Below the pieces are notes generated by a model that worked only from the letters and a program-made list of their open reading frames with translations, was not told the DNA's origin and searched no databases. Position numbers and translations under genes: made by a program. Below, piece by piece: positions 1 through 64,000 of a stretch of DNA of 64,000 nucleotides (position 1 is the stretch's first letter; every line of letters starts with the position of its first letter). The stretch is from a virus. The stretch is taken from positions 32,196-96,195 of IMG/VR virus record IMGVR_UViG_3300020180_000013; one strand, 5' to 3'.

Positions 1-3000
1 AGATGAGCTCCTATTCTATTAAACACAACATTATAAGAGTTATCAACTGCTCCTAAACCTAATGTCTGTTTACCTACGTTATTAGACTGATGTTTATAAA
101 GATTGTATTCTTGTTCTAGTACTCTAGTTCCAGATACCTGAGACTCATTACCTGGGTGTACTCTGGATTTAGGATTATAATCTTGTACCTGATCTTGTAA
201 TATATCAGCAACTGGTTTTACTATATCAGTATTATTTGGCCTGACTAGATTAGTAAAGTTCTGTGGCAGTTCTAAGATCTCTCTCATATTCTGAAGAAGA
301 TCATTTTCTACAGCTTTAGATCCATTAAGAGTTTCATAGAAGTCTTCAAAAGTATGAAGATTATAAGGTTTTAATATTTCTTCTAGTTCTTCATGAGTAT
401 AGTCCCTACTCCATAGATCACCAAATACATCAGTAAGAAACTTATCTACTATAGCATCATTGGTCCATATAATATTTCCCTTATCATCTTTTAATTCTTC
501 AAGAGCTATTCTTTTGGCTTTAACTTTTTCATAAATAGTTCTTGCTTGTTTTTGAGAATACTGAGTAGTTAAAGTAATTTTACCATCTTCATTTTTTCTG
601 AAGTTAGGCATCATTACTGTTAACTTATCTATATCAAAATCAGATCCTGATTTAGCTACTATCTCATCTGGAGGAACTATAATATTTCCGGCCTCTTTTG
701 GTAGAAACTCATATATTTCCATAAACTCCATAGAGTTAAGACCTTGTACTGGTATCCTAACTCCAATCATAGTGATCATCTGTCTGTTAGTTCCTGTATT
801 AAGCCATGGCTCATCTTTAAGTAATTCATTAAGAGCTTCTGTAGTAGATATAGATTTACTATAAGCTCTATCTCTTACTTCATCAAGTTGTAGAAGTTTC
901 TCAAACTGGCCCTGCATAGCTATCTTAACTTTCATAGCCCGGGTCTTACCATCTGGTCCTTGATGATATGTGGGAAGATCATTACTACCCCATTTTTTGA
1001 GATCACCTTCTGTAGGATTGGTTAGATTCCTATTAGTATCAAAAGCAGATAGATTTTCAAAGCCGGCACCTGAGACCTGGATAAGAGCTTCTCCATTTAC
1101 TTTTTGTCTAATTAGTCTTTTATTTACTATAGCAGTAAGTAGTCTCTCTATTTTATCTGCAGATAGAGATATAGATAAATCATGCTTAATCTGATTAGTA
1201 TTGCCTTTAATATCTATAAAGTCTATTTGATGATCAGCTAGATCTTGTCTGGTAAGTTCTTTTCTAACAAACTTAAGCAGTGGCTTAAGATCTCCTTTAG
1301 GATTACCATTCTTATCTAAAATCCATCCAGCTTCTCTTAATAGTTCTTTCTTTTTTACCTCAGTTAGTTTCCTGATATTATCTTCATAATTCTTAACTAG
1401 TTTTTCTACTTTATCATTAACCGGTTTCCCATTTTCATATAATCCATCCTCTATTAGTTTTCTTAACTGAGTTGGGAATATACTACTTTCTTTAAATGTA
1501 CTAGCAGTTTCTAATTGATTTTTAAGATACTCTATAAAGATTGGGTTCTTAGTTAATTTCTCTTGAGAAATAACTTTAGCTTGTTCATTAGAATAGAAAG
1601 GATCTGTAACTCCTTGTTTGGTTATAGTAGATACTTTTGATCCTGACTTAAATAAAGCATAGTGCACATTCTCAGTGACTAACTTATCATGAAGCTTCTC
1701 AAGATTAGTTCCTTTTATAACCGAAGGAATAAGAGGAAATACTGAAAACTTATGAAAACCTATTGTTGGCAATCCTTCAGTATGTAATGGACCAAAATAT
1801 TGTAACTTTTGAACCGGAAAAAATCTGGATACTTCAGAAGGTCTGGTGGATTCTCCTTTGATTATTTTCTGATATAACTCCTCTTGTTTTGGAGTCCAGC
1901 TATTATCCAGGGTCTTTACAGCTCTATAACTATCAAATGTAATCCAACCTTGAGCATCACCAGTATTCATCTCAGTGTAAGGTTTTAAAGCTGACTCAAT
2001 AGCTTTAGATATTTCTTTATCTAGATCTTCTTTTGAAATCTTTCCGGATATGAAATCTTTCCTTTTGGAGTATCTATCTTTTATCTCTGACTCAATAGCT
2101 TTTTTATATTGATCGTGATATACCGATAAAGTATGAGTATCTTCTAATACTGCAGAATTTAGAATAGATTGAAAGGGATCCTGAGCTATACCTTTAGAGT
2201 TAGCATATCCAAATCCTATTACTTCATTTAAATATCTTAGAGCAGATTCATCTGATCTATAAATAGTTCCTGTTGAAATGGCCCCGGCATTTCTCTTATG
2301 AAACTCCTCTTTACCCATATTATATAATGCAATATCTCCATATAGAAAATTCATAGTTTCTACGTTGTGGATCCATTGATTAATTACAAATGAAGTCAGA
2401 GCTCCCTGAACTATATCAGCAGAAGATGCCTTAAGAACTTGAGCTTTATAGTTAGTATTATTAGCTTCTTCTTTTATAGAAGTAATAAGATTGTTTGCAA
2501 CAAATTTAGTTTTAGTATATCTGTCATTTGTTGACTTAACTAGACTATTAAAATATTTAGTAATATCAGTCTCAAGATCTTTTCTTAGTTCTATAGCTCT
2601 TGGAGTATTATTCTTTAAATAAGTATCAAGAGGAAGATCTAATTTCTTTAATTTAGATTTAGTCTCTGAACTAAGAACATCATCAAATAATACAAACTCT
2701 TTTCCTCTATTATAGTAATCAGAAACATTTCTAATAGGATTTAATTCTGATGCATTCTCCATTGTGTTAATTCTGGATAGCTCTGATCCAACATAGTTAA
2801 TAACTATATTAGTAAGATTCTGTATAGCCTTGGTCTTATTAGCTATGATCTCTTCTGTATCAATATATAATTTACCGGATTTGTTTCCTGGAGCAAGAAG
2901 CTTATTTAAATTAATCATTAAAGAAGTGCCTTTATCAGCAGCCCTCATTAACTCCGGAGTCCCTCTCATGATCATCATGTGAAAATCCATAAGAAACTTA

Positions 3001-6000
3001 GTGAACTCATCTGCAGAAGCAGAAGCTATACCAGTACCTTCTTCATTGTCTATAGTAAGTTGAACACCTGATAAATTCTCTAGGTTTAATTTAGCATCTT
3101 TTCTTTTAGGTCTTCCTGGAGAATTCATATCAAATAAAGAAGTTATCCATATAGAAGATTTAGTATATGGATTTCTTTCAGTATCTAAATGATTCATATG
3201 AGGAAGAGCTATGAGCTCATCAAATGACTTAACTGAATTAATAGTGTTGATCATTTGAGTAAGAGTTGAATTAAGACTATGCTCAAATTGAGCATTACCT
3301 TCAGCATTAGTTACTGAGAAATTAGAGTACTGGTCTGAGTATCTAGTCTCTAATTCCATTAGTCTTTTCCAATTACCGGCCTCTCCTCTAAGTTCTTGAA
3401 TATTGCCCATAGCTGGCTGCTGTAGTTTAAATACATCAGATACTTTGGTTATAGTAAGTCCTCTACTTTGAATGTTAGCAAGAACTGCTCTTATAATATT
3501 AGCTTTACCTATATCATTAGCTATTCCTTGTTTAATCTCTTTCTTGTCAGATAACTGTACTCCTATTGCTTTAAAGAACTTGAATGCATTTTCTTTAATA
3601 GTATTAGCTGGGAAGTCCTTCAAGATGGTTGGAATATCCAGGTAGTTTATATTATTAGTGTCTTTCTTTATATATGGATTAGCATATGTAATTTGAAATA
3701 AATTATCCCATGCCTGGCCGGCTTTTTTGTAATCAGTAGAGGACTGGCCTATTTTTGAAATATAAGTAGAAGTCCCATCTTCATTTGTGACTTTATCAAG
3801 AGTCATCTGAATTAAAGGAATCCTGGTTTTGTTAAATGCATTCCAGAAGTCAGTCCACATTTTAAACTCAGGCCCAGATATAGTATCAGATGATCCTAGT
3901 TTAGATAATAGTTGTTTGAATACAGGAAAAGTCTCAGCTTCAGATTTGAGTCTTTTCTCCATCACTTCTGGAGAAGAGCTTCCTTCTAAAACTTTAGCTA
4001 ATCTATTCCATACTACATCAAACTCAGCTAATTGATTAACTCCTAGTTTATTCTTTTTAGTATTACCAGAGTTATCTATAGCATTAAGAGATCTAATTAA
4101 ATATAATACTTGGTTAGAAGCTAGATCAGTAAGAGAAGTTTCATTACCGTTCTTGTTATAACCTTCTCGTCCCTTAGATGCATCTTCATTTTCTTCTGGA
4201 GCTACATCTTCAAACTTATCTTCAAGAGATAAGTATTTTGATTTAAGATTATGATAGTTTATTAATCCTTTTCCATTTTCTACTCCTATTGGTTTTTCAG
4301 GATCTCCAAAGTTTCTAATAGCATAATCTAAAAGATTAATATTCTTCTGGATTTGTTCTTTAAGGAACTGATCAGTAGTTTGATCAAGACTAGATTGAAG
4401 ATCATTTCTTATATGAGCTAGCCTGGTTCTGGAGTATTTATAAGCTGTAGATCTATTATTACTACTAGTTACAATAGTAGAAGTAAATCTATTAGTTAAG
4501 TCTTTAGTATTTTTAAGATCTATTAGTTCTGAAAAAAGAGAATCTATAGTATCTACTAGTAGTCTAGAATCTTCATATGATAAAGACTGAAGAGGCTCTT
4601 CAGAAGAAATAGCTTCTAATCCTTTATTAAGGATATTAAAATTTATATTATCTCCGGAGAAAGTGAATTTATGAAGATCTCCTATTCTTAATTTTTCATA
4701 TAGATCATTTATAGTAGAAATAGCATTTTGATTTATAGCTAACTGAGCTACTGTACTATTTCCAAAAAGTGCTTTAAGAAAGTTTAATATCTTTCTAAAT
4801 AGAGTATTTCTTACTGGAGTAGTTAATTTCTTTCCATCAGATAACATATAGTTTCTGAAGTCTTCAGCTAAGTATTCTTCTAGCTCTATATTAGAAGCTG
4901 ATTTGAAAGAAATATTTTTTCCTTGATAAGTAGTAAATTTTCCGGACTTATTTCTTAGCTCATTATATACTTCTTGTTTTTGGTCTTTAGTTAAAAAGCC
5001 TTGAGTGAATGCATGCCATGCCTCATGATAAAGATCACTATAGTCTGCTCCTTTGTATAAAGTGATTCCATTTACTGTCCAGGTAGCTACTGCATTAGGA
5101 TTGGCAGCATTAATCATATTAAACATTACTTCAAAAGGGAAGTGTTTAGATAATGGAGAAGAGTTATACCAAGATCTGGCCTCAGTTATTTGTTCTTCTG
5201 TGGCTTTTTTATTGATCTCTTTTTGACCGGTAGTTTTCTCAAGAGTAGCTAATAAATCATCTATATCTTTCTGTCTTTGATCTGCAACTGATGATTCTAC
5301 TATTTTAGCTGGAGTAACTTCTGGTTTTACTTCTATAGTCTCTTTAGGATTAAGTTTTTCTATTTCACTATCAAGAGGAGAATAATTAAAGTATCCATTA
5401 AGAGTTACTATTTTTCCTTGTTCATTTATAGGAATATTAATTACTGTATGCTCTCCTAAAAAGTCTTTATAGTTTTTATCTGTTGGAATAAGCCGGGTAT
5501 TTTCCCCTTCTATAGAAAGAGTAAAGTCCTGGAAGTCTTCCATCCTGGATAAGAATTTTCTATTAATATTTATCTGAGCCCCTACCCATTTAGTATAGAT
5601 GTCTTTACCATTAGTATCTACTGTCTTTACTATAGCTCCTTGATATAATTCTTTCTCCCACTCAGGTTGAGTTCCGTCAATGATCTTTCCTGTAGGTCTG
5701 GTGACTATTTCACTAGGAGATATTCTAGTTAAGTAATCTATTATAGTTTTATTAGCAAGATCTTTATCAGATAGATCCAATGGCACTCCTTTTATAGTTA
5801 TCTCAAGATTCTGTCCATCTTCAGATACCTGAATATTCATTCCTTTGTCAGTTGTCTGAATATAGTTTTTAGCATAGTTTAATTTCTCATATGGAGAAAG
5901 TGATACATCTTCTCCAGAAGGAGCTTTTGCTGTAATATCATTTACTAATAATGATGATACTTTAGTAGCTAGTTCTGCAGTAAACTGTCTTCTCTGTAAA

Positions 6001-7256
6001 TGAATAGGAGTTTCTATCCCGGGATAATAAAAGTACACAGCCGTCTTATAAAAGGGCCCTGTATTATCTTCCTGGAATATAGGTTGAAAAGGATGTTCTA
6101 TTTCAAATAGTAACTTAGAGAATGCTTGAGGAGCTTTTCTATTCTCCTGAACTAGTCCTTTACTTCCTCCTGTTATAGTACTTCTGATAGTATTATTCTC
6201 AGGATCTTTCTTTATATACTCTCTGATTTTATGTATTTGTTCTGTTTGATCATCCTGAATCTTCTTAGCTTCAGTAGCAGTTACTTCTCTATTTAGTATT
6301 TTAGAAAGTGATTTAGCTGCCTGCTCTGGAGTCTGAATACTTTTAGGATCAGTAAGTGTTCCTTTATCATCAGTTGCCCTCATCATATAATATGATGGTT
6401 TTGCTGATTGATCATAAGAAACTTCTCCGACCTCATTAAAACTAATAGGATTGCCTTCTATATCAGTAAGGGTTAATACTACACCTAGTTTATTATGTTT
6501 GTGAAGTCTAGTTTGTTTTTCTTCTTCGGAGATCCCTGGTTCATTTAACCAAGCTTTTGTTTCTTCATATACTTGATCTATAGGAATTTTACTAGCTGAC
6601 ATTGCAGTTAGATATACTCCACCTTGTCTTGTTCCTGGAATATCTAATTTAGAACTATCACCATTAACTAGTGGAGTATATAATTTATCCAGAATAGATC
6701 TTAGAGTATTATAATATAATTTCTTAGTTGGATCAGGAGTACTGGTCCATGTTTTAACACCGGTCTCAGAATCTATAGTTATGATAGCCTCTTGGCCAGT
6801 AGTAGTTAACGGCTGATTAGGTTTAGCCTTTTCTCTTTGTTGTTCTAGAGACTTATCTTTTATTTCTTTAGGAATAATAGTATCTGGAGTCTTATTTGCA
6901 ATCTCTTGAATACTTTTGATTTGATCTATAATATCTTTATTTAGATCTAAGTATTCAATAGTTTTATCGAAGTTTTTAAAGGTATCTTCAAGATCAACTA
7001 TCTCAGGATATGCATTCTTAATCAGAGTTCTTATTTCTTTACTTCTACTTTGAGCTTCTATTATAGAAATAGGAATCATCTGTACATAGTTAATAGCAAG
7101 ACTATGACTTTTAGTTTGGTTATATACAACAGAATAAATTCCTTTTGAATAACTTTTAATATCAAAAGGAATATTCTTATTAGCCTGGTTTAATAAATCT
7201 GAAGTTACTTTCTTATAAAGTTTTTCTATTTGCTCTTTTCTTAAAGGACATGCCAT
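1..7256 (-). CDS. Giant virion (ejected) RNA polymerase with fused zincin-like domain; >2418 aa, truncated at the window edge
   Basis: Not in the ORF track because it has no stop in the window. ATG at 7256 (MACPLRKEQ...). The same frame contains HEAWH (5013-5027) followed by EEYLAEDF, and RIPVQGLNSM...AKSGSDFDIDKL (DFDID at 627-641), the catalytic motif of crAss-like/phi14:2 gp66-type RNAPs. Confidence 0.93.
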   Translation of the reverse strand, partial: MACPLRKEQIEKLYKKVTSDLLNQANKNIPFDIKSYSKGIYSVVYNQTKSHSLAINYVQMIPISIIEAQSRSKEIRTLIKNAYPEIVDLEDTFKNFDKTIEYLDLNKDIIDQIKSIQEIANKTPDTIIPKEIKDKSLEQQREKAKPNQPLTTTGQEAIITIDSETGVKTWTSTPDPTKKLYYNTLRSILDKLYTPLVNGDSSKLDIPGTRQGGVYLTAMSASKIPIDQVYEETKAWLNEPGISEEEKQTRLHKHNKLGVVLTLTDIEGNPISFNEVGEVSYDQSAKPSYYMMRATDDKGTLTDPKSIQTPEQAAKSLSKILNREVTATEAKKIQDDQTEQIHKIREYIKKDPENNTIRSTITGGSKGLVQENRKAPQAFSKLLFEIEHPFQPIFQEDNTGPFYKTAVYFYYPGIETPIHLQRRQFTAELATKVSSLLVNDITAKAPSGEDVSLSPYEKLNYAKNYIQTTDKGMNIQVSEDGQNLEITIKGVPLDLSDKDLANKTIIDYLTRISPSEIVTRPTGKIIDGTQPEWEKELYQGAIVKTVDTNGKDIYTKWVGAQININRKFLSRMEDFQDFTLSIEGENTRLIPTDKNYKDFLGEHTVINIPINEQGKIVTLNGYFNYSPLDSEIEKLNPKETIEVKPEVTPAKIVESSVADQRQKDIDDLLATLEKTTGQKEINKKATEEQITEARSWYNSSPLSKHFPFEVMFNMINAANPNAVATWTVNGITLYKGADYSDLYHEAWHAFTQGFLTKDQKQEVYNELRNKSGKFTTYQGKNISFKSASNIELEEYLAEDFRNYMLSDGKKLTTPVRNTLFRKILNFLKALFGNSTVAQLAINQNAISTINDLYEKLRIGDLHKFTFSGDNINFNILNKGLEAISSEEPLQSLSYEDSRLLVDTIDSLFSELIDLKNTKDLTNRFTSTIVTSSNNRSTAYKYSRTRLAHIRNDLQSSLDQTTDQFLKEQIQKNINLLDYAIRNFGDPEKPIGVENGKGLINYHNLKSKYLSLEDKFEDVAPEENEDASKGREGYNKNGNETSLTDLASNQVLYLIRSLNAIDNSGNTKKNKLGVNQLAEFDVVWNRLAKVLEGSSSPEVMEKRLKSEAETFPVFKQLLSKLGSSDTISGPEFKMWTDFWNAFNKTRIPLIQMTLDKVTNEDGTSTYISKIGQSSTDYKKAGQAWDNLFQITYANPYIKKDTNNINYLDIPTILKDFPANTIKENAFKFFKAIGVQLSDKKEIKQGIANDIGKANIIRAVLANIQSRGLTITKVSDVFKLQQPAMGNIQELRGEAGNWKRLMELETRYSDQYSNFSVTNAEGNAQFEHSLNSTLTQMINTINSVKSFDELIALPHMNHLDTERNPYTKSSIWITSLFDMNSPGRPKRKDAKLNLENLSGVQLTIDNEEGTGIASASADEFTKFLMDFHMMIMRGTPELMRAADKGTSLMINLNKLLAPGNKSGKLYIDTEEIIANKTKAIQNLTNIVINYVGSELSRINTMENASELNPIRNVSDYYNRGKEFVLFDDVLSSETKSKLKKLDLPLDTYLKNNTPRAIELRKDLETDITKYFNSLVKSTNDRYTKTKFVANNLITSIKEEANNTNYKAQVLKASSADIVQGALTSFVINQWIHNVETMNFLYGDIALYNMGKEEFHKRNAGAISTGTIYRSDESALRYLNEVIGFGYANSKGIAQDPFQSILNSAVLEDTHTLSVYHDQYKKAIESEIKDRYSKRKDFISGKISKEDLDKEISKAIESALKPYTEMNTGDAQGWITFDSYRAVKTLDNSWTPKQEELYQKIIKGESTRPSEVSRFFPVQKLQYFGPLHTEGLPTIGFHKFSVFPLIPSVIKGTNLEKLHDKLVTENVHYALFKSGSKVSTITKQGVTDPFYSNEQAKVISQEKLTKNPIFIEYLKNQLETASTFKESSIFPTQLRKLIEDGLYENGKPVNDKVEKLVKNYEDNIRKLTEVKKKELLREAGWILDKNGNPKGDLKPLLKFVRKELTRQDLADHQIDFIDIKGNTNQIKHDLSISLSADKIERLLTAIVNKRLIRQKVNGEALIQVSGAGFENLSAFDTNRNLTNPTEGDLKKWGSNDLPTYHQGPDGKTRAMKVKIAMQGQFEKLLQLDEVRDRAYSKSISTTEALNELLKDEPWLNTGTNRQMITMIGVRIPVQGLNSMEFMEIYEFLPKEAGNIIVPPDEIVAKSGSDFDIDKLTVMMPNFRKNEDGKITLTTQYSQKQARTIYEKVKAKRIALEELKDDKGNIIWTNDAIVDKFLTDVFGDLWSRDYTHEELEEILKPYNLHTFEDFYETLNGSKAVENDLLQNMREILELPQNFTNLVRPNNTDIVKPVADILQDQVQDYNPKSRVHPGNESQVSGTRVLEQEYNLYKHQSNNVGKQTLGLGAVDNSYNVVFNRIGAH

Positions 7257-7273
7257 AGGATAATATTTATTAA

Positions 7274-10200
7274 TTATTCACCACAACCAAGATCTGATAA
7301 AAACTCTTCATCATTTTCTTCTTTAGATTTTTTAGTAGCCTCATCATGGAGTCTATCTACTTCAGATTTATCTTTAAGTAAATCTTCTTCAGCTTTTACA
7401 TTACTCTTCATCTGAGTTTTATCTTCAGTAGTAAGATCCGGTGTTAAATCTGCTTCTTCCATTCCTTCATTATATTTAAACTCTATTTCTGATATGGGCT
7501 CATAATATACTGTGGCCCCATTTTCTCCATATCTTACTACTTTAATAGTGTCTTTAGTCTTTCCTACTACTTCACCCAGACCAGTTTTTCCATATCTGGA
7601 TTTGTCTTTCATGACTAGGATTTCTCCATCTTTTATATCATCAAAATTAATAGATAAAGCTAACTCTTTCTTTTTATCTTCTATCATTTGGTTAATAAGT
7701 TCCCCTGATAAATTCTGAGCTTTTCTAATAGCCGGAGTAGATAGATCTTCTATTAATTCTCCTTCTAATAATTCTAATTGCTCCATAGTAGTTACATCTT
7801 TAAACCTAGCTTCTAGTGATCTAGTTGGTACAGGAGCAGCTACTATAACTTCTAGTTCAGGCTCTATAATTGGAATAGCTGCTTCTTTAGGTTTAAGCTC
7901 TGCTGCTATTTTATCTATTTCAGCAAACTTAGATTTATAGATTGCATTTTCTCCTTCAGAGAGTTTCTCATTATTGTTTATTTTCTGAGCTATACTATTC
8001 ATCCTCTCTGGGGTGACTATTACTTTCTCCTGGAAGTCTAATATTTCTTCATCTCCAACTACTTCAGGAACTGCTTGTATAACCTGAGTAGGTTTTACCG
8101 GTTCTTCTAGAGTAACTACTTCTTCTGGAACTCTACCTGTTCTAGTATTGAACTCATCTAATATCTTATGTGCAGAAGGAAATCCTATGATCCAGTTTTT
8201 AAATCTTAAACTCTTTGCTATTTGATCATCTGATAAAGTAGCTAGATTTTCTTGTTCTTCTGGTACTAACTTACTATTCTGATCTCTATAAGTGGATATA
8301 AGAGTAGCTCTTAGATCTTCTGGTAGTTGATTAATTGGGGTGGCTATAGTAATACTTGCTGGTCCAGTAGTTATAGTCTCTCCTCCAGGAGTAACAGTAA
8401 CGTTAGTAGTATCTATTTTAGTAGTAATAAGACTAATTACCTGATCTAGTAATGTACTATCTGTAGATACTTTAAATAATCTTTGAAAGAATTTTTTTAC
8501 TGAATTTAGATAATCAGTCCAGGTTGATTTCTGAGTAACTTCATGAGGAATTTCTTTTAGGAAACTCTGGAAAGTATCATTACTTATAGCTTCAGCTGCA
8601 AATTCTTTTTCACTTGAAAGACCATTTAAAGGAGCTTCTCCATATTTGGATTTAGCTTCTTCTGTAGTAGAATACTGCCTTGCTCTTTCTAGAAGAGAAG
8701 TAATATCACTCTTAAATTGAGGATCAGTATCTATTCCTTCTGTAGTATATTTATGAATTAGTTGATGTAAGATAACATGCTCTATAGGATTGTTACCTGA
8801 TTTATAATCTACTGAACTATATCTGGCATCTATAACTATTCCTGTTTCAGGATTATAACTACCAGGAGAAACTGAGTCTTTCCTAAAGAGGATAACTTCT
8901 TCTGGTTTAGTAATAGATAATAATCTTCTAGCTAAAGCTTTCTCTCTAAGAGTTGAGTATTTACCGGTGATTATATTTCTGAGTACTCTTGTTGATATAA
9001 CTTTTGATTCAGTATCTGCTGAGTTAAACCCATATTCTTTGGCATAATCTTCATAGGTTCTCTGGTCTCCTTTAAATTTTCTTCTAGCAAATGATTCATA
9101 TCCTGGAGTAGTATCCTGTGTTTCCGGTATTGGTTTCTCCGTATATTGCTTTCCAGTTGCTTTTTCAAACTGTTCAATAAGATTAAGGATCTGCTTACCT
9201 TTTTCTGAATTAAGTGGAATTTCTCCATGAGGGCTTGTAACACTATAGAATTTAGTTGGAAGTTTATTTGTATCAGTTAGTGATTCTATTTCTTTAGAAT
9301 CAAAGAATGCTCCTAGTTTATATAGTTCATTTAAGAACTCATTGTACTCAGATTTCTTAATAAATTCTTCAAGACCTTCTCTTAAATAGTTTATTCTATT
9401 ATTGCTAGCTACTGTAGCAGCTTCAACTGCTCTTGAGTGAGCTTCTCTAAATGTCTCCGGATTAGTTAAGAAGTTTACTGCACTGGCTAATCGTACAGAA
9501 TCTTCATTGAGTTCATAGAAATCTTTAAGCTTTCTGAAAGCGTTATTTACATCTTCATCTAATATATGATCATCAGATAGATTAGCTATTGTTTTTATGT
9601 ATTTAGAATAAGAGTCATAAAGTAATTTAGCATGTTCTGCAGAAGCTAGGTCTTCTTCTTGCTCTGGGGTAGCACTAGTTGATCTTGCTTTAATAGCAGC
9701 TTGGAATCCTATTATATCAAGTTTAAGGGCTATAAGAGATTCTAGTATAGCTTCTTTCTTTTTGGCTATTGCTTTATCTCCGGCAGTAGTTGATTGTGTA
9801 TAAGTGGGGATCTCAAGTTTAAGTGAATCAATCTCATCTTGAATCTGAGTAGGATCAAATAAAAGAGTAAACGCAGATGAAGAGGCTTTAGCTAAAAGCT
9901 TACTCTTTACTGCATCTTGAGTAATATCAGTCATTCTATCTAGAGTTCTATCAAAACTATATCTAGAAAACAAAGCCATTTTCTTAAGCTCATCAAAAGC
10001 TTCTCTAGCATGATACTCTTGTATCTTAGCTGTAGGATCTTTTACTTTAGATGGATCAAATGAATTAACCATTTTCTTTTCTATGACATCAAATCTATTT
10101 CTAAGATAATCTACTTTATCAGTAAAACTATCTAGTTTTTGTGCATAAGATGTATCATTTGTCCCTGGCTTTTCTCCAAAGGCTTCTGATAACTCTGCAG

Positions 10201-12187
10201 GAGACATCTCTTTTAAAGACTTAATCTGATCAGTCAGAGAATTGGTTTGTCCGGATTTAAGAAGAGTGTATATATGAATAAATACACTTTCATCTATAGA
10301 GTTTTCAAAAGCTTTCTGATCATTATCTTCTATAGCCTGGTCAACATGAGCATTAGATTTCTTTTGAAGAACAAAGTTCTTATCTATTAAGCTAATAGCT
10401 TTAACATATTTAGCAGGATCTTTCATTGTGTCAATGATAGCCTCAGTAACAGAATTTATATATTCTTGTTTGGCCTTACTATAACTAGCATATCCTTTAG
10501 GATCAAATATCTTTTTAGTAAGTGTTGGTATTCCCTCAAACATTGCTTTCTGTGGGCCTTGGAGAATCCCTCCCATTAAAAATCCAGATAAGAAAGTATT
10601 TAGTCCTTGTCCTGATAACTGAGTATCCAGACTTGCAGAAAAAGAGCTCTTTAAACTAGCTAGGTCCGGATCTTTATAATCTTGCTCATAGTAACTTTTA
10701 AATGCTTGGGATATAACATCCTGAGATGTTTCTTGCAACCCTTCTGTTAAGTTAGCTACAGTATATCTTAGTGATCCTTTAAGTAAGTTACCTGGTCTAA
10801 ATACATTTTTTATTCCCGGTAAAGAGTACTTATCAACAAACCTGGCTGTTTTAGATAGAGGATCTTTTACTAGAATCTTACCAGCTAGGGCTCCTTCAGC
10901 TTCTTCTACAAGAAATCTTTGAACTGGTTTGAATCCTCTAAGAGCATTCTTAAATACTATCTTGTTAGAGAAATATATAAGTGGGATATTAGCTAGTGTT
11001 GTAGCAAATCCTGCAGCTTTAGATTGTTCATATATTTTGTTTGCTTCATCTCCTTCAGGAAGTCTGCCATCATTCTGCTCATAAAAATCATTTACTAATT
11101 TCTCATTTAGATCTATCTGTGCTGATCCTCCTTCTAGTTTCGACTCTGAAGTAACTGCATTGATCTCCCGGATATCTCTATACAGAGATCCTACTCCTTT
11201 ACTCATTTTAGCAAAGTTGGATAGGTTCTTTAATTCACTGAGACTTCCAACAAATTCTGCAGTTCTGCTTAATGGATTAGCCCACTTGGCTACACCTAAA
11301 GCTGTCTGACCAGCATTAGCCCAACTAAATAATTGTCTGGCTTTATTTACTGAATCAATAGAAGATAGAGCTTTCCTAATATTATTCATTGCAGTAAAAC
11401 CTTCACTTAATCTTCTTGGAAGAGAAGTTATATTAGACACTAATCTACCTCCTGTAAGAGGAGCTGCTCCACTGTCTGTAGCTACTGTAATAGCTAGTAG
11501 ACCTAATTCTTCTAAAGCTATTTCACCAATTATACCTGCACTGTAAGCTGTAGTAGCTCCAAAATTTGTGATCCATCCTGCTGCTCCTTCTCTAGAAGAT
11601 GACATATTAGCCATCCTCTTATTCATATCTTCGGAGTGAACCAAATCAGAGTCTAATCCATTGTCATACCACTCACTAAACGTATCTTTAACTCCTAGAC
11701 CTGCCATTCCTAACCAACCTGAAGCCATCCTACCAAAATCTGCAAATCCTGAAGTATTCTCATTGTATACTTTTTCATTATCTCTAAAGGGAGAGAAGCC
11801 TAATTTCTTGAATCCTGAGTGAGAATAGTATCTATCAAAATTCATATTTCTATAACCTGCTCCATAAGAGAAGGTCTTACCATAACCATATTTGTCATTG
11901 GCCCATGAATCTGCTTGCTTGAGATACTGAGCTGCATTTTTAGCAAAGTCTACTGCAGGTGAGGTCTTAACAGAGGGTGCGGGTCCTGTATTGAAGTCTC
12001 CAATAATACTGGAGTTAATATCAGTATTTATAGGATAGGCTGTCTGGTGGGCTCTATTAAAATTGGCTTGCTGATCTTTGGCTTGTCTTGCTTCTAGTTC
12101 TCTTTCTCCTGAAGTTTTACCAAAAACTTTCTGACCCTCTGTGAGTTCCTCACCAGGTTGAGTAGGGAGTGTTTGTTCTTCTGCCAT
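7274..12187 (-). CDS. Large internal virion/ejection (cargo) protein with degenerate zincin motif
   Basis: 1637 aa, directly upstream of the virion RNAP; Gly/Ala-rich hydrophobic helices in the N-terminal third; HVILHQLIH...EFAAEA zincin-like motif. Confidence 0.75.
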   Translation of the reverse strand: MAEEQTLPTQPGEELTEGQKVFGKTSGERELEARQAKDQQANFNRAHQTAYPINTDINSSIIGDFNTGPAPSVKTSPAVDFAKNAAQYLKQADSWANDKYGYGKTFSYGAGYRNMNFDRYYSHSGFKKLGFSPFRDNEKVYNENTSGFADFGRMASGWLGMAGLGVKDTFSEWYDNGLDSDLVHSEDMNKRMANMSSSREGAAGWITNFGATTAYSAGIIGEIALEELGLLAITVATDSGAAPLTGGRLVSNITSLPRRLSEGFTAMNNIRKALSSIDSVNKARQLFSWANAGQTALGVAKWANPLSRTAEFVGSLSELKNLSNFAKMSKGVGSLYRDIREINAVTSESKLEGGSAQIDLNEKLVNDFYEQNDGRLPEGDEANKIYEQSKAAGFATTLANIPLIYFSNKIVFKNALRGFKPVQRFLVEEAEGALAGKILVKDPLSKTARFVDKYSLPGIKNVFRPGNLLKGSLRYTVANLTEGLQETSQDVISQAFKSYYEQDYKDPDLASLKSSFSASLDTQLSGQGLNTFLSGFLMGGILQGPQKAMFEGIPTLTKKIFDPKGYASYSKAKQEYINSVTEAIIDTMKDPAKYVKAISLIDKNFVLQKKSNAHVDQAIEDNDQKAFENSIDESVFIHIYTLLKSGQTNSLTDQIKSLKEMSPAELSEAFGEKPGTNDTSYAQKLDSFTDKVDYLRNRFDVIEKKMVNSFDPSKVKDPTAKIQEYHAREAFDELKKMALFSRYSFDRTLDRMTDITQDAVKSKLLAKASSSAFTLLFDPTQIQDEIDSLKLEIPTYTQSTTAGDKAIAKKKEAILESLIALKLDIIGFQAAIKARSTSATPEQEEDLASAEHAKLLYDSYSKYIKTIANLSDDHILDEDVNNAFRKLKDFYELNEDSVRLASAVNFLTNPETFREAHSRAVEAATVASNNRINYLREGLEEFIKKSEYNEFLNELYKLGAFFDSKEIESLTDTNKLPTKFYSVTSPHGEIPLNSEKGKQILNLIEQFEKATGKQYTEKPIPETQDTTPGYESFARRKFKGDQRTYEDYAKEYGFNSADTESKVISTRVLRNIITGKYSTLREKALARRLLSITKPEEVILFRKDSVSPGSYNPETGIVIDARYSSVDYKSGNNPIEHVILHQLIHKYTTEGIDTDPQFKSDITSLLERARQYSTTEEAKSKYGEAPLNGLSSEKEFAAEAISNDTFQSFLKEIPHEVTQKSTWTDYLNSVKKFFQRLFKVSTDSTLLDQVISLITTKIDTTNVTVTPGGETITTGPASITIATPINQLPEDLRATLISTYRDQNSKLVPEEQENLATLSDDQIAKSLRFKNWIIGFPSAHKILDEFNTRTGRVPEEVVTLEEPVKPTQVIQAVPEVVGDEEILDFQEKVIVTPERMNSIAQKINNNEKLSEGENAIYKSKFAEIDKIAAELKPKEAAIPIIEPELEVIVAAPVPTRSLEARFKDVTTMEQLELLEGELIEDLSTPAIRKAQNLSGELINQMIEDKKKELALSINFDDIKDGEILVMKDKSRYGKTGLGEVVGKTKDTIKVVRYGENGATVYYEPISEIEFKYNEGMEEADLTPDLTTEDKTQMKSNVKAEEDLLKDKSEVDRLHDEATKKSKEENDEEFLSDLGCGE

Positions 12188-15102
12188 TATCTTTGTTGCT
12201 GAAGTTGATTAATATTAGTTATTGGCTTAGATGTTGTATTTAAAGATCTGGCTTCTTCATTTGCCTGATGCTGTAGCTTCTGAATATATTTAATTTGTTG
12301 AACATATATATCAGCACTAGTAAAGCTATTAATACCAAAATTAGGAGCATTAACTTTTATATACTTTTCTCCATCCCATGCTTGCATGTATCCTGACTGA
12401 GTAATAGTTCCTTGAGGTGTCTTAGTTATTGTAATAGATCCGGCATCTGGATAATCATTAATAGTAATAGGTTTTGTATTGATCACTATATCATAAGGTC
12501 CTCTCTGAAACTTATTCATAAATTCAGGGGGAACTTTATCCCTGTCCATATATACAGTAATACCTTCTCTGTATTTTTTATCTCCTGTGATACCTGGAGT
12601 TTTTGGTGTTCCTTTATATTTAGTCTGCTCTGCCCAGTTACCTTCAGGTGCAATATGAAAAGCTACTTTACTAGGATCTCCTAATGCTATACCACTAAAT
12701 GTAAGATCTCCTATTGGTCTTTTAAGATCACTATCTTTATAATTACCATTAGTGATATCAGCCATAAATCTATCAAGTACTTCTACAGCTTCTGGATCAT
12801 TCTCTGGTAACTCTGAAGAACCATAACCATAACTTACAGCTAGAGCTCCCTTCTTTTTATAACCTTGAAATAATCTAATACCATCCATCATACTTTCATC
12901 TTCTGAAGCACCATCCATATGAGAAGTGACTGCATTGGTTCCTTTACCTCCTGTAAATGTATTAGCTATACCACCTAACTGAACTGATGGATCCCATGTT
13001 TGGATAACCGGTTTTCCTCCTACAGAAGGGTTTCCCCGGTAGAGCTTGGCATGTAGATCTAATAGATCATCATAATCTGAAACTGCTGCTTTATAAACAT
13101 TAGTGTATTCTTTGGGATCACTAAAGAAAGTCCCTGGTCCACCTGCTGTGAGTGGTTGATCTAATGTTACTGATTTTGGTGTGGCATGTTTATTAGCCCA
13201 GTTTGTTGCAAACTGTTCTCTACTAAGAACTTCTCCTTTATCTGTAATAAGAGTTTGGAACATCTCTCTTTTGTTCTCAGGAACATCAGCTGAAGATTGA
13301 GCATATGTTCTTAATCTCTGAAGATTGCCTTTCTTAATCTTATCATAAGTTAACCATAGATCAGTATCTAACTTAACTTTATCTTCTGTTGGTTTTAGTT
13401 CTCCATATAAGCCAGTATATAATTGTTGAGTTACTGGGAGATTTACATAGTCTTTTGCATAAGTATAAATCTTGCCTCTATTAGCAGCATAGTTTTTTCC
13501 ATCTGCAATATCTTCAGTTCTGAACTTGTTAGTATTTCTATCATAATCAGAACCAAATATTTTATATAAATCATTAGCTGCACTTTTACCTTCAGCACTA
13601 TTAGGATCATTATCTACCAATGATTGTAAGTTATTAGCTATCTTTTTTAAATAAATATCTTGTGCACTATTTACCTTTCCATATTGCTCCATAAATTTAT
13701 CTTGAAGCTCAGTCTCAGTATCTATGATATCTGCAGTAGCAGATGCTCCTTGGAATTTATCCGGAGCTGGTTGCCATATATTATTATTTAGAGCTCCTGT
13801 TCTGGTCTTACCTAATTCTTTTTTAGCTGCTTCATAGGTAAGTCTTTGACTCCAGTTTAATTTCTGGAGTTCTATAGCATTAAGATGAGACTCATGCATC
13901 TCTTGTAATCTAAGAGCATGATCATAAGAACTCTTTGCATATGGATCTGCTTCTATTTTAGTTTCACTGGTTAGATCAGCATAATTTTTAGCAGCATGAA
14001 GAAGGTCATTAGTTAAGAGAGAATTAGATACTGCCTTATCTATTCTCCATCTAAGAGCTTTTTTATCAGCACCTATTAATACATTTTTATCGAGATAGTT
14101 TAAAGTCTCTTTATGAAACTCCTCTGCAGTATTTAATACATCTGATTGTGCATTAAAAGATAAATACTGAGTGATAAGAGGATCATCTTGATCTAGTCCT
14201 CCACTATTATTTATTTTGTTAGCAATGATTTCTCTTTTTGCACTAATATCAGATTTAGAATCAGATACTCTTTTTGTATTTATATTAGCAGATCTTTCAG
14301 CTGTACTTAATGCATTATTTAAATAGAAATTTTCTGCAGCATCTTCACTTCCATATACTCCAACATTAGACTTCATGAAATCTTTTCTAGTAAGATATGC
14401 CTGAATATCAGACACCTCTCTTGCTACTGGATCACTTCCAAATACTCCTAGAAAATACTCAGAGAGAGGAGTATACATAGCTGCACCATTTTTTTGAGTA
14501 ACTATATACCGGCCATCAGGAGACCATGAGATAGACTTAATATCAAATCCCATATCCTTTGCATTCTTAATAGCTTTCTCTTGTATACTTATATATGGAG
14601 TATATCTTGGATCCTCCATAGAAGATGCATTATGATTATCAGCTGCTTTTGCAAAATCTTCAGCTTGATAATTAAGAGCTCTTACTCCACCTTCCCACCA
14701 TTTTGCTCCACAATCAACACAATTTCTAAATCCTTCTGCTCTTGTTAATTGGTTCTGGTATTTTTTAGTCCAGGCCATGTTTTTCATAATGTTCTTATCA
14801 TCTATCAATGGCTGGAATACTTGGTAAGCAGCATCTGTATTTTGCTCTTGTGAAAGATCAAGTGTTGATACTTTTTGAATACTTGATTCTATATCTTTGA
14901 AAAATTTATCCCGGGTTTCATTATCTACACTTCCTAACATAGGAGAATTAAGAAGAGATCCATAAATTCCACTGATCTTGTTATATCCTTGGTTATACTG
15001 TGCCTCTTTTCTCTCAAGCCCTGCTTGATAAAAATTTAGATCCGGCTGAAAAGGTTGGATATGTGGTATGTAATCGGTAATACCTGGTATATAACTAGCC
15101 AT
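12187..15102 (-). CDS. Internal virion/cargo protein
   Basis: 971 aa, helical; position in the cargo block between muzzle and RNAP, as in crAss-like phages. Confidence 0.65.
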   Translation of the reverse strand: MASYIPGITDYIPHIQPFQPDLNFYQAGLERKEAQYNQGYNKISGIYGSLLNSPMLGSVDNETRDKFFKDIESSIQKVSTLDLSQEQNTDAAYQVFQPLIDDKNIMKNMAWTKKYQNQLTRAEGFRNCVDCGAKWWEGGVRALNYQAEDFAKAADNHNASSMEDPRYTPYISIQEKAIKNAKDMGFDIKSISWSPDGRYIVTQKNGAAMYTPLSEYFLGVFGSDPVAREVSDIQAYLTRKDFMKSNVGVYGSEDAAENFYLNNALSTAERSANINTKRVSDSKSDISAKREIIANKINNSGGLDQDDPLITQYLSFNAQSDVLNTAEEFHKETLNYLDKNVLIGADKKALRWRIDKAVSNSLLTNDLLHAAKNYADLTSETKIEADPYAKSSYDHALRLQEMHESHLNAIELQKLNWSQRLTYEAAKKELGKTRTGALNNNIWQPAPDKFQGASATADIIDTETELQDKFMEQYGKVNSAQDIYLKKIANNLQSLVDNDPNSAEGKSAANDLYKIFGSDYDRNTNKFRTEDIADGKNYAANRGKIYTYAKDYVNLPVTQQLYTGLYGELKPTEDKVKLDTDLWLTYDKIKKGNLQRLRTYAQSSADVPENKREMFQTLITDKGEVLSREQFATNWANKHATPKSVTLDQPLTAGGPGTFFSDPKEYTNVYKAAVSDYDDLLDLHAKLYRGNPSVGGKPVIQTWDPSVQLGGIANTFTGGKGTNAVTSHMDGASEDESMMDGIRLFQGYKKKGALAVSYGYGSSELPENDPEAVEVLDRFMADITNGNYKDSDLKRPIGDLTFSGIALGDPSKVAFHIAPEGNWAEQTKYKGTPKTPGITGDKKYREGITVYMDRDKVPPEFMNKFQRGPYDIVINTKPITINDYPDAGSITITKTPQGTITQSGYMQAWDGEKYIKVNAPNFGINSFTSADIYVQQIKYIQKLQHQANEEARSLNTTSKPITNINQLQQQR

Positions 15103-15195
15103 AGATTATGTATGTGGGATAAAAATAGTACAATTTTATTACAAGTTTAAATTAAATTTAATATAAATCTTTAAGTTTAAACCTGTGATAATAAG

Positions 15196-17430
15196 TTATT
15201 CATTATTCATATAATTTGTAATAGGAGTTGCTTGTCTATTGGCATATCCTCTTTGTAAATTATCCTCAGGAGAAGGATCGAAATCCTGTCCTGTTTTTAC
15301 ATCAAGTCCCATGATCTTAGCTAACTGATTCGGAGGAACATTTGGATACTTATTAATAGCATCTGAAAGAGCTTGAGCTTGTGCATGGTATTCACTTCCT
15401 GAAGGACCTGGTTTCATTTTAGATCCTTTATAGAACCCTTGCATACCACCAGTGTTGGGGTCATTTTGATTATGTAGATACTGAGTATTGAGTACTTGGG
15501 CATTAGCTCTATTAGTTACTGCATCTATATAAGATGATCTTAGCTCTTGCCGGGCCATGTTTTTGGCATTATCAAACTGTTGATTAGCTATAGTAGTTTT
15601 ATCATATAGATCTCTGGCTATATTAACATTAGCTTCATTAGATTTATTCATGATATCAGCCTTCATACCGGCAAATTTATCAGCCTCTCCAACATTAAGA
15701 TTATTATACTTCCCTAGGATATCAGCTGCATTCCTTGCTCCTTGTCCTTGTATACCAGAAAAGGTTGCTGCATATTGCTGAGGATTTCCAAAAGCTGTAG
15801 CTCCTTGAGTACCTATCTGCATCTGTTCTGCATTAGATGCTAGTTCTCTTGTAGGATCATAAAATGTAGGTTCAGGTACAAAAGGAGATATAGAAGGAGA
15901 CCATGGAAGATATTTCTTTACTCTTAAGAAATCTCCTGCAGCTCCTGCTGTTTTAATTTTATCCTGTAACCACCATGGAGCTTTAACTCTTTGTTGAGTA
16001 AGTTGTAAATCCTTAGGTATAATATTAGATGCCTCTCCTTGTTGCTCCTGAGCTCCTCTCATTTCAGCTGGGGCCGGTGTTTGTTTAGGTAACATAGCCT
16101 GGCCTACTGTAGTGTTTCCAAACCATCCATCTACTGGACTAATAGGTTTAGCTCCTTTACCATAAGTTTGATCAGCTACTCCTACAGGAGATAAATTAAA
16201 ATTCTCCAAGATGGGTTTAAATTCCGGAGAATCTGAAAGATCTGAGATTACTCTATAAGCACTTTGAAAGCTCTTGATCTCATCCTCACTCATAGGATCT
16301 AATCCAAGTTTCTTAGCTTCTTTAGTATATGTCTCATTCTTCTTAGTTCCTCTATCCCATGATCTGGTCTTTAAAGCTTCTTTACTAGTAGCAGAAGGGT
16401 GAGCTTTCTGAATAGTGAATATTTGTTTTTGGGCCTTTAGAAAGTTATTGATTACATCTTCTTTAGAATCTGTTTTTCCTTTATTCTCAGGTTTGTTTTT
16501 CCACTCCTCATATATCTTATCTCTTAATGGTTCATTTCCAGGACTGGTTAAAGTAGTCTGAAGAAGATTATAAGCCTGAGTATAATAATCTGCTTTCTCT
16601 ACAGGTTGTACATTACCTCCTTCGTGCATTAATGCATTGCCTTTATTTGCCCAATCTTGGGGGCCAGCATGAAATGGTCCACCACTATTGTATGGTTTCT
16701 TAGATATCTTTACTTTAGATACCTGCATTCCATATTTTGCTGTTGGTTGTTCTGGGCCTGGAGCAGAAGCTATCTCAGCTGCCTTTTGTACTGGAGCTTT
16801 TAATGGTAAGATCTGATCTGGTTCAATACCGGTAACTGCAAGATAAGGTAAAGCTATACTAGGAATTCCCTGAGGAAATCCTTTTTTGGCTTCTTGTACA
16901 AGAGCTAGTTTACCCAACTTGATATTATAAGATGCTATCATATTTTCTGCATCCTGGATTCTTACTTTATCAGATTGATTATCTGGATCAGCTAATATCT
17001 TTCTTTGTTCATTTATATTATACTGTTTAGCTAATTCAGCTGGGGTATAACTACCTTTTGATTTTCCAAAGAACTTAAGGATATCAGGATCTTTAATCTT
17101 TAACTTTTTAGTGTCTGAGAAAATGAAAGAATCATCTGGTAAATTTAAAGGAGTTCCTCCTTCAGAATGTTTCTTTCCTCCTATTTTATAATGAGCAGCT
17201 AGGCCAGCTACATTTGGTATGTATGCTGTCTCACCTTTTTCAGCTTCTAGATTGGAGTCCTCTTCCGGAACTGGTTGTAAAGTTTGTTGAACAGATTCTT
17301 TAGGTTCAGCCCAGTCATTAGGTTTATAAATAGGATAAATTAGATTGCCCTGATCTATTGATCTGAATCCTGTAGAACCTCCTCCTTTATAAGGAGATGC
17401 TTTCTTTTTAATTTTTACTTTTCTCATCAA
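15196..17430 (-). CDS. Internal virion/cargo protein
   Basis: 744 aa; EAEKGE...GKKHSEGG...FIFSD N-terminal domain resembles crAss-like cargo proteins; Q/N/A-rich helical C-terminus. Confidence 0.6.
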   Translation of the reverse strand: MMRKVKIKKKASPYKGGGSTGFRSIDQGNLIYPIYKPNDWAEPKESVQQTLQPVPEEDSNLEAEKGETAYIPNVAGLAAHYKIGGKKHSEGGTPLNLPDDSFIFSDTKKLKIKDPDILKFFGKSKGSYTPAELAKQYNINEQRKILADPDNQSDKVRIQDAENMIASYNIKLGKLALVQEAKKGFPQGIPSIALPYLAVTGIEPDQILPLKAPVQKAAEIASAPGPEQPTAKYGMQVSKVKISKKPYNSGGPFHAGPQDWANKGNALMHEGGNVQPVEKADYYTQAYNLLQTTLTSPGNEPLRDKIYEEWKNKPENKGKTDSKEDVINNFLKAQKQIFTIQKAHPSATSKEALKTRSWDRGTKKNETYTKEAKKLGLDPMSEDEIKSFQSAYRVISDLSDSPEFKPILENFNLSPVGVADQTYGKGAKPISPVDGWFGNTTVGQAMLPKQTPAPAEMRGAQEQQGEASNIIPKDLQLTQQRVKAPWWLQDKIKTAGAAGDFLRVKKYLPWSPSISPFVPEPTFYDPTRELASNAEQMQIGTQGATAFGNPQQYAATFSGIQGQGARNAADILGKYNNLNVGEADKFAGMKADIMNKSNEANVNIARDLYDKTTIANQQFDNAKNMARQELRSSYIDAVTNRANAQVLNTQYLHNQNDPNTGGMQGFYKGSKMKPGPSGSEYHAQAQALSDAINKYPNVPPNQLAKIMGLDVKTGQDFDPSPEDNLQRGYANRQATPITNYMNNE

Positions 17431-17432
17431 TA

Positions 17433-19421
17433 TTAGTCTAAGTATTCAACATCATATCCCTGATTTTTCAGGTCTTGTATTTCAGTATCTGATAAGTAAT
17501 ATTCTCCTCCTTGATCATAAGATCCTCCATATTTTCTATACTGGCCGGCAGCTCCTGTAAATTGGGTTGGTATCATTTGATCAGCTCTGAAGTATCCTTG
17601 ATTAATATCATAATTTCCTCTTGATCCTGCATTACCCGGGGTACTTGTGAATACTTGATCAGCATGAGTTTTATCTCTTAATTGCTTCTCCCTAGTTTTT
17701 CTGTCTCTCGTATTAAAGATATTAGTCAATGCTTCCATGCCGAGTATACCCATATTGGCTTGATCTTCTCCTGACATTGTTCCTTGATTAAATTTAAAAG
17801 TAGATGATGGAGGTGTTGAAGTTGTATTTGGTCCATACATATCTCCTGCTGCAGATTGTTGATTAAACTGAGCAGCTTGAACTGCTATAGCATTACTTTG
17901 TCCTTGTATGAGATCACTCTGATATCCTTGAAGTTGTTGATTGGTAGCATTAAGATCAGACTGAGTTCCCATATATGTAGTACTTGCATAAGGGTTCATT
18001 TCTGCTATAGGTGCCATATTGTTGGCATTAAGTAGTCTTGGATCATAACAAATAGAGAATGGATTATGCATATCTTCCTCACTACATACCGGTTTGTCAT
18101 TCATTTCTCTACCAGTAACCTGAGTTCCGTCTTGTGCATATTGAGGAATAAATTTTCTTATATTATTTCCATCATTTTCTGGAGTAAAGAACTGATCATT
18201 TATACCACCATCTTGTTTTTTATGAAATCCATGATGTTTTTTAAACGTCTTAGCTAAATTATATTGAGGAGATCCCGGAGGACATCCTGGTTTACCTAAA
18301 GGAGTACATCTTCCTTTTTTAAGATTTTTAGGAATCCAATTTCCTCCCTTTTTCATATATCCCATATCTTCCATTCCACTAGTCATCTCAGCATCTGACA
18401 TTATAGAACCATCTGGCATATGATGAAATGTAGCATGAGGAATCATCTCTTCATGTACAGCATCTAATGAGGTATTTTTTAACCAATCCATGAAATCATT
18501 TTTCTTTTCATCAAGCATATTACTTGAATTGAAATCTGTAGATCCTCCCTCTTGCATAGCTCCTCCACATTCTTTACAGGGAACTCCTCCCATGTTAAAC
18601 ATAACAGGAGGAATGTTAAGATTATTAGTAGATCCTCCATAGTTGAATCCATATTTATTAGCTCCTGGTTTATGTATATTAATTCCAAGATTTTGTACAC
18701 CTCTTCTTTGAGATTTAGGAACCGTAGGAGGATTAGTATATGGCTTTATCTGACCTATGTATGAATCAGAAGTAATATCAGAAGGATTATTATTAAGATT
18801 ATTCATTACCGGTTCTACAGGAAATGTAGCAGGAGGTTGTGTTGGAGGAGGTGTAGTTCTCTTAGCTTTAGGAGCAGACACATCAGGAGTATAATATGGA
18901 TTATTAGGATTATTCCATTCTGGAGTACCTTGTGGAATTGTTTTATATGCTCTATAATCTCCTGAAGGAGTTAAGAATTGGGATGATCCAGCATCTTTGG
19001 TATAGCCTAATGCATATAACTGATCTGTTGATAAAGGTTGTTGACCAGATGGTAAATATTGACTTAATAAAGTAGGATCAAATCCTTTAGGATAACTTGT
19101 ATTAGTTCCTCCTGTTTGGTAGTTTCCTTTTAATCGTTTCATATTATCTGATATTAAATTAGGACTGCCTCCTTGTTTTAGCTTTTTATACTGATTCATG
19201 ATTTGTTTAGTTGCAGGAATTTCTAATACATGTGAATGATCTGGAAAATGATACTCTTCTCCTGGTTTAGCTAGTACTGGATCACCAGTACCATTCTCTC
19301 CCATTGGAATAAGAAGTAGTTTTTTATCTACTCCTTTCATAGTTATTCTATTAGAGTTTATAACATTAAATGGGTTATTAACATCCGGAGAATTTTTTTT
19401 ATATCCTAAGTTAGAAAACAT
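17433..19421 (-). CDS. Low-complexity internal virion protein with repeated phi-x-x-GG motifs
   Basis: 662 aa, P/N/Q/M/G-rich, about 10 GG motifs; first gene of the cargo block. Confidence 0.55.
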   Translation of the reverse strand: MFSNLGYKKNSPDVNNPFNVINSNRITMKGVDKKLLLIPMGENGTGDPVLAKPGEEYHFPDHSHVLEIPATKQIMNQYKKLKQGGSPNLISDNMKRLKGNYQTGGTNTSYPKGFDPTLLSQYLPSGQQPLSTDQLYALGYTKDAGSSQFLTPSGDYRAYKTIPQGTPEWNNPNNPYYTPDVSAPKAKRTTPPPTQPPATFPVEPVMNNLNNNPSDITSDSYIGQIKPYTNPPTVPKSQRRGVQNLGINIHKPGANKYGFNYGGSTNNLNIPPVMFNMGGVPCKECGGAMQEGGSTDFNSSNMLDEKKNDFMDWLKNTSLDAVHEEMIPHATFHHMPDGSIMSDAEMTSGMEDMGYMKKGGNWIPKNLKKGRCTPLGKPGCPPGSPQYNLAKTFKKHHGFHKKQDGGINDQFFTPENDGNNIRKFIPQYAQDGTQVTGREMNDKPVCSEEDMHNPFSICYDPRLLNANNMAPIAEMNPYASTTYMGTQSDLNATNQQLQGYQSDLIQGQSNAIAVQAAQFNQQSAAGDMYGPNTTSTPPSSTFKFNQGTMSGEDQANMGILGMEALTNIFNTRDRKTREKQLRDKTHADQVFTSTPGNAGSRGNYDINQGYFRADQMIPTQFTGAAGQYRKYGGSYDQGGEYYLSDTEIQDLKNQGYDVEYLD

Positions 19422-19423
19422 TA

Positions 19424-20071
19424 TTATAAAGATATACTATTTAGTCTCAATTTTCTTCTAGTTTCTATTTGTTTTTCTATAGATTCTCTAGTTCTAGGAA
19501 TTCCTTTTAACTTATAATTGGATATTCCAGTCTTAGTTTTTATAATTTTTTCTATAGTTTCCTGAGAGTGACTTCTTCCTCTAAGTTTATCTCCTATTTT
19601 TTTTCTAGATTCTATAGATCTGGGAGTAGATGGACTCTTCCTTTTTATTCCCTCTAATTTTCTTCTTTTAACAGCTTCAGCTTTTCTTTTTAAGGTTTCT
19701 TCCGATGGTTTATATCCTTTTTTAAATCCTCCTTTATTTTTAACTACATGGTTTCCTCTCCAGATACCTGATTTAAGTTGCATATTATATTCTGGATATA
19801 AATTATCTAAATAATATTGTTCTCTAAAATATATTTCTTCTTTTTTACATAATTCTATAATAGAAAATTCAAAATTATCAGCTCCATATTTTTCATATGA
19901 ATATTGTAAATGTTTATTATGATGTTTTTTTAAATTTAGCTTAGATAGATGTTGATTATATCTAGTTCTAAATGATATAGCACTTCCAATATAAAATTTT
20001 CCATTGATAATATTAGTTATTTTATATATTCCTGTACTATTAAAATTTATATAATCTCCTTGATAAATCAT
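19424..20071 (-). CDS. GIY-YIG homing endonuclease with NUMOD3-like repeats
   Basis: GIYKITN...FYIGSA...R...E..YLD...YN; basic C-terminal repeats (HSQETIEKI). Confidence 0.92.
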   Translation of the reverse strand: MIYQGDYINFNSTGIYKITNIINGKFYIGSAISFRTRYNQHLSKLNLKKHHNKHLQYSYEKYGADNFEFSIIELCKKEEIYFREQYYLDNLYPEYNMQLKSGIWRGNHVVKNKGGFKKGYKPSEETLKRKAEAVKRRKLEGIKRKSPSTPRSIESRKKIGDKLRGRSHSQETIEKIIKTKTGISNYKLKGIPRTRESIEKQIETRRKLRLNSISL

Positions 20072-23000
20072 CGTTTAGATTCTAGTAATTTGGTTATTGC
20101 AATTTTTACAATCATTTTTACGTCACCTGATATTTTCCTTTGTAGGGACACGTAATTCAAATAGTGACGGAATTTTTTTCTTTCAAATGAATTCTTTTGA
20201 TAATTAAGATTTAAAGGATTTAAGGTTCTTGTATATCCATTAGCATCATTAAGCCAGATTACTCTTTGGGCAGCTGAAAATTCTCCTCTATCATCTGTAA
20301 TATCCCAGAAAGTATTAAATCTATATTTCTGTTCTACTTTACTATATAGTATATCAATATCTGTAGGATTAATTATAGGATAAAGTAGTCCCTTTATTGG
20401 ATTGTTCTTTGGAGTAAGATTTAATTTTAATACTCCAGAGGTCTGCTCTGTGTTAGATATAATAGCCTGGTCAAAGTTAAAATCTAGTAATTGATATTTA
20501 TTGATTCCCGATAGATCATATTTATAACACTCCAGATAATACTCTAATGATCTTACTGTATTTACTATAGTCCCGGTAGAAGTTACATACTCTAATTCAA
20601 AAGGATAATCTGTACCATAATAATTGCAGAAGCTATCTGTTCTATTATTGTGTCTCCATACCTCACCTTTCTTGGTGATAGGATTAGTAATAATAGACAT
20701 AAAGTTATTCTTGCTTGGAATATATAGTTCCGGGTGCCAATCATGATGAGATACCCAACCACCATCTCCATTATTTGCTTTAGGACTGTAACTTACTGTC
20801 CAGGAAGCATCTTCAAAATATTGAGTATCTGTTAACTGAATTGGTGTGAATACTATATCCTGAGTATCATTTCCACTAATTAGTACTAAAGAACTACTTA
20901 CTTCATTATAAATGATCTGTCCTTTATATTGATCTCTAACTTTATAATCCTTCTTGCAGAAGTATATAGTCTCTAGTTGATTATCATAAATAGATTGACA
21001 TCCTATACCAATAACTGGGTTATCGGTGTGTGGATAATTAGGAATATCCTGAGTTAAGAAATAAGGTAAATACTTTTTAAACCAGAACTTTAATCCTGAA
21101 AATGTTATATCTTTTAATCCCTGAGTTAACCTGAATACTTTACCTTGGTTCTCACTAATATAATATAATCCAAATGGTGTATTTAATATACTAAGTCTAT
21201 TTTGACATGATCCATACTCCAAGGAGTCATCTGCATTACTAACTGATTGTAATGGCTGGGAAAATAATCCTCCATCCCCAATTGTTATCTTGGTTCCTAA
21301 TGAAGTTTGAAGAGTATCTACTCCTTGAAACTCTATAGGAGAAGCTGTGTCAAAAAGAATAAGGGCCCCAGATTTATTTATGGGTTTAATAGCTGTGATC
21401 TTGCTTTTGAAATCTTTATAATTATTAGCTAGGAATACTCTCCAGTAATCTTTCTTGTTCTCTAGATTCTGAGGTAGTGAATATATAGCCCTAAATGGAA
21501 AATAAGAAAAACACTTTTCTGCTATGATAGGATCATAATCTCTTGGTTGTTGATTACCCCATGAAATAAAGTTTATAAATAATCTGGATATAGATAGAGA
21601 TATATCATACTTGAAGAAGTTCCCGGCCTTAATAATCTTTGGAGCAAATAAAGCTGCAGTATCAGTATATCTATATGGATCATAATGTCTTTCTGAATCT
21701 TCATTACCCCAGTCTCTGAGTTCTGTATTAATCTCTGATTCTACAAAGAAGTCTCTTACTCCTGATTGAAATAAATAAAAATATGCATCTTTTAATCCAA
21801 ATCTTAATGCTCCAAAAATATTACTTAATACAGAACTTCCATTACTGATTCTATCTAGATTAGCCCTACCTGAAGGAAGACCTTCAGTTAAAGAATTTAT
21901 ACTTAAAAAACCTGGACCAGGAGTAATAAAATTTAAAAATCCTGTAAGAAATTCTCCTGTTTCATACTTGGTGAAATCAGCCCAGTATCTAGGAAAGTTA
22001 ACCATGTATTTTAATCTATAATTAAACTCTGTTCCATCTGGTTGACCTAATAACCAATCATAGAAATAGAAAAAGGTATTCTTCTCTGTATATCTGGTGA
22101 TATAAGTATCTCCTCCAAAGATCGGAGGAGTGGCTTGATCAGTTAATAATTGTTCTTCTGTAACCGGATCTATAGAGTCAAATACACAAGTAATAGGAAT
22201 CTCCTGGATAGAAGTCATCTGTCCATATTGATTCTCTATTCTTACTTTCAGAGCTGCATAATAGGTTGTAGTTACTGTGGTAAATTCTTTATCTGGATCT
22301 TTTAAAGTTATTGCACCAGTACCTAGTAGTGCTGCAGTGCTTATACTCTGTACTGTATTATCAGATCCTAGAGGATATGAGATAGCCTTTGTAGGATCAA
22401 TCTCAATAGCTACTGCTCTTCCTCTATAAAGATTATTTATTCTATAATTACTCCCAAAATCTTGAAACTGATTATCAAGATAATTAGCTGATGTAATTAA
22501 TCTCCTTGTGTTTCCAGGTACTGCATTTCCTGCAGAGAAGTTGTCATAAAATCCATGAGATCTATATCTATATGCATATTGTCTATATGGAACTAATGAT
22601 TCTATTAATCTTAAAGCAGTGTCTGTACCTAATGTCCAATAGTATCCAAGAGTTACTAAACCGGTTAATGCTTTAGTAATAGGTCCTAAATAATCAGATG
22701 TGGCTAATTCCACACTCTCTGTGGTAGTTCCTGCAGTTAATCCTGGAAGAGCTCCTGCAGTATATCCGGCTGCTATTAAAGCTGTATCAGTATTAGGTAG
22801 CCCTACTGCATCTGCAAGTACATTAAGTAATGTCATTGATGTAGGAGTAATAACTAACTGAGTAAGACTTGAATAAGCACCTAAAGCTATAGGTGCAGTT
22901 ATTAATCCTGGATCAAATCCTCCTATTACAGGAGCTATGAAACTAGTAGTAGAAGATTGAGGAGCCTGGTAAGTACGTGTTCTTTGTCCTCTGACAGCAA

Positions 23001-25110
23001 GTGCTGCAGAAGCCAAGCCTAATATAGCAGCAAGTAGAAAGGATAAGTCTCCTAAAAGTTTTTCTTTAGGATGCTCTGGTACTTCTTCAAAGTTTCCTAA
23101 TACTATTCCATTAATTTCTCCATAGAGTTTTATTTCTTTTGCTGAAAGAAATGGATTTTTAAACTGAGTGTCCGGAGAATGGAATGTATAAGCTGATCTA
23201 CTTGCATTACCAAAGTATAATAGAGGAGTTTTTAATGCTCCTAATCCTCCGTTATCAGATTGATCTTGTGGAGATAGAGTAGGATCTGGATTACTTACAG
23301 TTGCATTTATTGGATTATAAGGATAATTAGGATATAATCCTTGTTTTGTAGAAGGAGATAAAGAGTATGTTTTCATATTATTGATCATACCCTTTGCAAT
23401 AATAGTCTTATTTCCCTCTCTGGATCCTCTTAATATTTCATAACCTACTATCCCGGGAATAAGATTTCCATGATTATCTCTAGGTGCTCTGATCTTATCA
23501 AACTGTACTCCTAGAACTCTAATCTCAATATTACCAGTTGCATCTTTCTTAAAGTGTTCTGTTACATTAGGTACTGATAAATTATCAGGCATCTTGTGAT
23601 GTCTAATAGGTTTACCACAAAGATTTACCGGCATGTCTCCAGGAAGTAAACTCCATGATATTCCACTTGAATCAACATGGCTTGTATCTGGGCCTGCAGG
23701 AGGATTACTCTGATTCCAGATATCTGGTTTATTATCCGGATATATTTCAGTTGACTCCCAATAACTCATAAGACCTTCTCCTATAATAACTCCTCCATCT
23801 GGTAGTATTATATTGGGGATTGTATTACCTGTTGCTGTATTATATATTTTCCATCTTACATCTTCATCAGGAAATAGTTTATCATTACCTGCAGTAGCTG
23901 GTAGTAAATCAGTAGCTGTAGCTTCTCTACCAGGTATATGATAAGAAGAAGACTTGTCCCCTGTATTATACACCCATCTTATGAAGAACGGATATACTTC
24001 ATCTCTTAAATAAGAAGTAACATTACCACCTTTTCTATAGTAGTCTGCAGGATATTTTACAGAAATCCATTTAGTTGTAATCCTATTGGCTAGTGGCTGA
24101 TAGTTAAAATCAAACTTTGTGGTGGGGGCTACCCTAAGCATATAAGTCCCTGTTTCAAATACTGCTTCTGATTTATCATAAACAGGAGATCTGAAAGGAA
24201 TTAGTTCAATAGGAATGCTGGGAAGACTTTCTGCTATCTGATCTAGAAATATCTGATTTGTTCTAGTAGAATATATTCCTATTCTTTTAGCTGATGTCTG
24301 TTGATTTATAGTTCTTACTACTACTAATTCAAACTCATCAAAATGTTCTGTATCAATTGAGTTAATAGTAATGTTAAGTGAACCTGATAAATTCTCATGT
24401 TCAAAAATAGATTGAATATTAGATGGAGTAGAATAGTCAGTTACTCTCTGATCATTGATAGTATATCCTATTACTACAAAGTAGGATCCATTAGGAAGAT
24501 TTCCTCCATTATGTCCTCTTGTAATACTTATACAAGGATTCTTTACAAATCTTGCTAATCTTAATTCTTCACAATCTAGATCAGTAGTAGGAGTACAGGT
24601 AATGCAATTATTAATAGTATTACAATTTTCAAGAAATGCCGGACTATTTATGTTAATAGTTCTTGTAGGAGCATTTCCATCATCCCAATAAGTCTGATAA
24701 CTACAATCAAAGTTTTGTTTGGATACTCCTTTAATAAGATATTTTCTATTGAATCCTAAACAGTTGGATGGATTCATTACTTGTCCAAGTGAGTTCTTAA
24801 TAGGTGTATAACTACACTCACTATCATCAAATATTCCTATCTCTGAGTTAGTATCATCAGTTAGATACACTGCCCAGACATCACCATATAGATGAATAGT
24901 TCCTATACAAGGATAAGGGAAAGTAACACATAATAAATTAGAAGGTTCATTAGATCTGGTATTAAGATCTCCTGTAACTGTGTACTCAGTTGCATTCCTA
25001 GCTCTTGTGTATGCTCCCTCTGGAATAGAGGACTCATTCACATCCATTATCAACCCTCTATTGAAAGATGCTCCTTTTTGACTACTTGTATTCTGAGGAT
25101 CCTGAGCCAT
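20068..25110 (-). CDS. Tail muzzle / stabilization protein (P22 gp10-like, crAss-type)
   Basis: 1680 aa, beta-rich; starts ...FNRGLIMD...; WTVSYSP...WVSHHDWHP near the C-terminus; follows two ring-protein genes. Confidence 0.75.
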   Translation of the reverse strand: MAQDPQNTSSQKGASFNRGLIMDVNESSIPEGAYTRARNATEYTVTGDLNTRSNEPSNLLCVTFPYPCIGTIHLYGDVWAVYLTDDTNSEIGIFDDSECSYTPIKNSLGQVMNPSNCLGFNRKYLIKGVSKQNFDCSYQTYWDDGNAPTRTININSPAFLENCNTINNCITCTPTTDLDCEELRLARFVKNPCISITRGHNGGNLPNGSYFVVIGYTINDQRVTDYSTPSNIQSIFEHENLSGSLNITINSIDTEHFDEFELVVVRTINQQTSAKRIGIYSTRTNQIFLDQIAESLPSIPIELIPFRSPVYDKSEAVFETGTYMLRVAPTTKFDFNYQPLANRITTKWISVKYPADYYRKGGNVTSYLRDEVYPFFIRWVYNTGDKSSSYHIPGREATATDLLPATAGNDKLFPDEDVRWKIYNTATGNTIPNIILPDGGVIIGEGLMSYWESTEIYPDNKPDIWNQSNPPAGPDTSHVDSSGISWSLLPGDMPVNLCGKPIRHHKMPDNLSVPNVTEHFKKDATGNIEIRVLGVQFDKIRAPRDNHGNLIPGIVGYEILRGSREGNKTIIAKGMINNMKTYSLSPSTKQGLYPNYPYNPINATVSNPDPTLSPQDQSDNGGLGALKTPLLYFGNASRSAYTFHSPDTQFKNPFLSAKEIKLYGEINGIVLGNFEEVPEHPKEKLLGDLSFLLAAILGLASAALAVRGQRTRTYQAPQSSTTSFIAPVIGGFDPGLITAPIALGAYSSLTQLVITPTSMTLLNVLADAVGLPNTDTALIAAGYTAGALPGLTAGTTTESVELATSDYLGPITKALTGLVTLGYYWTLGTDTALRLIESLVPYRQYAYRYRSHGFYDNFSAGNAVPGNTRRLITSANYLDNQFQDFGSNYRINNLYRGRAVAIEIDPTKAISYPLGSDNTVQSISTAALLGTGAITLKDPDKEFTTVTTTYYAALKVRIENQYGQMTSIQEIPITCVFDSIDPVTEEQLLTDQATPPIFGGDTYITRYTEKNTFFYFYDWLLGQPDGTEFNYRLKYMVNFPRYWADFTKYETGEFLTGFLNFITPGPGFLSINSLTEGLPSGRANLDRISNGSSVLSNIFGALRFGLKDAYFYLFQSGVRDFFVESEINTELRDWGNEDSERHYDPYRYTDTAALFAPKIIKAGNFFKYDISLSISRLFINFISWGNQQPRDYDPIIAEKCFSYFPFRAIYSLPQNLENKKDYWRVFLANNYKDFKSKITAIKPINKSGALILFDTASPIEFQGVDTLQTSLGTKITIGDGGLFSQPLQSVSNADDSLEYGSCQNRLSILNTPFGLYYISENQGKVFRLTQGLKDITFSGLKFWFKKYLPYFLTQDIPNYPHTDNPVIGIGCQSIYDNQLETIYFCKKDYKVRDQYKGQIIYNEVSSSLVLISGNDTQDIVFTPIQLTDTQYFEDASWTVSYSPKANNGDGGWVSHHDWHPELYIPSKNNFMSIITNPITKKGEVWRHNNRTDSFCNYYGTDYPFELEYVTSTGTIVNTVRSLEYYLECYKYDLSGINKYQLLDFNFDQAIISNTEQTSGVLKLNLTPKNNPIKGLLYPIINPTDIDILYSKVEQKYRFNTFWDITDDRGEFSAAQRVIWLNDANGYTRTLNPLNLNYQKNSFERKKFRHYLNYVSLQRKISGDVKMIVKIAITKLLESKR

Positions 25111-25112
25111 AC

Positions 25113-26138
25113 TTATACTGCATTATTATGTAAAAATCTTGGACTTGAACCTGGTGAATAACTAGAAAACATATCATAGTATTTAGAGTACATAGCTTTT
25201 CTATTGGTTTCCCACATCTTAGCCATTTCAGAGAAGTTAGGAGTATTGACAACTGTGAGAGCATTATTTCTTGCTCCTCTAAGTTTTTGTTGAACTAGTC
25301 CTAATGCCTTTTCTACAGACTCATCTTCCATTAATAGATTTTCTAGTATCCTTTCTTTCAGAGCATATTCATAATATTCATTCATATATGGATGATCCGG
25401 AACTAATATATTACCTGATTCATCTTCTAGTGCTCCTTCATAGTTGATATATACTTTTCCACACATCTCATTTCTAGTAGAGTGACTATTAGAATGATTT
25501 AGATTATGATTTAGGCCATCATTAAACCATATGAATCCATTTTTTATAAATGCTTCATCTCTACACATCCAGTTAAGATTAGGACACTCACAATTTATAT
25601 CATGTGAATTCTTAAATCTTATTGGATACATCATATTATAGCTCCTTGAAATAGTATTTATTACTTGAACTAATTGAAAGCCGGTAGTATTTTTACCACA
25701 GCTATCTGTACATCTTGTAAGACAAATAGGAATGGTGGTATTAGGAGTTAATGTTGGTGTACATGCATCAATAACTACATCAGTACATGGATTAGGTTCT
25801 ATTGGATCTTGGTAAGTGGGAATAATATTTTTAATAGGAACTTCTTGTATGTTAGTTCCCTGGCCTGGTATAAAAGTCTCTGTAAAACTACCACATAATA
25901 GAGCAAAGTTCATGACCCTGAAATCCTCTGGAAGTCTTGCTTTTCCATTTACTATATCAAGAACTGTGTTCTTAACCATGTTAATCCTAAGACCAAGATC
26001 ATAGTTACATCTAAGAGCAACTTTAATCAACTGCTGAGGTTCTATTTTTCCTTCTAGAGAATATGTTTTCATATCAACTCTAACACTCTCAAAGAGAGAA
26101 TCAAATGTCTGATACTTTAATGTGTAGTTGAAGTTCAT
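25113..26138 (-). CDS. Tail ring (tubular) protein with Cys/Pro-rich insertion
   Basis: 341 aa; synteny before the muzzle; ARLPEDF...YINY...DESGNILVPD pattern. Confidence 0.6.
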   Translation of the reverse strand: MNFNYTLKYQTFDSLFESVRVDMKTYSLEGKIEPQQLIKVALRCNYDLGLRINMVKNTVLDIVNGKARLPEDFRVMNFALLCGSFTETFIPGQGTNIQEVPIKNIIPTYQDPIEPNPCTDVVIDACTPTLTPNTTIPICLTRCTDSCGKNTTGFQLVQVINTISRSYNMMYPIRFKNSHDINCECPNLNWMCRDEAFIKNGFIWFNDGLNHNLNHSNSHSTRNEMCGKVYINYEGALEDESGNILVPDHPYMNEYYEYALKERILENLLMEDESVEKALGLVQQKLRGARNNALTVVNTPNFSEMAKMWETNRKAMYSKYYDMFSSYSPGSSPRFLHNNAV

Positions 26139-26142
26139 AGTC

Positions 26143-26832
26143 TTATGTTCTTATAGTACCTTGTTTATCATCTGTATTAGGTTCAGAAGGTATTTGCATT
26201 ACTCCAAATAGATCTTTTATTACAGCCTGCTCTATTTCTGCAAAGAGGAAATCCGGAATTGGAGTGACCTGATCTTGTCTTTGAGTACATGCTGAATCTC
26301 CTGATCCATCAGCACATGTGAAAGTTACTAGATCATTTTCAAATATACCATCTACCATTACCGACTCCCAGTCTAAATTTGGAAAATATAAATACTCATT
26401 TATATACCAATAGTATTGTCTCTTGTTATACTTAAAGGTCGATGTCTTAGTCATTGAAGTATAAGTAGAAGGAGCTGTAGGAAATACTTCTTCCGATCCA
26501 TCTATAGAACTGATTGTTCTAAATAGTGGCCCAAATCTAGCTTCCATTATTCCTGGAACTTTCTCTTTACTTCTCTTAAATAAACAATCAGATGTCACTC
26601 CTCCACAACAAGCTTCTATTCTATCTATTTCTATTAATTCCATACATGGAATAGTCCTGAATAGAGTACTGAATTTTATGAGTTGGTTCCTGCCTTCTTC
26701 TCTTTTAATATATAATTTAGCCCATTTAATTATAAGACTATATATAAATCTATCTGTAAGAAAGGAATCTTCTTTTACAGCCTTAACTGAGTTTCTTACC
26801 CGGGATGTAGTAGCTCCTATTGTTGTTGCCAT
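26143..26832 (-). CDS. Tail ring (tubular) protein
   Basis: 229 aa; synteny; YYWYINEYLYFPN...FEN pattern typical of crAss-like ring proteins. Confidence 0.6.
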   Translation of the reverse strand: MATTIGATTSRVRNSVKAVKEDSFLTDRFIYSLIIKWAKLYIKREEGRNQLIKFSTLFRTIPCMELIEIDRIEACCGGVTSDCLFKRSKEKVPGIMEARFGPLFRTISSIDGSEEVFPTAPSTYTSMTKTSTFKYNKRQYYWYINEYLYFPNLDWESVMVDGIFENDLVTFTCADGSGDSACTQRQDQVTPIPDFLFAEIEQAVIKDLFGVMQIPSEPNTDDKQGTIRT

Positions 26833-27423
26833 TTAATCAAAATTAAATTCATCATAATTAGTAAGATCAATTTCCTTAACTGGAATTACAAAATCTATAT
26901 AAGGCTTGTTAGAAAAAAGTCTGGATGCTTTAACTCCACTTGCAAGATGAACAAATTTCTTGTAGTCTTTTCTAAACTCTTTTGAGCCTGCTCTCTTGAA
27001 CTGTCTTACTGCAAAGAAGGACCAGAGTTCTCTATTTCTAAATTTGTATTTGGTTCCATAATTAGTATATATAATTTTTGCTAAATGATTATCACACTCC
27101 CAGTTCTTATGAAGAACTTTATGGCCGGCTTCTTCTGATCTTTTATAATCAATAACTTCTCTCTTGCTTGGATTACATCCTACTATAATAATATTTCCTA
27201 ATCCTTCTCTTAATTTTACTCCATCTCTTAGTTCAACTATACTTTTCCAAATATTTTCATTATCCTTTTTTATAACTTTATTAAATATTTTATAATCTAC
27301 ATCTATATACTGAGGATACTTTTCAGTAAATTGTTTAAATAACTCTTTAGATAATGAGTAGATATGTTTGTCTCTGAATCTGGGACCTTTAATATTTGGT
27401 TTTTTAACTACTGTAGAAGTCAT
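26833..27423 (-). CDS. Basic hypothetical protein, possibly divergent HU/IHF-like fold
   Basis: 196 aa, Lys-rich; helix then GVKLREGLGNIIIV hairpin reminiscent of HU/IHF. Confidence 0.4.
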   Translation of the reverse strand: MTSTVVKKPNIKGPRFRDKHIYSLSKELFKQFTEKYPQYIDVDYKIFNKVIKKDNENIWKSIVELRDGVKLREGLGNIIIVGCNPSKREVIDYKRSEEAGHKVLHKNWECDNHLAKIIYTNYGTKYKFRNRELWSFFAVRQFKRAGSKEFRKDYKKFVHLASGVKASRLFSNKPYIDFVIPVKEIDLTNYDEFNFD

Positions 27424-27488
27424 GGATAGTTATAATTTACGAAAATTATCTGATATTAAAAAGTTTTACTAAGTTAATAAATAATATG

Positions 27489-27525
27489 AAAGAGAAAACC
27501 CCGATTTTCACCGGGGTCTCTCTTT
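27489..27525 (-). terminator. Intrinsic terminator
   Basis: Minus strand ACCCCG-GTGAAAAT-CGGGGT stem-loop followed by TTTCTCTTT, downstream of the fibre block. Confidence 0.75.
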
Positions 27526-27562
27526 GAAAAAGCTACTGACTAAACCAACAAGTAGCAACTTT

Positions 27563-28087
27563 TTAAGCCAATGTCTCAACTAATAATGTCACTGAATAAC
27601 AATTACCTACAGTACATGTAGCATTAACTCTTATATGATATTCTTCATTTGGTATAAGTCCGGTAATAGTATCTGTGGTAGCTGTTGGACCAAGTAAAGG
27701 TCTTAATATCCATACACCACTAGATGCTAGTTTGTACTCAACTTGATAGGTTAATACATCTGTTACTAAAGCCCACCCTGGAGTAATGCTAGTATTTGTG
27801 ATAGATATAATAGAAAGGGTATTCACAGAAGCACATGTTCCACCTGTAACACATCCCGGGTTAGTAGCCAATAGTATAAGTTTTTGAATAATAGAATTGA
27901 GTCTGTCTCCGGTATTAATAGGAACATCTACAATACTAGGGCCTGAGTATATGACACAATTAGCATCAAAGAATTCAGAACAAGGTTCAGGATTAGGACA
28001 GCTTGCATCTCCTGGACAAGGAAATGTAGGAACTGTAGTAAAAGCCTGATCTTTACAGCCACATGGGGCTTTATGTCCACAATTCAT
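27563..28087 (-). CDS. Cys-rich structural protein with C-terminal fibronectin type III domain
   Basis: FN3 pattern ITNTSITPGW...YQVEYK...W...TITGLIPNEEYHIRVNA; N-terminus CVIYSGP is paralogous to 30514-32079. Confidence 0.7.
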   Translation of the reverse strand: MNCGHKAPCGCKDQAFTTVPTFPCPGDASCPNPEPCSEFFDANCVIYSGPSIVDVPINTGDRLNSIIQKLILLATNPGCVTGGTCASVNTLSIISITNTSITPGWALVTDVLTYQVEYKLASSGVWILRPLLGPTATTDTITGLIPNEEYHIRVNATCTVGNCYSVTLLVETLA

Positions 28088-28114
28088 AGTTATATATTTT
28101 AATATTAATTTTTA

Positions 28115-28315
28115 TTATATAGATATGTCTTTTGTATACAAAGTTTCTATATCTACATTGACAATTATTCCAGTTAATACATCTAATAAAGCTAATTCAT
28201 TTTCTACTCCCTCAATTGATGTTGCAAAATATGGAGTATCATAGTCTACTAATTCCTCGTTTTGTTTCTTCCATATTTTATCAAGAATATCCTGATTTTG
28301 TTTAGTATAAGTCAT
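28115..28315 (-). CDS. Small acidic hypothetical protein, possible -1 frameshift extension of the upstream ORF
   Basis: 66 aa; its frame is open back through the T TTA AAT heptamer of the upstream ORF. Confidence 0.5.
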   Translation of the reverse strand: MTYTKQNQDILDKIWKKQNEELVDYDTPYFATSIEGVENELALLDVLTGIIVNVDIETLYTKDISI

Positions 28316-28329
28316 TACTCCTTTATCTG

Positions 28330-28518
28330 TTAATTTAAAGAAACTCTTGCTACTGCATCAGTAAAAACTTTATTACCTGGAGTTGATACAAAATTTGCTA
28401 TATCCTGTAAAGTAGATCGTTTAGCTGTAGTTGTCCCAAAAGGGACTATAGGAAAAATATCTCCTCCTGAAAGAGGAGGAGCTGGATCAAATTGATCTAC
28501 TCTTTTATTTATTGCCAT
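28330..28518 (-). CDS. Short protein consisting mainly of the shared KRVDQF anchor domain
   Basis: MAINKRVDQF...DIFPIV...STLQDI is paralogous to the N-termini of the two upstream genes. Confidence 0.7.
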   Translation of the reverse strand: MAINKRVDQFDPAPPLSGGDIFPIVPFGTTTAKRSTLQDIANFVSTPGNKVFTDAVARVSLN

Positions 28519-28520
28519 GA

Positions 28521-29063
28521 TTATACAGGAATTATTTTATATTTTAAATAAATTAATATATCACTATTTCCTGCTGTAGGATTTCCAGTAAAGACATATG
28601 CTTGAACTTTTTTATTTTCTTCAAGCTGTGCTGGATTAGAATGAGCTGCAGCCATACTAACACCAAAAGATGGTATCCAGATACAAGTTCCTGCATTTGC
28701 TAATCTCTCAGTAAATCCATTTATTACAGTTAAACTAGTATCATATACTAATCCTAAAGTTGTATTTGTTGCGTATGGAGTTCCTCCATAAGTTCTTATC
28801 TTAAAGATAGCTACTGTAACTAAATTAGCAAAACCAATTCCAGGACTTGGAATTAAGTCTATAGGAGTTGAATTTAAAGTAAGAACATCTGCAGAAAGGA
28901 TAGTAGTCTCTACTGTAAACTCATCATTTACTGCATCTTTGATGTCTTGTAAAGTAGTTTGTAAAGCAGCAGTTCCAGCTCCTTGAACTATAGGAAGAAT
29001 ATCTGTTAGAGCAAGTGGTGTGGTTGCTAATCCAAATTGGTCTACTCTTTTGTCTACTGCCAT
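28521..29063 (-). CDS. Putative fibre-tip/receptor-binding protein (anchor + small beta domain)
   Basis: 180 aa; first ~43 aa nearly identical to those of 29129-30493. Confidence 0.6.
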   Translation of the reverse strand: MAVDKRVDQFGLATTPLALTDILPIVQGAGTAALQTTLQDIKDAVNDEFTVETTILSADVLTLNSTPIDLIPSPGIGFANLVTVAIFKIRTYGGTPYATNTTLGLVYDTSLTVINGFTERLANAGTCIWIPSFGVSMAAAHSNPAQLEENKKVQAYVFTGNPTAGNSDILIYLKYKIIPV

Positions 29064-29132
29064 GATTGATTTAGTTTTATAATTATGATTGATTTAGTTT
29101 TATAATTATGATTGATTTAGTTTTATAATTAT
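29062..29132. repeat. Perfect tandem repeat, 3 x 23 bp (ATGATTGATTTAGTTTTATAATT)
   Basis: Copies at 29062, 29085 and 29108, read directly from the sequence. Confidence 0.97.
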
Positions 29133-30493
29133 ACTACTGCTGCATCTACTACAAGAGTTCCTACTAATATAGTAGTATTTCCATTGATAGCCAAGTTAGC
29201 TACAGATGTTCCATATACATGGACATTTTCAGCTGTAACACTATTTATAGAATTAGCTCCTGCTCCTGCAATAAGAGTGGTAGAGTTTAATATTAAAGTT
29301 GAAGCAAAATCTTTTCTAATTGCTTCTGTTGCTGCAGCTGGTGTTATAACTCTACAAGAGTTTAGTATTAGTACTCCACTACCAAAATTAATAACTGGTA
29401 CAAATAGTGTACTTGTTATAGTTCCTCCATTGACAATTATTTGTCCTCCTACAGCTGCTCCACTATTATTTACAGCAACTGCTCCTGCAGCACTACTACT
29501 TATATCTCCATTAAATACACATCTTCCTGTAGATCCTAATTGATAACCATGTGCTGAAGCATTTGATCCTGATGTAGTATTTCCATTAACTGTAAGATTT
29601 CCGTAACCTGTTGTAGTACCACATATACCAAGTGTATTTGTACTATTTCCATTAAGAATGGTTGATCCTGCAGAGATCACTATATTGGCAGCATTACTAG
29701 ATGCATTGATATTACCATTCATAGTTATAGTTCCTCCGGTATTGGTAATTGCTTGACCTGCTGAATTTGTGATATTTCCATTTAAAGTAGCAGTTCCTGC
29801 AGATATTAAAATACCTCCACTAGTACTAACTATATTTCCATTGGAAACTAGTATACCTGCTTGTACTTGTATAGGTGTTCCATTAGTAGTATTTACAGTA
29901 CCGTAAGTTGTTAGTGTACCGTTAGTAAGAAGAATAGTATTAAGAAGGTTGGAATTAAAATTATTAGCATATACTGTAACTACACTTCCTGCATTCTGAA
30001 GTCTAATAGCATGGCCATTTGTTCCTGCTGTAGTTCTTTGTATAGTGTGGGCATTATATATAACACTATTACAAGCTATATTATTATCATCAATAGCAGC
30101 TAGTACTCCTGCTGCCAGATCTATAGATCCTCCATTGAGGTCCCAATCAATAAAATTACCTAGAACTATGCCTTCTGCAGAATTAAAGTTTTTTACACTA
30201 ATACTTATCCTTTTGGTAGCACTAGGAGTTAATGCTGCTGCTGCAATTGAAGCTGCTGCTTTGGTTAAAAAAGGCAAATCTGCCCTTTCAGCCAGACCAG
30301 TACTATCTGATCCAAAACTTTCATCTACAAATACAGTATTTGAAACAGGTAATTGTAATGCTCCATCTCTTATATCTGCAAGAGTACATTGTAAAGCAGC
30401 AGTACCTGGTCCTTGAACTACAGGGAAAATATCTGTTAAAGCTAGTGGTACTACAGCTAAGTTAAATTGATCGACTCTTTTATCTACTGCCAT
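29129..30493 (-). CDS. Putative tail spike with parallel beta-helix (anchor + beta-helix)
   Basis: 454 aa; VFVDESFGSDSTG...PFLT start, then ~21-aa G/N/T/I coils (xxxGTxTxNGNI). Confidence 0.72.
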   Translation of the reverse strand: MAVDKRVDQFNLAVVPLALTDIFPVVQGPGTAALQCTLADIRDGALQLPVSNTVFVDESFGSDSTGLAERADLPFLTKAAASIAAAALTPSATKRISISVKNFNSAEGIVLGNFIDWDLNGGSIDLAAGVLAAIDDNNIACNSVIYNAHTIQRTTAGTNGHAIRLQNAGSVVTVYANNFNSNLLNTILLTNGTLTTYGTVNTTNGTPIQVQAGILVSNGNIVSTSGGILISAGTATLNGNITNSAGQAITNTGGTITMNGNINASSNAANIVISAGSTILNGNSTNTLGICGTTTGYGNLTVNGNTTSGSNASAHGYQLGSTGRCVFNGDISSSAAGAVAVNNSGAAVGGQIIVNGGTITSTLFVPVINFGSGVLILNSCRVITPAAATEAIRKDFASTLILNSTTLIAGAGANSINSVTAENVHVYGTSVANLAINGNTTILVGTLVVDAAVV

Positions 30494-30513
30494 TTTATTT
30501 AGTTTTTAAATTA

Positions 30514-32079
30514 TTATCCTAAAAGCCATTTTGATCCATCAAGTTGTAAGAAGTATCCTCTGGCCGGGTCTCCTGCTGTACCTGTCCATAACCAGAATGA
30601 TCCCGGTAATGTAGATACTGTTCCAAAAGGACAGAAGATATCAACTCCATCTACAGTCACTACTGCTCTTATTTTATATGTAGTTCCTGAAGTCACACCT
30701 GCACCACTAAATGTTCCACCTACTGGGCCTATTGCAGGATTAATGAAGTTCATAGAAGTTACCAAAGTAACTCCTGCTGCATCATACAACTGAATAGTAT
30801 ATGTTATAGGTGTTCCTACTATATTATTAAATGTGAATGGAATGGTTGTCTCAGTAGGAGTAGTAGTTATAGTAGGACAAGCTGTAGTATTAACTATAGT
30901 ATAATTAATCTCTCTCTCACAGGTTGTATTAGTTGAAGGATTAGTCCAGCATCCAAATAGCTCAAGATTGAAATTACAAGCAAGGCTTAAAGGTGTTGCA
31001 GAAATATCTATTGAGTATCCTGGTATGTTATTAACATATGTTAATACCGGTATATTAGTAATTAACTGTGTTCCAAAACAATCTGTAATTATTAACTCAT
31101 TTCCTGCAGAGAAGCAATCTATAAATCCTGCAGGTACTGAGCCGGTAAAGAATAGTGTAATTATTGTACCTGAGAAAGTAGCTGTCATATTAATTACTAA
31201 AGCCTCACATCCTGTAGGACAACATGTTTCTTGAATATTTTTAACTGCAGCTCTTAAATCACATATAGTGATCCACATGTTATTGATTGAGTCTGCTAGA
31301 TCATTATAATTTACTTGAGTGATCCATCCTGAGAGACTACCCATATTTACTCCAGGAAGTCCTAGTGACTGCTCTAGATCTAGACCGGCACATTGTTTCT
31401 GTATAGATAGAAATATATCATTAGGTGTTCCTGTTGCCGATCTGAGCTCGCAGAACTGTTGTTCTAAAGCTGCAACTATTGTAGATATTGGTACTGGATC
31501 AGAAGGTGGTGGAGTGATTACACAAACCGGAAACATTGTTACTTCTGGTTGTGGAACATCACTGCAGCAGTTTAATTCGATATAAGTTAACCTTGCTTCA
31601 TGATTAGCAAGAGTCTGTTGTATAGTAGTAATAGTCTGTAGTATAGTGCAGATCTTATTTCCAATTGCAGTAACATAGTCTGTTAACTGCATTGTAGTGA
31701 TCTGGTCTCCTAATTGATTTATAAAATAGAAACAAGGAGCAATATTAACTACACAATCAGGACATCCTGTAGGTGTAGGAGGAGCTTCTCCATTACAGCA
31801 CTGTTCTAGTGTACATATCTTATCTAGAACAAATTGTAAAAGATCATGAATATTTTCCGGGGTAGGACAAATTGGGTTAAAACAGGTAAGATCAAAAGTA
31901 TTAATATCTAATTGATCAACTAATGTACAGAGCTCCTGGGCTAACTTAGCTACTACATCACTTACAGAATCCCCTTTACATAGTGTTATACAAGGAATAT
32001 CAGGTCCTTGCCAGATAACACAGTTAGAGGATATTGGATTACACCCCTCTTGATTTGTATTTGATTGTATTGGAAGCAT
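30514..32079 (-). CDS. Cys-rich fibre/appendage protein (coiled coil, FN3-like domain, C-terminal FLQxDGxxWLL peptide)
   Basis: Likely true start MLPIQS at 32079 (521 aa); the upstream 62 codons of the tracked ORF overlap a promoter and the previous gene. Heptad ILQTITTIQQTLANHEARL. Confidence 0.68.
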   Translation of the reverse strand: MLPIQSNTNQEGCNPISSNCVIWQGPDIPCITLCKGDSVSDVVAKLAQELCTLVDQLDINTFDLTCFNPICPTPENIHDLLQFVLDKICTLEQCCNGEAPPTPTGCPDCVVNIAPCFYFINQLGDQITTMQLTDYVTAIGNKICTILQTITTIQQTLANHEARLTYIELNCCSDVPQPEVTMFPVCVITPPPSDPVPISTIVAALEQQFCELRSATGTPNDIFLSIQKQCAGLDLEQSLGLPGVNMGSLSGWITQVNYNDLADSINNMWITICDLRAAVKNIQETCCPTGCEALVINMTATFSGTIITLFFTGSVPAGFIDCFSAGNELIITDCFGTQLITNIPVLTYVNNIPGYSIDISATPLSLACNFNLELFGCWTNPSTNTTCEREINYTIVNTTACPTITTTPTETTIPFTFNNIVGTPITYTIQLYDAAGVTLVTSMNFINPAIGPVGGTFSGAGVTSGTTYKIRAVVTVDGVDIFCPFGTVSTLPGSFWLWTGTAGDPARGYFLQLDGSKWLLG

Positions 32080-32094
32080 GTCTCTATGTGTGTT

Positions 32095-32129
32095 AATATA
32101 ATATACAATTAATTTTTTTAATCTCCAAA
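32095..32129 (-). promoter_or_regulatory. Putative promoter TTTGGA-N18-TATATTAT
   Basis: Same motif and spacing as 38321-38355; lies ~15 nt upstream of the ATG at 32079. Confidence 0.6.
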
Positions 32130-32212
32130 ATAAATATCTAAAGTAGCCAAAAAGTTTCATCATCTTGTAAAAAGAAAGCTTCAGTAGAAGTACCACCATC
32201 ACCTTCATATAA

Positions 32213-34687
32213 CTATGCATCTGTAACAGCCGGGATTGGAGGTATTGGACAATCTGATAATTCACTACATATCATTGTACCACATAGGATTTCGTCATTT
32301 GTTCCTACATAAAATAAACATCCCCCTATCTCTCCTTGAGCTGTAGTATTCACTCTCTGAAGTAATATACAAATACCTGTTTCATCAAAAGTGATTATCT
32401 CTAAATTAACTGAAGATATAGATATAGATGCTGTAAGCAGTGCTTGTAGTTGATCTATAGTAGAAGTTGTAGATAATGTAACCGGAGTATTAATTGCTGC
32501 ACCTCCTATTGTGAATGCAAAAATACTTGAAATAGTATCTTCCGTATTAAACTCAGCAACACATAACTTAGTATAGCACATCTCTCCATTAAATACATGT
32601 GCAGGAGCTGGGCATGGAAACATTGAATTACTTGCTGAACAAGTAGAACATGGATTACAAGTATTACACTTGTTTACTTGACAACATGTAGAAATAGTAT
32701 TGCATGGATTAGGAAAACATGCATTGATTTGTTCAGGACAATAATTGGGATCTACTAGTTTACTTAAGTCAGATAATTGCTTTCTTAACCATAGTTGAGG
32801 TAAATGAATACCTTCACAACAAGTACCTACTCCATATTTTAGCTTTTTAACAACCTTATAGAATCCTTCACCAAATCTCTTGTTATCATTAATATCACAT
32901 TCTCTCTCATCTATCTTATAAAAGATCCTTACTGGATCAGGTATAACTTTAGCTGGAGGAGGAATAGGTATTATAACTTTTGGTATACAGCATTCACAAT
33001 CTGCATAGATCCCGGGATTATATGAAGTAATAACTACTGCATCATCACATGTACCACTTATAGATACTAACCAACATAATATAGGATCTATCTCAGGTCC
33101 TCCTTCAATAACTAGCTCATTAACAATCTTACCTACTATTTCAGCCAGGTTTGATGTAGTTACAATAGGATCTTCTACACCAGTGCAATTGGTTAATAAA
33201 TAACATATAGGGGGATTACACTCTAAACAATCTGCAAAGACTGTAATTACAGGATCTACTATTACTCCAATAGTATTATCACAATTATTTGCTAATGATA
33301 CAGTCCAACAGATATCTCCAAATGATTCTATCTTAATAGTCTGCCCTAGATATACTTCAAAGTCATTAGATACTGTAATAGGTATATGAGGATCTGTATC
33401 AGAACAGTCTGTTAATATATAACAAGTTGGATTACATGTATCACAATCTGAAAAACTAGTAATAGTATATCCTCCAGGAAGTCCTATAGATCCAACACAT
33501 GATCCGGCCAATGTTACTTGCCAACAAATATCCCCATATGAAGATACTTTAATTGTCTGACCTACATATGCACTTAGATCATTAGATATAACCTGAGTAG
33601 GCTCAACACTTTCACAATCAGTTATCAAATAACATATTGGAGGTGCACATGTTTCACAACTAGTGAATGAAGTTATTACTGCTCCTGGTAATGGATTTGG
33701 ACCTGGAAAATCTACATCATTACATGAAATCTGAGTTACTGTCCAGCATGTATCCGGATCTAAACTAGTTCCTGATACTTTAATTGCTCCTATTCCTATA
33801 TAGGGTGCTACTACATCATTATTTGTTATTACTATATTTTGAGGGTTAGCACAATCTATTAATTGATAACAACATACTATAGGTGCTGACTCTATTTTTA
33901 CACACTGGTAGTCTTGACCAGGACATAATGATAGAATATATCCGGGGGCACACTGGTATCCTTGTATCTCAGCTAGTTCAAAATAACTGGATACTCTACT
34001 CATACTAGAATATATAGTTACTGCAGCTAATTGAACTGGTGAAACATAAGATAATAATTGAGCTAATGTTGCATTATAGATCTCTGCTGCAAATCCTGCA
34101 GTAGCTCCTCCTCTACTTAATCCTTCAAAAGAGAGGATATTGGTTCCGGCCTGAAGTGTAATTGGAAATACATGCCAATACTGATATGGAAATTGTGTAG
34201 AATAAGTTGTAGTTTGAACAAATACTTGACCATTTAACTTAATTCTAAATTCATTTTCTGCAGAAATACCTATATAGTAAGTGGTCTCTTGTAGTAATTC
34301 TAAACAGAATGTAAATCCAATCCACTCATTTACATGTTGAACTGGATTTTGATCATCACAAATCCATACACCGGCATTATTTAATCTACCATTATTTACA
34401 TTGCCATTGCCCCATAATACTGTAGGACCACTAGAATTAGTTACAAGAAGTGTATTATTTATTCCATCTAGAAATCTATCTGGAGTTATAGCTGACGTTA
34501 TGGGTAATGGTCTACTATTAGTTGATTCATAAAATAGAGCTCCATTTAGGTTATACTTTGGTTGTCTAATTAAACTACATACCTGATTAATAGGATATCC
34601 TGAAAGATTTCCAATAGTAATTTTCTGGCAGCCAGAACCATCTGGAGTAATCTGATAACCTGGAGGACAATTACATTCTAGAGCCAT
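32213..34687 (-). CDS. Cys-rich modular structural protein (EGF-like motif, PA14-like domain, four 6-Cys repeats)
   Basis: 824 aa; CNCPPGYQITPDGSGC; YYIGISAENEFRIKLNG...ITLQAG (PA14-like); repeats CYxxxxC...CW...C...CxxC. In-frame extension to 32138 after the TAG. Confidence 0.7.
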   Translation of the reverse strand: MALECNCPPGYQITPDGSGCQKITIGNLSGYPINQVCSLIRQPKYNLNGALFYESTNSRPLPITSAITPDRFLDGINNTLLVTNSSGPTVLWGNGNVNNGRLNNAGVWICDDQNPVQHVNEWIGFTFCLELLQETTYYIGISAENEFRIKLNGQVFVQTTTYSTQFPYQYWHVFPITLQAGTNILSFEGLSRGGATAGFAAEIYNATLAQLLSYVSPVQLAAVTIYSSMSRVSSYFELAEIQGYQCAPGYILSLCPGQDYQCVKIESAPIVCCYQLIDCANPQNIVITNNDVVAPYIGIGAIKVSGTSLDPDTCWTVTQISCNDVDFPGPNPLPGAVITSFTSCETCAPPICYLITDCESVEPTQVISNDLSAYVGQTIKVSSYGDICWQVTLAGSCVGSIGLPGGYTITSFSDCDTCNPTCYILTDCSDTDPHIPITVSNDFEVYLGQTIKIESFGDICWTVSLANNCDNTIGVIVDPVITVFADCLECNPPICYLLTNCTGVEDPIVTTSNLAEIVGKIVNELVIEGGPEIDPILCWLVSISGTCDDAVVITSYNPGIYADCECCIPKVIIPIPPPAKVIPDPVRIFYKIDERECDINDNKRFGEGFYKVVKKLKYGVGTCCEGIHLPQLWLRKQLSDLSKLVDPNYCPEQINACFPNPCNTISTCCQVNKCNTCNPCSTCSASNSMFPCPAPAHVFNGEMCYTKLCVAEFNTEDTISSIFAFTIGGAAINTPVTLSTTSTIDQLQALLTASISISSVNLEIITFDETGICILLQRVNTTAQGEIGGCLFYVGTNDEILCGTMICSELSDCPIPPIPAVTDA

Positions 34688-34702
34688 TACTATTTATACT
34701 AT

Positions 34703-34885
34703 TTACAATTGAGATAGACTTTGATTATTTTTTGGTAATTGTACTGGTTTTGGTTGTACTTTAGGTTGTGTTAGTTTCTGGTTATATGCACTAACACAAC
34801 TTGTACAACACTGTTGTTTATCTAAAGCTACTCTTACGTGGCAGCCACATGATAGTGACGTTCCACAATTATTACATTTTGCCAT
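34703..34885 (-). CDS. Small Cys-rich (putative Zn-binding) protein
   Basis: 60 aa; CNNC...CGC...CCTSC; preceded by an AAACCAAC leader. Confidence 0.7.
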   Translation of the reverse strand: MAKCNNCGTSLSCGCHVRVALDKQQCCTSCVSAYNQKLTQPKVQPKPVQLPKNNQSLSQL

Positions 34886-34932
34886 ATTACTTGGTTTGTT
34901 GGTTTAATATTAGCAACCACATTATAATTAAT

Positions 34933-35523
34933 CTATAAATTTCCAATACAGGCTCTGGATATATTTGATCTAGCTATTTTTAATGTATCTGCTGCTTCTT
35001 TTATACAATTCCATTCTTTTATTAATAGATTATCTTTTGTATATTGATAAATCTTTTTCATTTGTTTCTTCCCTGGATTGATATCTGATAACATTCTTTG
35101 TCTATTAGATTCATCTACTCCATTTAGTTTGTTTATATTAGCAACTCTTCTAGCTATAGAGGACTCTTTCATAGGATTTCTATCTGATTTCATCCTTTCT
35201 ATAATTGCTTTATTATTTTGTCTTCCTGTTCCTCCATCTCCACCAATAGTTCCGTTAGTTAATTTACAGAAACTTTTATAATGTTTTATTAATTCTATTT
35301 CACAAAAATTTAGATTTGATTCAGAACCTGTATATAATATTTTAAAACTAGGTTTTATATTATTAATTTTCAATAATCTTATCCATTTCTGTTTATGAGT
35401 ACCTAGATATTTTTCTGTTAAATGTTTACTTAATCTAGACTTAGGAAATAAAGTTTTTCCAATGTATCTAATTTGATCATTTCTAGGATCAACTAATGCA
35501 TATATATGTCCTTGTCTTTCCAT
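34933..35523 (-). CDS. GIY-YIG homing endonuclease with apparently truncated NUMOD1 domain
   Basis: HIYALVDPR...RYIGKT...R...E...LTNGTIGGDG; C-terminal IYQY...IKEW...EAA...NISRAC. Likely start MERQG at 35523. Confidence 0.85.
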   Translation of the reverse strand: MERQGHIYALVDPRNDQIRYIGKTLFPKSRLSKHLTEKYLGTHKQKWIRLLKINNIKPSFKILYTGSESNLNFCEIELIKHYKSFCKLTNGTIGGDGGTGRQNNKAIIERMKSDRNPMKESSIARRVANINKLNGVDESNRQRMLSDINPGKKQMKKIYQYTKDNLLIKEWNCIKEAADTLKIARSNISRACIGNL

Positions 35524-35524
35524 A

Positions 35525-36082
35525 TTAACAATTTCCACACCCACATAAACAACTTAATTTATTTAGTCTCTTTAATGCATATAAATAAATATCCATTCCA
35601 TGTTTTGGTGAATGACAGTATTCTACTTTTGCTTTTGCTGCATCAAATAATGTTCTTATGAACTGAAGTTCTCTAATGAACTTATCTATCTCTGCAGTAG
35701 GATCACAACCTCTTATATCAAGACAACATAATACATTACTGTATTTTTTTAGTGCTGATGTTATTCTTAAATGATTATATTCTACAAAGACTATATCATT
35801 GGGAGAAACACTATATCTTGCAATATATACTCCATCTGGTAGGGTATTGAATGTAGTAGTGCAATTAGTTGTTTGAATACCTAAAGCACATGCTGTGATA
35901 TTCTCTATAAATCCGGGTTCTATATCTGGTACTATAGAAGCTTCCCAAAATCCTGGACTTGTTATTTCTAACTTAGGACACTCAAGAGGAATAGTAGGAT
36001 CATAAACTGAAGTATCTATAACTCTTATAATGCAAGAGTTCAGTACATCAGGTATTTCTAGACTTAGGACATGTTTTGCCAT
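35525..36082 (-). CDS. Hypothetical structural protein (Cys-rich)
   Basis: 185 aa; LPDGVY Ig-like strand then helical C-terminus; located in the structural block. Confidence 0.55.
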   Translation of the reverse strand: MAKHVLSLEIPDVLNSCIIRVIDTSVYDPTIPLECPKLEITSPGFWEASIVPDIEPGFIENITACALGIQTTNCTTTFNTLPDGVYIARYSVSPNDIVFVEYNHLRITSALKKYSNVLCCLDIRGCDPTAEIDKFIRELQFIRTLFDAAKAKVEYCHSPKHGMDIYLYALKRLNKLSCLCGCGNC

Positions 36083-36114
36083 AGGTTAAATGTATAAATA
36101 AAGTTAATTAAAAA

Positions 36115-36152
36115 TAAAAAAGGGAAGGAAGTTTTTGTCCTCCTTCCCTTTT
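36115..36152 (-). terminator. Intrinsic terminator
   Basis: Minus strand AGGGAAGGA...TCCTTCCCT followed by a T-run, right after the 702-aa gene. Confidence 0.85.
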
Positions 36153-36171
36153 CTTTACCAATTCATACAAT

Positions 36172-38280
36172 TTATCCTGCTTCTACTACAGTGATTGAGT
36201 AAACAACATTTGTCTGACATCCATTAGTATCAACTACTGATACTGTGAACTCATATGTTCCGGTAGTAGTTGGTGTTCCTGTGATATCACCTGTTGTAGC
36301 ACCTAGTACTAAACCTGGAGGTAAAGCACCAGCTGTAACTTCAAAGCTATAAGGAGCTGTTCCACCTGATACTGCAATTGGAGTGAATACATATGGTATA
36401 TCTACTGTTCCACCTGATACTGCACCAGCTGTTGGTACAAAGGTAAGAATAGCACAAGCACCAGGACAAGCTGCCCCACATGCATATGTTTCAAGTGCTA
36501 TTGAACAATTACAAGCTGTTAACCAGGTTGCCATTGTAGACTCAAATGTAGCACTAACTGCAGTAGTTATGATCTCTAATAGATATTGATCATTATCAAA
36601 TACTCCAGTTGGGTTATTAAACCTTGGAACACTATGTAAGATAAAGTATCTATAGTATTGAGCTGATCTAATAATTGCACTAGATATATCATATCCTTGA
36701 GTTACTTCTCTAATACGAAGATCTTCTCCAGTATAGAAGTAATTCTGCATATAGCTTTCTGATAAGATCAAGTCTCTTAAAACTTGTTCACCAAAGCCCA
36801 TACCTTGTCTTGGAGGACATTGCTCAACTATACAAAGACCAGTGAATGCACATACATCTCCTGTTTCATCTACTTCAGAAGGGAGGATTTTAACTGGTTC
36901 TTTCTCAAAATAATCAGTTGGATAGAAAGTACAATCTCCAAATTTAGTGTCAATAAAGGCACCCATAATTTTCATACCTGCACAAGCACCATCAATATGG
37001 CCTGGAGATACGTAATTATCCCATGTTGGAGTCACTGTTGCAGTAACTGTAAGTACTAATCCTGTTCCTGGTGATAACAAAGGAGAAGTTAAAGTATCTC
37101 CTACTGCATAACTTAAACCTGGATTATTAAATACTACTGCAGTTACTACTCCACCGGCAACTGTTACTGTTGCTACAGCTCCAACACCTGAACCAGAACT
37201 TTGGAATGTTACATTAGTAAATGTACCATTGTTATATCCCGAACCAGCATTAGTGATAGTTGCTGCACCAACACCTGGACTTAAATCAAATCCACCAGTG
37301 TCACCAACTTTAATATCTTGGCCTGGAGCATACCATCCAACACCATTTTCATCATAGATTACTATATTCAAGAATGGACCTACAATTCTATTTGCAAGAA
37401 GTTCATTAGCCCATCCAATAAATACTAAAGTAGAATCAACTGGTACCGGAGTTCCACAACCTGCAGGGCAACATCCAGTGTAAGATGCAGTAGTCCAGTA
37501 TCCATTACGAGATAAGTATCTCAATTCTGGTGAACCTTTAACATCTACTCTTAAGAAGTATGTTTCATCACATAAAAACTCTTTGCAGCATGTAACATCA
37601 GTTACTGCTGTGATAGCTGCTACAGTTAGTACTGCTGCAGTACCAGGAGTAAAAGTAATACCAGTTACACCAAGTACATTACCTACATCATAGAAACTAC
37701 CTGGAGCAGTAATAGCAACTGCAGTGATCGCACCACCAGCTACTGTTACTGTTGCAAGGGCACCGTTACCAACTGCACCAGTTAATACTATGTTAGTATA
37801 AGTACCATTAGTGTATCCTGTTCCAGCACCAGTAATAGTTACTGAGGCTACTCCACCACCATTAGTATAAGGAGTATTACCTACATGCACCACATTTTGG
37901 TTAGGTGTACAAGGATCTACTCTATAAAATCTGTTTACGTATTTAGGATTGATCATTTTAGATTTGGTTGATTCCTGGTATCCACCATGGAAAGGACCAA
38001 TCTTGTCATGTTGATATAAAGCAGTACTTGCTAGAATCAACGGTGCTCCAGTTGTAATCTGGGCATCAGCAGCAACTACTGATAAATAAGTTTTTGGATC
38101 AAAGAGTCCAAATACACCTAATCCTAATTGGTAAGGTGATGCTCTATTGATTAATTGTACACTAGGTACTCCGGATGTTACCAAGAATCCTGTGGTTACT
38201 CCAGAGTGGGATCCATCAGCTGCCTGAGTAGGATGTGTCCCAATAAAGAGTTTTGCAAATGCATGATTGAAATAAGCCAT
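36172..38280 (-). CDS. Structural protein (auxiliary capsid/tail) with two inserted Gly/Thr-rich beta modules and C-terminal putative Ig (He_PIG-like) domain
   Basis: 702 aa; duplicated ITxAGxGYxNGT...ATVTVAGG module; GGTAPYSF...GALPPGL...TGDITGTPTTTGTYEFTVSVVD. Has its own promoter and terminator. Confidence 0.7.
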   Translation of the reverse strand: MAYFNHAFAKLFIGTHPTQAADGSHSGVTTGFLVTSGVPSVQLINRASPYQLGLGVFGLFDPKTYLSVVAADAQITTGAPLILASTALYQHDKIGPFHGGYQESTKSKMINPKYVNRFYRVDPCTPNQNVVHVGNTPYTNGGGVASVTITGAGTGYTNGTYTNIVLTGAVGNGALATVTVAGGAITAVAITAPGSFYDVGNVLGVTGITFTPGTAAVLTVAAITAVTDVTCCKEFLCDETYFLRVDVKGSPELRYLSRNGYWTTASYTGCCPAGCGTPVPVDSTLVFIGWANELLANRIVGPFLNIVIYDENGVGWYAPGQDIKVGDTGGFDLSPGVGAATITNAGSGYNNGTFTNVTFQSSGSGVGAVATVTVAGGVVTAVVFNNPGLSYAVGDTLTSPLLSPGTGLVLTVTATVTPTWDNYVSPGHIDGACAGMKIMGAFIDTKFGDCTFYPTDYFEKEPVKILPSEVDETGDVCAFTGLCIVEQCPPRQGMGFGEQVLRDLILSESYMQNYFYTGEDLRIREVTQGYDISSAIIRSAQYYRYFILHSVPRFNNPTGVFDNDQYLLEIITTAVSATFESTMATWLTACNCSIALETYACGAACPGACAILTFVPTAGAVSGGTVDIPYVFTPIAVSGGTAPYSFEVTAGALPPGLVLGATTGDITGTPTTTGTYEFTVSVVDTNGCQTNVVYSITVVEAG

Positions 38281-38320
38281 TGTTTTTTAGTTTTTAGTTA
38301 TACACAAAATTTATACACAT

Positions 38321-38355
38321 ATTATAATATAAAGATAATAAATTTAAAATCCAAA
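38321..38355 (-). promoter_or_regulatory. Putative promoter TTTGGA-N18-TATATTATAAT
   Basis: Intergenic, 40 nt upstream of the 702-aa gene; motif repeated elsewhere in the window. Confidence 0.6.
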
Positions 38356-38371
38356 TAAAATATTAATTATT

Positions 38372-38800
38372 TTATTTAAGAAAAATTAATTTATATTTTG
38401 TTGAATTAAATTGGGTTTTTACATTATCAAGATCATTAATAATCTCACTATAAGGCATTTTAACTTGTAAAGCTGTTACCATTGCTATCATATCTCTAAG
38501 ATACTTTACTCCATCATCTACAGACTTCAATATTTTAGGTGATACTTCAGTATAAACTAGAAGTTTTTCACTAGCTCCTTGGTATCCTTCTGCTACATCA
38601 TCAGCAAGTCCTGGTAATGCATCATAGATTTCATTAAGAGCTTTATGACCAGCATATGATCCGGTGCCAGTAATCTTAAGATGTAACTTATGAAAAGATA
38701 CTGCAGCATTCATTAATTCTGATACACAAGCAGCTGTTAAAGAATCTACTGATCCTGTTGTAGAGGACATACTTGCTAATTTTCTTGGTATCGTGTCCAT
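38372..38800 (-). CDS. Ferritin/Dps-like four-helix protein (DUF5856-like)
   Basis: FHKLHL...SYAGHKALNEIYD...DDVAEGYQG...KYKL signature. Confidence 0.8.
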   Translation of the reverse strand: MDTIPRKLASMSSTTGSVDSLTAACVSELMNAAVSFHKLHLKITGTGSYAGHKALNEIYDALPGLADDVAEGYQGASEKLLVYTEVSPKILKSVDDGVKYLRDMIAMVTALQVKMPYSEIINDLDNVKTQFNSTKYKLIFLK

Positions 38801-38809
38801 AAAATATAA

Positions 38810-39514
38810 TTAGTTATTCTTTTCTGCTGCCTGACTTTCTCTTGAGTACTGATTCATAGCTTCTATATCACCTGCTAGTATTGCTACAGTGTCATCAATG
38901 ATTACTTCAATGACATCATCTTTTAATTCTGAAGTTACATTAACTGTAACTACCTGTTGTGTTTCAAGACTTACACAACCTATAATCTGTATATTCCGGG
39001 GTTTTGTATAGTACACCATCTTTGTGGATGCTACTGTAAAATCTCCACCTGTATATACTCTGACTTTATTTCCTATTAAAGTAATAAAGGTTTCTCCCCA
39101 ATCATAACTTGGTCTTTTGTTTTCATCTTTGAGATAGTTAACAGCATTGGCTTCTTCTCCAAGATAGACTGTTATCAGGCGGGGCTCTTTGCAACAGTCT
39201 TTAGTTGCAAATAGCTCCAACCTTTTAAACTCTAAAAAATCTGCAGGTAATACACTTGATTCACTGAAGAGAGGAGCATGTACAAGTTCCATAGAAACTG
39301 TAGTTAGAAGAGTCTCAAGATCTGAAACTCTTCTTTTAGATTGCTCATCTCCTTGTCTTAGGATATTAGAACCTACTAGTTGTCTTCTGCACCATTCAAT
39401 TTGGGCCTTATTGAAAGCCTCAACAATTTGCCAGCATTCTATGTTATCATAGTCCTTGCTATCAAGCTTGTTGAGTCTTTCTTTAACCTTTATTTGAATA
39501 GCTGCATTATTCAT
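38810..39514 (-). CDS. Head-tail ring/adaptor protein
   Basis: 234 aa; LNKLDS...FNKAQ...EQSKRRVSDL...YYTKP pattern of crAss-like ring proteins. Confidence 0.62.
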   Translation of the reverse strand: MNNAAIQIKVKERLNKLDSKDYDNIECWQIVEAFNKAQIEWCRRQLVGSNILRQGDEQSKRRVSDLETLLTTVSMELVHAPLFSESSVLPADFLEFKRLELFATKDCCKEPRLITVYLGEEANAVNYLKDENKRPSYDWGETFITLIGNKVRVYTGGDFTVASTKMVYYTKPRNIQIIGCVSLETQQVVTVNVTSELKDDVIEVIIDDTVAILAGDIEAMNQYSRESQAAEKNN

Positions 39515-39517
39515 CTA

Positions 39518-39637
39518 CTACTTCTTTTTACCCATTTTTTTAACTGCTACACCTTTCTTTACAGAAGGGTTTACTTTTGCAGAAGAATTTGAATTTTTCA
39601 TTCCTCCTGTTTTGTAAGCTGGTTTTTTAGTTGTCAT
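39518..39637 (-). CDS. Tiny Lys-rich peptide (39 aa)
   Basis: Read manually: MTTKKPAYKTGGMKNSNSSAKVNPSVKKGVAVKKMGKKK, ending TAG TAG; exactly fills the intergenic gap. Confidence 0.65.
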   Translation of the reverse strand: MTTKKPAYKTGGMKNSNSSAKVNPSVKKGVAVKKMGKKK

Positions 39638-39639
39638 TT

Positions 39640-39831
39640 TTATTTACGATTTGATTTATCAAATGTTACTTTACCTCCTGATTCATGGCAAAATGGATAG
39701 TGTCCAGCATTTGCCTCAAATACTGACATAGGATTAGGATTTTTAACTCCTCCTACACCTTGTCCAGTTTTACCATATGCAGCTAATTTAGCAGCACCAA
39801 TAGCTGACTCTGTTTTGTTTGAATAATTCAT
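39640..39831 (-). CDS. Small hypothetical protein
   Basis: 63 aa, tightly packed, A-rich leader. Confidence 0.6.
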   Translation of the reverse strand: MNYSNKTESAIGAAKLAAYGKTGQGVGGVKNPNPMSVFEANAGHYPFCHESGGKVTFDKSNRK

Positions 39832-39853
39832 GATATTTTAGTTTTAGTTATTA

Positions 39854-40063
39854 TTAATTAGGAATTTTATTCTTATCCTGTGGAATTACTGTTTTGTACC
39901 TGGCATCCCTAGGACTTACCCGGCCAAGCTCTTTTATCTGAGCTGCATATTTAGATTCAGCATATGCTTTAGGATCTGCATACATATCATTGTATGCATC
40001 TACTAATCCAGATAGATACTCTTTGTTATCAAATTTCTGAATCTTAGGTTGTTTTATTGCCAT
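39854..40063 (-). CDS. Small hypothetical protein
   Basis: 69 aa, tightly packed. Confidence 0.6.
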   Translation of the reverse strand: MAIKQPKIQKFDNKEYLSGLVDAYNDMYADPKAYAESKYAAQIKELGRVSPRDARYKTVIPQDKNKIPN

Positions 40064-40065
40064 GG

Positions 40066-40554
40066 TTATTTAGTTTTAATATTATTTATAGATAAATACT
40101 TTATTAAATTTAGTAAAATTGTAGTATCATCATTAACTAGTCCTAACATGATGTTACACTTACTACATAATAAGCCTCTAACTTCTCCAGTTTTATGATC
40201 ATGATCTACTGCTAATGCTTTACTTAATTCTGATTGATGTATTTTACATATTAAACACTGACCATATTGATTAATAAATAATTTATTATAATCATCTAAA
40301 GATATATTATATTTCTTTTTATAGATACTATTTCTATAACTATTTTTATATCTTTCTTTATCATAAGAAGATCTTATTTTATCTCTCTTCCTGTTATATT
40401 TATCTACTATATGAGGATTCTTATTTCTATATTTTTTTACTCTTTTTTTAATTTCAACTTTATTTTTTAAATAATGAATATGATTTCTTTCTTTAATCCT
40501 ATTTTTATTCTTCTGATACCATTCTTTTGAATATTCTGATCTATCTTTACTCAT
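40066..40554 (-). CDS. Endonuclease VII-family (His-Me finger) homing endonuclease
   Basis: CLIC...LAVDHDHKTGEVRGLLCSKCN. Confidence 0.92.
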   Translation of the reverse strand: MSKDRSEYSKEWYQKNKNRIKERNHIHYLKNKVEIKKRVKKYRNKNPHIVDKYNRKRDKIRSSYDKERYKNSYRNSIYKKKYNISLDDYNKLFINQYGQCLICKIHQSELSKALAVDHDHKTGEVRGLLCSKCNIMLGLVNDDTTILLNLIKYLSINNIKTK

Positions 40555-40561
40555 AGATCCA

Positions 40562-41578
40562 CTAACTGTTCCACTGTTTTTCTATTGCTTTCATTACAGC
40601 ATTTAATACTTGATCATTAAGAGTATTTCTGAAGAATTCCAAAATATCAGATGCATTTCTTCCTAGTAATGTATTAGAATTAATATGGTAGATAAAACCA
40701 TCTGATTTAGGAGCTATCTCTTTATAGAATGTAGCATCTTTTATAAGGGCCCTTAATTTAAGAGTCTCCATATCTAGTTCTGCTGTATCTACAAATTGTC
40801 TTGCTGCTCTTTTCTTATTAGTTTCTGATCCTTCTCCAGAGATGTATCTATCCATGTTATCATAGACAATATCATTTGGAGTACTCTTTTTATACTGTGC
40901 CGAGTTTGTGTCTACTACTTTTGCTATATAAAGAAGCTTTGTAGCATTCTTATCATATAGTTTTTGTAGTTCTGCAATAGCCCGGTTCTTAAGTTTTTTA
41001 TACTCAGTTGTAGTACTTATTGTTTCCTGGTACTTATCAAGAAAGAATTTAGGAGGAACTGCTCTTGATCTTGCATCCTCATAGTTTTTAGCAACAATAG
41101 AAAAACCACCTGCCTCTATAGCACATAACTTAATAAGATCATAAGGATCTTTATTAGGTTCAAGATATAAAGGTTCATTTCCACATCTAATTGAGATCAG
41201 ACTCCAGAATTCATGATTATCCGGTTTTAGTAATTTAACCTTATTCCAGAATTCTTTGTCATCAATTTCTATAACATTAGCTGAAAGTTGTTTCTCACAC
41301 TCTGCTACAATAGTTCTTATCTCTTTAATTCTTGCTTCTTTTAATTCTGAAGGAAGAAGTTTTACATCTGGAGCAAATTCATTAAGGCCAGTAACATATC
41401 TTTTTACACCATTCATCTCAAGACATGCTAATTGTTCTTCATGATATACACCATCATGTAAAGAAAGACCATACTTCTCTAATCCCATGTTTGACATTGA
41501 ATTATCGAAGTATGGTTTAACTGATATAGATCCATGCTTTAGCTGTGGATACTTTTCTACTATGTTTAGATTACTCAT
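40562..41578 (-). CDS. Conserved hypothetical head-module protein
   Basis: 338 aa, downstream of the MCP; no catalytic motif recognised. Confidence 0.55.
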   Translation of the reverse strand: MSNLNIVEKYPQLKHGSISVKPYFDNSMSNMGLEKYGLSLHDGVYHEEQLACLEMNGVKRYVTGLNEFAPDVKLLPSELKEARIKEIRTIVAECEKQLSANVIEIDDKEFWNKVKLLKPDNHEFWSLISIRCGNEPLYLEPNKDPYDLIKLCAIEAGGFSIVAKNYEDARSRAVPPKFFLDKYQETISTTTEYKKLKNRAIAELQKLYDKNATKLLYIAKVVDTNSAQYKKSTPNDIVYDNMDRYISGEGSETNKKRAARQFVDTAELDMETLKLRALIKDATFYKEIAPKSDGFIYHINSNTLLGRNASDILEFFRNTLNDQVLNAVMKAIEKQWNS

Positions 41579-41621
41579 TAGTTGTTGGTTTTTTTGATTG
41601 TTGGTTTAACTTAATTGAAAT

Positions 41622-42047
41622 CTATTGAAATACTTTTACTGTAAAAGATCCACTGGCAGGATTAATTGCTCCTGCAGAGTAGTTGTTAAATCTTACTGTT
41701 ACTGTATCTGCTGCACTAACAAAAGCTGTATAAGATGAATTAGCATTTGGAGCAGCAGGTGTTCCTAAAGAAACTGCATTACCTACTACTGCTCCTGCTA
41801 CAGTGATTGTTAAATCAGAAGATGTTTGAGTAAGTGTATTAGGAAAATCTAAAGTAGCTGTGCCACTTAAAATAGCACCTAATGCTGCAACTGTATCAGA
41901 AATACAACATAGCATATCTATGATGTGATTAAGATGCCCAAATTTGGCCAAGGCCATATCTGCATCTTTTTTAAGGAATGGATCAGGAGATAAGGGCCTG
42001 AAGTGACAACATGCGTCTTGTGGACATTCTGGACAAACTATAGCCAT
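41622..42047 (-). CDS. Putative capsid decoration/head fibre protein
   Basis: 141 aa right after the MCP; C-terminal ITVAGAVVG...AFVSAADTVTVRF beta domain. Confidence 0.6.
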   Translation of the reverse strand: MAIVCPECPQDACCHFRPLSPDPFLKKDADMALAKFGHLNHIIDMLCCISDTVAALGAILSGTATLDFPNTLTQTSSDLTITVAGAVVGNAVSLGTPAAPNANSSYTAFVSAADTVTVRFNNYSAGAINPASGSFTVKVFQ

Positions 42048-42079
42048 TTTATTTAAGTTTTTAAATTATTAATATTTAT

Positions 42080-42141
42080 ACTCACTCCAGTCCTGGTCAT
42101 GCTTATGAGGTCATCTCTTGCAGACCAGGATCAGAGTCAGT
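42080..42141 (-). other. Long imperfect RNA hairpin immediately 3' of the major capsid gene
   Basis: Arms ACTGACTC..TCCTGGTC.TGC / GCA.GACCAGGA..GAGTGAGT on the minus strand; no U-tract. Confidence 0.7.
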
Positions 42142-42145
42142 AATA

Positions 42146-43762
42146 CTAGAAGCTGAATCCAGTAATAGGGTTTCTCATTACAATTTTTAACACCTTAGTT
42201 GGATCTTTAACCCAAAGAGCCGGCATTGTTTGTGTCATCATAACTCTGTATCCATTAAATTGACCAGATGATTGGAAACCTTGAGGTCTTCCCATGTAGT
42301 CCATTGTTCCATTTTGGTAGAACCATTTCAATTGGTTATCCCAAGATAGTTTCAATAAGAAGATATTATCATTACCATGATCAGTAACATCAAATATGAT
42401 GAATGAATATGATGATAATGGTCTTCCATCAATGATTGGATTTTCTATATCATTTGTATGTAAATTATCAAATGCAGGATTCAACACAAACTTAACATTA
42501 GCCAAGAAAGGGATAACATAAGAAGTGTAAGCAAATCCAAAGTTAAGATCCATTCCTGATCCTGTAATAGCTCCTACATCAGAAGCATTAATTACAAGTC
42601 CTGAATTTACTGCTTCACGTTTGATAGCTTCATTTACTAGTTTCATTCCACCAATTCCTGTTTGAACAATAAGTGATCTCTTAGGATCTGGACCTTGGAA
42701 TTCAACTTTACCGGCATAGAAATTATAAATTTCTGATTTGAATAAATCAAGAGTAAATCCTGATTTGTTATAAACCCTTTTGAAGGAGTTATCAAGTTGT
42801 CTCCAAAGACCTACTGATAATCTCATATCATCTGGACCATCTTGTTTAATTCTACCACCATGTCCCCACATTAAGTAAGTTTCAATGTCAGTAGCTACTT
42901 TACTTAAGTGAGCTGCTTCCATAGTAGTTAAGAATGTTCTGGATAAATTTCCATTTTCCATTGCTTTCTTAACATAATCTTTACCCATTACAGTAACCAT
43001 GTTCTCTAAAGAAGTAACTGAAGGATCAACATTTTTATCAAATGTTCTCCAAATTTCAGTAACTGGGATTGAACCATTAGCATTCAATCCACCTTTGATC
43101 ATAAGATCAGCTCTTGAAGAAATAGAATAGTGAACATGTGCTTCAGCTCCACCTACATAGTTGTAAAATTGACGGAAACCTGTAGCTGTTCTGATGTCAG
43201 AAAACCTTTCACCATACTCACCTCTTGCAGAACCTTTTCTGAATACTTTGGTACCTGCAGTAAGATATTTATTTTCTAAGAATTTGTAATTGTCATTGTT
43301 TACAAGTTGTACAGTATAGATGTATCCATCTCCCATTGGAAGAATGTCATCAGCTGTTATGTACATCTCAACTCCATTGTATTTGTCATAAGTGATAATA
43401 TCACCATGTCCAAATTCTCTTTTGTTGATCTTAACATGAAAAGTTGTACCATCAACACCTTTTGTTGTGTTAGTTGGTTCAATGTCTTCAATGATATAAG
43501 GTAAATCTTGTACAACTGGAGTTTCCCATTTGTATTCTCCTCTAACGTTATCTACCATGATGATGTTCTTACCACCAAAAGAAGATAGTTGATAAAGAGG
43601 CATTTCTACTTTCTGTGCCATAGCCCAAAGGTCTACTGGACCAAGATCCATAGGTTCTTCACTCTTCAACATATTCACCAAGTGATAAGAATCCACATGT
43701 GAGGATACTTGATAAGATGTATCTCTAAGGAAGATACCATTATTTAATACTGGAGTTGCCAT
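42146..43762 (-). CDS. Major capsid protein (crAss-like HK97 fold)
   Basis: 538 aa; position portal-scaffold-MCP; EYKW, ETYLMWG, VGLWRQL, VQTGIGG and WVKDPTK motifs. Confidence 0.85.
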   Translation of the reverse strand: MATPVLNNGIFLRDTSYQVSSHVDSYHLVNMLKSEEPMDLGPVDLWAMAQKVEMPLYQLSSFGGKNIIMVDNVRGEYKWETPVVQDLPYIIEDIEPTNTTKGVDGTTFHVKINKREFGHGDIITYDKYNGVEMYITADDILPMGDGYIYTVQLVNNDNYKFLENKYLTAGTKVFRKGSARGEYGERFSDIRTATGFRQFYNYVGGAEAHVHYSISSRADLMIKGGLNANGSIPVTEIWRTFDKNVDPSVTSLENMVTVMGKDYVKKAMENGNLSRTFLTTMEAAHLSKVATDIETYLMWGHGGRIKQDGPDDMRLSVGLWRQLDNSFKRVYNKSGFTLDLFKSEIYNFYAGKVEFQGPDPKRSLIVQTGIGGMKLVNEAIKREAVNSGLVINASDVGAITGSGMDLNFGFAYTSYVIPFLANVKFVLNPAFDNLHTNDIENPIIDGRPLSSYSFIIFDVTDHGNDNIFLLKLSWDNQLKWFYQNGTMDYMGRPQGFQSSGQFNGYRVMMTQTMPALWVKDPTKVLKIVMRNPITGFSF

Positions 43763-43810
43763 TCTTGATTGTTTTAGTTATTATTATTTATTGTTTATTA
43801 TTATTTGTTA

Positions 43811-45091
43811 TTATCTTTTAAAGAAACCATCATTTCTTTTGACAGTTCTTACTTTTTGTTCATCTTTTTCTATAACTGGTGAAGAACTAATTTTTTTAGA
43901 TTCTTCAGTTTTTAATTTTCTTACTGTCTCTTCTACTTGTGCATTTTTGCCAATATCTTTTACCTTTGCTTTGTATCCTTCTGGATCTGCTAAAAGCCAT
44001 AGAGCTTCTGCTATTAGACCATGGTTAGGTTCAACAAACTGATACTTCTCCAAAAGGTGTCCCAAAAGATTTGTTTGTTTTCCTGATATAGATGGATAGT
44101 TTGGTTGAACTAATCCGGAATATAACATACCTTGAGTTTTCTTATCTAGTTTTATACCATTAAGTTCTGAAGGCTTTAATGTCTCATATACATTGTTCAT
44201 GTATGTAGATGATGCTTCTGATTGTTGTCTTCTTAAATTCTCTTGATAAGCTAGCTTTTGAGCTACTCTACTCTCACTCATCTTATCCAATTTAGGTTTA
44301 AACTTAGTAGCTCTATCTGCTAGTTTGTTTAAATCCTTCAAGGAGTCTATCTCCTCATTTATTTCTTCTACTGTCCCGAAATTTGTAGCCTTAAGATATT
44401 CTTTTACTATAACTTCATGGTCTTCTGGTTTTTCAGGATCTAGTGTTCTTGTTTCTTCTACTTGGGCTAGAGCCTGGAATAGAGCTTTCATATCTGTTCC
44501 ACCATCAGCATGATATTTAGCTGCATATTGTAATTCTTCCGGAAGAGAATCAAAGAACTCAATAGGAGTTTTTTCTTTAATTCTATTCTCTCTATCTGTA
44601 ATATTAGCTTCTAGTAATTCTTCAATGTCTTTTACACTATAATCATCTACTGATTTCTCATCATCAAAGGGAACAATAAGTCCTCTCTCAATAAGTTTTT
44701 TTGTAAGTTCTATAGCACCATCTTTTACAACTTTAGGTCTACCAGTAGTAGCTCCTTCATTATCTTCAGTAGCTGGTTTTTCTCCATATATCTCATCTAG
44801 AATTTCACTAAGTGCTGGAGTTATAGTTTCTTCTTTTGTAGGAGCAGCTACATTTGTGGTAGCAGTTGCAGGAGCAGCAGTCTCTGCTGGTTTAGTAGCA
44901 GGAGCTTTAGTTTCTTTTTTATTTATAAATGTTAAATCAACAGTATTTGTTCTATTAAAAATACTTGGTTTTTGACCTTCTTCAGGAAGTAATACACTGT
45001 CAGTACCTGGGGCACCTAGTATATCATTAAGATCATTATCACTGATCTCAACTTGCTGAATATTAGTTATTTCTTTTGCTATTTCTGCCAT
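43811..45091 (-). CDS. Putative scaffolding/head assembly protein
   Basis: 426 aa, acidic with a disordered N-terminus, helical, ends in basic FFKR; directly upstream of the MCP. Confidence 0.6.
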   Translation of the reverse strand: MAEIAKEITNIQQVEISDNDLNDILGAPGTDSVLLPEEGQKPSIFNRTNTVDLTFINKKETKAPATKPAETAAPATATTNVAAPTKEETITPALSEILDEIYGEKPATEDNEGATTGRPKVVKDGAIELTKKLIERGLIVPFDDEKSVDDYSVKDIEELLEANITDRENRIKEKTPIEFFDSLPEELQYAAKYHADGGTDMKALFQALAQVEETRTLDPEKPEDHEVIVKEYLKATNFGTVEEINEEIDSLKDLNKLADRATKFKPKLDKMSESRVAQKLAYQENLRRQQSEASSTYMNNVYETLKPSELNGIKLDKKTQGMLYSGLVQPNYPSISGKQTNLLGHLLEKYQFVEPNHGLIAEALWLLADPEGYKAKVKDIGKNAQVEETVRKLKTEESKKISSSPVIEKDEQKVRTVKRNDGFFKR

Positions 45092-45126
45092 TTTCTGTTG
45101 GTTTGTTGGTTTAGGATTATGTCAAA

Positions 45127-45552
45127 TTAGTAGTTCTTTAAATAATTTATTGCATTTTCTAAGATCTGTATATTGTCTTTAGCTAATCCTATCATTACAT
45201 TACATTTAAAACATAATAATCCTCTAATTTTTCCTGTCTTGTGATCATGATCTATAGCTAGTGCTTTTTTAAATTCAACTTGATGTTTGTTACATATAGC
45301 ACATTCTCCATTTTGGAGTGTAAATAAATTATTATATTCTTCAATAGATAGATAGGGTTTATGTTTGTCTTTTAAAATACGTCTTTTAAATACTTGATTA
45401 TTCTTAAGTCCTTCTTGATATTTTCTTTGATATTCTTTCCTATCTCTTTTATGTGTTTTTGCGTATTTTCTATAATAATCCTTTCTATCTACTCTATTTT
45501 TATATTTTTTGTAATATTCTTTTTGATATTCTTTTCTATCTATCCTCTTCAT
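45127..45552 (-). CDS. Endonuclease VII-family homing endonuclease
   Basis: CAIC...LAIDHDHKTGKIRGLLCFKCN. Confidence 0.92.
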   Translation of the reverse strand: MKRIDRKEYQKEYYKKYKNRVDRKDYYRKYAKTHKRDRKEYQRKYQEGLKNNQVFKRRILKDKHKPYLSIEEYNNLFTLQNGECAICNKHQVEFKKALAIDHDHKTGKIRGLLCFKCNVMIGLAKDNIQILENAINYLKNY

Positions 45553-45572
45553 TATTCTTTATACTGATGCAT

Positions 45573-45592
45573 CAAATATAGGTTTAAACTTA
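45573..45592 (-). promoter_or_regulatory. Bacteroidota-type -7 element (TATATTTG) abutting palindrome TAAGTTTAAACCT
   Basis: Matches TAnnTTTG, 20 nt upstream of the ATG at 45552. Confidence 0.55.
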
Positions 45593-45640
45593 TTAGATTT
45601 ATAACTAAATGTAAAATTCTTCTCATGATATGGCTATCTA

Positions 45641-48391
45641 CTACTTCTTTTTCTTAGCCGGTGGAGTAGGTTTATCAAACCTATTTTTGTTTCTAATAGC
45701 TATTTGAAGTTGTTTATCTGCTACTTCTTTAGAGGCAAGAATCTTCTCTCTTTCTATCTGTAATTTATCTAAATGTGCTTGTTGCTGATTTGTTACTTTT
45801 AGTTGATTAATATTCATTGTTTGTTGGAATTGATCAGATTTTTGTATATCAGCTAAAACGTCCTGGTAGTCACTAACTGCATTCTTGTTTATATCTTGCA
45901 TAGCTCCATATCCTGCAGCTTTTATTTCAGCTTCAAGTATTCCAGCTTGTCTGTCTTTTTCATTCTCAGATGCTTCAAATTCTTGCTTGAGTCTTGCTTC
46001 TTCTATCTTAGCTTTAATAGCTTGATCTTGTAGTTCAGCAGCAGCTTGTTGTTCTTGTAGTTTGCTAGCCTGTACTTTTTCTTCAGAGACTTTCAATACA
46101 TTTTCTATCTCAGCTATTGATTCAGTTTTAATAATATGACTAAGATCATAAATAGATGCTGTAGAAGTATTATTGTTTAGAGCCAGTTCTTTTAGCTGTT
46201 CCAGTACAGCCCGGGTATTTGCTTTTGTAGTACAGAAAATATTTAGATCTCTGAGTAATAAATCAGTTCCATTAATTCTGAAATTAACCTTGTCTTCTGC
46301 AGTAGTGAGGTATTGTAATCTTAGAGATGGTTTTTTAGTTTGATAATATTGAGCCAGATCAGTTCTCATTTGGTGTACTCTAGGCATCAAGTAATCACAG
46401 TGCTGAATAAAATAAGTTTCAGTCTGTGCATATGAGTTAGATAAAGCTACTCTTACTCCTGTAGCTGTAGCATGTTCTACTTCTCCTCCTAATCTCTGTG
46501 GAGTAATACCAATAGTTTCAAAAGCTTGCTCTTTGAAATATCTGGCAAGATTTATTCTTGAAAGTAATCTATTAGTCTGCTCAAGATCTAGTTTTTGAAA
46601 GTGAGTATTACTTATAGCATTTTCTGTATTTGATATAGTTGTATCAAGAGGAAGAATCTGAAAGTTCTTCATTGCTACATAAGCCTTGGCATAATTGTTT
46701 TTACCCCAGTCTTCTCCTAATGAGTGTCTTGGTAATGCATTCTGATCAAGAGCAATTACTGTTCCTAATTCATCAATAAGGATATCAGCAATTTGATTAT
46801 TGACAATGTTGTATGCTATCTGAAATGGTTTCATTAAATCTACCATAGCAGTAGATCGGGTATTTCTATCTGAGAATACTGAACCTTCTACAGGAAGTTT
46901 ACAACCATATACTGTGGTATCTCCTTTATACTGAAAAGGAAGTCTTCCCATTTTATTCTGATTTATTCCTAGATATATTGGAGTTACTCCACCATTACCT
47001 GGCATTCCCCAGTAGCTTGGTCTATTAGGTCCAATCTTTACTGCACCACATGACTCATTAATCCATATCCAATCTATATGTTCTCCAAAGAGGAGGTTTT
47101 CTCTTTTCTTGTTTTTAAATAATGTTGTATCATAAATTGGTTTATCTACTATCTTGTGTCCCTCATCTACTATATTCTGAGTAGATATTCCATTCTCATC
47201 TATAGATGTAAGATGTCCTACTTTTCTTTGAGTCTTCCAATATGCTGTAGTTACTCTTAGGTAATAAGCTTGTCCTAATTCATAATAATCTTCCTGCTCA
47301 CTCATGATCCAGTTAACAACATCTCCACCAGCCTCAAAGTTATCCCACATAGATGCATATTGTCTATAACCTAATGATGGCATATTAACATTCCATTCAT
47401 GAGATTTAGTAGCATCATAGTAACTTCCATCATTCTGATATCCCTGGATAGCATATCCTGCAGATCTGACTGGATAAATAGCTTCTAATGACTTGGTTTG
47501 TTCTTCAGTCATGATCCAACCATACTTATCTATAACATCAGGAACAGTCATCATCTCTGTTTTTCCTACCCAATTTCCTTCTGATACATATCTTACATCA
47601 GGAGACTTATGATAAAAAGTAAGTACCGGATTCCATAGTTCTATCTCATAGTCATCTTCCATCATTCTGAAATGCCAGAATTCTCTATCTGTAATAAGCA
47701 TATCCCGGAATGCCCTTTCTTCAAGTTCTTCCATATGAAATCTTTCAACATCAACCTTATGTTGGTGTTCTGCCCACTCTTCAGGAATATTTCTATATGT
47801 CTTGGAGAAGAATCTTTGTATTTCTGGAAGAGATTTTAGATTTTGAGGATCTATTTGTTGTTGATATTCTTCAGATGCTGGATCTAGGCCGGCCTCCTGA
47901 AGTTTTATTAATACCTTTTGTTGAGCATCAGATAAGAGAACATCTTCTACTTGTTGTCTCTTCATTTCTAACATCTCATTATATGAGTAATCATCAACTG
48001 TTCTGAAGGATACTCCAGTGTGCCTTTTAGCAAACTCAGATACCATTGTGTTGATAACATTAGGAATAATAGGATAGAACTTAAGCTCTAGAGCTGAAGA
48101 ATCTTCCTTTGTAAGAGTATCAATCAACTCAGCATATTCCTGGTCTTCCTCAACTATATAATCTGTTTTATCAATTATACCTTTAGCAAGCTTATAATTC
48201 TTCATTAATCTCCTGGCATTTCTTCTAACTTGCTTGAGACCTTGCCATTCCAACCAATCCATATTACTGGCCCACCATTGGTCATCCTTTTCATCTCTTG
48301 GAAGAAACTGAACTGGCATAATTAAAGTTCCAAGTCTTTGAGAATCAGCCTTTTTACCACTTTTTAATTGTAATGCGTTTAGAACCTCCAT
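45641..48391 (-). CDS. Portal protein
   Basis: 916 aa after TerL; FYPIIPNVIN, VDLMKPFQIAYN, IGITPQRLG; long C-terminal coiled-coil barrel. Confidence 0.88.
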   Translation of the reverse strand: MEVLNALQLKSGKKADSQRLGTLIMPVQFLPRDEKDDQWWASNMDWLEWQGLKQVRRNARRLMKNYKLAKGIIDKTDYIVEEDQEYAELIDTLTKEDSSALELKFYPIIPNVINTMVSEFAKRHTGVSFRTVDDYSYNEMLEMKRQQVEDVLLSDAQQKVLIKLQEAGLDPASEEYQQQIDPQNLKSLPEIQRFFSKTYRNIPEEWAEHQHKVDVERFHMEELEERAFRDMLITDREFWHFRMMEDDYEIELWNPVLTFYHKSPDVRYVSEGNWVGKTEMMTVPDVIDKYGWIMTEEQTKSLEAIYPVRSAGYAIQGYQNDGSYYDATKSHEWNVNMPSLGYRQYASMWDNFEAGGDVVNWIMSEQEDYYELGQAYYLRVTTAYWKTQRKVGHLTSIDENGISTQNIVDEGHKIVDKPIYDTTLFKNKKRENLLFGEHIDWIWINESCGAVKIGPNRPSYWGMPGNGGVTPIYLGINQNKMGRLPFQYKGDTTVYGCKLPVEGSVFSDRNTRSTAMVDLMKPFQIAYNIVNNQIADILIDELGTVIALDQNALPRHSLGEDWGKNNYAKAYVAMKNFQILPLDTTISNTENAISNTHFQKLDLEQTNRLLSRINLARYFKEQAFETIGITPQRLGGEVEHATATGVRVALSNSYAQTETYFIQHCDYLMPRVHQMRTDLAQYYQTKKPSLRLQYLTTAEDKVNFRINGTDLLLRDLNIFCTTKANTRAVLEQLKELALNNNTSTASIYDLSHIIKTESIAEIENVLKVSEEKVQASKLQEQQAAAELQDQAIKAKIEEARLKQEFEASENEKDRQAGILEAEIKAAGYGAMQDINKNAVSDYQDVLADIQKSDQFQQTMNINQLKVTNQQQAHLDKLQIEREKILASKEVADKQLQIAIRNKNRFDKPTPPAKKKK

Positions 48392-48392
48392 T

Positions 48393-49169
48393 TTATAATA
48401 ATTTAAAATTTGTATTATTAATACGTTTTCCTTTTAGTTTAAATAATAATGTATCATATCCTAAATAATAATCTTTAGAAGCTTCTTTTATAGACTTATA
48501 AATTTTTGTTGTAACTATATTTATAACCTTAGAATGTTTTCTGGATTTATTTTTAAGTTTATTAATATGTTCTTGTGATAATTTCTTTCCTGTTAATGCT
48601 TCTGATATTTTATTTCTAGTTAACTGACTTTTTTGTTTTCCAAAGTGTAGATGATTACTACCAGAATTTATTTTTGATAAATGTTTTTTCATTTCTTCAG
48701 AATTTCTTGGAATTCCTTTTTGAGATTCTGAAATCTTTTTTCTAGTTTCTTTAGATACTTTTCTTCCTGTATTTCCTAGTGCTATTTTATTACAATGTTC
48801 TTTAGAAAATTTCTTTCCATACCATGGATTATTATTTCCTGATTTAGATATAGATATTTTGTTTCTTACTTCTTCTGATGGATTTAGATACCCTTCACCA
48901 CCATCTGTAAGATTAGATAATACTCCAGTTTTATTATCTATCCTTCCATATAATTTAATAAATTCTATTTCTTTTTTACAGGCTTCTTCCCAGGATATAT
49001 TATCTAATACTATATCTACTCTAATTTCTGTTTTTATATAGATATCATTCCAGATTTTATTTCTTTTAGTAATTCTTTTAGATCTATAGTACTTATCAGA
49101 TTGAGAACCTATTCCTATATAAAAAGGCTCATTTTTATCCAATCTAATATGTCTATAAAGATAAGCCAT
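48393..49169 (-). CDS. GIY-YIG-family homing endonuclease with NUMOD3 repeats
   Basis: YLYRH...FYIGIG...E..FIKLYGR...NLTDGGEG; repeated SKETRKKISES-type motifs. Confidence 0.88.
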   Translation of the reverse strand: MAYLYRHIRLDKNEPFYIGIGSQSDKYYRSKRITKRNKIWNDIYIKTEIRVDIVLDNISWEEACKKEIEFIKLYGRIDNKTGVLSNLTDGGEGYLNPSEEVRNKISISKSGNNNPWYGKKFSKEHCNKIALGNTGRKVSKETRKKISESQKGIPRNSEEMKKHLSKINSGSNHLHFGKQKSQLTRNKISEALTGKKLSQEHINKLKNKSRKHSKVINIVTTKIYKSIKEASKDYYLGYDTLLFKLKGKRINNTNFKLL

Positions 49170-49174
49170 TTTAA

Positions 49175-52100
49175 TTATCTAAGATTTTTAAATGGGTTTC
49201 TTGACGGTCTTGAATCTGAATTTTTGTTAGTAGAGCCCATATTATGAAACAGTCCCTTATTTAATTTATACAAATTTTTGGACTTATCCAAATTTTTAGT
49301 AGAGTCTTCATCTACTCTTCTTCTTATTCCTCTATTAGCTTTTTGAATAGCCACGAATGCTACTAGAGCTGAGAAGGCAATTAATCTATCCACGTTTAGT
49401 CCTGGTTGATAAGCTGCCATCTCTGCTAATAACATTGGATCCGGGATTCTCTCTACTCCATAAGTGGTTTTTACTATAGTTCCATCGGGCTTAGTTTCAG
49501 TATCTAATGACTCAGTTAAATATTCAATAGCATAAGATAATAGATTAGTTTTAAAGAGAGTTCCTGTATTCTTCCAACCATATTCCTGGTATACATTCTG
49601 ATTAGCTCCTAGATCTTTTAGAAAGAGTATCTGATCTTTTGGTACTAAATATTTCTGTTTTCTCTGAGCTATCATGTGTTGAATGAATAGACTCACATTA
49701 TTCTCAACTATAGTCCATGCATTATACCACTCTATAATTAATTCTAGTCTTTCATGAGTTTTTGATATATCATTAAATCTACCACACCAGGAAGCTACTA
49801 TTCCATCTCTCTCTATAAAGGTCTCCATTTTACCAGCTCTATCTGCTTTGGTAACTTGAACTGCATTCTTATAAATATAGATGGTACATAATGATTCTGA
49901 AGTAGTAGTTTTTCCTTCAGAGACTGGATCTATTGAGGCATAGTATAGTCCAAATTCTGCATCTTTAATAGGTCTCTCATAACATACAAGAACTCCTTCT
50001 TTATCTTCTCTTTTTGGACTTATAGGAAATTCACTAATAGGTAGTTTACCGGTATCTTTTACTGCTACTTTTCCCTCTTCATTTCTATGAATGTCCAGAA
50101 ACTCATATGGATATAACTTCTCTTCTATTCGTCTAATTTGGTTTTGTACATGTACTTGAGGAAATATAGATATTTTTCTATAAGCAAATGCCTCTTGGAT
50201 ATTCCGGGGATGTTGAGAAATCCTAAGTTGGTATTTTTCTGGAGATAGATCTCTCTTCCAAATCAATCTTAGTTCATCTATTGCTTTATTAGCTTCTTCA
50301 ACTAGGGAGTTACCAAACTCATCTATGTAAGGAGGCATAGACCATTGCTCCGGAATAAATAATCCAGCTAGATCTGTAGTTCCTTTCTCATCTATAAGAT
50401 TTGTTGTTACTGCATAGATATCATTTCCTGAAGGATATAATATCATCTTTTTTAATGGCTCACATTGCTCCAGATCACCTACTGATCCTGCTATAATAAA
50501 TAATCCTGTAGTTAATAAACCAGATTTCATAGCAGGTAATAAGTACTCAATTGTTGTATCTGCTGTTGGGGCTATACCACCTTCTTCATAGAAGAAATAT
50601 CTGCAATTATGAGTAATAGTTCCGTCTTTTAAGATAAATAAATTATCCTCACATTCAAAACCGTAATAATTATCTACTTTATACTTAGTAACTTTTAAAC
50701 TACTAAATCTATTTTTTGATTTTATTCCCGATTTAGTGGCTTTTTTTCTTAATATTTTAGTAGGTATATGAGTAATATCTCCAGTTATATTTAACCTATA
50801 ACATGATGTTTTATATTTATATACTGTAGAAGTTTTTCCAGTAGAGTTTACAATATGTATATGTGCATCTAATCCAAGATGTATGCATAATTTTTGAATA
50901 TCATATGCAAGTTTTTTACTTTTTATACTTAGTTCAAATCTATGTTTTTTATTATTAAGATAACCATCCGTATCTAATATTCCTGCTAATAATTCAAATC
51001 TTTGTTGTTTAGATGCTGTAAAATAAGATTCTGGTATATGTTTATTATTTAAACCTAATTCTTCAAATCTATGATGATATGCGGGTAACATAGTTTTTAT
51101 TTTATAACCAGAACTTAGTTTCATATCCCACATTTGATCATTGTAATCCTTTCTATAAAGATTTCTATTTCTTTCTTCTACTAAATAACCTTCTTTTTTT
51201 GCTAATTCGTATATATAATTAGATATTTCAATATCCTTTGTTTTATTTACTAAAATTCTATAATCATATTTACAACCATCGCCTAAGTATAATCCTAAAT
51301 AATAAGGATCTATTAAAAGATTTTTGTATTTATTTTCTATACCGTTATATTTAACGCCCTTTAATACTGTTTTTTTCTTCCATTGAGATAACGATATAAA
51401 ATCTTTGGTTTTAATTATGATATTTGATTTTTTTTCTATATCCCATAAATATAATTTATGATCCCCAGTAGTAACATATGTATCTCCCTTTGATTGACTT
51501 ACTTTATACATAAGATCTTTTCCACTGTATAATTTTGTTACTTTTTTAGGTTTACCGTCTATTCCTATTATATAATCATTTAAAATTATATCTTGTACTT
51601 TTTTGAGAGTTCCGTCATGCATCACTATTAATGTATCTTTTAAAACACAAGGGCCTCCTACTCCATTAGTGGGATCTTTATCAAATGTTAATCCTTGTAT
51701 AGTTCCTTTATTACCCTGACTGGTCTTTCTATTATTTATAACTACTTCTATTTGCTGCTGCCACATGAGAACCTTTCCCGGGTTCATTGGTCTATACCAT
51801 GCAGTATGCTTATCTAAGAAATTCCTATATTCAGTAAGAAATTTCCAGGTTCCTTTCTCATTAATAAAATCTTTGTGAGAAGCTCCCATTTTCATAGTAA
51901 CTCCTTCTTCAAACCATATCTGATTTATCAGTTTAGCACAATGAAAGTAGCTACTGGCTATCTGCCGTTTCTTAAGAATAGCTGCATGTAGATTATGTAA
52001 TTCAGCTAAAAGTTCATAGAGGGCCATATGATACTGAGCATCTCTTACTTTAGCAAATCCAAAGTGTCCTTCTTCCTTATCAAAGATTGGAAGAAAATTT

Positions 52101-52411
52101 AACCACATATAATAATCCCGGGTTAGATACCAGGTCTTTCCATTATTTTTATAGATGGCCCCACACCTGTTTTTTGTCTTTTGATCATCCCAGTAAGTAA
52201 CATAATCCTTACTTCTTGAAGGAGCTATACAGTAAACTTTATCTTTATTAAAAATCCTGGCTTGCTCATTGAACTTGTGAGAAGTCTCATCAAACCCATA
52301 TTGACCAGGCTCCTTAAAAATAGAGAGTATAAAATCTCTAAACTCTTCTCTAGTCTTAAAACTAGTAGTAGTCCACTGGTTTTCATAGGTAGGTATCTCT
52401 ATGTAACTCAT
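49175..52411 (-). CDS. terL: Terminase large subunit (intein-containing precursor)
   Basis: LKKRQIASSY Walker A variant, FFYEE Walker B, ASIDPV and ENN nuclease motifs; precedes the portal gene. Confidence 0.92.
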   Translation of the reverse strand: MSYIEIPTYENQWTTTSFKTREEFRDFILSIFKEPGQYGFDETSHKFNEQARIFNKDKVYCIAPSRSKDYVTYWDDQKTKNRCGAIYKNNGKTWYLTRDYYMWLNFLPIFDKEEGHFGFAKVRDAQYHMALYELLAELHNLHAAILKKRQIASSYFHCAKLINQIWFEEGVTMKMGASHKDFINEKGTWKFLTEYRNFLDKHTAWYRPMNPGKVLMWQQQIEVVINNRKTSQGNKGTIQGLTFDKDPTNGVGGPCVLKDTLIVMHDGTLKKVQDIILNDYIIGIDGKPKKVTKLYSGKDLMYKVSQSKGDTYVTTGDHKLYLWDIEKKSNIIIKTKDFISLSQWKKKTVLKGVKYNGIENKYKNLLIDPYYLGLYLGDGCKYDYRILVNKTKDIEISNYIYELAKKEGYLVEERNRNLYRKDYNDQMWDMKLSSGYKIKTMLPAYHHRFEELGLNNKHIPESYFTASKQQRFELLAGILDTDGYLNNKKHRFELSIKSKKLAYDIQKLCIHLGLDAHIHIVNSTGKTSTVYKYKTSCYRLNITGDITHIPTKILRKKATKSGIKSKNRFSSLKVTKYKVDNYYGFECEDNLFILKDGTITHNCRYFFYEEGGIAPTADTTIEYLLPAMKSGLLTTGLFIIAGSVGDLEQCEPLKKMILYPSGNDIYAVTTNLIDEKGTTDLAGLFIPEQWSMPPYIDEFGNSLVEEANKAIDELRLIWKRDLSPEKYQLRISQHPRNIQEAFAYRKISIFPQVHVQNQIRRIEEKLYPYEFLDIHRNEEGKVAVKDTGKLPISEFPISPKREDKEGVLVCYERPIKDAEFGLYYASIDPVSEGKTTTSESLCTIYIYKNAVQVTKADRAGKMETFIERDGIVASWCGRFNDISKTHERLELIIEWYNAWTIVENNVSLFIQHMIAQRKQKYLVPKDQILFLKDLGANQNVYQEYGWKNTGTLFKTNLLSYAIEYLTESLDTETKPDGTIVKTTYGVERIPDPMLLAEMAAYQPGLNVDRLIAFSALVAFVAIQKANRGIRRRVDEDSTKNLDKSKNLYKLNKGLFHNMGSTNKNSDSRPSRNPFKNLR
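50606..51649 (-). mobile_element. Intein with LAGLIDADG homing endonuclease (348 aa)
   Basis: GP|CVLKDT... start, TGDH block B, LGLYLGDG and LAGILDTDG motifs, ...ITHN|C end. Confidence 0.95.
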
Positions 52412-52413
52412 AC

Positions 52414-52932
52414 TTACTGATCATAAGCTTTATCAATCTTACCTCTAACATGTATCTTTTGTTCTTCTTCAAGATCTTTATATGCACTTTTATAAGTCAT
52501 CCTCATATCTGTAAGATCTTTCATGGCTCGGAGAATAAAAGCTCCATTTCCATCTTTACTATTTCCATTAATATTAGTCTCTCTTAGATACTTATTTATT
52601 TTATCTAACATGATTTTGGCTGCTATAGCTGATCTATAAGTTGGAGTTTCGTATAACTGATGACATCTTTCAATTGCAGTTATAATCATTGGATCTTCTA
52701 TTGAAAACTCAGCTTCTATATCACTAAGTATTACTTGTTCTTTATCTTCTTCCGGAAGATTAAAATAAGGATTTATGGTAGGATTAGGACAGCAGATGTA
52801 AAATAGATATTGATAGATCTTTAGATAATCCTTTGGATATTTATCTATGATATCTTTTAAGAACTTAATAGTATGAACATGAATAGAAGGAATGATCTTT
52901 CCATTCTCTATATCAAATAGACAGGCTAACAT
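52414..52932 (-). CDS. Putative terminase small subunit
   Basis: 172 aa, helical, immediately upstream of TerL; ends in VRG...AYDQ. Confidence 0.5.
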   Translation of the reverse strand: MLACLFDIENGKIIPSIHVHTIKFLKDIIDKYPKDYLKIYQYLFYICCPNPTINPYFNLPEEDKEQVILSDIEAEFSIEDPMIITAIERCHQLYETPTYRSAIAAKIMLDKINKYLRETNINGNSKDGNGAFILRAMKDLTDMRMTYKSAYKDLEEEQKIHVRGKIDKAYDQ

Positions 52933-53303
52933 AAATCTCTAAGTCTAGTTAACACATCTGCAGAAGTATGACCATCGAATTCTGGGGCTTTATCCAGGGT
53001 CTCAGCAAACTTACATTTATCCCATAGTTCTATAGGTAAATGATATGTAATTTGTTTACCTGGCTCTTTACCAAGTCCTAGTACAAACCATCCTTTCCAG
53101 ATAGTATTGTCTGAGTGTTTGATAGTTCTCCATGCATCATGATCTGTTCCTTCAAGACATCTGCAAAGTGCTATAAATAATACTATTCTATGATCATATA
53201 ATTCTTTGAATGTATGATAAGTATCACTGATATTATCTTTATTAATATCTAGATTACTTATTAAACTATTTATAGATTTAATAATTTCTTTTTCTTTTTC
53301 CAT
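52926..53303 (-). CDS. Conserved phage hypothetical protein (WDGH-like domain)
   Basis: SDTYHTFKELYDHR...GWF...QITYHLP...APEFDGHT. Confidence 0.7.
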   Translation of the reverse strand: MEKEKEIIKSINSLISNLDINKDNISDTYHTFKELYDHRIVLFIALCRCLEGTDHDAWRTIKHSDNTIWKGWFVLGLGKEPGKQITYHLPIELWDKCKFAETLDKAPEFDGHTSADVLTRLRDLC

Positions 53304-53760
53304 AGATTAGATTTTGAAGTTGAGGTTTATTTAGACCTAGCCTATAAGCATGTTGGTTATTTTCATAATAGGTACACCACTCTAAATTATTAATATGATT
53401 GTTATTTTTATTTCCATCTAAATGATTAATACACGGTTTATTTTCAGGATTTGGAATAAAGGTTTGAGCAACTAGTCTATGTACTAGAAATGTATTATCT
53501 CTACCTAAATTTACTCTATGATATGATTTCTTATTATTTAGATTAAGTTTACTACACATAATAATATCTCTTCTTCTATTTATAAGTTTATTTTTACTAT
53601 CGGGTCTTCCTACTTTTTTTGATAATGATTTTATTCTTCCAAAAGTACTTGCTTGATATCTACCTTCATATTCTGGTATATCTCTCCATACTTCAATATC
53701 CGAAATAAGATTGGTATCAGAATCCTTTATAAGGATATTTAGAGCATCTTCTTTTTTCAT
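53278..53760 (-). CDS. NUMOD4-HNH homing endonuclease
   Basis: EVWRDIPEYEGRYQASTFGRIKS; VHRLVA...INHLDGNKNNN...NLEW. Confidence 0.95.
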   Translation of the reverse strand: MKKEDALNILIKDSDTNLISDIEVWRDIPEYEGRYQASTFGRIKSLSKKVGRPDSKNKLINRRRDIIMCSKLNLNNKKSYHRVNLGRDNTFLVHRLVAQTFIPNPENKPCINHLDGNKNNNHINNLEWCTYYENNQHAYRLGLNKPQLQNLIYGKRKRNY

Positions 53761-54593
53761 TTCTTAACTTTTATTAAATGTCTGTTGTCTCTAAGATAGT
53801 TAATCATAGCTATTACTTCACTTTTATAATAAGGGACTGGATAATGCTTTAGATCTTTAATCACATAATTACCAGATGAATCTTTTTTGTATATAGGATA
53901 ATTATATTTATCTCTGGCTTCTTCTTCAAAGATTACATGGTCTATAACTAGCTTTCCTGGAATGAACTGAGGATTATGCTTTAGAATCATGTATAAATAT
54001 AAACTAAGTTGTAGTCCATAGTGCACTATATGACAATCATCTAGGTGATCTAAAGGATATAACATTTTAGTAGTACGTCCCTCCCAATTAGTAAAGCCTT
54101 CTAGCTTAATTTCTTTACTGGTTTTATAATCTGAAATAGAAACAAGTCTGTTAACTACCTCTACTCTATCTGACTGTCCACAAATTCCAGCTGATTTTAA
54201 ATATACCAAATGCTCAGGATATATTCCATTCTGAAGTTTCTGATCTGGAGCATATTTTATTCCCTCAATTATAATAGGCTTTACAATAGGAACTGTAACT
54301 CCATGTCTTTCCATAGTCTCAAATTCCATAATATCACTCTCTCTTTGATTATGATACCATGTACCTAATGTAGTAGATCTGTCTCCTTCACCCTTCCAGA
54401 TAGATTGTATTTCTTCTGGAGAAATTCCATACCATTTAGATCTAACATTATTAGATGATCTGGTAGCTTGTTTTACCGGATCAAAAGACTGTTTAAAATG
54501 AGAAACAAATGTAGTCACTCCTAACCAGTCTATTTTCTCACTAGGATCAATACTTTGATATTGATGAAACTCTGGTTTAAAGATGAGTGCCAT
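53757..54593 (-). CDS. PD-(D/E)XK exonuclease-like protein
   Basis: GTWYH...PEHLVY...GQSD...DYKT...YGLQLSLY. Confidence 0.85.
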   Translation of the reverse strand: MALIFKPEFHQYQSIDPSEKIDWLGVTTFVSHFKQSFDPVKQATRSSNNVRSKWYGISPEEIQSIWKGEGDRSTTLGTWYHNQRESDIMEFETMERHGVTVPIVKPIIIEGIKYAPDQKLQNGIYPEHLVYLKSAGICGQSDRVEVVNRLVSISDYKTSKEIKLEGFTNWEGRTTKMLYPLDHLDDCHIVHYGLQLSLYLYMILKHNPQFIPGKLVIDHVIFEEEARDKYNYPIYKKDSSGNYVIKDLKHYPVPYYKSEVIAMINYLRDNRHLIKVKK

Positions 54594-54901
54594 TAGTTAG
54601 TATTTAGATGATCATTAAGTGTATCCTCTTCTTCCTGAGTAAGAACAGCTTCCCATCTTTTATCATCACAGGATGCAGATAGAGCTCTTTGTTTAAAGTG
54701 TAAACAACATCCACATAATTTACAACATGGTTGAGTTCCCGGGATTGTACAGGAGGATCCTTCAGTATCTATATTAGGACATGCCTCACATATTCTCTTT
54801 CTCTCATTGGCTATCTCTTCCACATGATCTGAAGTAAATATAGAGTTTGTGATTCCTTCAAGAATCTTGCCCTTGTTTTTCCATATTCTGATTAGACTCA
54901 T
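54593..54901 (-). CDS. Small Cys-rich putative metal-binding protein
   Basis: CEAC...C...CCKLCGC...C...W. Confidence 0.7.
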   Translation of the reverse strand: MSLIRIWKNKGKILEGITNSIFTSDHVEEIANERKRICEACPNIDTEGSSCTIPGTQPCCKLCGCCLHFKQRALSASCDDKRWEAVLTQEEEDTLNDHLNTN

Positions 54902-55262
54902 CCTGATGTTTCTTTAGTTTAAACTGCTGTTTTCTATTGGCTTCTTCTTGATAGAAGTCTGTTAGTTTTTGCAGTCTTCTTATTAGTTCTTCTAACTGTT
55001 CTTGTTTTTCAGCACTGGTAAATGTCAGAGGAGTTTTACCGGCCAATATTCCTGAATAAGTTTTAAGACGTTTTTTAAGCATCTTTTTTCTTACTTTAAA
55101 TGATCCTAGATTTGGCATTAATACTGTGGGCTCATTTAATTCAACCAACATTTTCCTAAGATTCTTCCAATAAAACTTAAGAATATGCTCTACTAATATA
55201 GGATCTAATTCTAGATCTTTAGCAGTTTGCTTAGATATATCTTCAGCCTTCCTGGGATTCAA
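54858..55262 (-). CDS. HU/IHF-like DNA-binding protein (divergent)
   Basis: Two helices then VLMPNLGSFKVR, matching the HU/IHF hairpin. Confidence 0.6.
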   Translation of the reverse strand: MNPRKAEDISKQTAKDLELDPILVEHILKFYWKNLRKMLVELNEPTVLMPNLGSFKVRKKMLKKRLKTYSGILAGKTPLTFTSAEKQEQLEELIRRLQKLTDFYQEEANRKQQFKLKKHQDESNQNMEKQGQDS

Positions 55263-55611
55263 CTCTTAAGATTTTATAGTCTAATAAAATATTACCAATA
55301 GTTTGAATATTCTGAATATTTAGAGATATCTTTTTCTTATTCTTCCCCTTTTTAATTATAAGTTGTTTTTCCTCTGCTTTGTTGATTATATTTCTCACTG
55401 ACTGCAAACTAGTTGCTATATGAGTGTCAACTGCCGATTTACAGAAATCTCCTAAGATTGTTTCTCCGGTTAATGCCAGGAGAGTTAAACAATTCAGATC
55501 AAGATCAGAAATGATAATCTTATTGATATGACAGTGAATATTCAATTGAAACTTCACTATATCCCATTGATCCATTCTGATCTTTTTCTGTACCTGATTT
55601 ACAATAGCCAT
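55243..55611 (-). CDS. Hypothetical protein, possible winged-helix regulator
   Basis: 122 aa; SLQSVRNIINKAEEKQLIIK resembles a wHTH recognition helix and wing. Confidence 0.45.
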   Translation of the reverse strand: MAIVNQVQKKIRMDQWDIVKFQLNIHCHINKIIISDLDLNCLTLLALTGETILGDFCKSAVDTHIATSLQSVRNIINKAEEKQLIIKKGKNKKKISLNIQNIQTIGNILLDYKILRVESQEG

Positions 55612-55636
55612 GTTGGTTTATGGTTTTACTAAAATA

Positions 55637-55768
55637 TTACTCTACTACAGTCCAATCTTCAGCTAATACATCTGTTTGAGATGCTAGCCAAGGAACTTGT
55701 TTTTTATCTGCCGTAAACATATAAATATATGGAAGACTCATTTTACTATTTGCATCTGGAGTTTGTAT
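55637..55768 (-). pseudogene. C-terminal half of a DUF2829 (Tad2/AcrIIA7-like) protein
   Basis: Read manually: IQTPDANSKMSLPYIYMFTADKKQVPWLASQTDVLAEDWTVVE*; preceded in frame by TAG, and the upstream ATG (55805) is out of frame. Confidence 0.75.
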
Positions 55769-55817
55769 CTAATCTAATATTTCTAATGTTAGTTTCTGTA
55801 TCCATAATTATTTGGTT

Positions 55818-56120
55818 TTAGTGGGTTGCTACTTCTGGTTGAGCTTCTTGTTTAACTGAATCTGATTGTGATGCTTTTGTCTCAGCTTTATTTTTAGCCT
55901 CTTCCTCTTGAGAGGGAGCTAACATTTGTCCCATTAATACCTGGGCTCTGATTCTTCTAGTTCTTAACTCGTCTATTTCTGTGATAAGTGTTTCATACTT
56001 TTTTTGTTCTTCAAGAAAGGGTTGTTGGTCTTTAAAGAACTGTAGCATCTGTGCTTTTCTTTGTGCTATCTGTTCTGGGGTAAGAACTTCTTCTGCTTGT
56101 TCTGGACTTTGGTTTTCCAT
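55818..56120 (-). CDS. Hypothetical coiled-coil protein
   Basis: 100 aa, E/Q-rich; first gene after a terminator and promoter. Confidence 0.7.
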   Translation of the reverse strand: MENQSPEQAEEVLTPEQIAQRKAQMLQFFKDQQPFLEEQKKYETLITEIDELRTRRIRAQVLMGQMLAPSQEEEAKNKAETKASQSDSVKQEAQPEVATH

Positions 56121-56227
56121 TTATTATAGTTTTTAGTTCGAAGTTTAAATCTTGGATAAATATACTAATTTAAGTTTAAACTAAAAGTGTATATTTTATT
56201 AAAAATACTAAAAGGCTTATATTAATG

Positions 56228-56253
56228 AAAAAAGCCACTTTTTAGGTGGCTAA
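56228..56253 (-). terminator. Intrinsic terminator closing the lysis cassette
   Basis: Minus strand AGCCAC-CTAAAAA-GTGGCT followed by TTTTT. Confidence 0.8.
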
Positions 56254-56276
56254 TATTAATAAAATGTTGATAACTC

Positions 56277-56702
56277 TTACTTTATAATGACTAATACTCC
56301 AAGAAGTGCTGATAAAATAGCAAAGGATACTTTGTACTTTTTCTGTTTTGAAGCATATTTTTGAGTGAGGTTTAAATCTTGTTTAAGAGTAGCTAATAAC
56401 ATATTAGCATTAAGGATCTGTGCATTGTTGTTATCTATAATAGATCTAAGAATATTATTCTGAGTAGTCTGTTTCTTTACAATACTATCTAATTGATGAA
56501 TGGTTTGTATATTAATTGGCTCAATAGAATCACAGTATATTTCATTAGAAATACTAGTGACAATATAATTATATTGATTAGGATAAAAACAACGAAAGTC
56601 AGTAGTGCCCTCTCTAATGATTGTCGGTTGTAATGTGGATGGTTGACATAAAGCTATCCTGTTTAGTAAGAGTAGCATTATTAAGAAGCTTAAACCTTTC
56701 AT
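56277..56702 (-). CDS. Putative spanin-like protein (signal peptide, coiled coil, C-terminal TM)
   Basis: Signal-like N-terminus ending IALC; C-terminal hydrophobic helix; overlaps the upstream gene by 89 bp. Confidence 0.5.
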   Translation of the reverse strand: MKGLSFLIMLLLLNRIALCQPSTLQPTIIREGTTDFRCFYPNQYNYIVTSISNEIYCDSIEPINIQTIHQLDSIVKKQTTQNNILRSIIDNNNAQILNANMLLATLKQDLNLTQKYASKQKKYKVSFAILSALLGVLVIIK

Positions 56703-56982
56703 GTTTCTTATCTGTTAAGTAAACTGATTTGATCTCATTCTGAGCTGCTCTCTTCTTTATACTATCAGTACTGAGAGAATCTTTATAGTGGGCTTGTAAT
56801 AATATTATATTAATAGAAGCCAGGGAATCCTGTGACTTCTGAAATCTTTTATAGAGCTCAGTGTTATCTACTGGTTTGGTAGGATTATTGAACCGGTTTA
56901 CAATTATAGGAATAAAAAAAGCAGCAAGAAGTGCAAATATTAGCAATGCTATAAGTGTACCAATTACTGCTTTTATATTCAT
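56614..56982 (-). CDS. Putative inner-membrane spanin-like protein
   Basis: N-terminal TM plus helical periplasmic part; lies in the lysis cassette. Confidence 0.5.
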   Translation of the reverse strand: MNIKAVIGTLIALLIFALLAAFFIPIIVNRFNNPTKPVDNTELYKRFQKSQDSLASINIILLQAHYKDSLSTDSIKKRAAQNEIKSVYLTDKKHERFKLLNNATLTKQDSFMSTIHITTDNH

Positions 56983-56985
56983 AAA

Positions 56986-57192
56986 TTATTTCTTAGTTGT
57001 ATCAACTTTAGTAGTGTCTACAGTAACTGGAACTGTGGGTACTAATGTATCTATAATTGGAGCTACTATAGTACTATCAGTAGTTGGTGCTGAATCAGCA
57101 CTATACATAAAATTATAGCTTGCTATCAATCCTGCAGAGATTCCTGCTATTACTAAAATTATTACTAATGATTTTTTTGAAAAGAGTTTCAT
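56986..57192 (-). CDS. Small membrane-anchored Thr/Asp-rich protein
   Basis: 68 aa; N-terminal TM, then DSA/DST/DTL/DTT/DTT. Confidence 0.65.
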   Translation of the reverse strand: MKLFSKKSLVIILVIAGISAGLIASYNFMYSADSAPTTDSTIVAPIIDTLVPTVPVTVDTTKVDTTKK

Positions 57193-57201
57193 TGATTTAG
57201 A

Positions 57202-57492
57202 TTATTGATTAGGCTCTAAAGATACAGTTTCTTTTGGATTATTGGCATTCTCTATAGTGGTTTTATCTACTGATTTTCTATAACCAAGAAGACCGGCCCC
57301 AACTAGGATATTAGCTGAAGAATACATCATAACATCTGTAGTATGTGAGATACAGGCTTTATCTACACATCCAAATAGAAAAGCTATTACACTTAATACT
57401 ATAATATATACTCCCATACTCCCTGATCCGGAAGTCTTACCATCACTATTACTAGTCATCTGGCCAAAACTAAACTTATTAATATCTGTCAT
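57202..57492 (-). CDS. Putative holin (2 TM)
   Basis: 96 aa; SDGKTSGS then two hydrophobic helices; near the endolysin. Confidence 0.55.
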   Translation of the reverse strand: MTDINKFSFGQMTSNSDGKTSGSGSMGVYIIVLSVIAFLFGCVDKACISHTTDVMMYSSANILVGAGLLGYRKSVDKTTIENANNPKETVSLEPNQ

Positions 57493-57493
57493 A

Positions 57494-57856
57494 TTACTTA
57501 GATTTTTGATTGTAAAATTGCTCTGATTCTCTCCATCCCTTTTGATATGAAGATTCTTTCTCTAATTGATTTAATCTATCTTCATGTTTAAGCATCCAGT
57601 CCATAAACTTAGATGCAGCTTCCTTGTATTGAGTCTCTTTTTTCTCATCTTTCTCATTAAATATTCCATACTGTCTTTTTGAATCAGCTTTTAAATTCTC
57701 ATTTTCCTTTTTAAGATCAGAAATGTCAGCAACATTACTTAGTATAAGATAATAAGCATAGGTACAAGAAACAATAGCTCCTACAGCAATGCCTCCAATT
57801 TTCAACCAATTATTTATGGTTGACCCAACTCTATCTGCTTTCTCAAGAGCTGGCAT
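57494..57856 (-). CDS. Single-TM coiled-coil protein of the lysis cassette
   Basis: 120 aa; TM at ~20-40. Confidence 0.55.
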   Translation of the reverse strand: MPALEKADRVGSTINNWLKIGGIAVGAIVSCTYAYYLILSNVADISDLKKENENLKADSKRQYGIFNEKDEKKETQYKEAASKFMDWMLKHEDRLNQLEKESSYQKGWRESEQFYNQKSK

Positions 57857-57857
57857 A

Positions 57858-58496
57858 TCATAAAGAGTTTAATAGATCTATTAGTTTAGGTTGCGGTGAG
57901 CAATCATTTTTATCTGATCTGTAAGACACATGTGTCCATAATCCAGATCCTCCATTAAGTGCTGTATGATTAATATCAAATATCTCTGGCCTGAATTTTT
58001 TATCTATTTTGAACTTATCACATAAATGAAGAATGAGAGCTTTTAAAGAAGCTAATTGGGCATCTGTATATTTATGATAATATAAGAATCCTCTGAAAGG
58101 ACTTGTGAAAGTTACTACTTCTTCTGCAGAGGCTTCTGTGTTTACATAGTTATAGAACTTATTTTCTTTTTTAACTAGCTGACCCCAGTTACAGATCTCT
58201 ATACCTATTGATTTCTCAGTAACATCCAGGTTATTAGCTGTCTTCAAGCCCAGGTGATATGCATGATACTTAGGATCAAAAGCTTCTACTATATCTCCGT
58301 CTTTATAAGATTTAGTCTTATCTTCTTTGCCGGCTATTACATAAGCTGTACCTACTCTTTCTGCATTAAAGTTCCACCCATGAAGTACATTATATGGATT
58401 AGGTCCCCCTGCAGTATGGTGGAGTACTAAAATAGATTTTGGATTCTCATGTTTATAATATTGAGAATCATCAATATGTTTCTGTATTATGTTCAT
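57858..58496 (-). CDS. Endolysin, N-acetylmuramoyl-L-alanine amidase (Amidase_2)
   Basis: LVLHHTAG...AYHLG...SIGIEI...YTDAQ...THVSYRSDKNDC. Confidence 0.92.
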   Translation of the reverse strand: MNIIQKHIDDSQYYKHENPKSILVLHHTAGGPNPYNVLHGWNFNAERVGTAYVIAGKEDKTKSYKDGDIVEAFDPKYHAYHLGLKTANNLDVTEKSIGIEICNWGQLVKKENKFYNYVNTEASAEEVVTFTSPFRGFLYYHKYTDAQLASLKALILHLCDKFKIDKKFRPEIFDINHTALNGGSGLWTHVSYRSDKNDCSPQPKLIDLLNSL

Positions 58497-59041
58497 TGGT
58501 TAGATATTAAAATAAATAATATAACTACTGATACTATAAATAGAGAAGTTCTAATAACTGGAGTAAGAAACTTAGTAGACCAGGCAGTAGAAGTAGTACT
58601 TTGAGCAAACCAGGTTTTAGTATAAATATCCGGATTTAGTTTATGTCTCCATCTATAGTAGTTTCCATCATGAATAAATGGAAACATCCCCATATAACAA
58701 AGAATAATATCCCAGGAAGTAAGGATCCATAATGGAATTATTACACATAATCTAATCATCATAAATAGAGGATGCTCATTAAAATTATCTGGCTCACTAT
58801 CATTTATCTCATGAGTATAATAATAAGCTTCAAGCTTAGATGTAAATAGTGTAAATACTATTCCTATAATACCACAATATAGAGCTGGGATTTCTATAAT
58901 TAAATTACCTATAAATTGACCGCCTAGAATATATTTCTGTAAAATGAAAAGAAATATTAATATACCTGCTGCTCCTAATCCCCAATAAATAGTTTCTAGA
59001 TTAGCTTGTCTTTTTATCTTTTTTAATTCTTCTGGTGTCAT
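58493..59041 (-). CDS. Multi-pass membrane protein
   Basis: 182 aa with about 4 hydrophobic segments; overlaps the endolysin start (ATGA). Confidence 0.65.
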   Translation of the reverse strand: MTPEELKKIKRQANLETIYWGLGAAGILIFLFILQKYILGGQFIGNLIIEIPALYCGIIGIVFTLFTSKLEAYYYTHEINDSEPDNFNEHPLFMMIRLCVIIPLWILTSWDIILCYMGMFPFIHDGNYYRWRHKLNPDIYTKTWFAQSTTSTAWSTKFLTPVIRTSLFIVSVVILFILISNQ

Positions 59042-59047
59042 GTTAGT

Positions 59048-59371
59048 TTATTTTAGTAACCATTCACTAATTATTTTACCAAGACCTATAGTTGAAAATA
59101 TTGCTATAACTATTTTTACTATTGCTTTTCTTAGTTTTCTATCGTCTAGAAGAAGAGTCATTTTTTCATCTAAATCAGTAATCTGTTTTCTTGTGGATTT
59201 TAATTCATCAGTAACTCCAGTTATATCTTTTTCTTTATCACCATACATCTTGAGTTTCAACATTTCTGTAGCAACCCATATTTGTTCAATCATCATAGAT
59301 TGAGAGGGGATTTCTTGAGCTGGTATACTTACACTTCTAGGTATTTTAGAAGTCTTGCCATTTCCTTCCAT
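59048..59371 (-). CDS. Coiled-coil protein with C-terminal TM (holin/antiholin-like)
   Basis: 107 aa; IVKIVIAIFSTIGLG. Confidence 0.55.
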   Translation of the reverse strand: MEGNGKTSKIPRSVSIPAQEIPSQSMMIEQIWVATEMLKLKMYGDKEKDITGVTDELKSTRKQITDLDEKMTLLLDDRKLRKAIVKIVIAIFSTIGLGKIISEWLLK

Positions 59372-59381
59372 AAGTTATAAT

Positions 59382-59549
59382 TTAAGATATAGACACTAAT
59401 TTTCCATCAATAACTTGCATGCCTTCTGTTTCTGTGGTATCATCTACCCATATTTGTTTTATGGGATCTTCAACTATAGGAGCTGTATCTGACATTACTA
59501 CAGTTAAGACATCGGGTGCTGATTCGGTATATTGTATAAACATAAGCAT
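59382..59549 (-). CDS. Small acidic protein (55 aa), possible fibre chaperone
   Basis: Read manually: MLMFIQYTESAPDVLTVVMSDTAPIVEDPIKQIWVDDTTETEGMQVIDGKLVSIS; fills the gap after the fibre gene. Confidence 0.55.
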   Translation of the reverse strand: MLMFIQYTESAPDVLTVVMSDTAPIVEDPIKQIWVDDTTETEGMQVIDGKLVSIS

Positions 59550-59560
59550 TAAATAAATAT

Positions 59561-60655
59561 TTAATAAAATTCTATAAATTGCCCTGCAATTCTTTTTATG
59601 TTAGCCGAACTTGTATCTACAGTTCCTGTAACAGTTGTTGAATTAGTTAATGTGATACCTAAAAACAAAGTTCTTCCTGCCGTATCAGAAGTGTTAGAAT
59701 TATATCCACTCCAAAAGCCTGCTGTCTTAGCTACGTTAACAGCAGATATAGTTGCTGTATTACTAGTCAAAGAGGCAAGTGCTATATTTACAAACTGATT
59801 GCTTTTTAATATGCCAGATACAAACTCGATTACAGTATATCTTGTAGTTCTTGTTACACCTGTGCCATCTACTCTTACTAATCTAACATTAGTTGTAGAG
59901 GTTAGTTCAATAGTGTATGTATTATCACTTCCTGCATGTCTTGAGCCATATGCTATAAATGTGTTTGCAAGGGTTACTGCGGATATAGTAACATTAGTTG
60001 TAGTTGTTACATCAACATTAGTCTGAGCTGAAGAAAATTGTTGTATAGACTGAATTACTCCTGGTTGAAATTCTACTACAATAAAATTAGTAGTAGAACT
60101 AGATGCAAGACTACTATCTCTAGTTACGGTTGATGAATCAGTTAATGTTACACTAGATATTCTAGCAAGAGACGGTGTTGCTGTAGTTGTGCCAGTACCT
60201 CCTAAAAAAAATATAGCAGATTTTGTTGTATCTACTACAGGTATTTTTGCAGTTCCAGATGCTAATGCTCCTGTAGTTATACTACCATAGTGAACTTGCT
60301 TAATTAGATTTTCTGTAGCATCTATTATGCAGAAATTAACCGTTACAGAAAATACTGCATCAGTTGTATTTCTTGTAGCAGTAATAGTTGTAGCATCTGT
60401 AAAAGATAGTCTAGGACAAGATTCGGCAAGATCATCTAAGTCATTGCTGGTTGTAAAGCCAAGTATATTTAACCATGGAATATTTTTGACTTCTGTTATT
60501 GAAGTTTGTCCTACAGTATTACCAGCTGCTATAGTAATAGAGCCATATTGTACACTATTTACATATACCGTATTAAAATTTCTTGGGGGACTAGGAAGAG
60601 TCCTTGATGTAAACGATTGAGTATTATATGTTCTTGAAGTAAATGCTCTTACCAT
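59561..60655 (-). CDS. Fibre/adhesin-like protein with four ~80-aa beta-sandwich repeats
   Basis: Repeats of the form sxQxgxi...TISAV...T...LT.STxV...V(V/I)EF. Confidence 0.62.
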   Translation of the reverse strand: MVRAFTSRTYNTQSFTSRTLPSPPRNFNTVYVNSVQYGSITIAAGNTVGQTSITEVKNIPWLNILGFTTSNDLDDLAESCPRLSFTDATTITATRNTTDAVFSVTVNFCIIDATENLIKQVHYGSITTGALASGTAKIPVVDTTKSAIFFLGGTGTTTATPSLARISSVTLTDSSTVTRDSSLASSSTTNFIVVEFQPGVIQSIQQFSSAQTNVDVTTTTNVTISAVTLANTFIAYGSRHAGSDNTYTIELTSTTNVRLVRVDGTGVTRTTRYTVIEFVSGILKSNQFVNIALASLTSNTATISAVNVAKTAGFWSGYNSNTSDTAGRTLFLGITLTNSTTVTGTVDTSSANIKRIAGQFIEFY

Positions 60656-60657
60656 AA

Positions 60658-61443
60658 TTATACATTTTTACCTATTAAAGTCATATAACCATTTAATATT
60701 TCATAAAATTTTGCTTGATTAATAAGTCCTGAGCCAACCCCCCAGAATGATTGTTGTCTTGTACCTGGACTAGTTAGAACATTATTAAAATTATAAATAC
60801 CTACACATAAACTAGCAGTAGATAATGTAGAAGATACCCTTGCTGCAGTACCTAGTGATGCACCATTTTTGAAAAATTCTATAGTAGAGGCATCATTTCT
60901 TTGTGCAACAAATAATCCTCTTGAATCACTATTTGCTTTAGTGATTGTTAGACTTGTATCATTAGCTGCACCTAACATAAGATCTCCAGTAAATCTTGAG
61001 TTTATGCCCATAAATCCAGCAGCTGCACTAGAGCAACCTAAATCTGCTCCTGTGCCTAATATGTTCTCTCTACTATAAGTAAATACACAATTACTATTAG
61101 TAGTATGTTTAATTCCGTTAGATGGAAACCAATTAGTATTTATATACTGAGTTGTTCCATTAGGTTTTTCTCCTTCAAATTGGGTCCATGTAGGAGGTAT
61201 AGATCGTACTACTAATTGAGAAGATGGATTAATTAAGCTTACTAAACTATTTTGAAGAATTTCTCCTGCAGAGATCCATAATCTATCTAATTCAGACCAT
61301 GTTCCATATACTCCATCAAATTGATAAAGAGTTCTTATCAACCAATCTTTTCTTAATAACTCATTTAAAGATGGCATATCACAATAGTGAAAATAGCTTT
61401 CACTTAATGGATGAAACTTTATATTTCTTCTATTAATAAACAT
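60658..61443 (-). CDS. Structural protein with LamG/concanavalin-like C-terminal domain
   Basis: NGTTQYINTNW...GLFVAQR...FFKNG pattern. Confidence 0.5.
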   Translation of the reverse strand: MFINRRNIKFHPLSESYFHYCDMPSLNELLRKDWLIRTLYQFDGVYGTWSELDRLWISAGEILQNSLVSLINPSSQLVVRSIPPTWTQFEGEKPNGTTQYINTNWFPSNGIKHTTNSNCVFTYSRENILGTGADLGCSSAAAGFMGINSRFTGDLMLGAANDTSLTITKANSDSRGLFVAQRNDASTIEFFKNGASLGTAARVSSTLSTASLCVGIYNFNNVLTSPGTRQQSFWGVGSGLINQAKFYEILNGYMTLIGKNV

Positions 61444-61448
61444 GAATA

Positions 61449-62924
61449 TTATTTAACTCTATCAAAGTTATATTGAATCTGAAGATTGCCTGTTCCTGCA
61501 AAATCGGGAGCATTAGTTAATTTGTATGCAGCATATAAGTTAGTTGATCCACTAGCTGTGTATAATTTCTTGACTGAGATATTTGCAAATAAAGTAGTAC
61601 CTACTGTTTTATAATCTGCAGTATTAACTGTTATAACATCTATTACTTTAAGAATATCTGTAGTTCCAACTACCATGGCTGCATTGTCAGTATAGATGCC
61701 TGCAGTTGGATCAGAATTAAATAGCCAGATCTCAAAAGCAGCAGTAACATTCTCCAGAACTTGTATTCCTATATTGTCCAGATAAGCAGATCCGGCTGAA
61801 GTAAACATAGCTGAAGTAATAGTTTGTTTACCTCCCATATTATCATTAGCAGCATAGATTGCTGTATCTATTACAAGAGCTGGTTTAACAGTAGTAGATG
61901 CTCCATAAACTGTTATGGTATCATTAGTAGCAGATAAGTTTCCTTGATTAGTAAGTAATCCACCGTTGGTCTTATCAAAGGCAGACCCTACAGCATCTCC
62001 CTCTGTGTATGCAGGCTCATATGAGTCAGATTTCACTGCTTTACCACCAACATAAGCTGGCTTAAGATTTACCTGTGCGGCATTATCATCAACATCTCCT
62101 ACTACTTTAGTATTGCCGGCACCATCAACTGCCTGACCAGAGTAATTAAGATCTGTAGTAGTTAAAGTTGCATTGGCATCATTTCTTATAGCAAGTGATA
62201 GTACTCCAGCATCACCTGTAGTATAAGCTGCATCTTCTGCTTTTAATAAACTATCATTATCAGTAGTTTGAAATGTTCTGTTAATACCTACTCTAAGTTG
62301 TCCATTAGAATTGGCAACCGGTGTAGTATAATCTCCATCAGTTGTAGTTTGAGTAGAAGCTGTATCAACTCTCTTTGCAAGGATCATTACTCCTGTATCT
62401 CCATCAACTGAAGCAGCATCTTCAGCTTTGCCTAGATTGGTAGCACCGGTGCCTGGAACTATAGTTGTGATACCAAGAGATCCATCAACTGTTATTGAGT
62501 TTCCACCATCTTGTATATTAACTGCAGCTGCACCACCAGCATTGTTTACTGTAACATCACCTATATCTACTCCAGGTTGGGCAGTAGCTATGACATTTAA
62601 TTCTCCGGCTGCTGTAACTAATGCAGTATCTGTACCATCAGTGATTTTAGTAAACTGGGTTTTATTAGTTTGGTTGGCATTAGTAATAGCAATCAATGCC
62701 TCTAATTGATCTGTGTTTAGATTGATACTTTCTGCTGTGATTTCTATATCAGCAGTATTATCCCGGATCTCTGTAAGTAGGGCATTAGTAGCAGGACAAC
62801 AACCAGCTCCTCCACCAGACTCTGTGTTTTCTACTATACACTCTAATGCTTTTAATACATTATATTCGTATCTCCAGTTAGAGCCTTTATTACCAGAGTT
62901 TGGATTACCATTACCTAGTCCCAT
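61449..62924 (-). CDS. Fibre-like structural protein with internal repeats
   Basis: 491 aa; duplicated KAEDAA...GDxGV..LA.R.D...TTTD..Y module; short N-terminal coiled coil. Confidence 0.6.
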   Translation of the reverse strand: MGLGNGNPNSGNKGSNWRYEYNVLKALECIVENTESGGGAGCCPATNALLTEIRDNTADIEITAESINLNTDQLEALIAITNANQTNKTQFTKITDGTDTALVTAAGELNVIATAQPGVDIGDVTVNNAGGAAAVNIQDGGNSITVDGSLGITTIVPGTGATNLGKAEDAASVDGDTGVMILAKRVDTASTQTTTDGDYTTPVANSNGQLRVGINRTFQTTDNDSLLKAEDAAYTTGDAGVLSLAIRNDANATLTTTDLNYSGQAVDGAGNTKVVGDVDDNAAQVNLKPAYVGGKAVKSDSYEPAYTEGDAVGSAFDKTNGGLLTNQGNLSATNDTITVYGASTTVKPALVIDTAIYAANDNMGGKQTITSAMFTSAGSAYLDNIGIQVLENVTAAFEIWLFNSDPTAGIYTDNAAMVVGTTDILKVIDVITVNTADYKTVGTTLFANISVKKLYTASGSTNLYAAYKLTNAPDFAGTGNLQIQYNFDRVK

Positions 62925-62950
62925 GAGTTAGATTTTAATTAGTGTGATAT

Positions 62951-62961
62951 ATTATAATATA
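62951..62961 (-). promoter_or_regulatory. Putative promoter -7-like element TATATTATAAT
   Basis: Identical 11-mer to 38321-38331; 27 nt upstream of the ATG at 62924. Confidence 0.5.
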
Positions 62962-62996
62962 CTAATTTATCTTGAATATAAAAAATATTATGATGC

Positions 62997-63347
62997 TTAT
63001 TTAATAGTACCTCTTAATACTTCAAGAAGTTGGGACATGATGTGAGTGTGTAAATATGCCTCAGCCTCATGCTCTTTATCCCGGTCTAAAATAGCCGGTA
63101 GAATGTACTGGCACATATGAGTGGTAGTATTTTCCAGTTCTCTATGTAGAGCTATATAATTAGAATTAGTTAACCTGATCTTATCACCTGATATTCCGGC
63201 TAACCAATCACTAGCTTGTTTCTTCTTCAGAAGTCTGATGACTTCATCATAACTAAACTGGTAAGAGAATAGAATAGTAGCCGGGAATATTCCTGTATCA
63301 AGCCAATGAAGGATCTTAATAGACTTAGTTGGTTTAGCCTTTTTCAT
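62997..63347 (-). CDS. Hypothetical protein
   Basis: 116 aa; H...EAEAY resembles the second half of a zincin motif. Confidence 0.55.
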   Translation of the reverse strand: MKKAKPTKSIKILHWLDTGIFPATILFSYQFSYDEVIRLLKKKQASDWLAGISGDKIRLTNSNYIALHRELENTTTHMCQYILPAILDRDKEHEAEAYLHTHIMSQLLEVLRGTIK

Positions 63348-63922
63348 ACTTTAGTTTTATTTAAATACTCCTTAAATTTATCATAACCTATATAATCAAA
63401 AGATGGATTAAAATCTTCTTTTCTTATAAATATCCATCCTTTTACAGATCGTTTTCCCTCGGGCTTTCCAATCCAATATCTAATAGCTTTATATACATAT
63501 CTTGAGGATATATTAATAGACTCTTTTATCTGTAAAATAGTTAGTTCTCTAATCTCCTTTGTATTGATGTTTATACATATTATATCTTTTAAAACTCTAG
63601 TTAAAGCAGTAGATCTATGTATTTTAAGATCATTAGGTAGAACACAGTTGTAGCCTTTTTCCGGATTCATAGAATTATAAAAATTAACCCAATAAGTTTC
63701 TCTAGTTAATAAGTCTTGTTTTAGACATAGTTCTTGAATAGAGAAATCAAAATTAGATTCAGTACACTTATTCCAATCTTTTTGAATTATATTATTACAA
63801 TGGAGTCCTCTTCTTAGGTTATATCTATGTCTTGACCAATGTTTATTAATGTTAATAGAAGATCCTACATATATCTTTTGACTTACTAAATTTCGTATTA
63901 AATATACTCCTGATCTTTTCAT
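63344..63922 (-). CDS. GIY-YIG homing endonuclease
   Basis: SGVYLIRN...IYVGSS...RE.YW...GYN. Likely start MKRSG at 63922. Confidence 0.9.
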   Translation of the reverse strand: MKRSGVYLIRNLVSQKIYVGSSININKHWSRHRYNLRRGLHCNNIIQKDWNKCTESNFDFSIQELCLKQDLLTRETYWVNFYNSMNPEKGYNCVLPNDLKIHRSTALTRVLKDIICININTKEIRELTILQIKESINISSRYVYKAIRYWIGKPEGKRSVKGWIFIRKEDFNPSFDYIGYDKFKEYLNKTKV

Positions 63923-63949
63923 AAAATTTTTTCTATAATTTTTACAAAA

Positions 63950-63957
63950 CAAATATA
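63950..63957 (-). promoter_or_regulatory. Bacteroidota-type -7 element TATATTTG
   Basis: Matches TAnnTTTG, 28 nt upstream of the ATG at 63922. Confidence 0.5.
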
Positions 63958-64000
63958 CAATTCTTTTTTAACATAGGGATGTTATGTATATTCAATAGTG

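Follow-up and report, generated by a model that had tools for sequence, protein, structure and literature searches.

Three consecutive minus-strand genes in the tail-fibre locus of an environmental phage encode proteins of 454, 180 and 62 amino acids (p454, p180 and p62) that have a 43-aa N-terminal segment in common, termed here the anchor. The locus raises the question of where on the virion these anchored proteins attach. A preliminary description of this DNA proposed that the anchors plug into a peptide at the C-terminal ends of the two genes just upstream, p521 and p824. The DNA analyzed, termed the window, is a stretch of 64,000 nt that represents positions 32,196–96,195 of the IMG/VR record IMGVR_UViG_3300020180_000013. 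Table 1 lists the features of the locus.

Table 1. Features of the tail-fibre locus and their positions in the window.
Feature	Position	Strand	Basis or remark
p174, resident small fibre protein, Cys-rich N-terminal module and FN3 domain	27563..28087	-	Pfam fn3
p66, small protein of the lineage-specific block	28115..28315	-	absent from relatives
p62, anchor of a different subtype plus 17 residues	28330..28518	-	anchor alignment
p180, anchored small-head accessory fibre protein	28521..29063	-	anchor residues 1–43 at 28935–29063
Perfect 23-bp tandem repeat, 3.1 copies	29062..29132	.	stop-spacer-start module between p454 and p180
p454, putative anchored beta-helix (tailspike-like) accessory receptor-binding protein	29129..30493	-	anchor residues 1–43 at 30365–30493
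p521, resident fibre protein, conserved Cys-rich N-terminal module	30514..32079	-	start set by alignment to relatives
Trp-rich unit on p521, SFWLWTGTAGDPARGYFLQLDGSKWLLG	30517..30600	-	unit model 66.8 bits
Trp-rich unit of p824, LYEGDGGTSTEAFFLQDDETFWLL, in frame past the TAG	32141..32212	-	unit model 56.7 bits
p824, Cys-rich resident fibre protein, ended by TAG at 32213–32215	32213..34687	-	open reading frame; homologues in relatives
p60, small Cys-rich protein adjoining p185	34703..34885	-	conserved in relatives
p185, homologue of crAss001 tail hub protein A (THA, gp38)	35525..36082	-	AF2 model and fold match

Source phage and tail-fibre module

The phage is crAss-like, and the locus is its tail-fibre module. 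Pfam searches show matches to Crass_capsid (4.5e-30) and CrAss_Ring_2 (1.9e-24); CrAss_Ring_1 gives 5.2e-5 and 23.2 bits, which is under its gathering cut-off of 27 bits. The constituents of a Crassvirales tail module are found: R1 and R2, the crass capsid protein, THA, and a muzzle-size protein past the rings. The muzzle position is filled by a 1680-aa protein downstream of the ring genes, assigned from its position and size. A megablast search of cultured phages gave no match to the region.

The tail hub is represented by p185. Its AF2 model (pLDDT 88) has as best match, among 48,161 PDB representatives, 7qoj_G, which is gp38 or tail hub protein A; the alignment extends over both domains and includes 148 residues (Z = 8.7). 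This match came from VIA-align only; Foldseek with the p185 model did not find THA, and hhalign of p185 against the THA sequence gave no informative alignment. The p185 gene is kept in all relatives. For the adjoining p60 no family match was found, and a role as THB-like partner in the hub is no more than a guess. Another protein, p196, was considered as a hub protein and dropped; it displays a weak alignment to the IHF-like gp42 instead.

The resident fibre proteins p521 and p174 have a common Cys-rich N-terminal module (BLASTP of the N-termini, E = 1.5e-4). This module was also considered as a relative of the anchor; hhalign finds nothing. The longer starts of p521 given by gene callers (548–568 aa) have no support from relatives. 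A terminator scan shows a sole strong terminator-like hairpin, at positions 27495–27520 after p174, with no strong terminator ahead of it in the fibre genes, the anchored genes included.

Anchored genes

The anchor has the consensus MA(V/I)xKRVDQF..A..PL...DI.P.V....T.A...TL.DI, with 21 invariant columns. Over 46 aa, p180 is 74% and p62 49% identical to p454, which confirms the common N-terminal segment of the preliminary description. When the 45 anchor codons of p454 and p180 are compared, 24 are identical, 10 show synonymous and 11 non-synonymous differences; this points to conservation at the protein level rather than to recent gene conversion. The C-termini are unrelated, as had been described: p454 has a beta-helix, p180 a small head, and p62 has 17 residues past the anchor.

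The p454 model is a right-handed beta-helix with pLDDT values of 80–97 across most of residues 75–450. Its Foldseek matches are weak, yet every one is to a beta-helix protein. When modelled alone, residues 1–49 (the anchor region) have a pLDDT below 50, which fits a segment that becomes ordered upon binding to another protein. The p454 beta-helix is also found behind a different N-terminus in the protein P0002, i.e. a head swap. The small head of p180 is present in P0005, in P0035 and in a 176-aa gene of L122 (a relative represented by a 29-kb fragment), and heads of this type are paired with two anchor subtypes. An ESM Atlas search with p180 yielded unnamed viral clusters only. The earlier proposal of modular proteins of fibre or tailspike type, all three on one attachment module, is supported. 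We infer that p454 and p180 are receptor binders borne on the virion.

Trp-rich C-terminal unit

In a six-frame translation of the window, the pattern [YF]FLQ.D...WLL has exactly two occurrences. One is at the C-terminus of p521, which reads GYFLQLDGSKWLLG. The other, FFLQDDETFWLL at positions 32141–32176, is in frame past the p824 TAG and is followed by a second TAG; thus, in the window, p521 ends in the peptide and p824 does not. The similarity between the p521 and p824 sequences spans about 26 residues, and the TAG is aligned with a Trp. In a sister strain (P0038, 846 aa) the sequence reads ...VTDA-W-LYEGDGGTSTEAFFLQDDGTFWLL, with TGG (Trp) at the position of the TAG. The peptide had been placed at the ends of both upstream genes; this stands for p521, whereas for p824 it is part of the protein only in strains with TGG. 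The p521 cluster has six protein variants, which come from sister strains, and the p521 unit is identical in all of them.

The peptide is one unit of a Trp-rich module of 22–28 aa, with 0 to 3 copies at the fibre C-termini of relatives. Three copies, separated by Pro-rich linkers, are present in P0039 and P0040, and with the three-unit region of P0039 as query these two proteins alone were found. The unit looks like an independent module that has been appended to the fibre proteins, and probably folds as a small beta-hairpin or three-stranded module. An ESM Atlas search with the unit region gave nothing. A half-unit, YFEQSDGSKWLI, was found near the C-terminus of an unrelated viral protein of 764–862 aa with no anchors nearby.

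The T4 fibritin foldon is a trimerisation domain at the C-terminus, a beta-hairpin of 27 residues. The unit is similar to it in size, in its location at the C-terminus of a fibre and in an aromatic-x-x-x-D-G-x-W-hydrophobic pattern. It differs in that its spacing is off by one residue, it is present in up to three copies and it can be lost. Alignments of units with the foldon gave shuffle p values of 0.006 to 0.27 across units, and the idea that the unit is a foldon, or a hairpin like that of gp21, was dropped as not significant by shuffling.

Anchor family outside the window

A search of 1.84 billion representatives with the anchor profile gave 34 proteins at E ≤ 1e-3. The matches are N-terminal, from residues 1–5, and the C-termini are unrelated; the exception, P0006, is a repetitive false positive. 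With an HMM of the broad branch of the family, the window anchors score 33–49 bits, and residues 24–55 of the crAss001 tail fibre gp22 score 26.1 bits versus a noise level of ≤9 bits among 29,026 ORFs; gp21 and gp29 of crAss001 give ≤2 bits with the anchor HMM. A PDB search with the anchor also yielded gp22 (E = 0.0057). The family motif, A..PL...(D/E)..P.VQ.G....T, is present with fixed spacing in the window anchors and in gp22.

At least 587 IMG/VR stretches contain a member of the family. In the 80 of these loci that were examined, the anchor is at the extreme N-terminus and the C-termini are unrelated. The Trp-rich unit was found in 0 of these 80 loci, and the usual partner of the family is therefore something else. 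No model in Pfam or PHROGs covers the anchor or the unit. An IMG/VR pattern search for anchors of the close subtype confirmed none, and phmmer searches of PDB sequences with the close-subtype anchor profile, p521, p454, p196 and the unit gave nothing meaningful. The anchor thus belongs to a large N-terminal module, as yet uncatalogued, that is found in fibre proteins of phages, crAss001 gp22 included.

In crAss001, gp22 docks in a hub formed by THA (gp38) and THB (gp39) (Bayfield et al. 2023, PMC10172136; PDB 7QOJ). Residues 1–26 of gp22 are resolved inside the hub of the solved virion, and the fibre beyond them is unresolved (PMC10172136). The window anchors resemble gp22 in the N-terminal motif (D.F/QL)..A..PL...(D/E)..P.VQ.G, and the window phage also has a THA homologue. 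They differ in that gp22 has 23 extra N-terminal residues, whereas the window anchors start 7 residues ahead of the motif. The position of the anchored gene also differs, i.e. after the portal gene in crAss001 and inside the fibre block in the window. As the only family member placed in a solved virion, gp22 counts against docking on the unit by its location in the tail hub. The hub docking of gp22 uses residues 1–26, which are mostly N-terminal to the shared motif.

Joint presence and absence in relatives

Both the anchor and the unit are present in the window lineage and both are absent from 35 relatives, of which 32 were examined as fibre-module loci and three as 90–100% complete genomes. 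In the latter three, anchor and unit are absent genome-wide; the same search worked on the window's own genome, which served as positive control. The p521 homologues of relatives stop exactly where the unit begins in the window, and the next resident gene follows directly. The inserted block is one continuous piece, from the unit through p66. No match to p66 was found in nine IMG/VR relatives (L002–L010), and 26 metagenome loci show no p66-like gene between the p521-like and p174-like genes; p66 is present on seven sister-strain contigs.

Anchor and unit are probably together in two more lineages, as judged solely by identical contig sizes: a 12,844-bp contig is given for both P0018 and P0039, and a 62,025-bp contig for both P0020 and P0040. 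The pattern of presence and absence fits joint acquisition of anchor and unit, and the co-occurrence in three related lineages may represent a single evolutionary event. In L122, an anchored p180-like gene immediately follows a p824-like gene in which no unit is recognisable; the fragment as a whole also yielded no unit, although the contig end removes the C-terminus of its p521-like protein. Co-occurrence of the two motifs, which had been proposed as a check on the docking model, is seen in the window lineage and probably on two further contigs, but not in the 80 anchor loci examined or in the L122 fragment.

Proposed docking site of the anchored proteins

The best explanation, which we hold tentatively and with somewhat less than even confidence, is an accessory cassette whose proteins dock on the Trp-rich unit. 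In this reading the resident tail-fibre module has gained a lineage-specific cassette that consists of two intact extra receptor-binding proteins (p454 and p180), the remnant p62 and the small p66; each accessory protein opens with a 43-aa member of a widespread fibre attachment module. As relatives build virions without such proteins, p454 and p180 would need a new attachment site. The likeliest docking site would be the 26–28-aa Trp-rich unit that this lineage also gained, at the C-termini of p521 and p824, and binding of the anchor to the unit is the step that we infer. Docking there would produce branched fibres with several receptor specificities. In this strain the p824 unit is switched off by the TGG-to-TAG change, with the p521 unit intact.

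It is conceivable, if somewhat doubtful, that the anchored proteins are at another virion site, either in the hub or collar (p185 and a partner) in the manner of gp22, or attached via p66. The unit would then have a separate distal role, as a trimerisation or folding nucleus or as a glycan-binding tip, and its co-occurrence with the anchor would reflect shared descent or one recombination. The homology of the anchor to the N-terminal region of gp22, which docks in the THA2–THB hub, and the presence of p185 favor the hub, but the window anchors are without the 23-residue N-terminal extension that gp22 inserts there. The crAss001 hub carries gp22, whereas complete relatives of the window phage have the hub yet no anchored protein; their hub is presumably occupied by the resident fibres, whose N-terminal module is unrelated to the anchor. 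The abundance of the anchor family without units, the L122 anchored gene with no recognisable unit and the half-unit in a protein without nearby anchors are in keeping with separate roles for anchor and unit, and the insert that runs from unit to p66 as a single piece is what one recombination would give. As to the distal role, an essential folding nucleus is disfavored, since many strains dispense with the p824 unit, and the resemblance of the unit to the foldon fails to reach significance in shuffled comparisons.

Stop codon in p824 and the p62 gene

The p824 alleles encode 846, 824 and 821 aa. A stop cuts off the unit in 7 of 11 strain contigs, yet p454 and p180 are retained, which counts against the docking model. 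Alleles that end ...VTDA, at the site of the window's TAG, are found in two sequence backgrounds on seven contigs. The 24 codons past the TAG are intact, in frame, and show one residue different from strains with TGG. A single G-to-A change explains the p824 stop. TAG recoding was considered and rejected: 12 other long ORFs end in TAG, there is no other in-frame TAG, and the search for tRNA genes, which covered the 96-kb record (81% complete), found none.

The p62 sequence is identical on five contigs. The tail of p62 can be aligned with the linker that comes after the anchor in P0020, and no more remnant sequence is present downstream; a reading of the tail as the first strand of a beta-helix was dropped, since the P0020 linker aligns better. 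The gene is probably, on this alignment, a truncated remnant of a longer anchored gene, and the suggestion that an anchor-only protein acts as a cap or competitor loses ground accordingly. Other anchor-only database entries look like fragments, as they are on tiny contigs and one clusters with a 369-aa protein.

Read-through or suppression of the TAG, which would give a short and a long p824, with p62 as a functional cap or competitor for the sockets, is improbable. The near-identical reading frame past the TAG, the recurrence of ...VTDA-ending alleles in two backgrounds and the identical p62 on five contigs would be in accordance with it; against this, one G-to-A change suffices for the stop, the record shows neither a tRNA gene nor an in-frame TAG elsewhere, the tail of p62 matches the start of the linker of a longer relative, as truncation would produce, and the other anchor-only entries have the appearance of fragments. 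Still less probable are head fibres, with the anchor trimer in a capsid hexon pocket like the first 38 residues of crAss001 gp21: crAss001 head fibres do bind hexon pockets via short N-terminal segments, and 37-kb podovirus-like contigs have a broad-family anchored gene between the portal and scaffold/capsid genes, but the anchor matches the tail fibre gp22 and not gp21 or gp29, the window genes are within the tail-fibre block between the resident fibres and the ring genes, and anchored proteins are missing from relatives whose capsid genes are the same.

Comparison with known branched fibres

Phages with multiple tailspikes, e.g. CBA120 (TSP1–4) and G7C (gp63.1/gp66), mount tailspikes of different specificity on one another via N-terminal modules. 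Their adaptors are folded XD or T4gp10-like domains of at least 100 residues; the proposed pair in the window phage differs in that it consists of a 43-aa peptide and a 26-aa tail.

Podophages of Klebsiella, namely KP32, K11 and KP34, have branched receptor-binding proteins, with beta-helix enzymes or binders as heads, that are made up of an anchor, a branching domain and a conserved peptide with which the secondary protein docks on the virion-bound primary one (Latka et al. 2019, PMC6872550; Latka et al. 2026, PMC13352976). The window locus is similar to these in its neighbouring genes, the short conserved N-terminal peptide on the secondary protein and the exchangeable beta-helix heads, although docking in the window phage is only proposed. 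In the Klebsiella systems the branching domain is internal and T4gp10-like, whereas here the proposed socket is the 26–28-aa Trp-rich unit at the extreme C-terminus; a Pfam search of p824 and p521 (E ≤ 0.1) found neither T4_gp9_10_N nor another family. The plug in the window phage is also different, being a 43-aa module of another family, and the phage is crAss-like. The arrangement of anchor and unit may represent a new form of the known principle of branched fibres.

Implications for crAss-like phages

The Crassvirales are abundant and their host recognition is poorly understood. If anchor and unit bind, no smaller add-on system by which extra receptor-binding proteins are mounted would be known, and the pair would account for the widening of the receptor repertoire of a crAss-like lineage in a single step. 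An extension of the docking model, which we consider rather unlikely, is that the two are a self-contained portable docking pair: a unit on any resident fibre would be a new mounting point, its copy number (0 to 3) would set the number of accessory receptor-binding proteins, and the TGG/TAG polymorphism would toggle one mounting point in wild populations. If they do not bind, the locus is an ordinary case of modular fibre evolution. Regardless of binding, the anchor defines a large family, beyond the present Pfam and PHROG models, that marks fibre and tailspike genes in many uncultured phages and ties them to crAss001 gp22.

Anchored genes and the anchor family

p454, p180 and p62 (genes are named by protein size in aa) are three consecutive genes that share a 43-aa N-terminal segment, the anchor, and have unrelated C-termini, as the preliminary description had stated. 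A reading of these proteins as modular accessory fibres is well supported. The anchor has 21 invariant positions, and N-terminal identity to p454 is 74% in p180 and 49% in p62. Between the p454 and p180 anchors, 10 of the 21 differing codons are synonymous, thus the anchor is conserved at the protein level. It is unstructured in the monomer model (pLDDT < 50). The p454 model is a right-handed beta-helix (pLDDT 80–97 across most of residues 75–450); its structural matches are weak, yet every one is a beta-helix protein, phage tailspikes and polysaccharide lyases among them. The p454 head is also found in the database protein P0002, there on a different 115-aa N-terminus, and the small p180 head in P0005, P0035 and the related viral locus L122. 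Between p454 and p180 there is a perfect 23-bp tandem repeat (3.1 copies, TAATTATAAAACTAAATCAATCA) that reproduces the whole stop-spacer-start module, and a similar spacer stands before p454.

Searching 1.84 billion representative proteins with a profile built from the three anchors yielded 34 proteins (E ≤ 1e-3) of 49 to 601 aa with unrelated C-termini. The match is at the extreme N-terminus in all except P0006, a repetitive false positive. Proteins of the close branch start with, e.g. MA.DKRVDQF or M..LRVDQF, and those of a larger branch with M(A)DKKISQL.AATTPLAGTE.LPIVQGG.T.K. In IMG/VR, at least 587 stretches with a larger-branch gene were confirmed, almost always one gene per contig. Its cultured-phage members (Flavobacterium phages, a Halomonas phage and phage DSL-LC05) are annotated solely as hypothetical proteins, and neither Pfam nor PHROG has a model for the branch. 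In 37-kb podovirus-like viral contigs (L061, L096, L113; 10001–11140) a gene with a broad-family anchor lies between the portal and scaffold/capsid genes; this place after the portal mirrors that of crAss001 gp21/gp22.

The large-branch profile matches the crAss001 tail fibre gp22 in a PDB search (E = 0.0057). With an N-terminus-only profile, gp22 residues 24–55 score 26.1 bits, and unrelated open reading frames 9 bits or less (background of 29,026 sequences). The spacing F-x5-PL-x3-(D/E)-x5-Q is identical in gp22 and the anchor. This homology identifies the anchor as a fibre N-terminal attachment module. In the crAss001 virion, gp22 trimers bind the THA2-THB hub via residues 1–26 (PMC10172136); however, the first 23 residues of gp22 are missing from the window anchors, so that homology gives the type of module and not its docking place in the window phage.

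p62 consists of the anchor and 17 residues, and it had been suggested that it acts as a cap or competitor. Its anchor is of a different subtype, nearer to P0007, P0008, P0013 and P0035. As the 17-residue tail aligns to the post-anchor linker of P0020, and no more head remnant was found downstream of p62, p62 is most simply read as a truncated remnant, in preference to that suggestion. Other short "anchor-only" database entries are on contigs of 1–3 kb; a 369-aa protein is in the cluster of one of them.

The Trp-rich unit

The C-terminal peptide common to p521 and p824, proposed as a socket, is a real pattern with only two occurrences in a six-frame translation of the window, but one copy lies in frame behind the TAG stop of p824. 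An 846-aa p824 protein of a sister strain has Trp at this codon and reads on through the peptide. The 90% cluster of p824 has five protein variants (two of 846 aa, one of 824 aa, two of 821 aa). The 824-aa form, that of the window, was seen on five contigs, which come from two data sources; the 821-aa forms have another sequence background and the same end residue (…VTDA). In all, alleles stopping at VTDA are on 7 contigs and TGG alleles on 4. Stops at the same site across contigs, data sources and backgrounds show that the TAG is a genuine, widespread allele and no sequencing error. Recoding of TAG in general is excluded, as TAG terminates 12 other long open reading frames and no tRNA gene is present.

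P0039 and P0040, which are 37–40% identical to p824 over the last 210 aa, each display the motif three times with Pro-rich linkers between (GFWLYTLGGFFIQDDGSKWVID, GFWLWTDISGDEGLFRQADGSRWLLG, GFFLWTNDIGGPGFFIQADGSKWIIG). This makes the peptide a single unit of a 22–28-aa Trp-rich module, whose probable fold is a small beta-hairpin or a sheet of three strands. Such units are rare: when the three-unit region was used as query, P0039 and P0040 alone were returned, and the sole match to a degenerate DNA pattern for the unit was half a unit, close to the C-terminal end of an unrelated viral protein. Likeness to the T4 foldon or the crAss001 gp21 N-terminus was not significant against shuffles.

Gene order and comparison with relatives

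The window belongs to an IMG/VR virus record of 96,195 bp (estimated completeness 81%), and a DNA-level comparison with cultured phages gave no match to the region. All of the region's genes are on the minus strand, in the 5′ to 3′ order p702 (Ig domain), p185, p203 (GIY-YIG), p60, p824 (Cys-rich), p521, p454, p180, p62, p66, p174 (FN3), p196, ring protein 2, ring protein 1 and a 1680-aa protein in the muzzle position. Coordinates are listed below.

Features of the window and their positions
Feature	Position	Remarks
Ring protein 1	25113–26138	Crassvirus; Pfam, E = 5.2e-5, under the gathering cut-off
Ring protein 2	26143–26832	Crassvirus tail protein; Pfam, E = 1.9e-24
p196	26833–27423	Directly upstream of ring protein 2; weak alignment to IHF/HU-like crAss001 gp42 (hhalign pairwise E = 0.017); homologue kept in all relatives
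Major capsid protein	42146–43762	Crassvirus; Pfam
GIY-YIG homing endonuclease	19424–20071	Pfam; within structural module
GIY-YIG homing endonuclease (p203)	34933–35544	Pfam; within structural module; NUMOD1 domain; between p185 and p60; absent from relatives at this position
Tandem repeat	29062–29132
TGG/TAG polymorphism	32213–32215	Last-but-24th codon of p824; 24 codons past the stop intact
p521, longer starts	30514–32265	548–568 aa by gene callers; hydrophobic low-complexity frame overlapping the p824 tail
p521, ATG	32079	521 aa; favoured by alignment with relatives
Cys-rich module, p521	31900–32079
Cys-rich module, p174	27900–28087

The AF2 model of p185 (pLDDT 88) has as its top match among 48,161 PDB representatives chain 7qoj_G, the crAss001 tail hub protein A, gp38 (Z = 8.7; 148 residues aligned, both domains). 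It follows that the window phage has the crassvirus fibre-docking hub.

The order p185, p60, p824-like, p521-like, p174-like, p196 and ring proteins 2 and 1 is kept in 35 related fibre modules (9 from IMG/VR, 26 from metagenomes), none of which has an anchor or unit. Three of these relatives are 90–100% complete genomes, and in them both were absent genome-wide; as positive controls, the searches recovered gp22 from crAss001 and, from the genome of the window itself, both units. The p521 homologue of the relatives stops directly behind its last Ig-like domain, and the next gene is the p174-like one. In the window, a 28-residue unit is added to p521 at exactly this end point, then p454, p180, p62 and p66 (the cassette). 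Since they are added at the same point, unit and cassette are one lineage-specific block.

The anchored beta-helix proteins P0018 and P0020 have the same reported contig sizes (12,844 bp and 62,025 bp) as the three-unit proteins P0039 and P0040, and are probably on the same contigs. Because the lineages are related, the co-occurrence may go back to one evolutionary event only. Co-occurrence of anchor and peptide thus holds for the window lineage and probably two more, but the anchor family is common in hundreds of phages without the unit.

A second N-terminal module, rich in Cys and unrelated to the anchor, is common to p521 and p174 (C..SSNCVIWQGPDI.C..LC.GDS.SDV). Its conservation is 57–81% across all relatives, and it is probably the module by which the resident fibres themselves attach. 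In five related loci (L013, L020, L028, L031 and L035, at about 9100–10500 in each) an extra gene before the p196 homologue has its own conserved start, e.g. ITVNFISNYAGPHRICWRIQG, which may represent a third class of N-terminal module for this clade.

Proposed docking of the anchors

A new attachment site is needed because relatives build virions without anchored proteins, and the unit is chosen because it is the sole fibre feature gained along with the cassette. The anchors are, tentatively, predicted to dock on it. That they dock at the hub, p66 or elsewhere is almost as likely, a reading to which the many anchored phages without units point, as does gp22, the one structurally placed member of the anchor family, which docks at the hub. 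Also against direct docking, most strain contigs have lost the p824 unit while retaining p454 and p180. In L122, a fragment of 29.5 kb from another crAss-like relative, an anchored p180-like gene of 176 aa stands beside a p824-like gene without a recognisable unit (on its other side is a p521-like gene, cut off at its end by the contig edge). The invariance of the p521 unit, identical in 6 of 6 protein variants of its cluster, is also placed among the evidence against direct docking.

Should the anchors dock on the unit, the system would in concept follow the branched receptor-binding-protein principle established in Klebsiella podophages (PMC6872550, PMC13352976), but its parts would be different and far smaller, and in a crAss-like phage.
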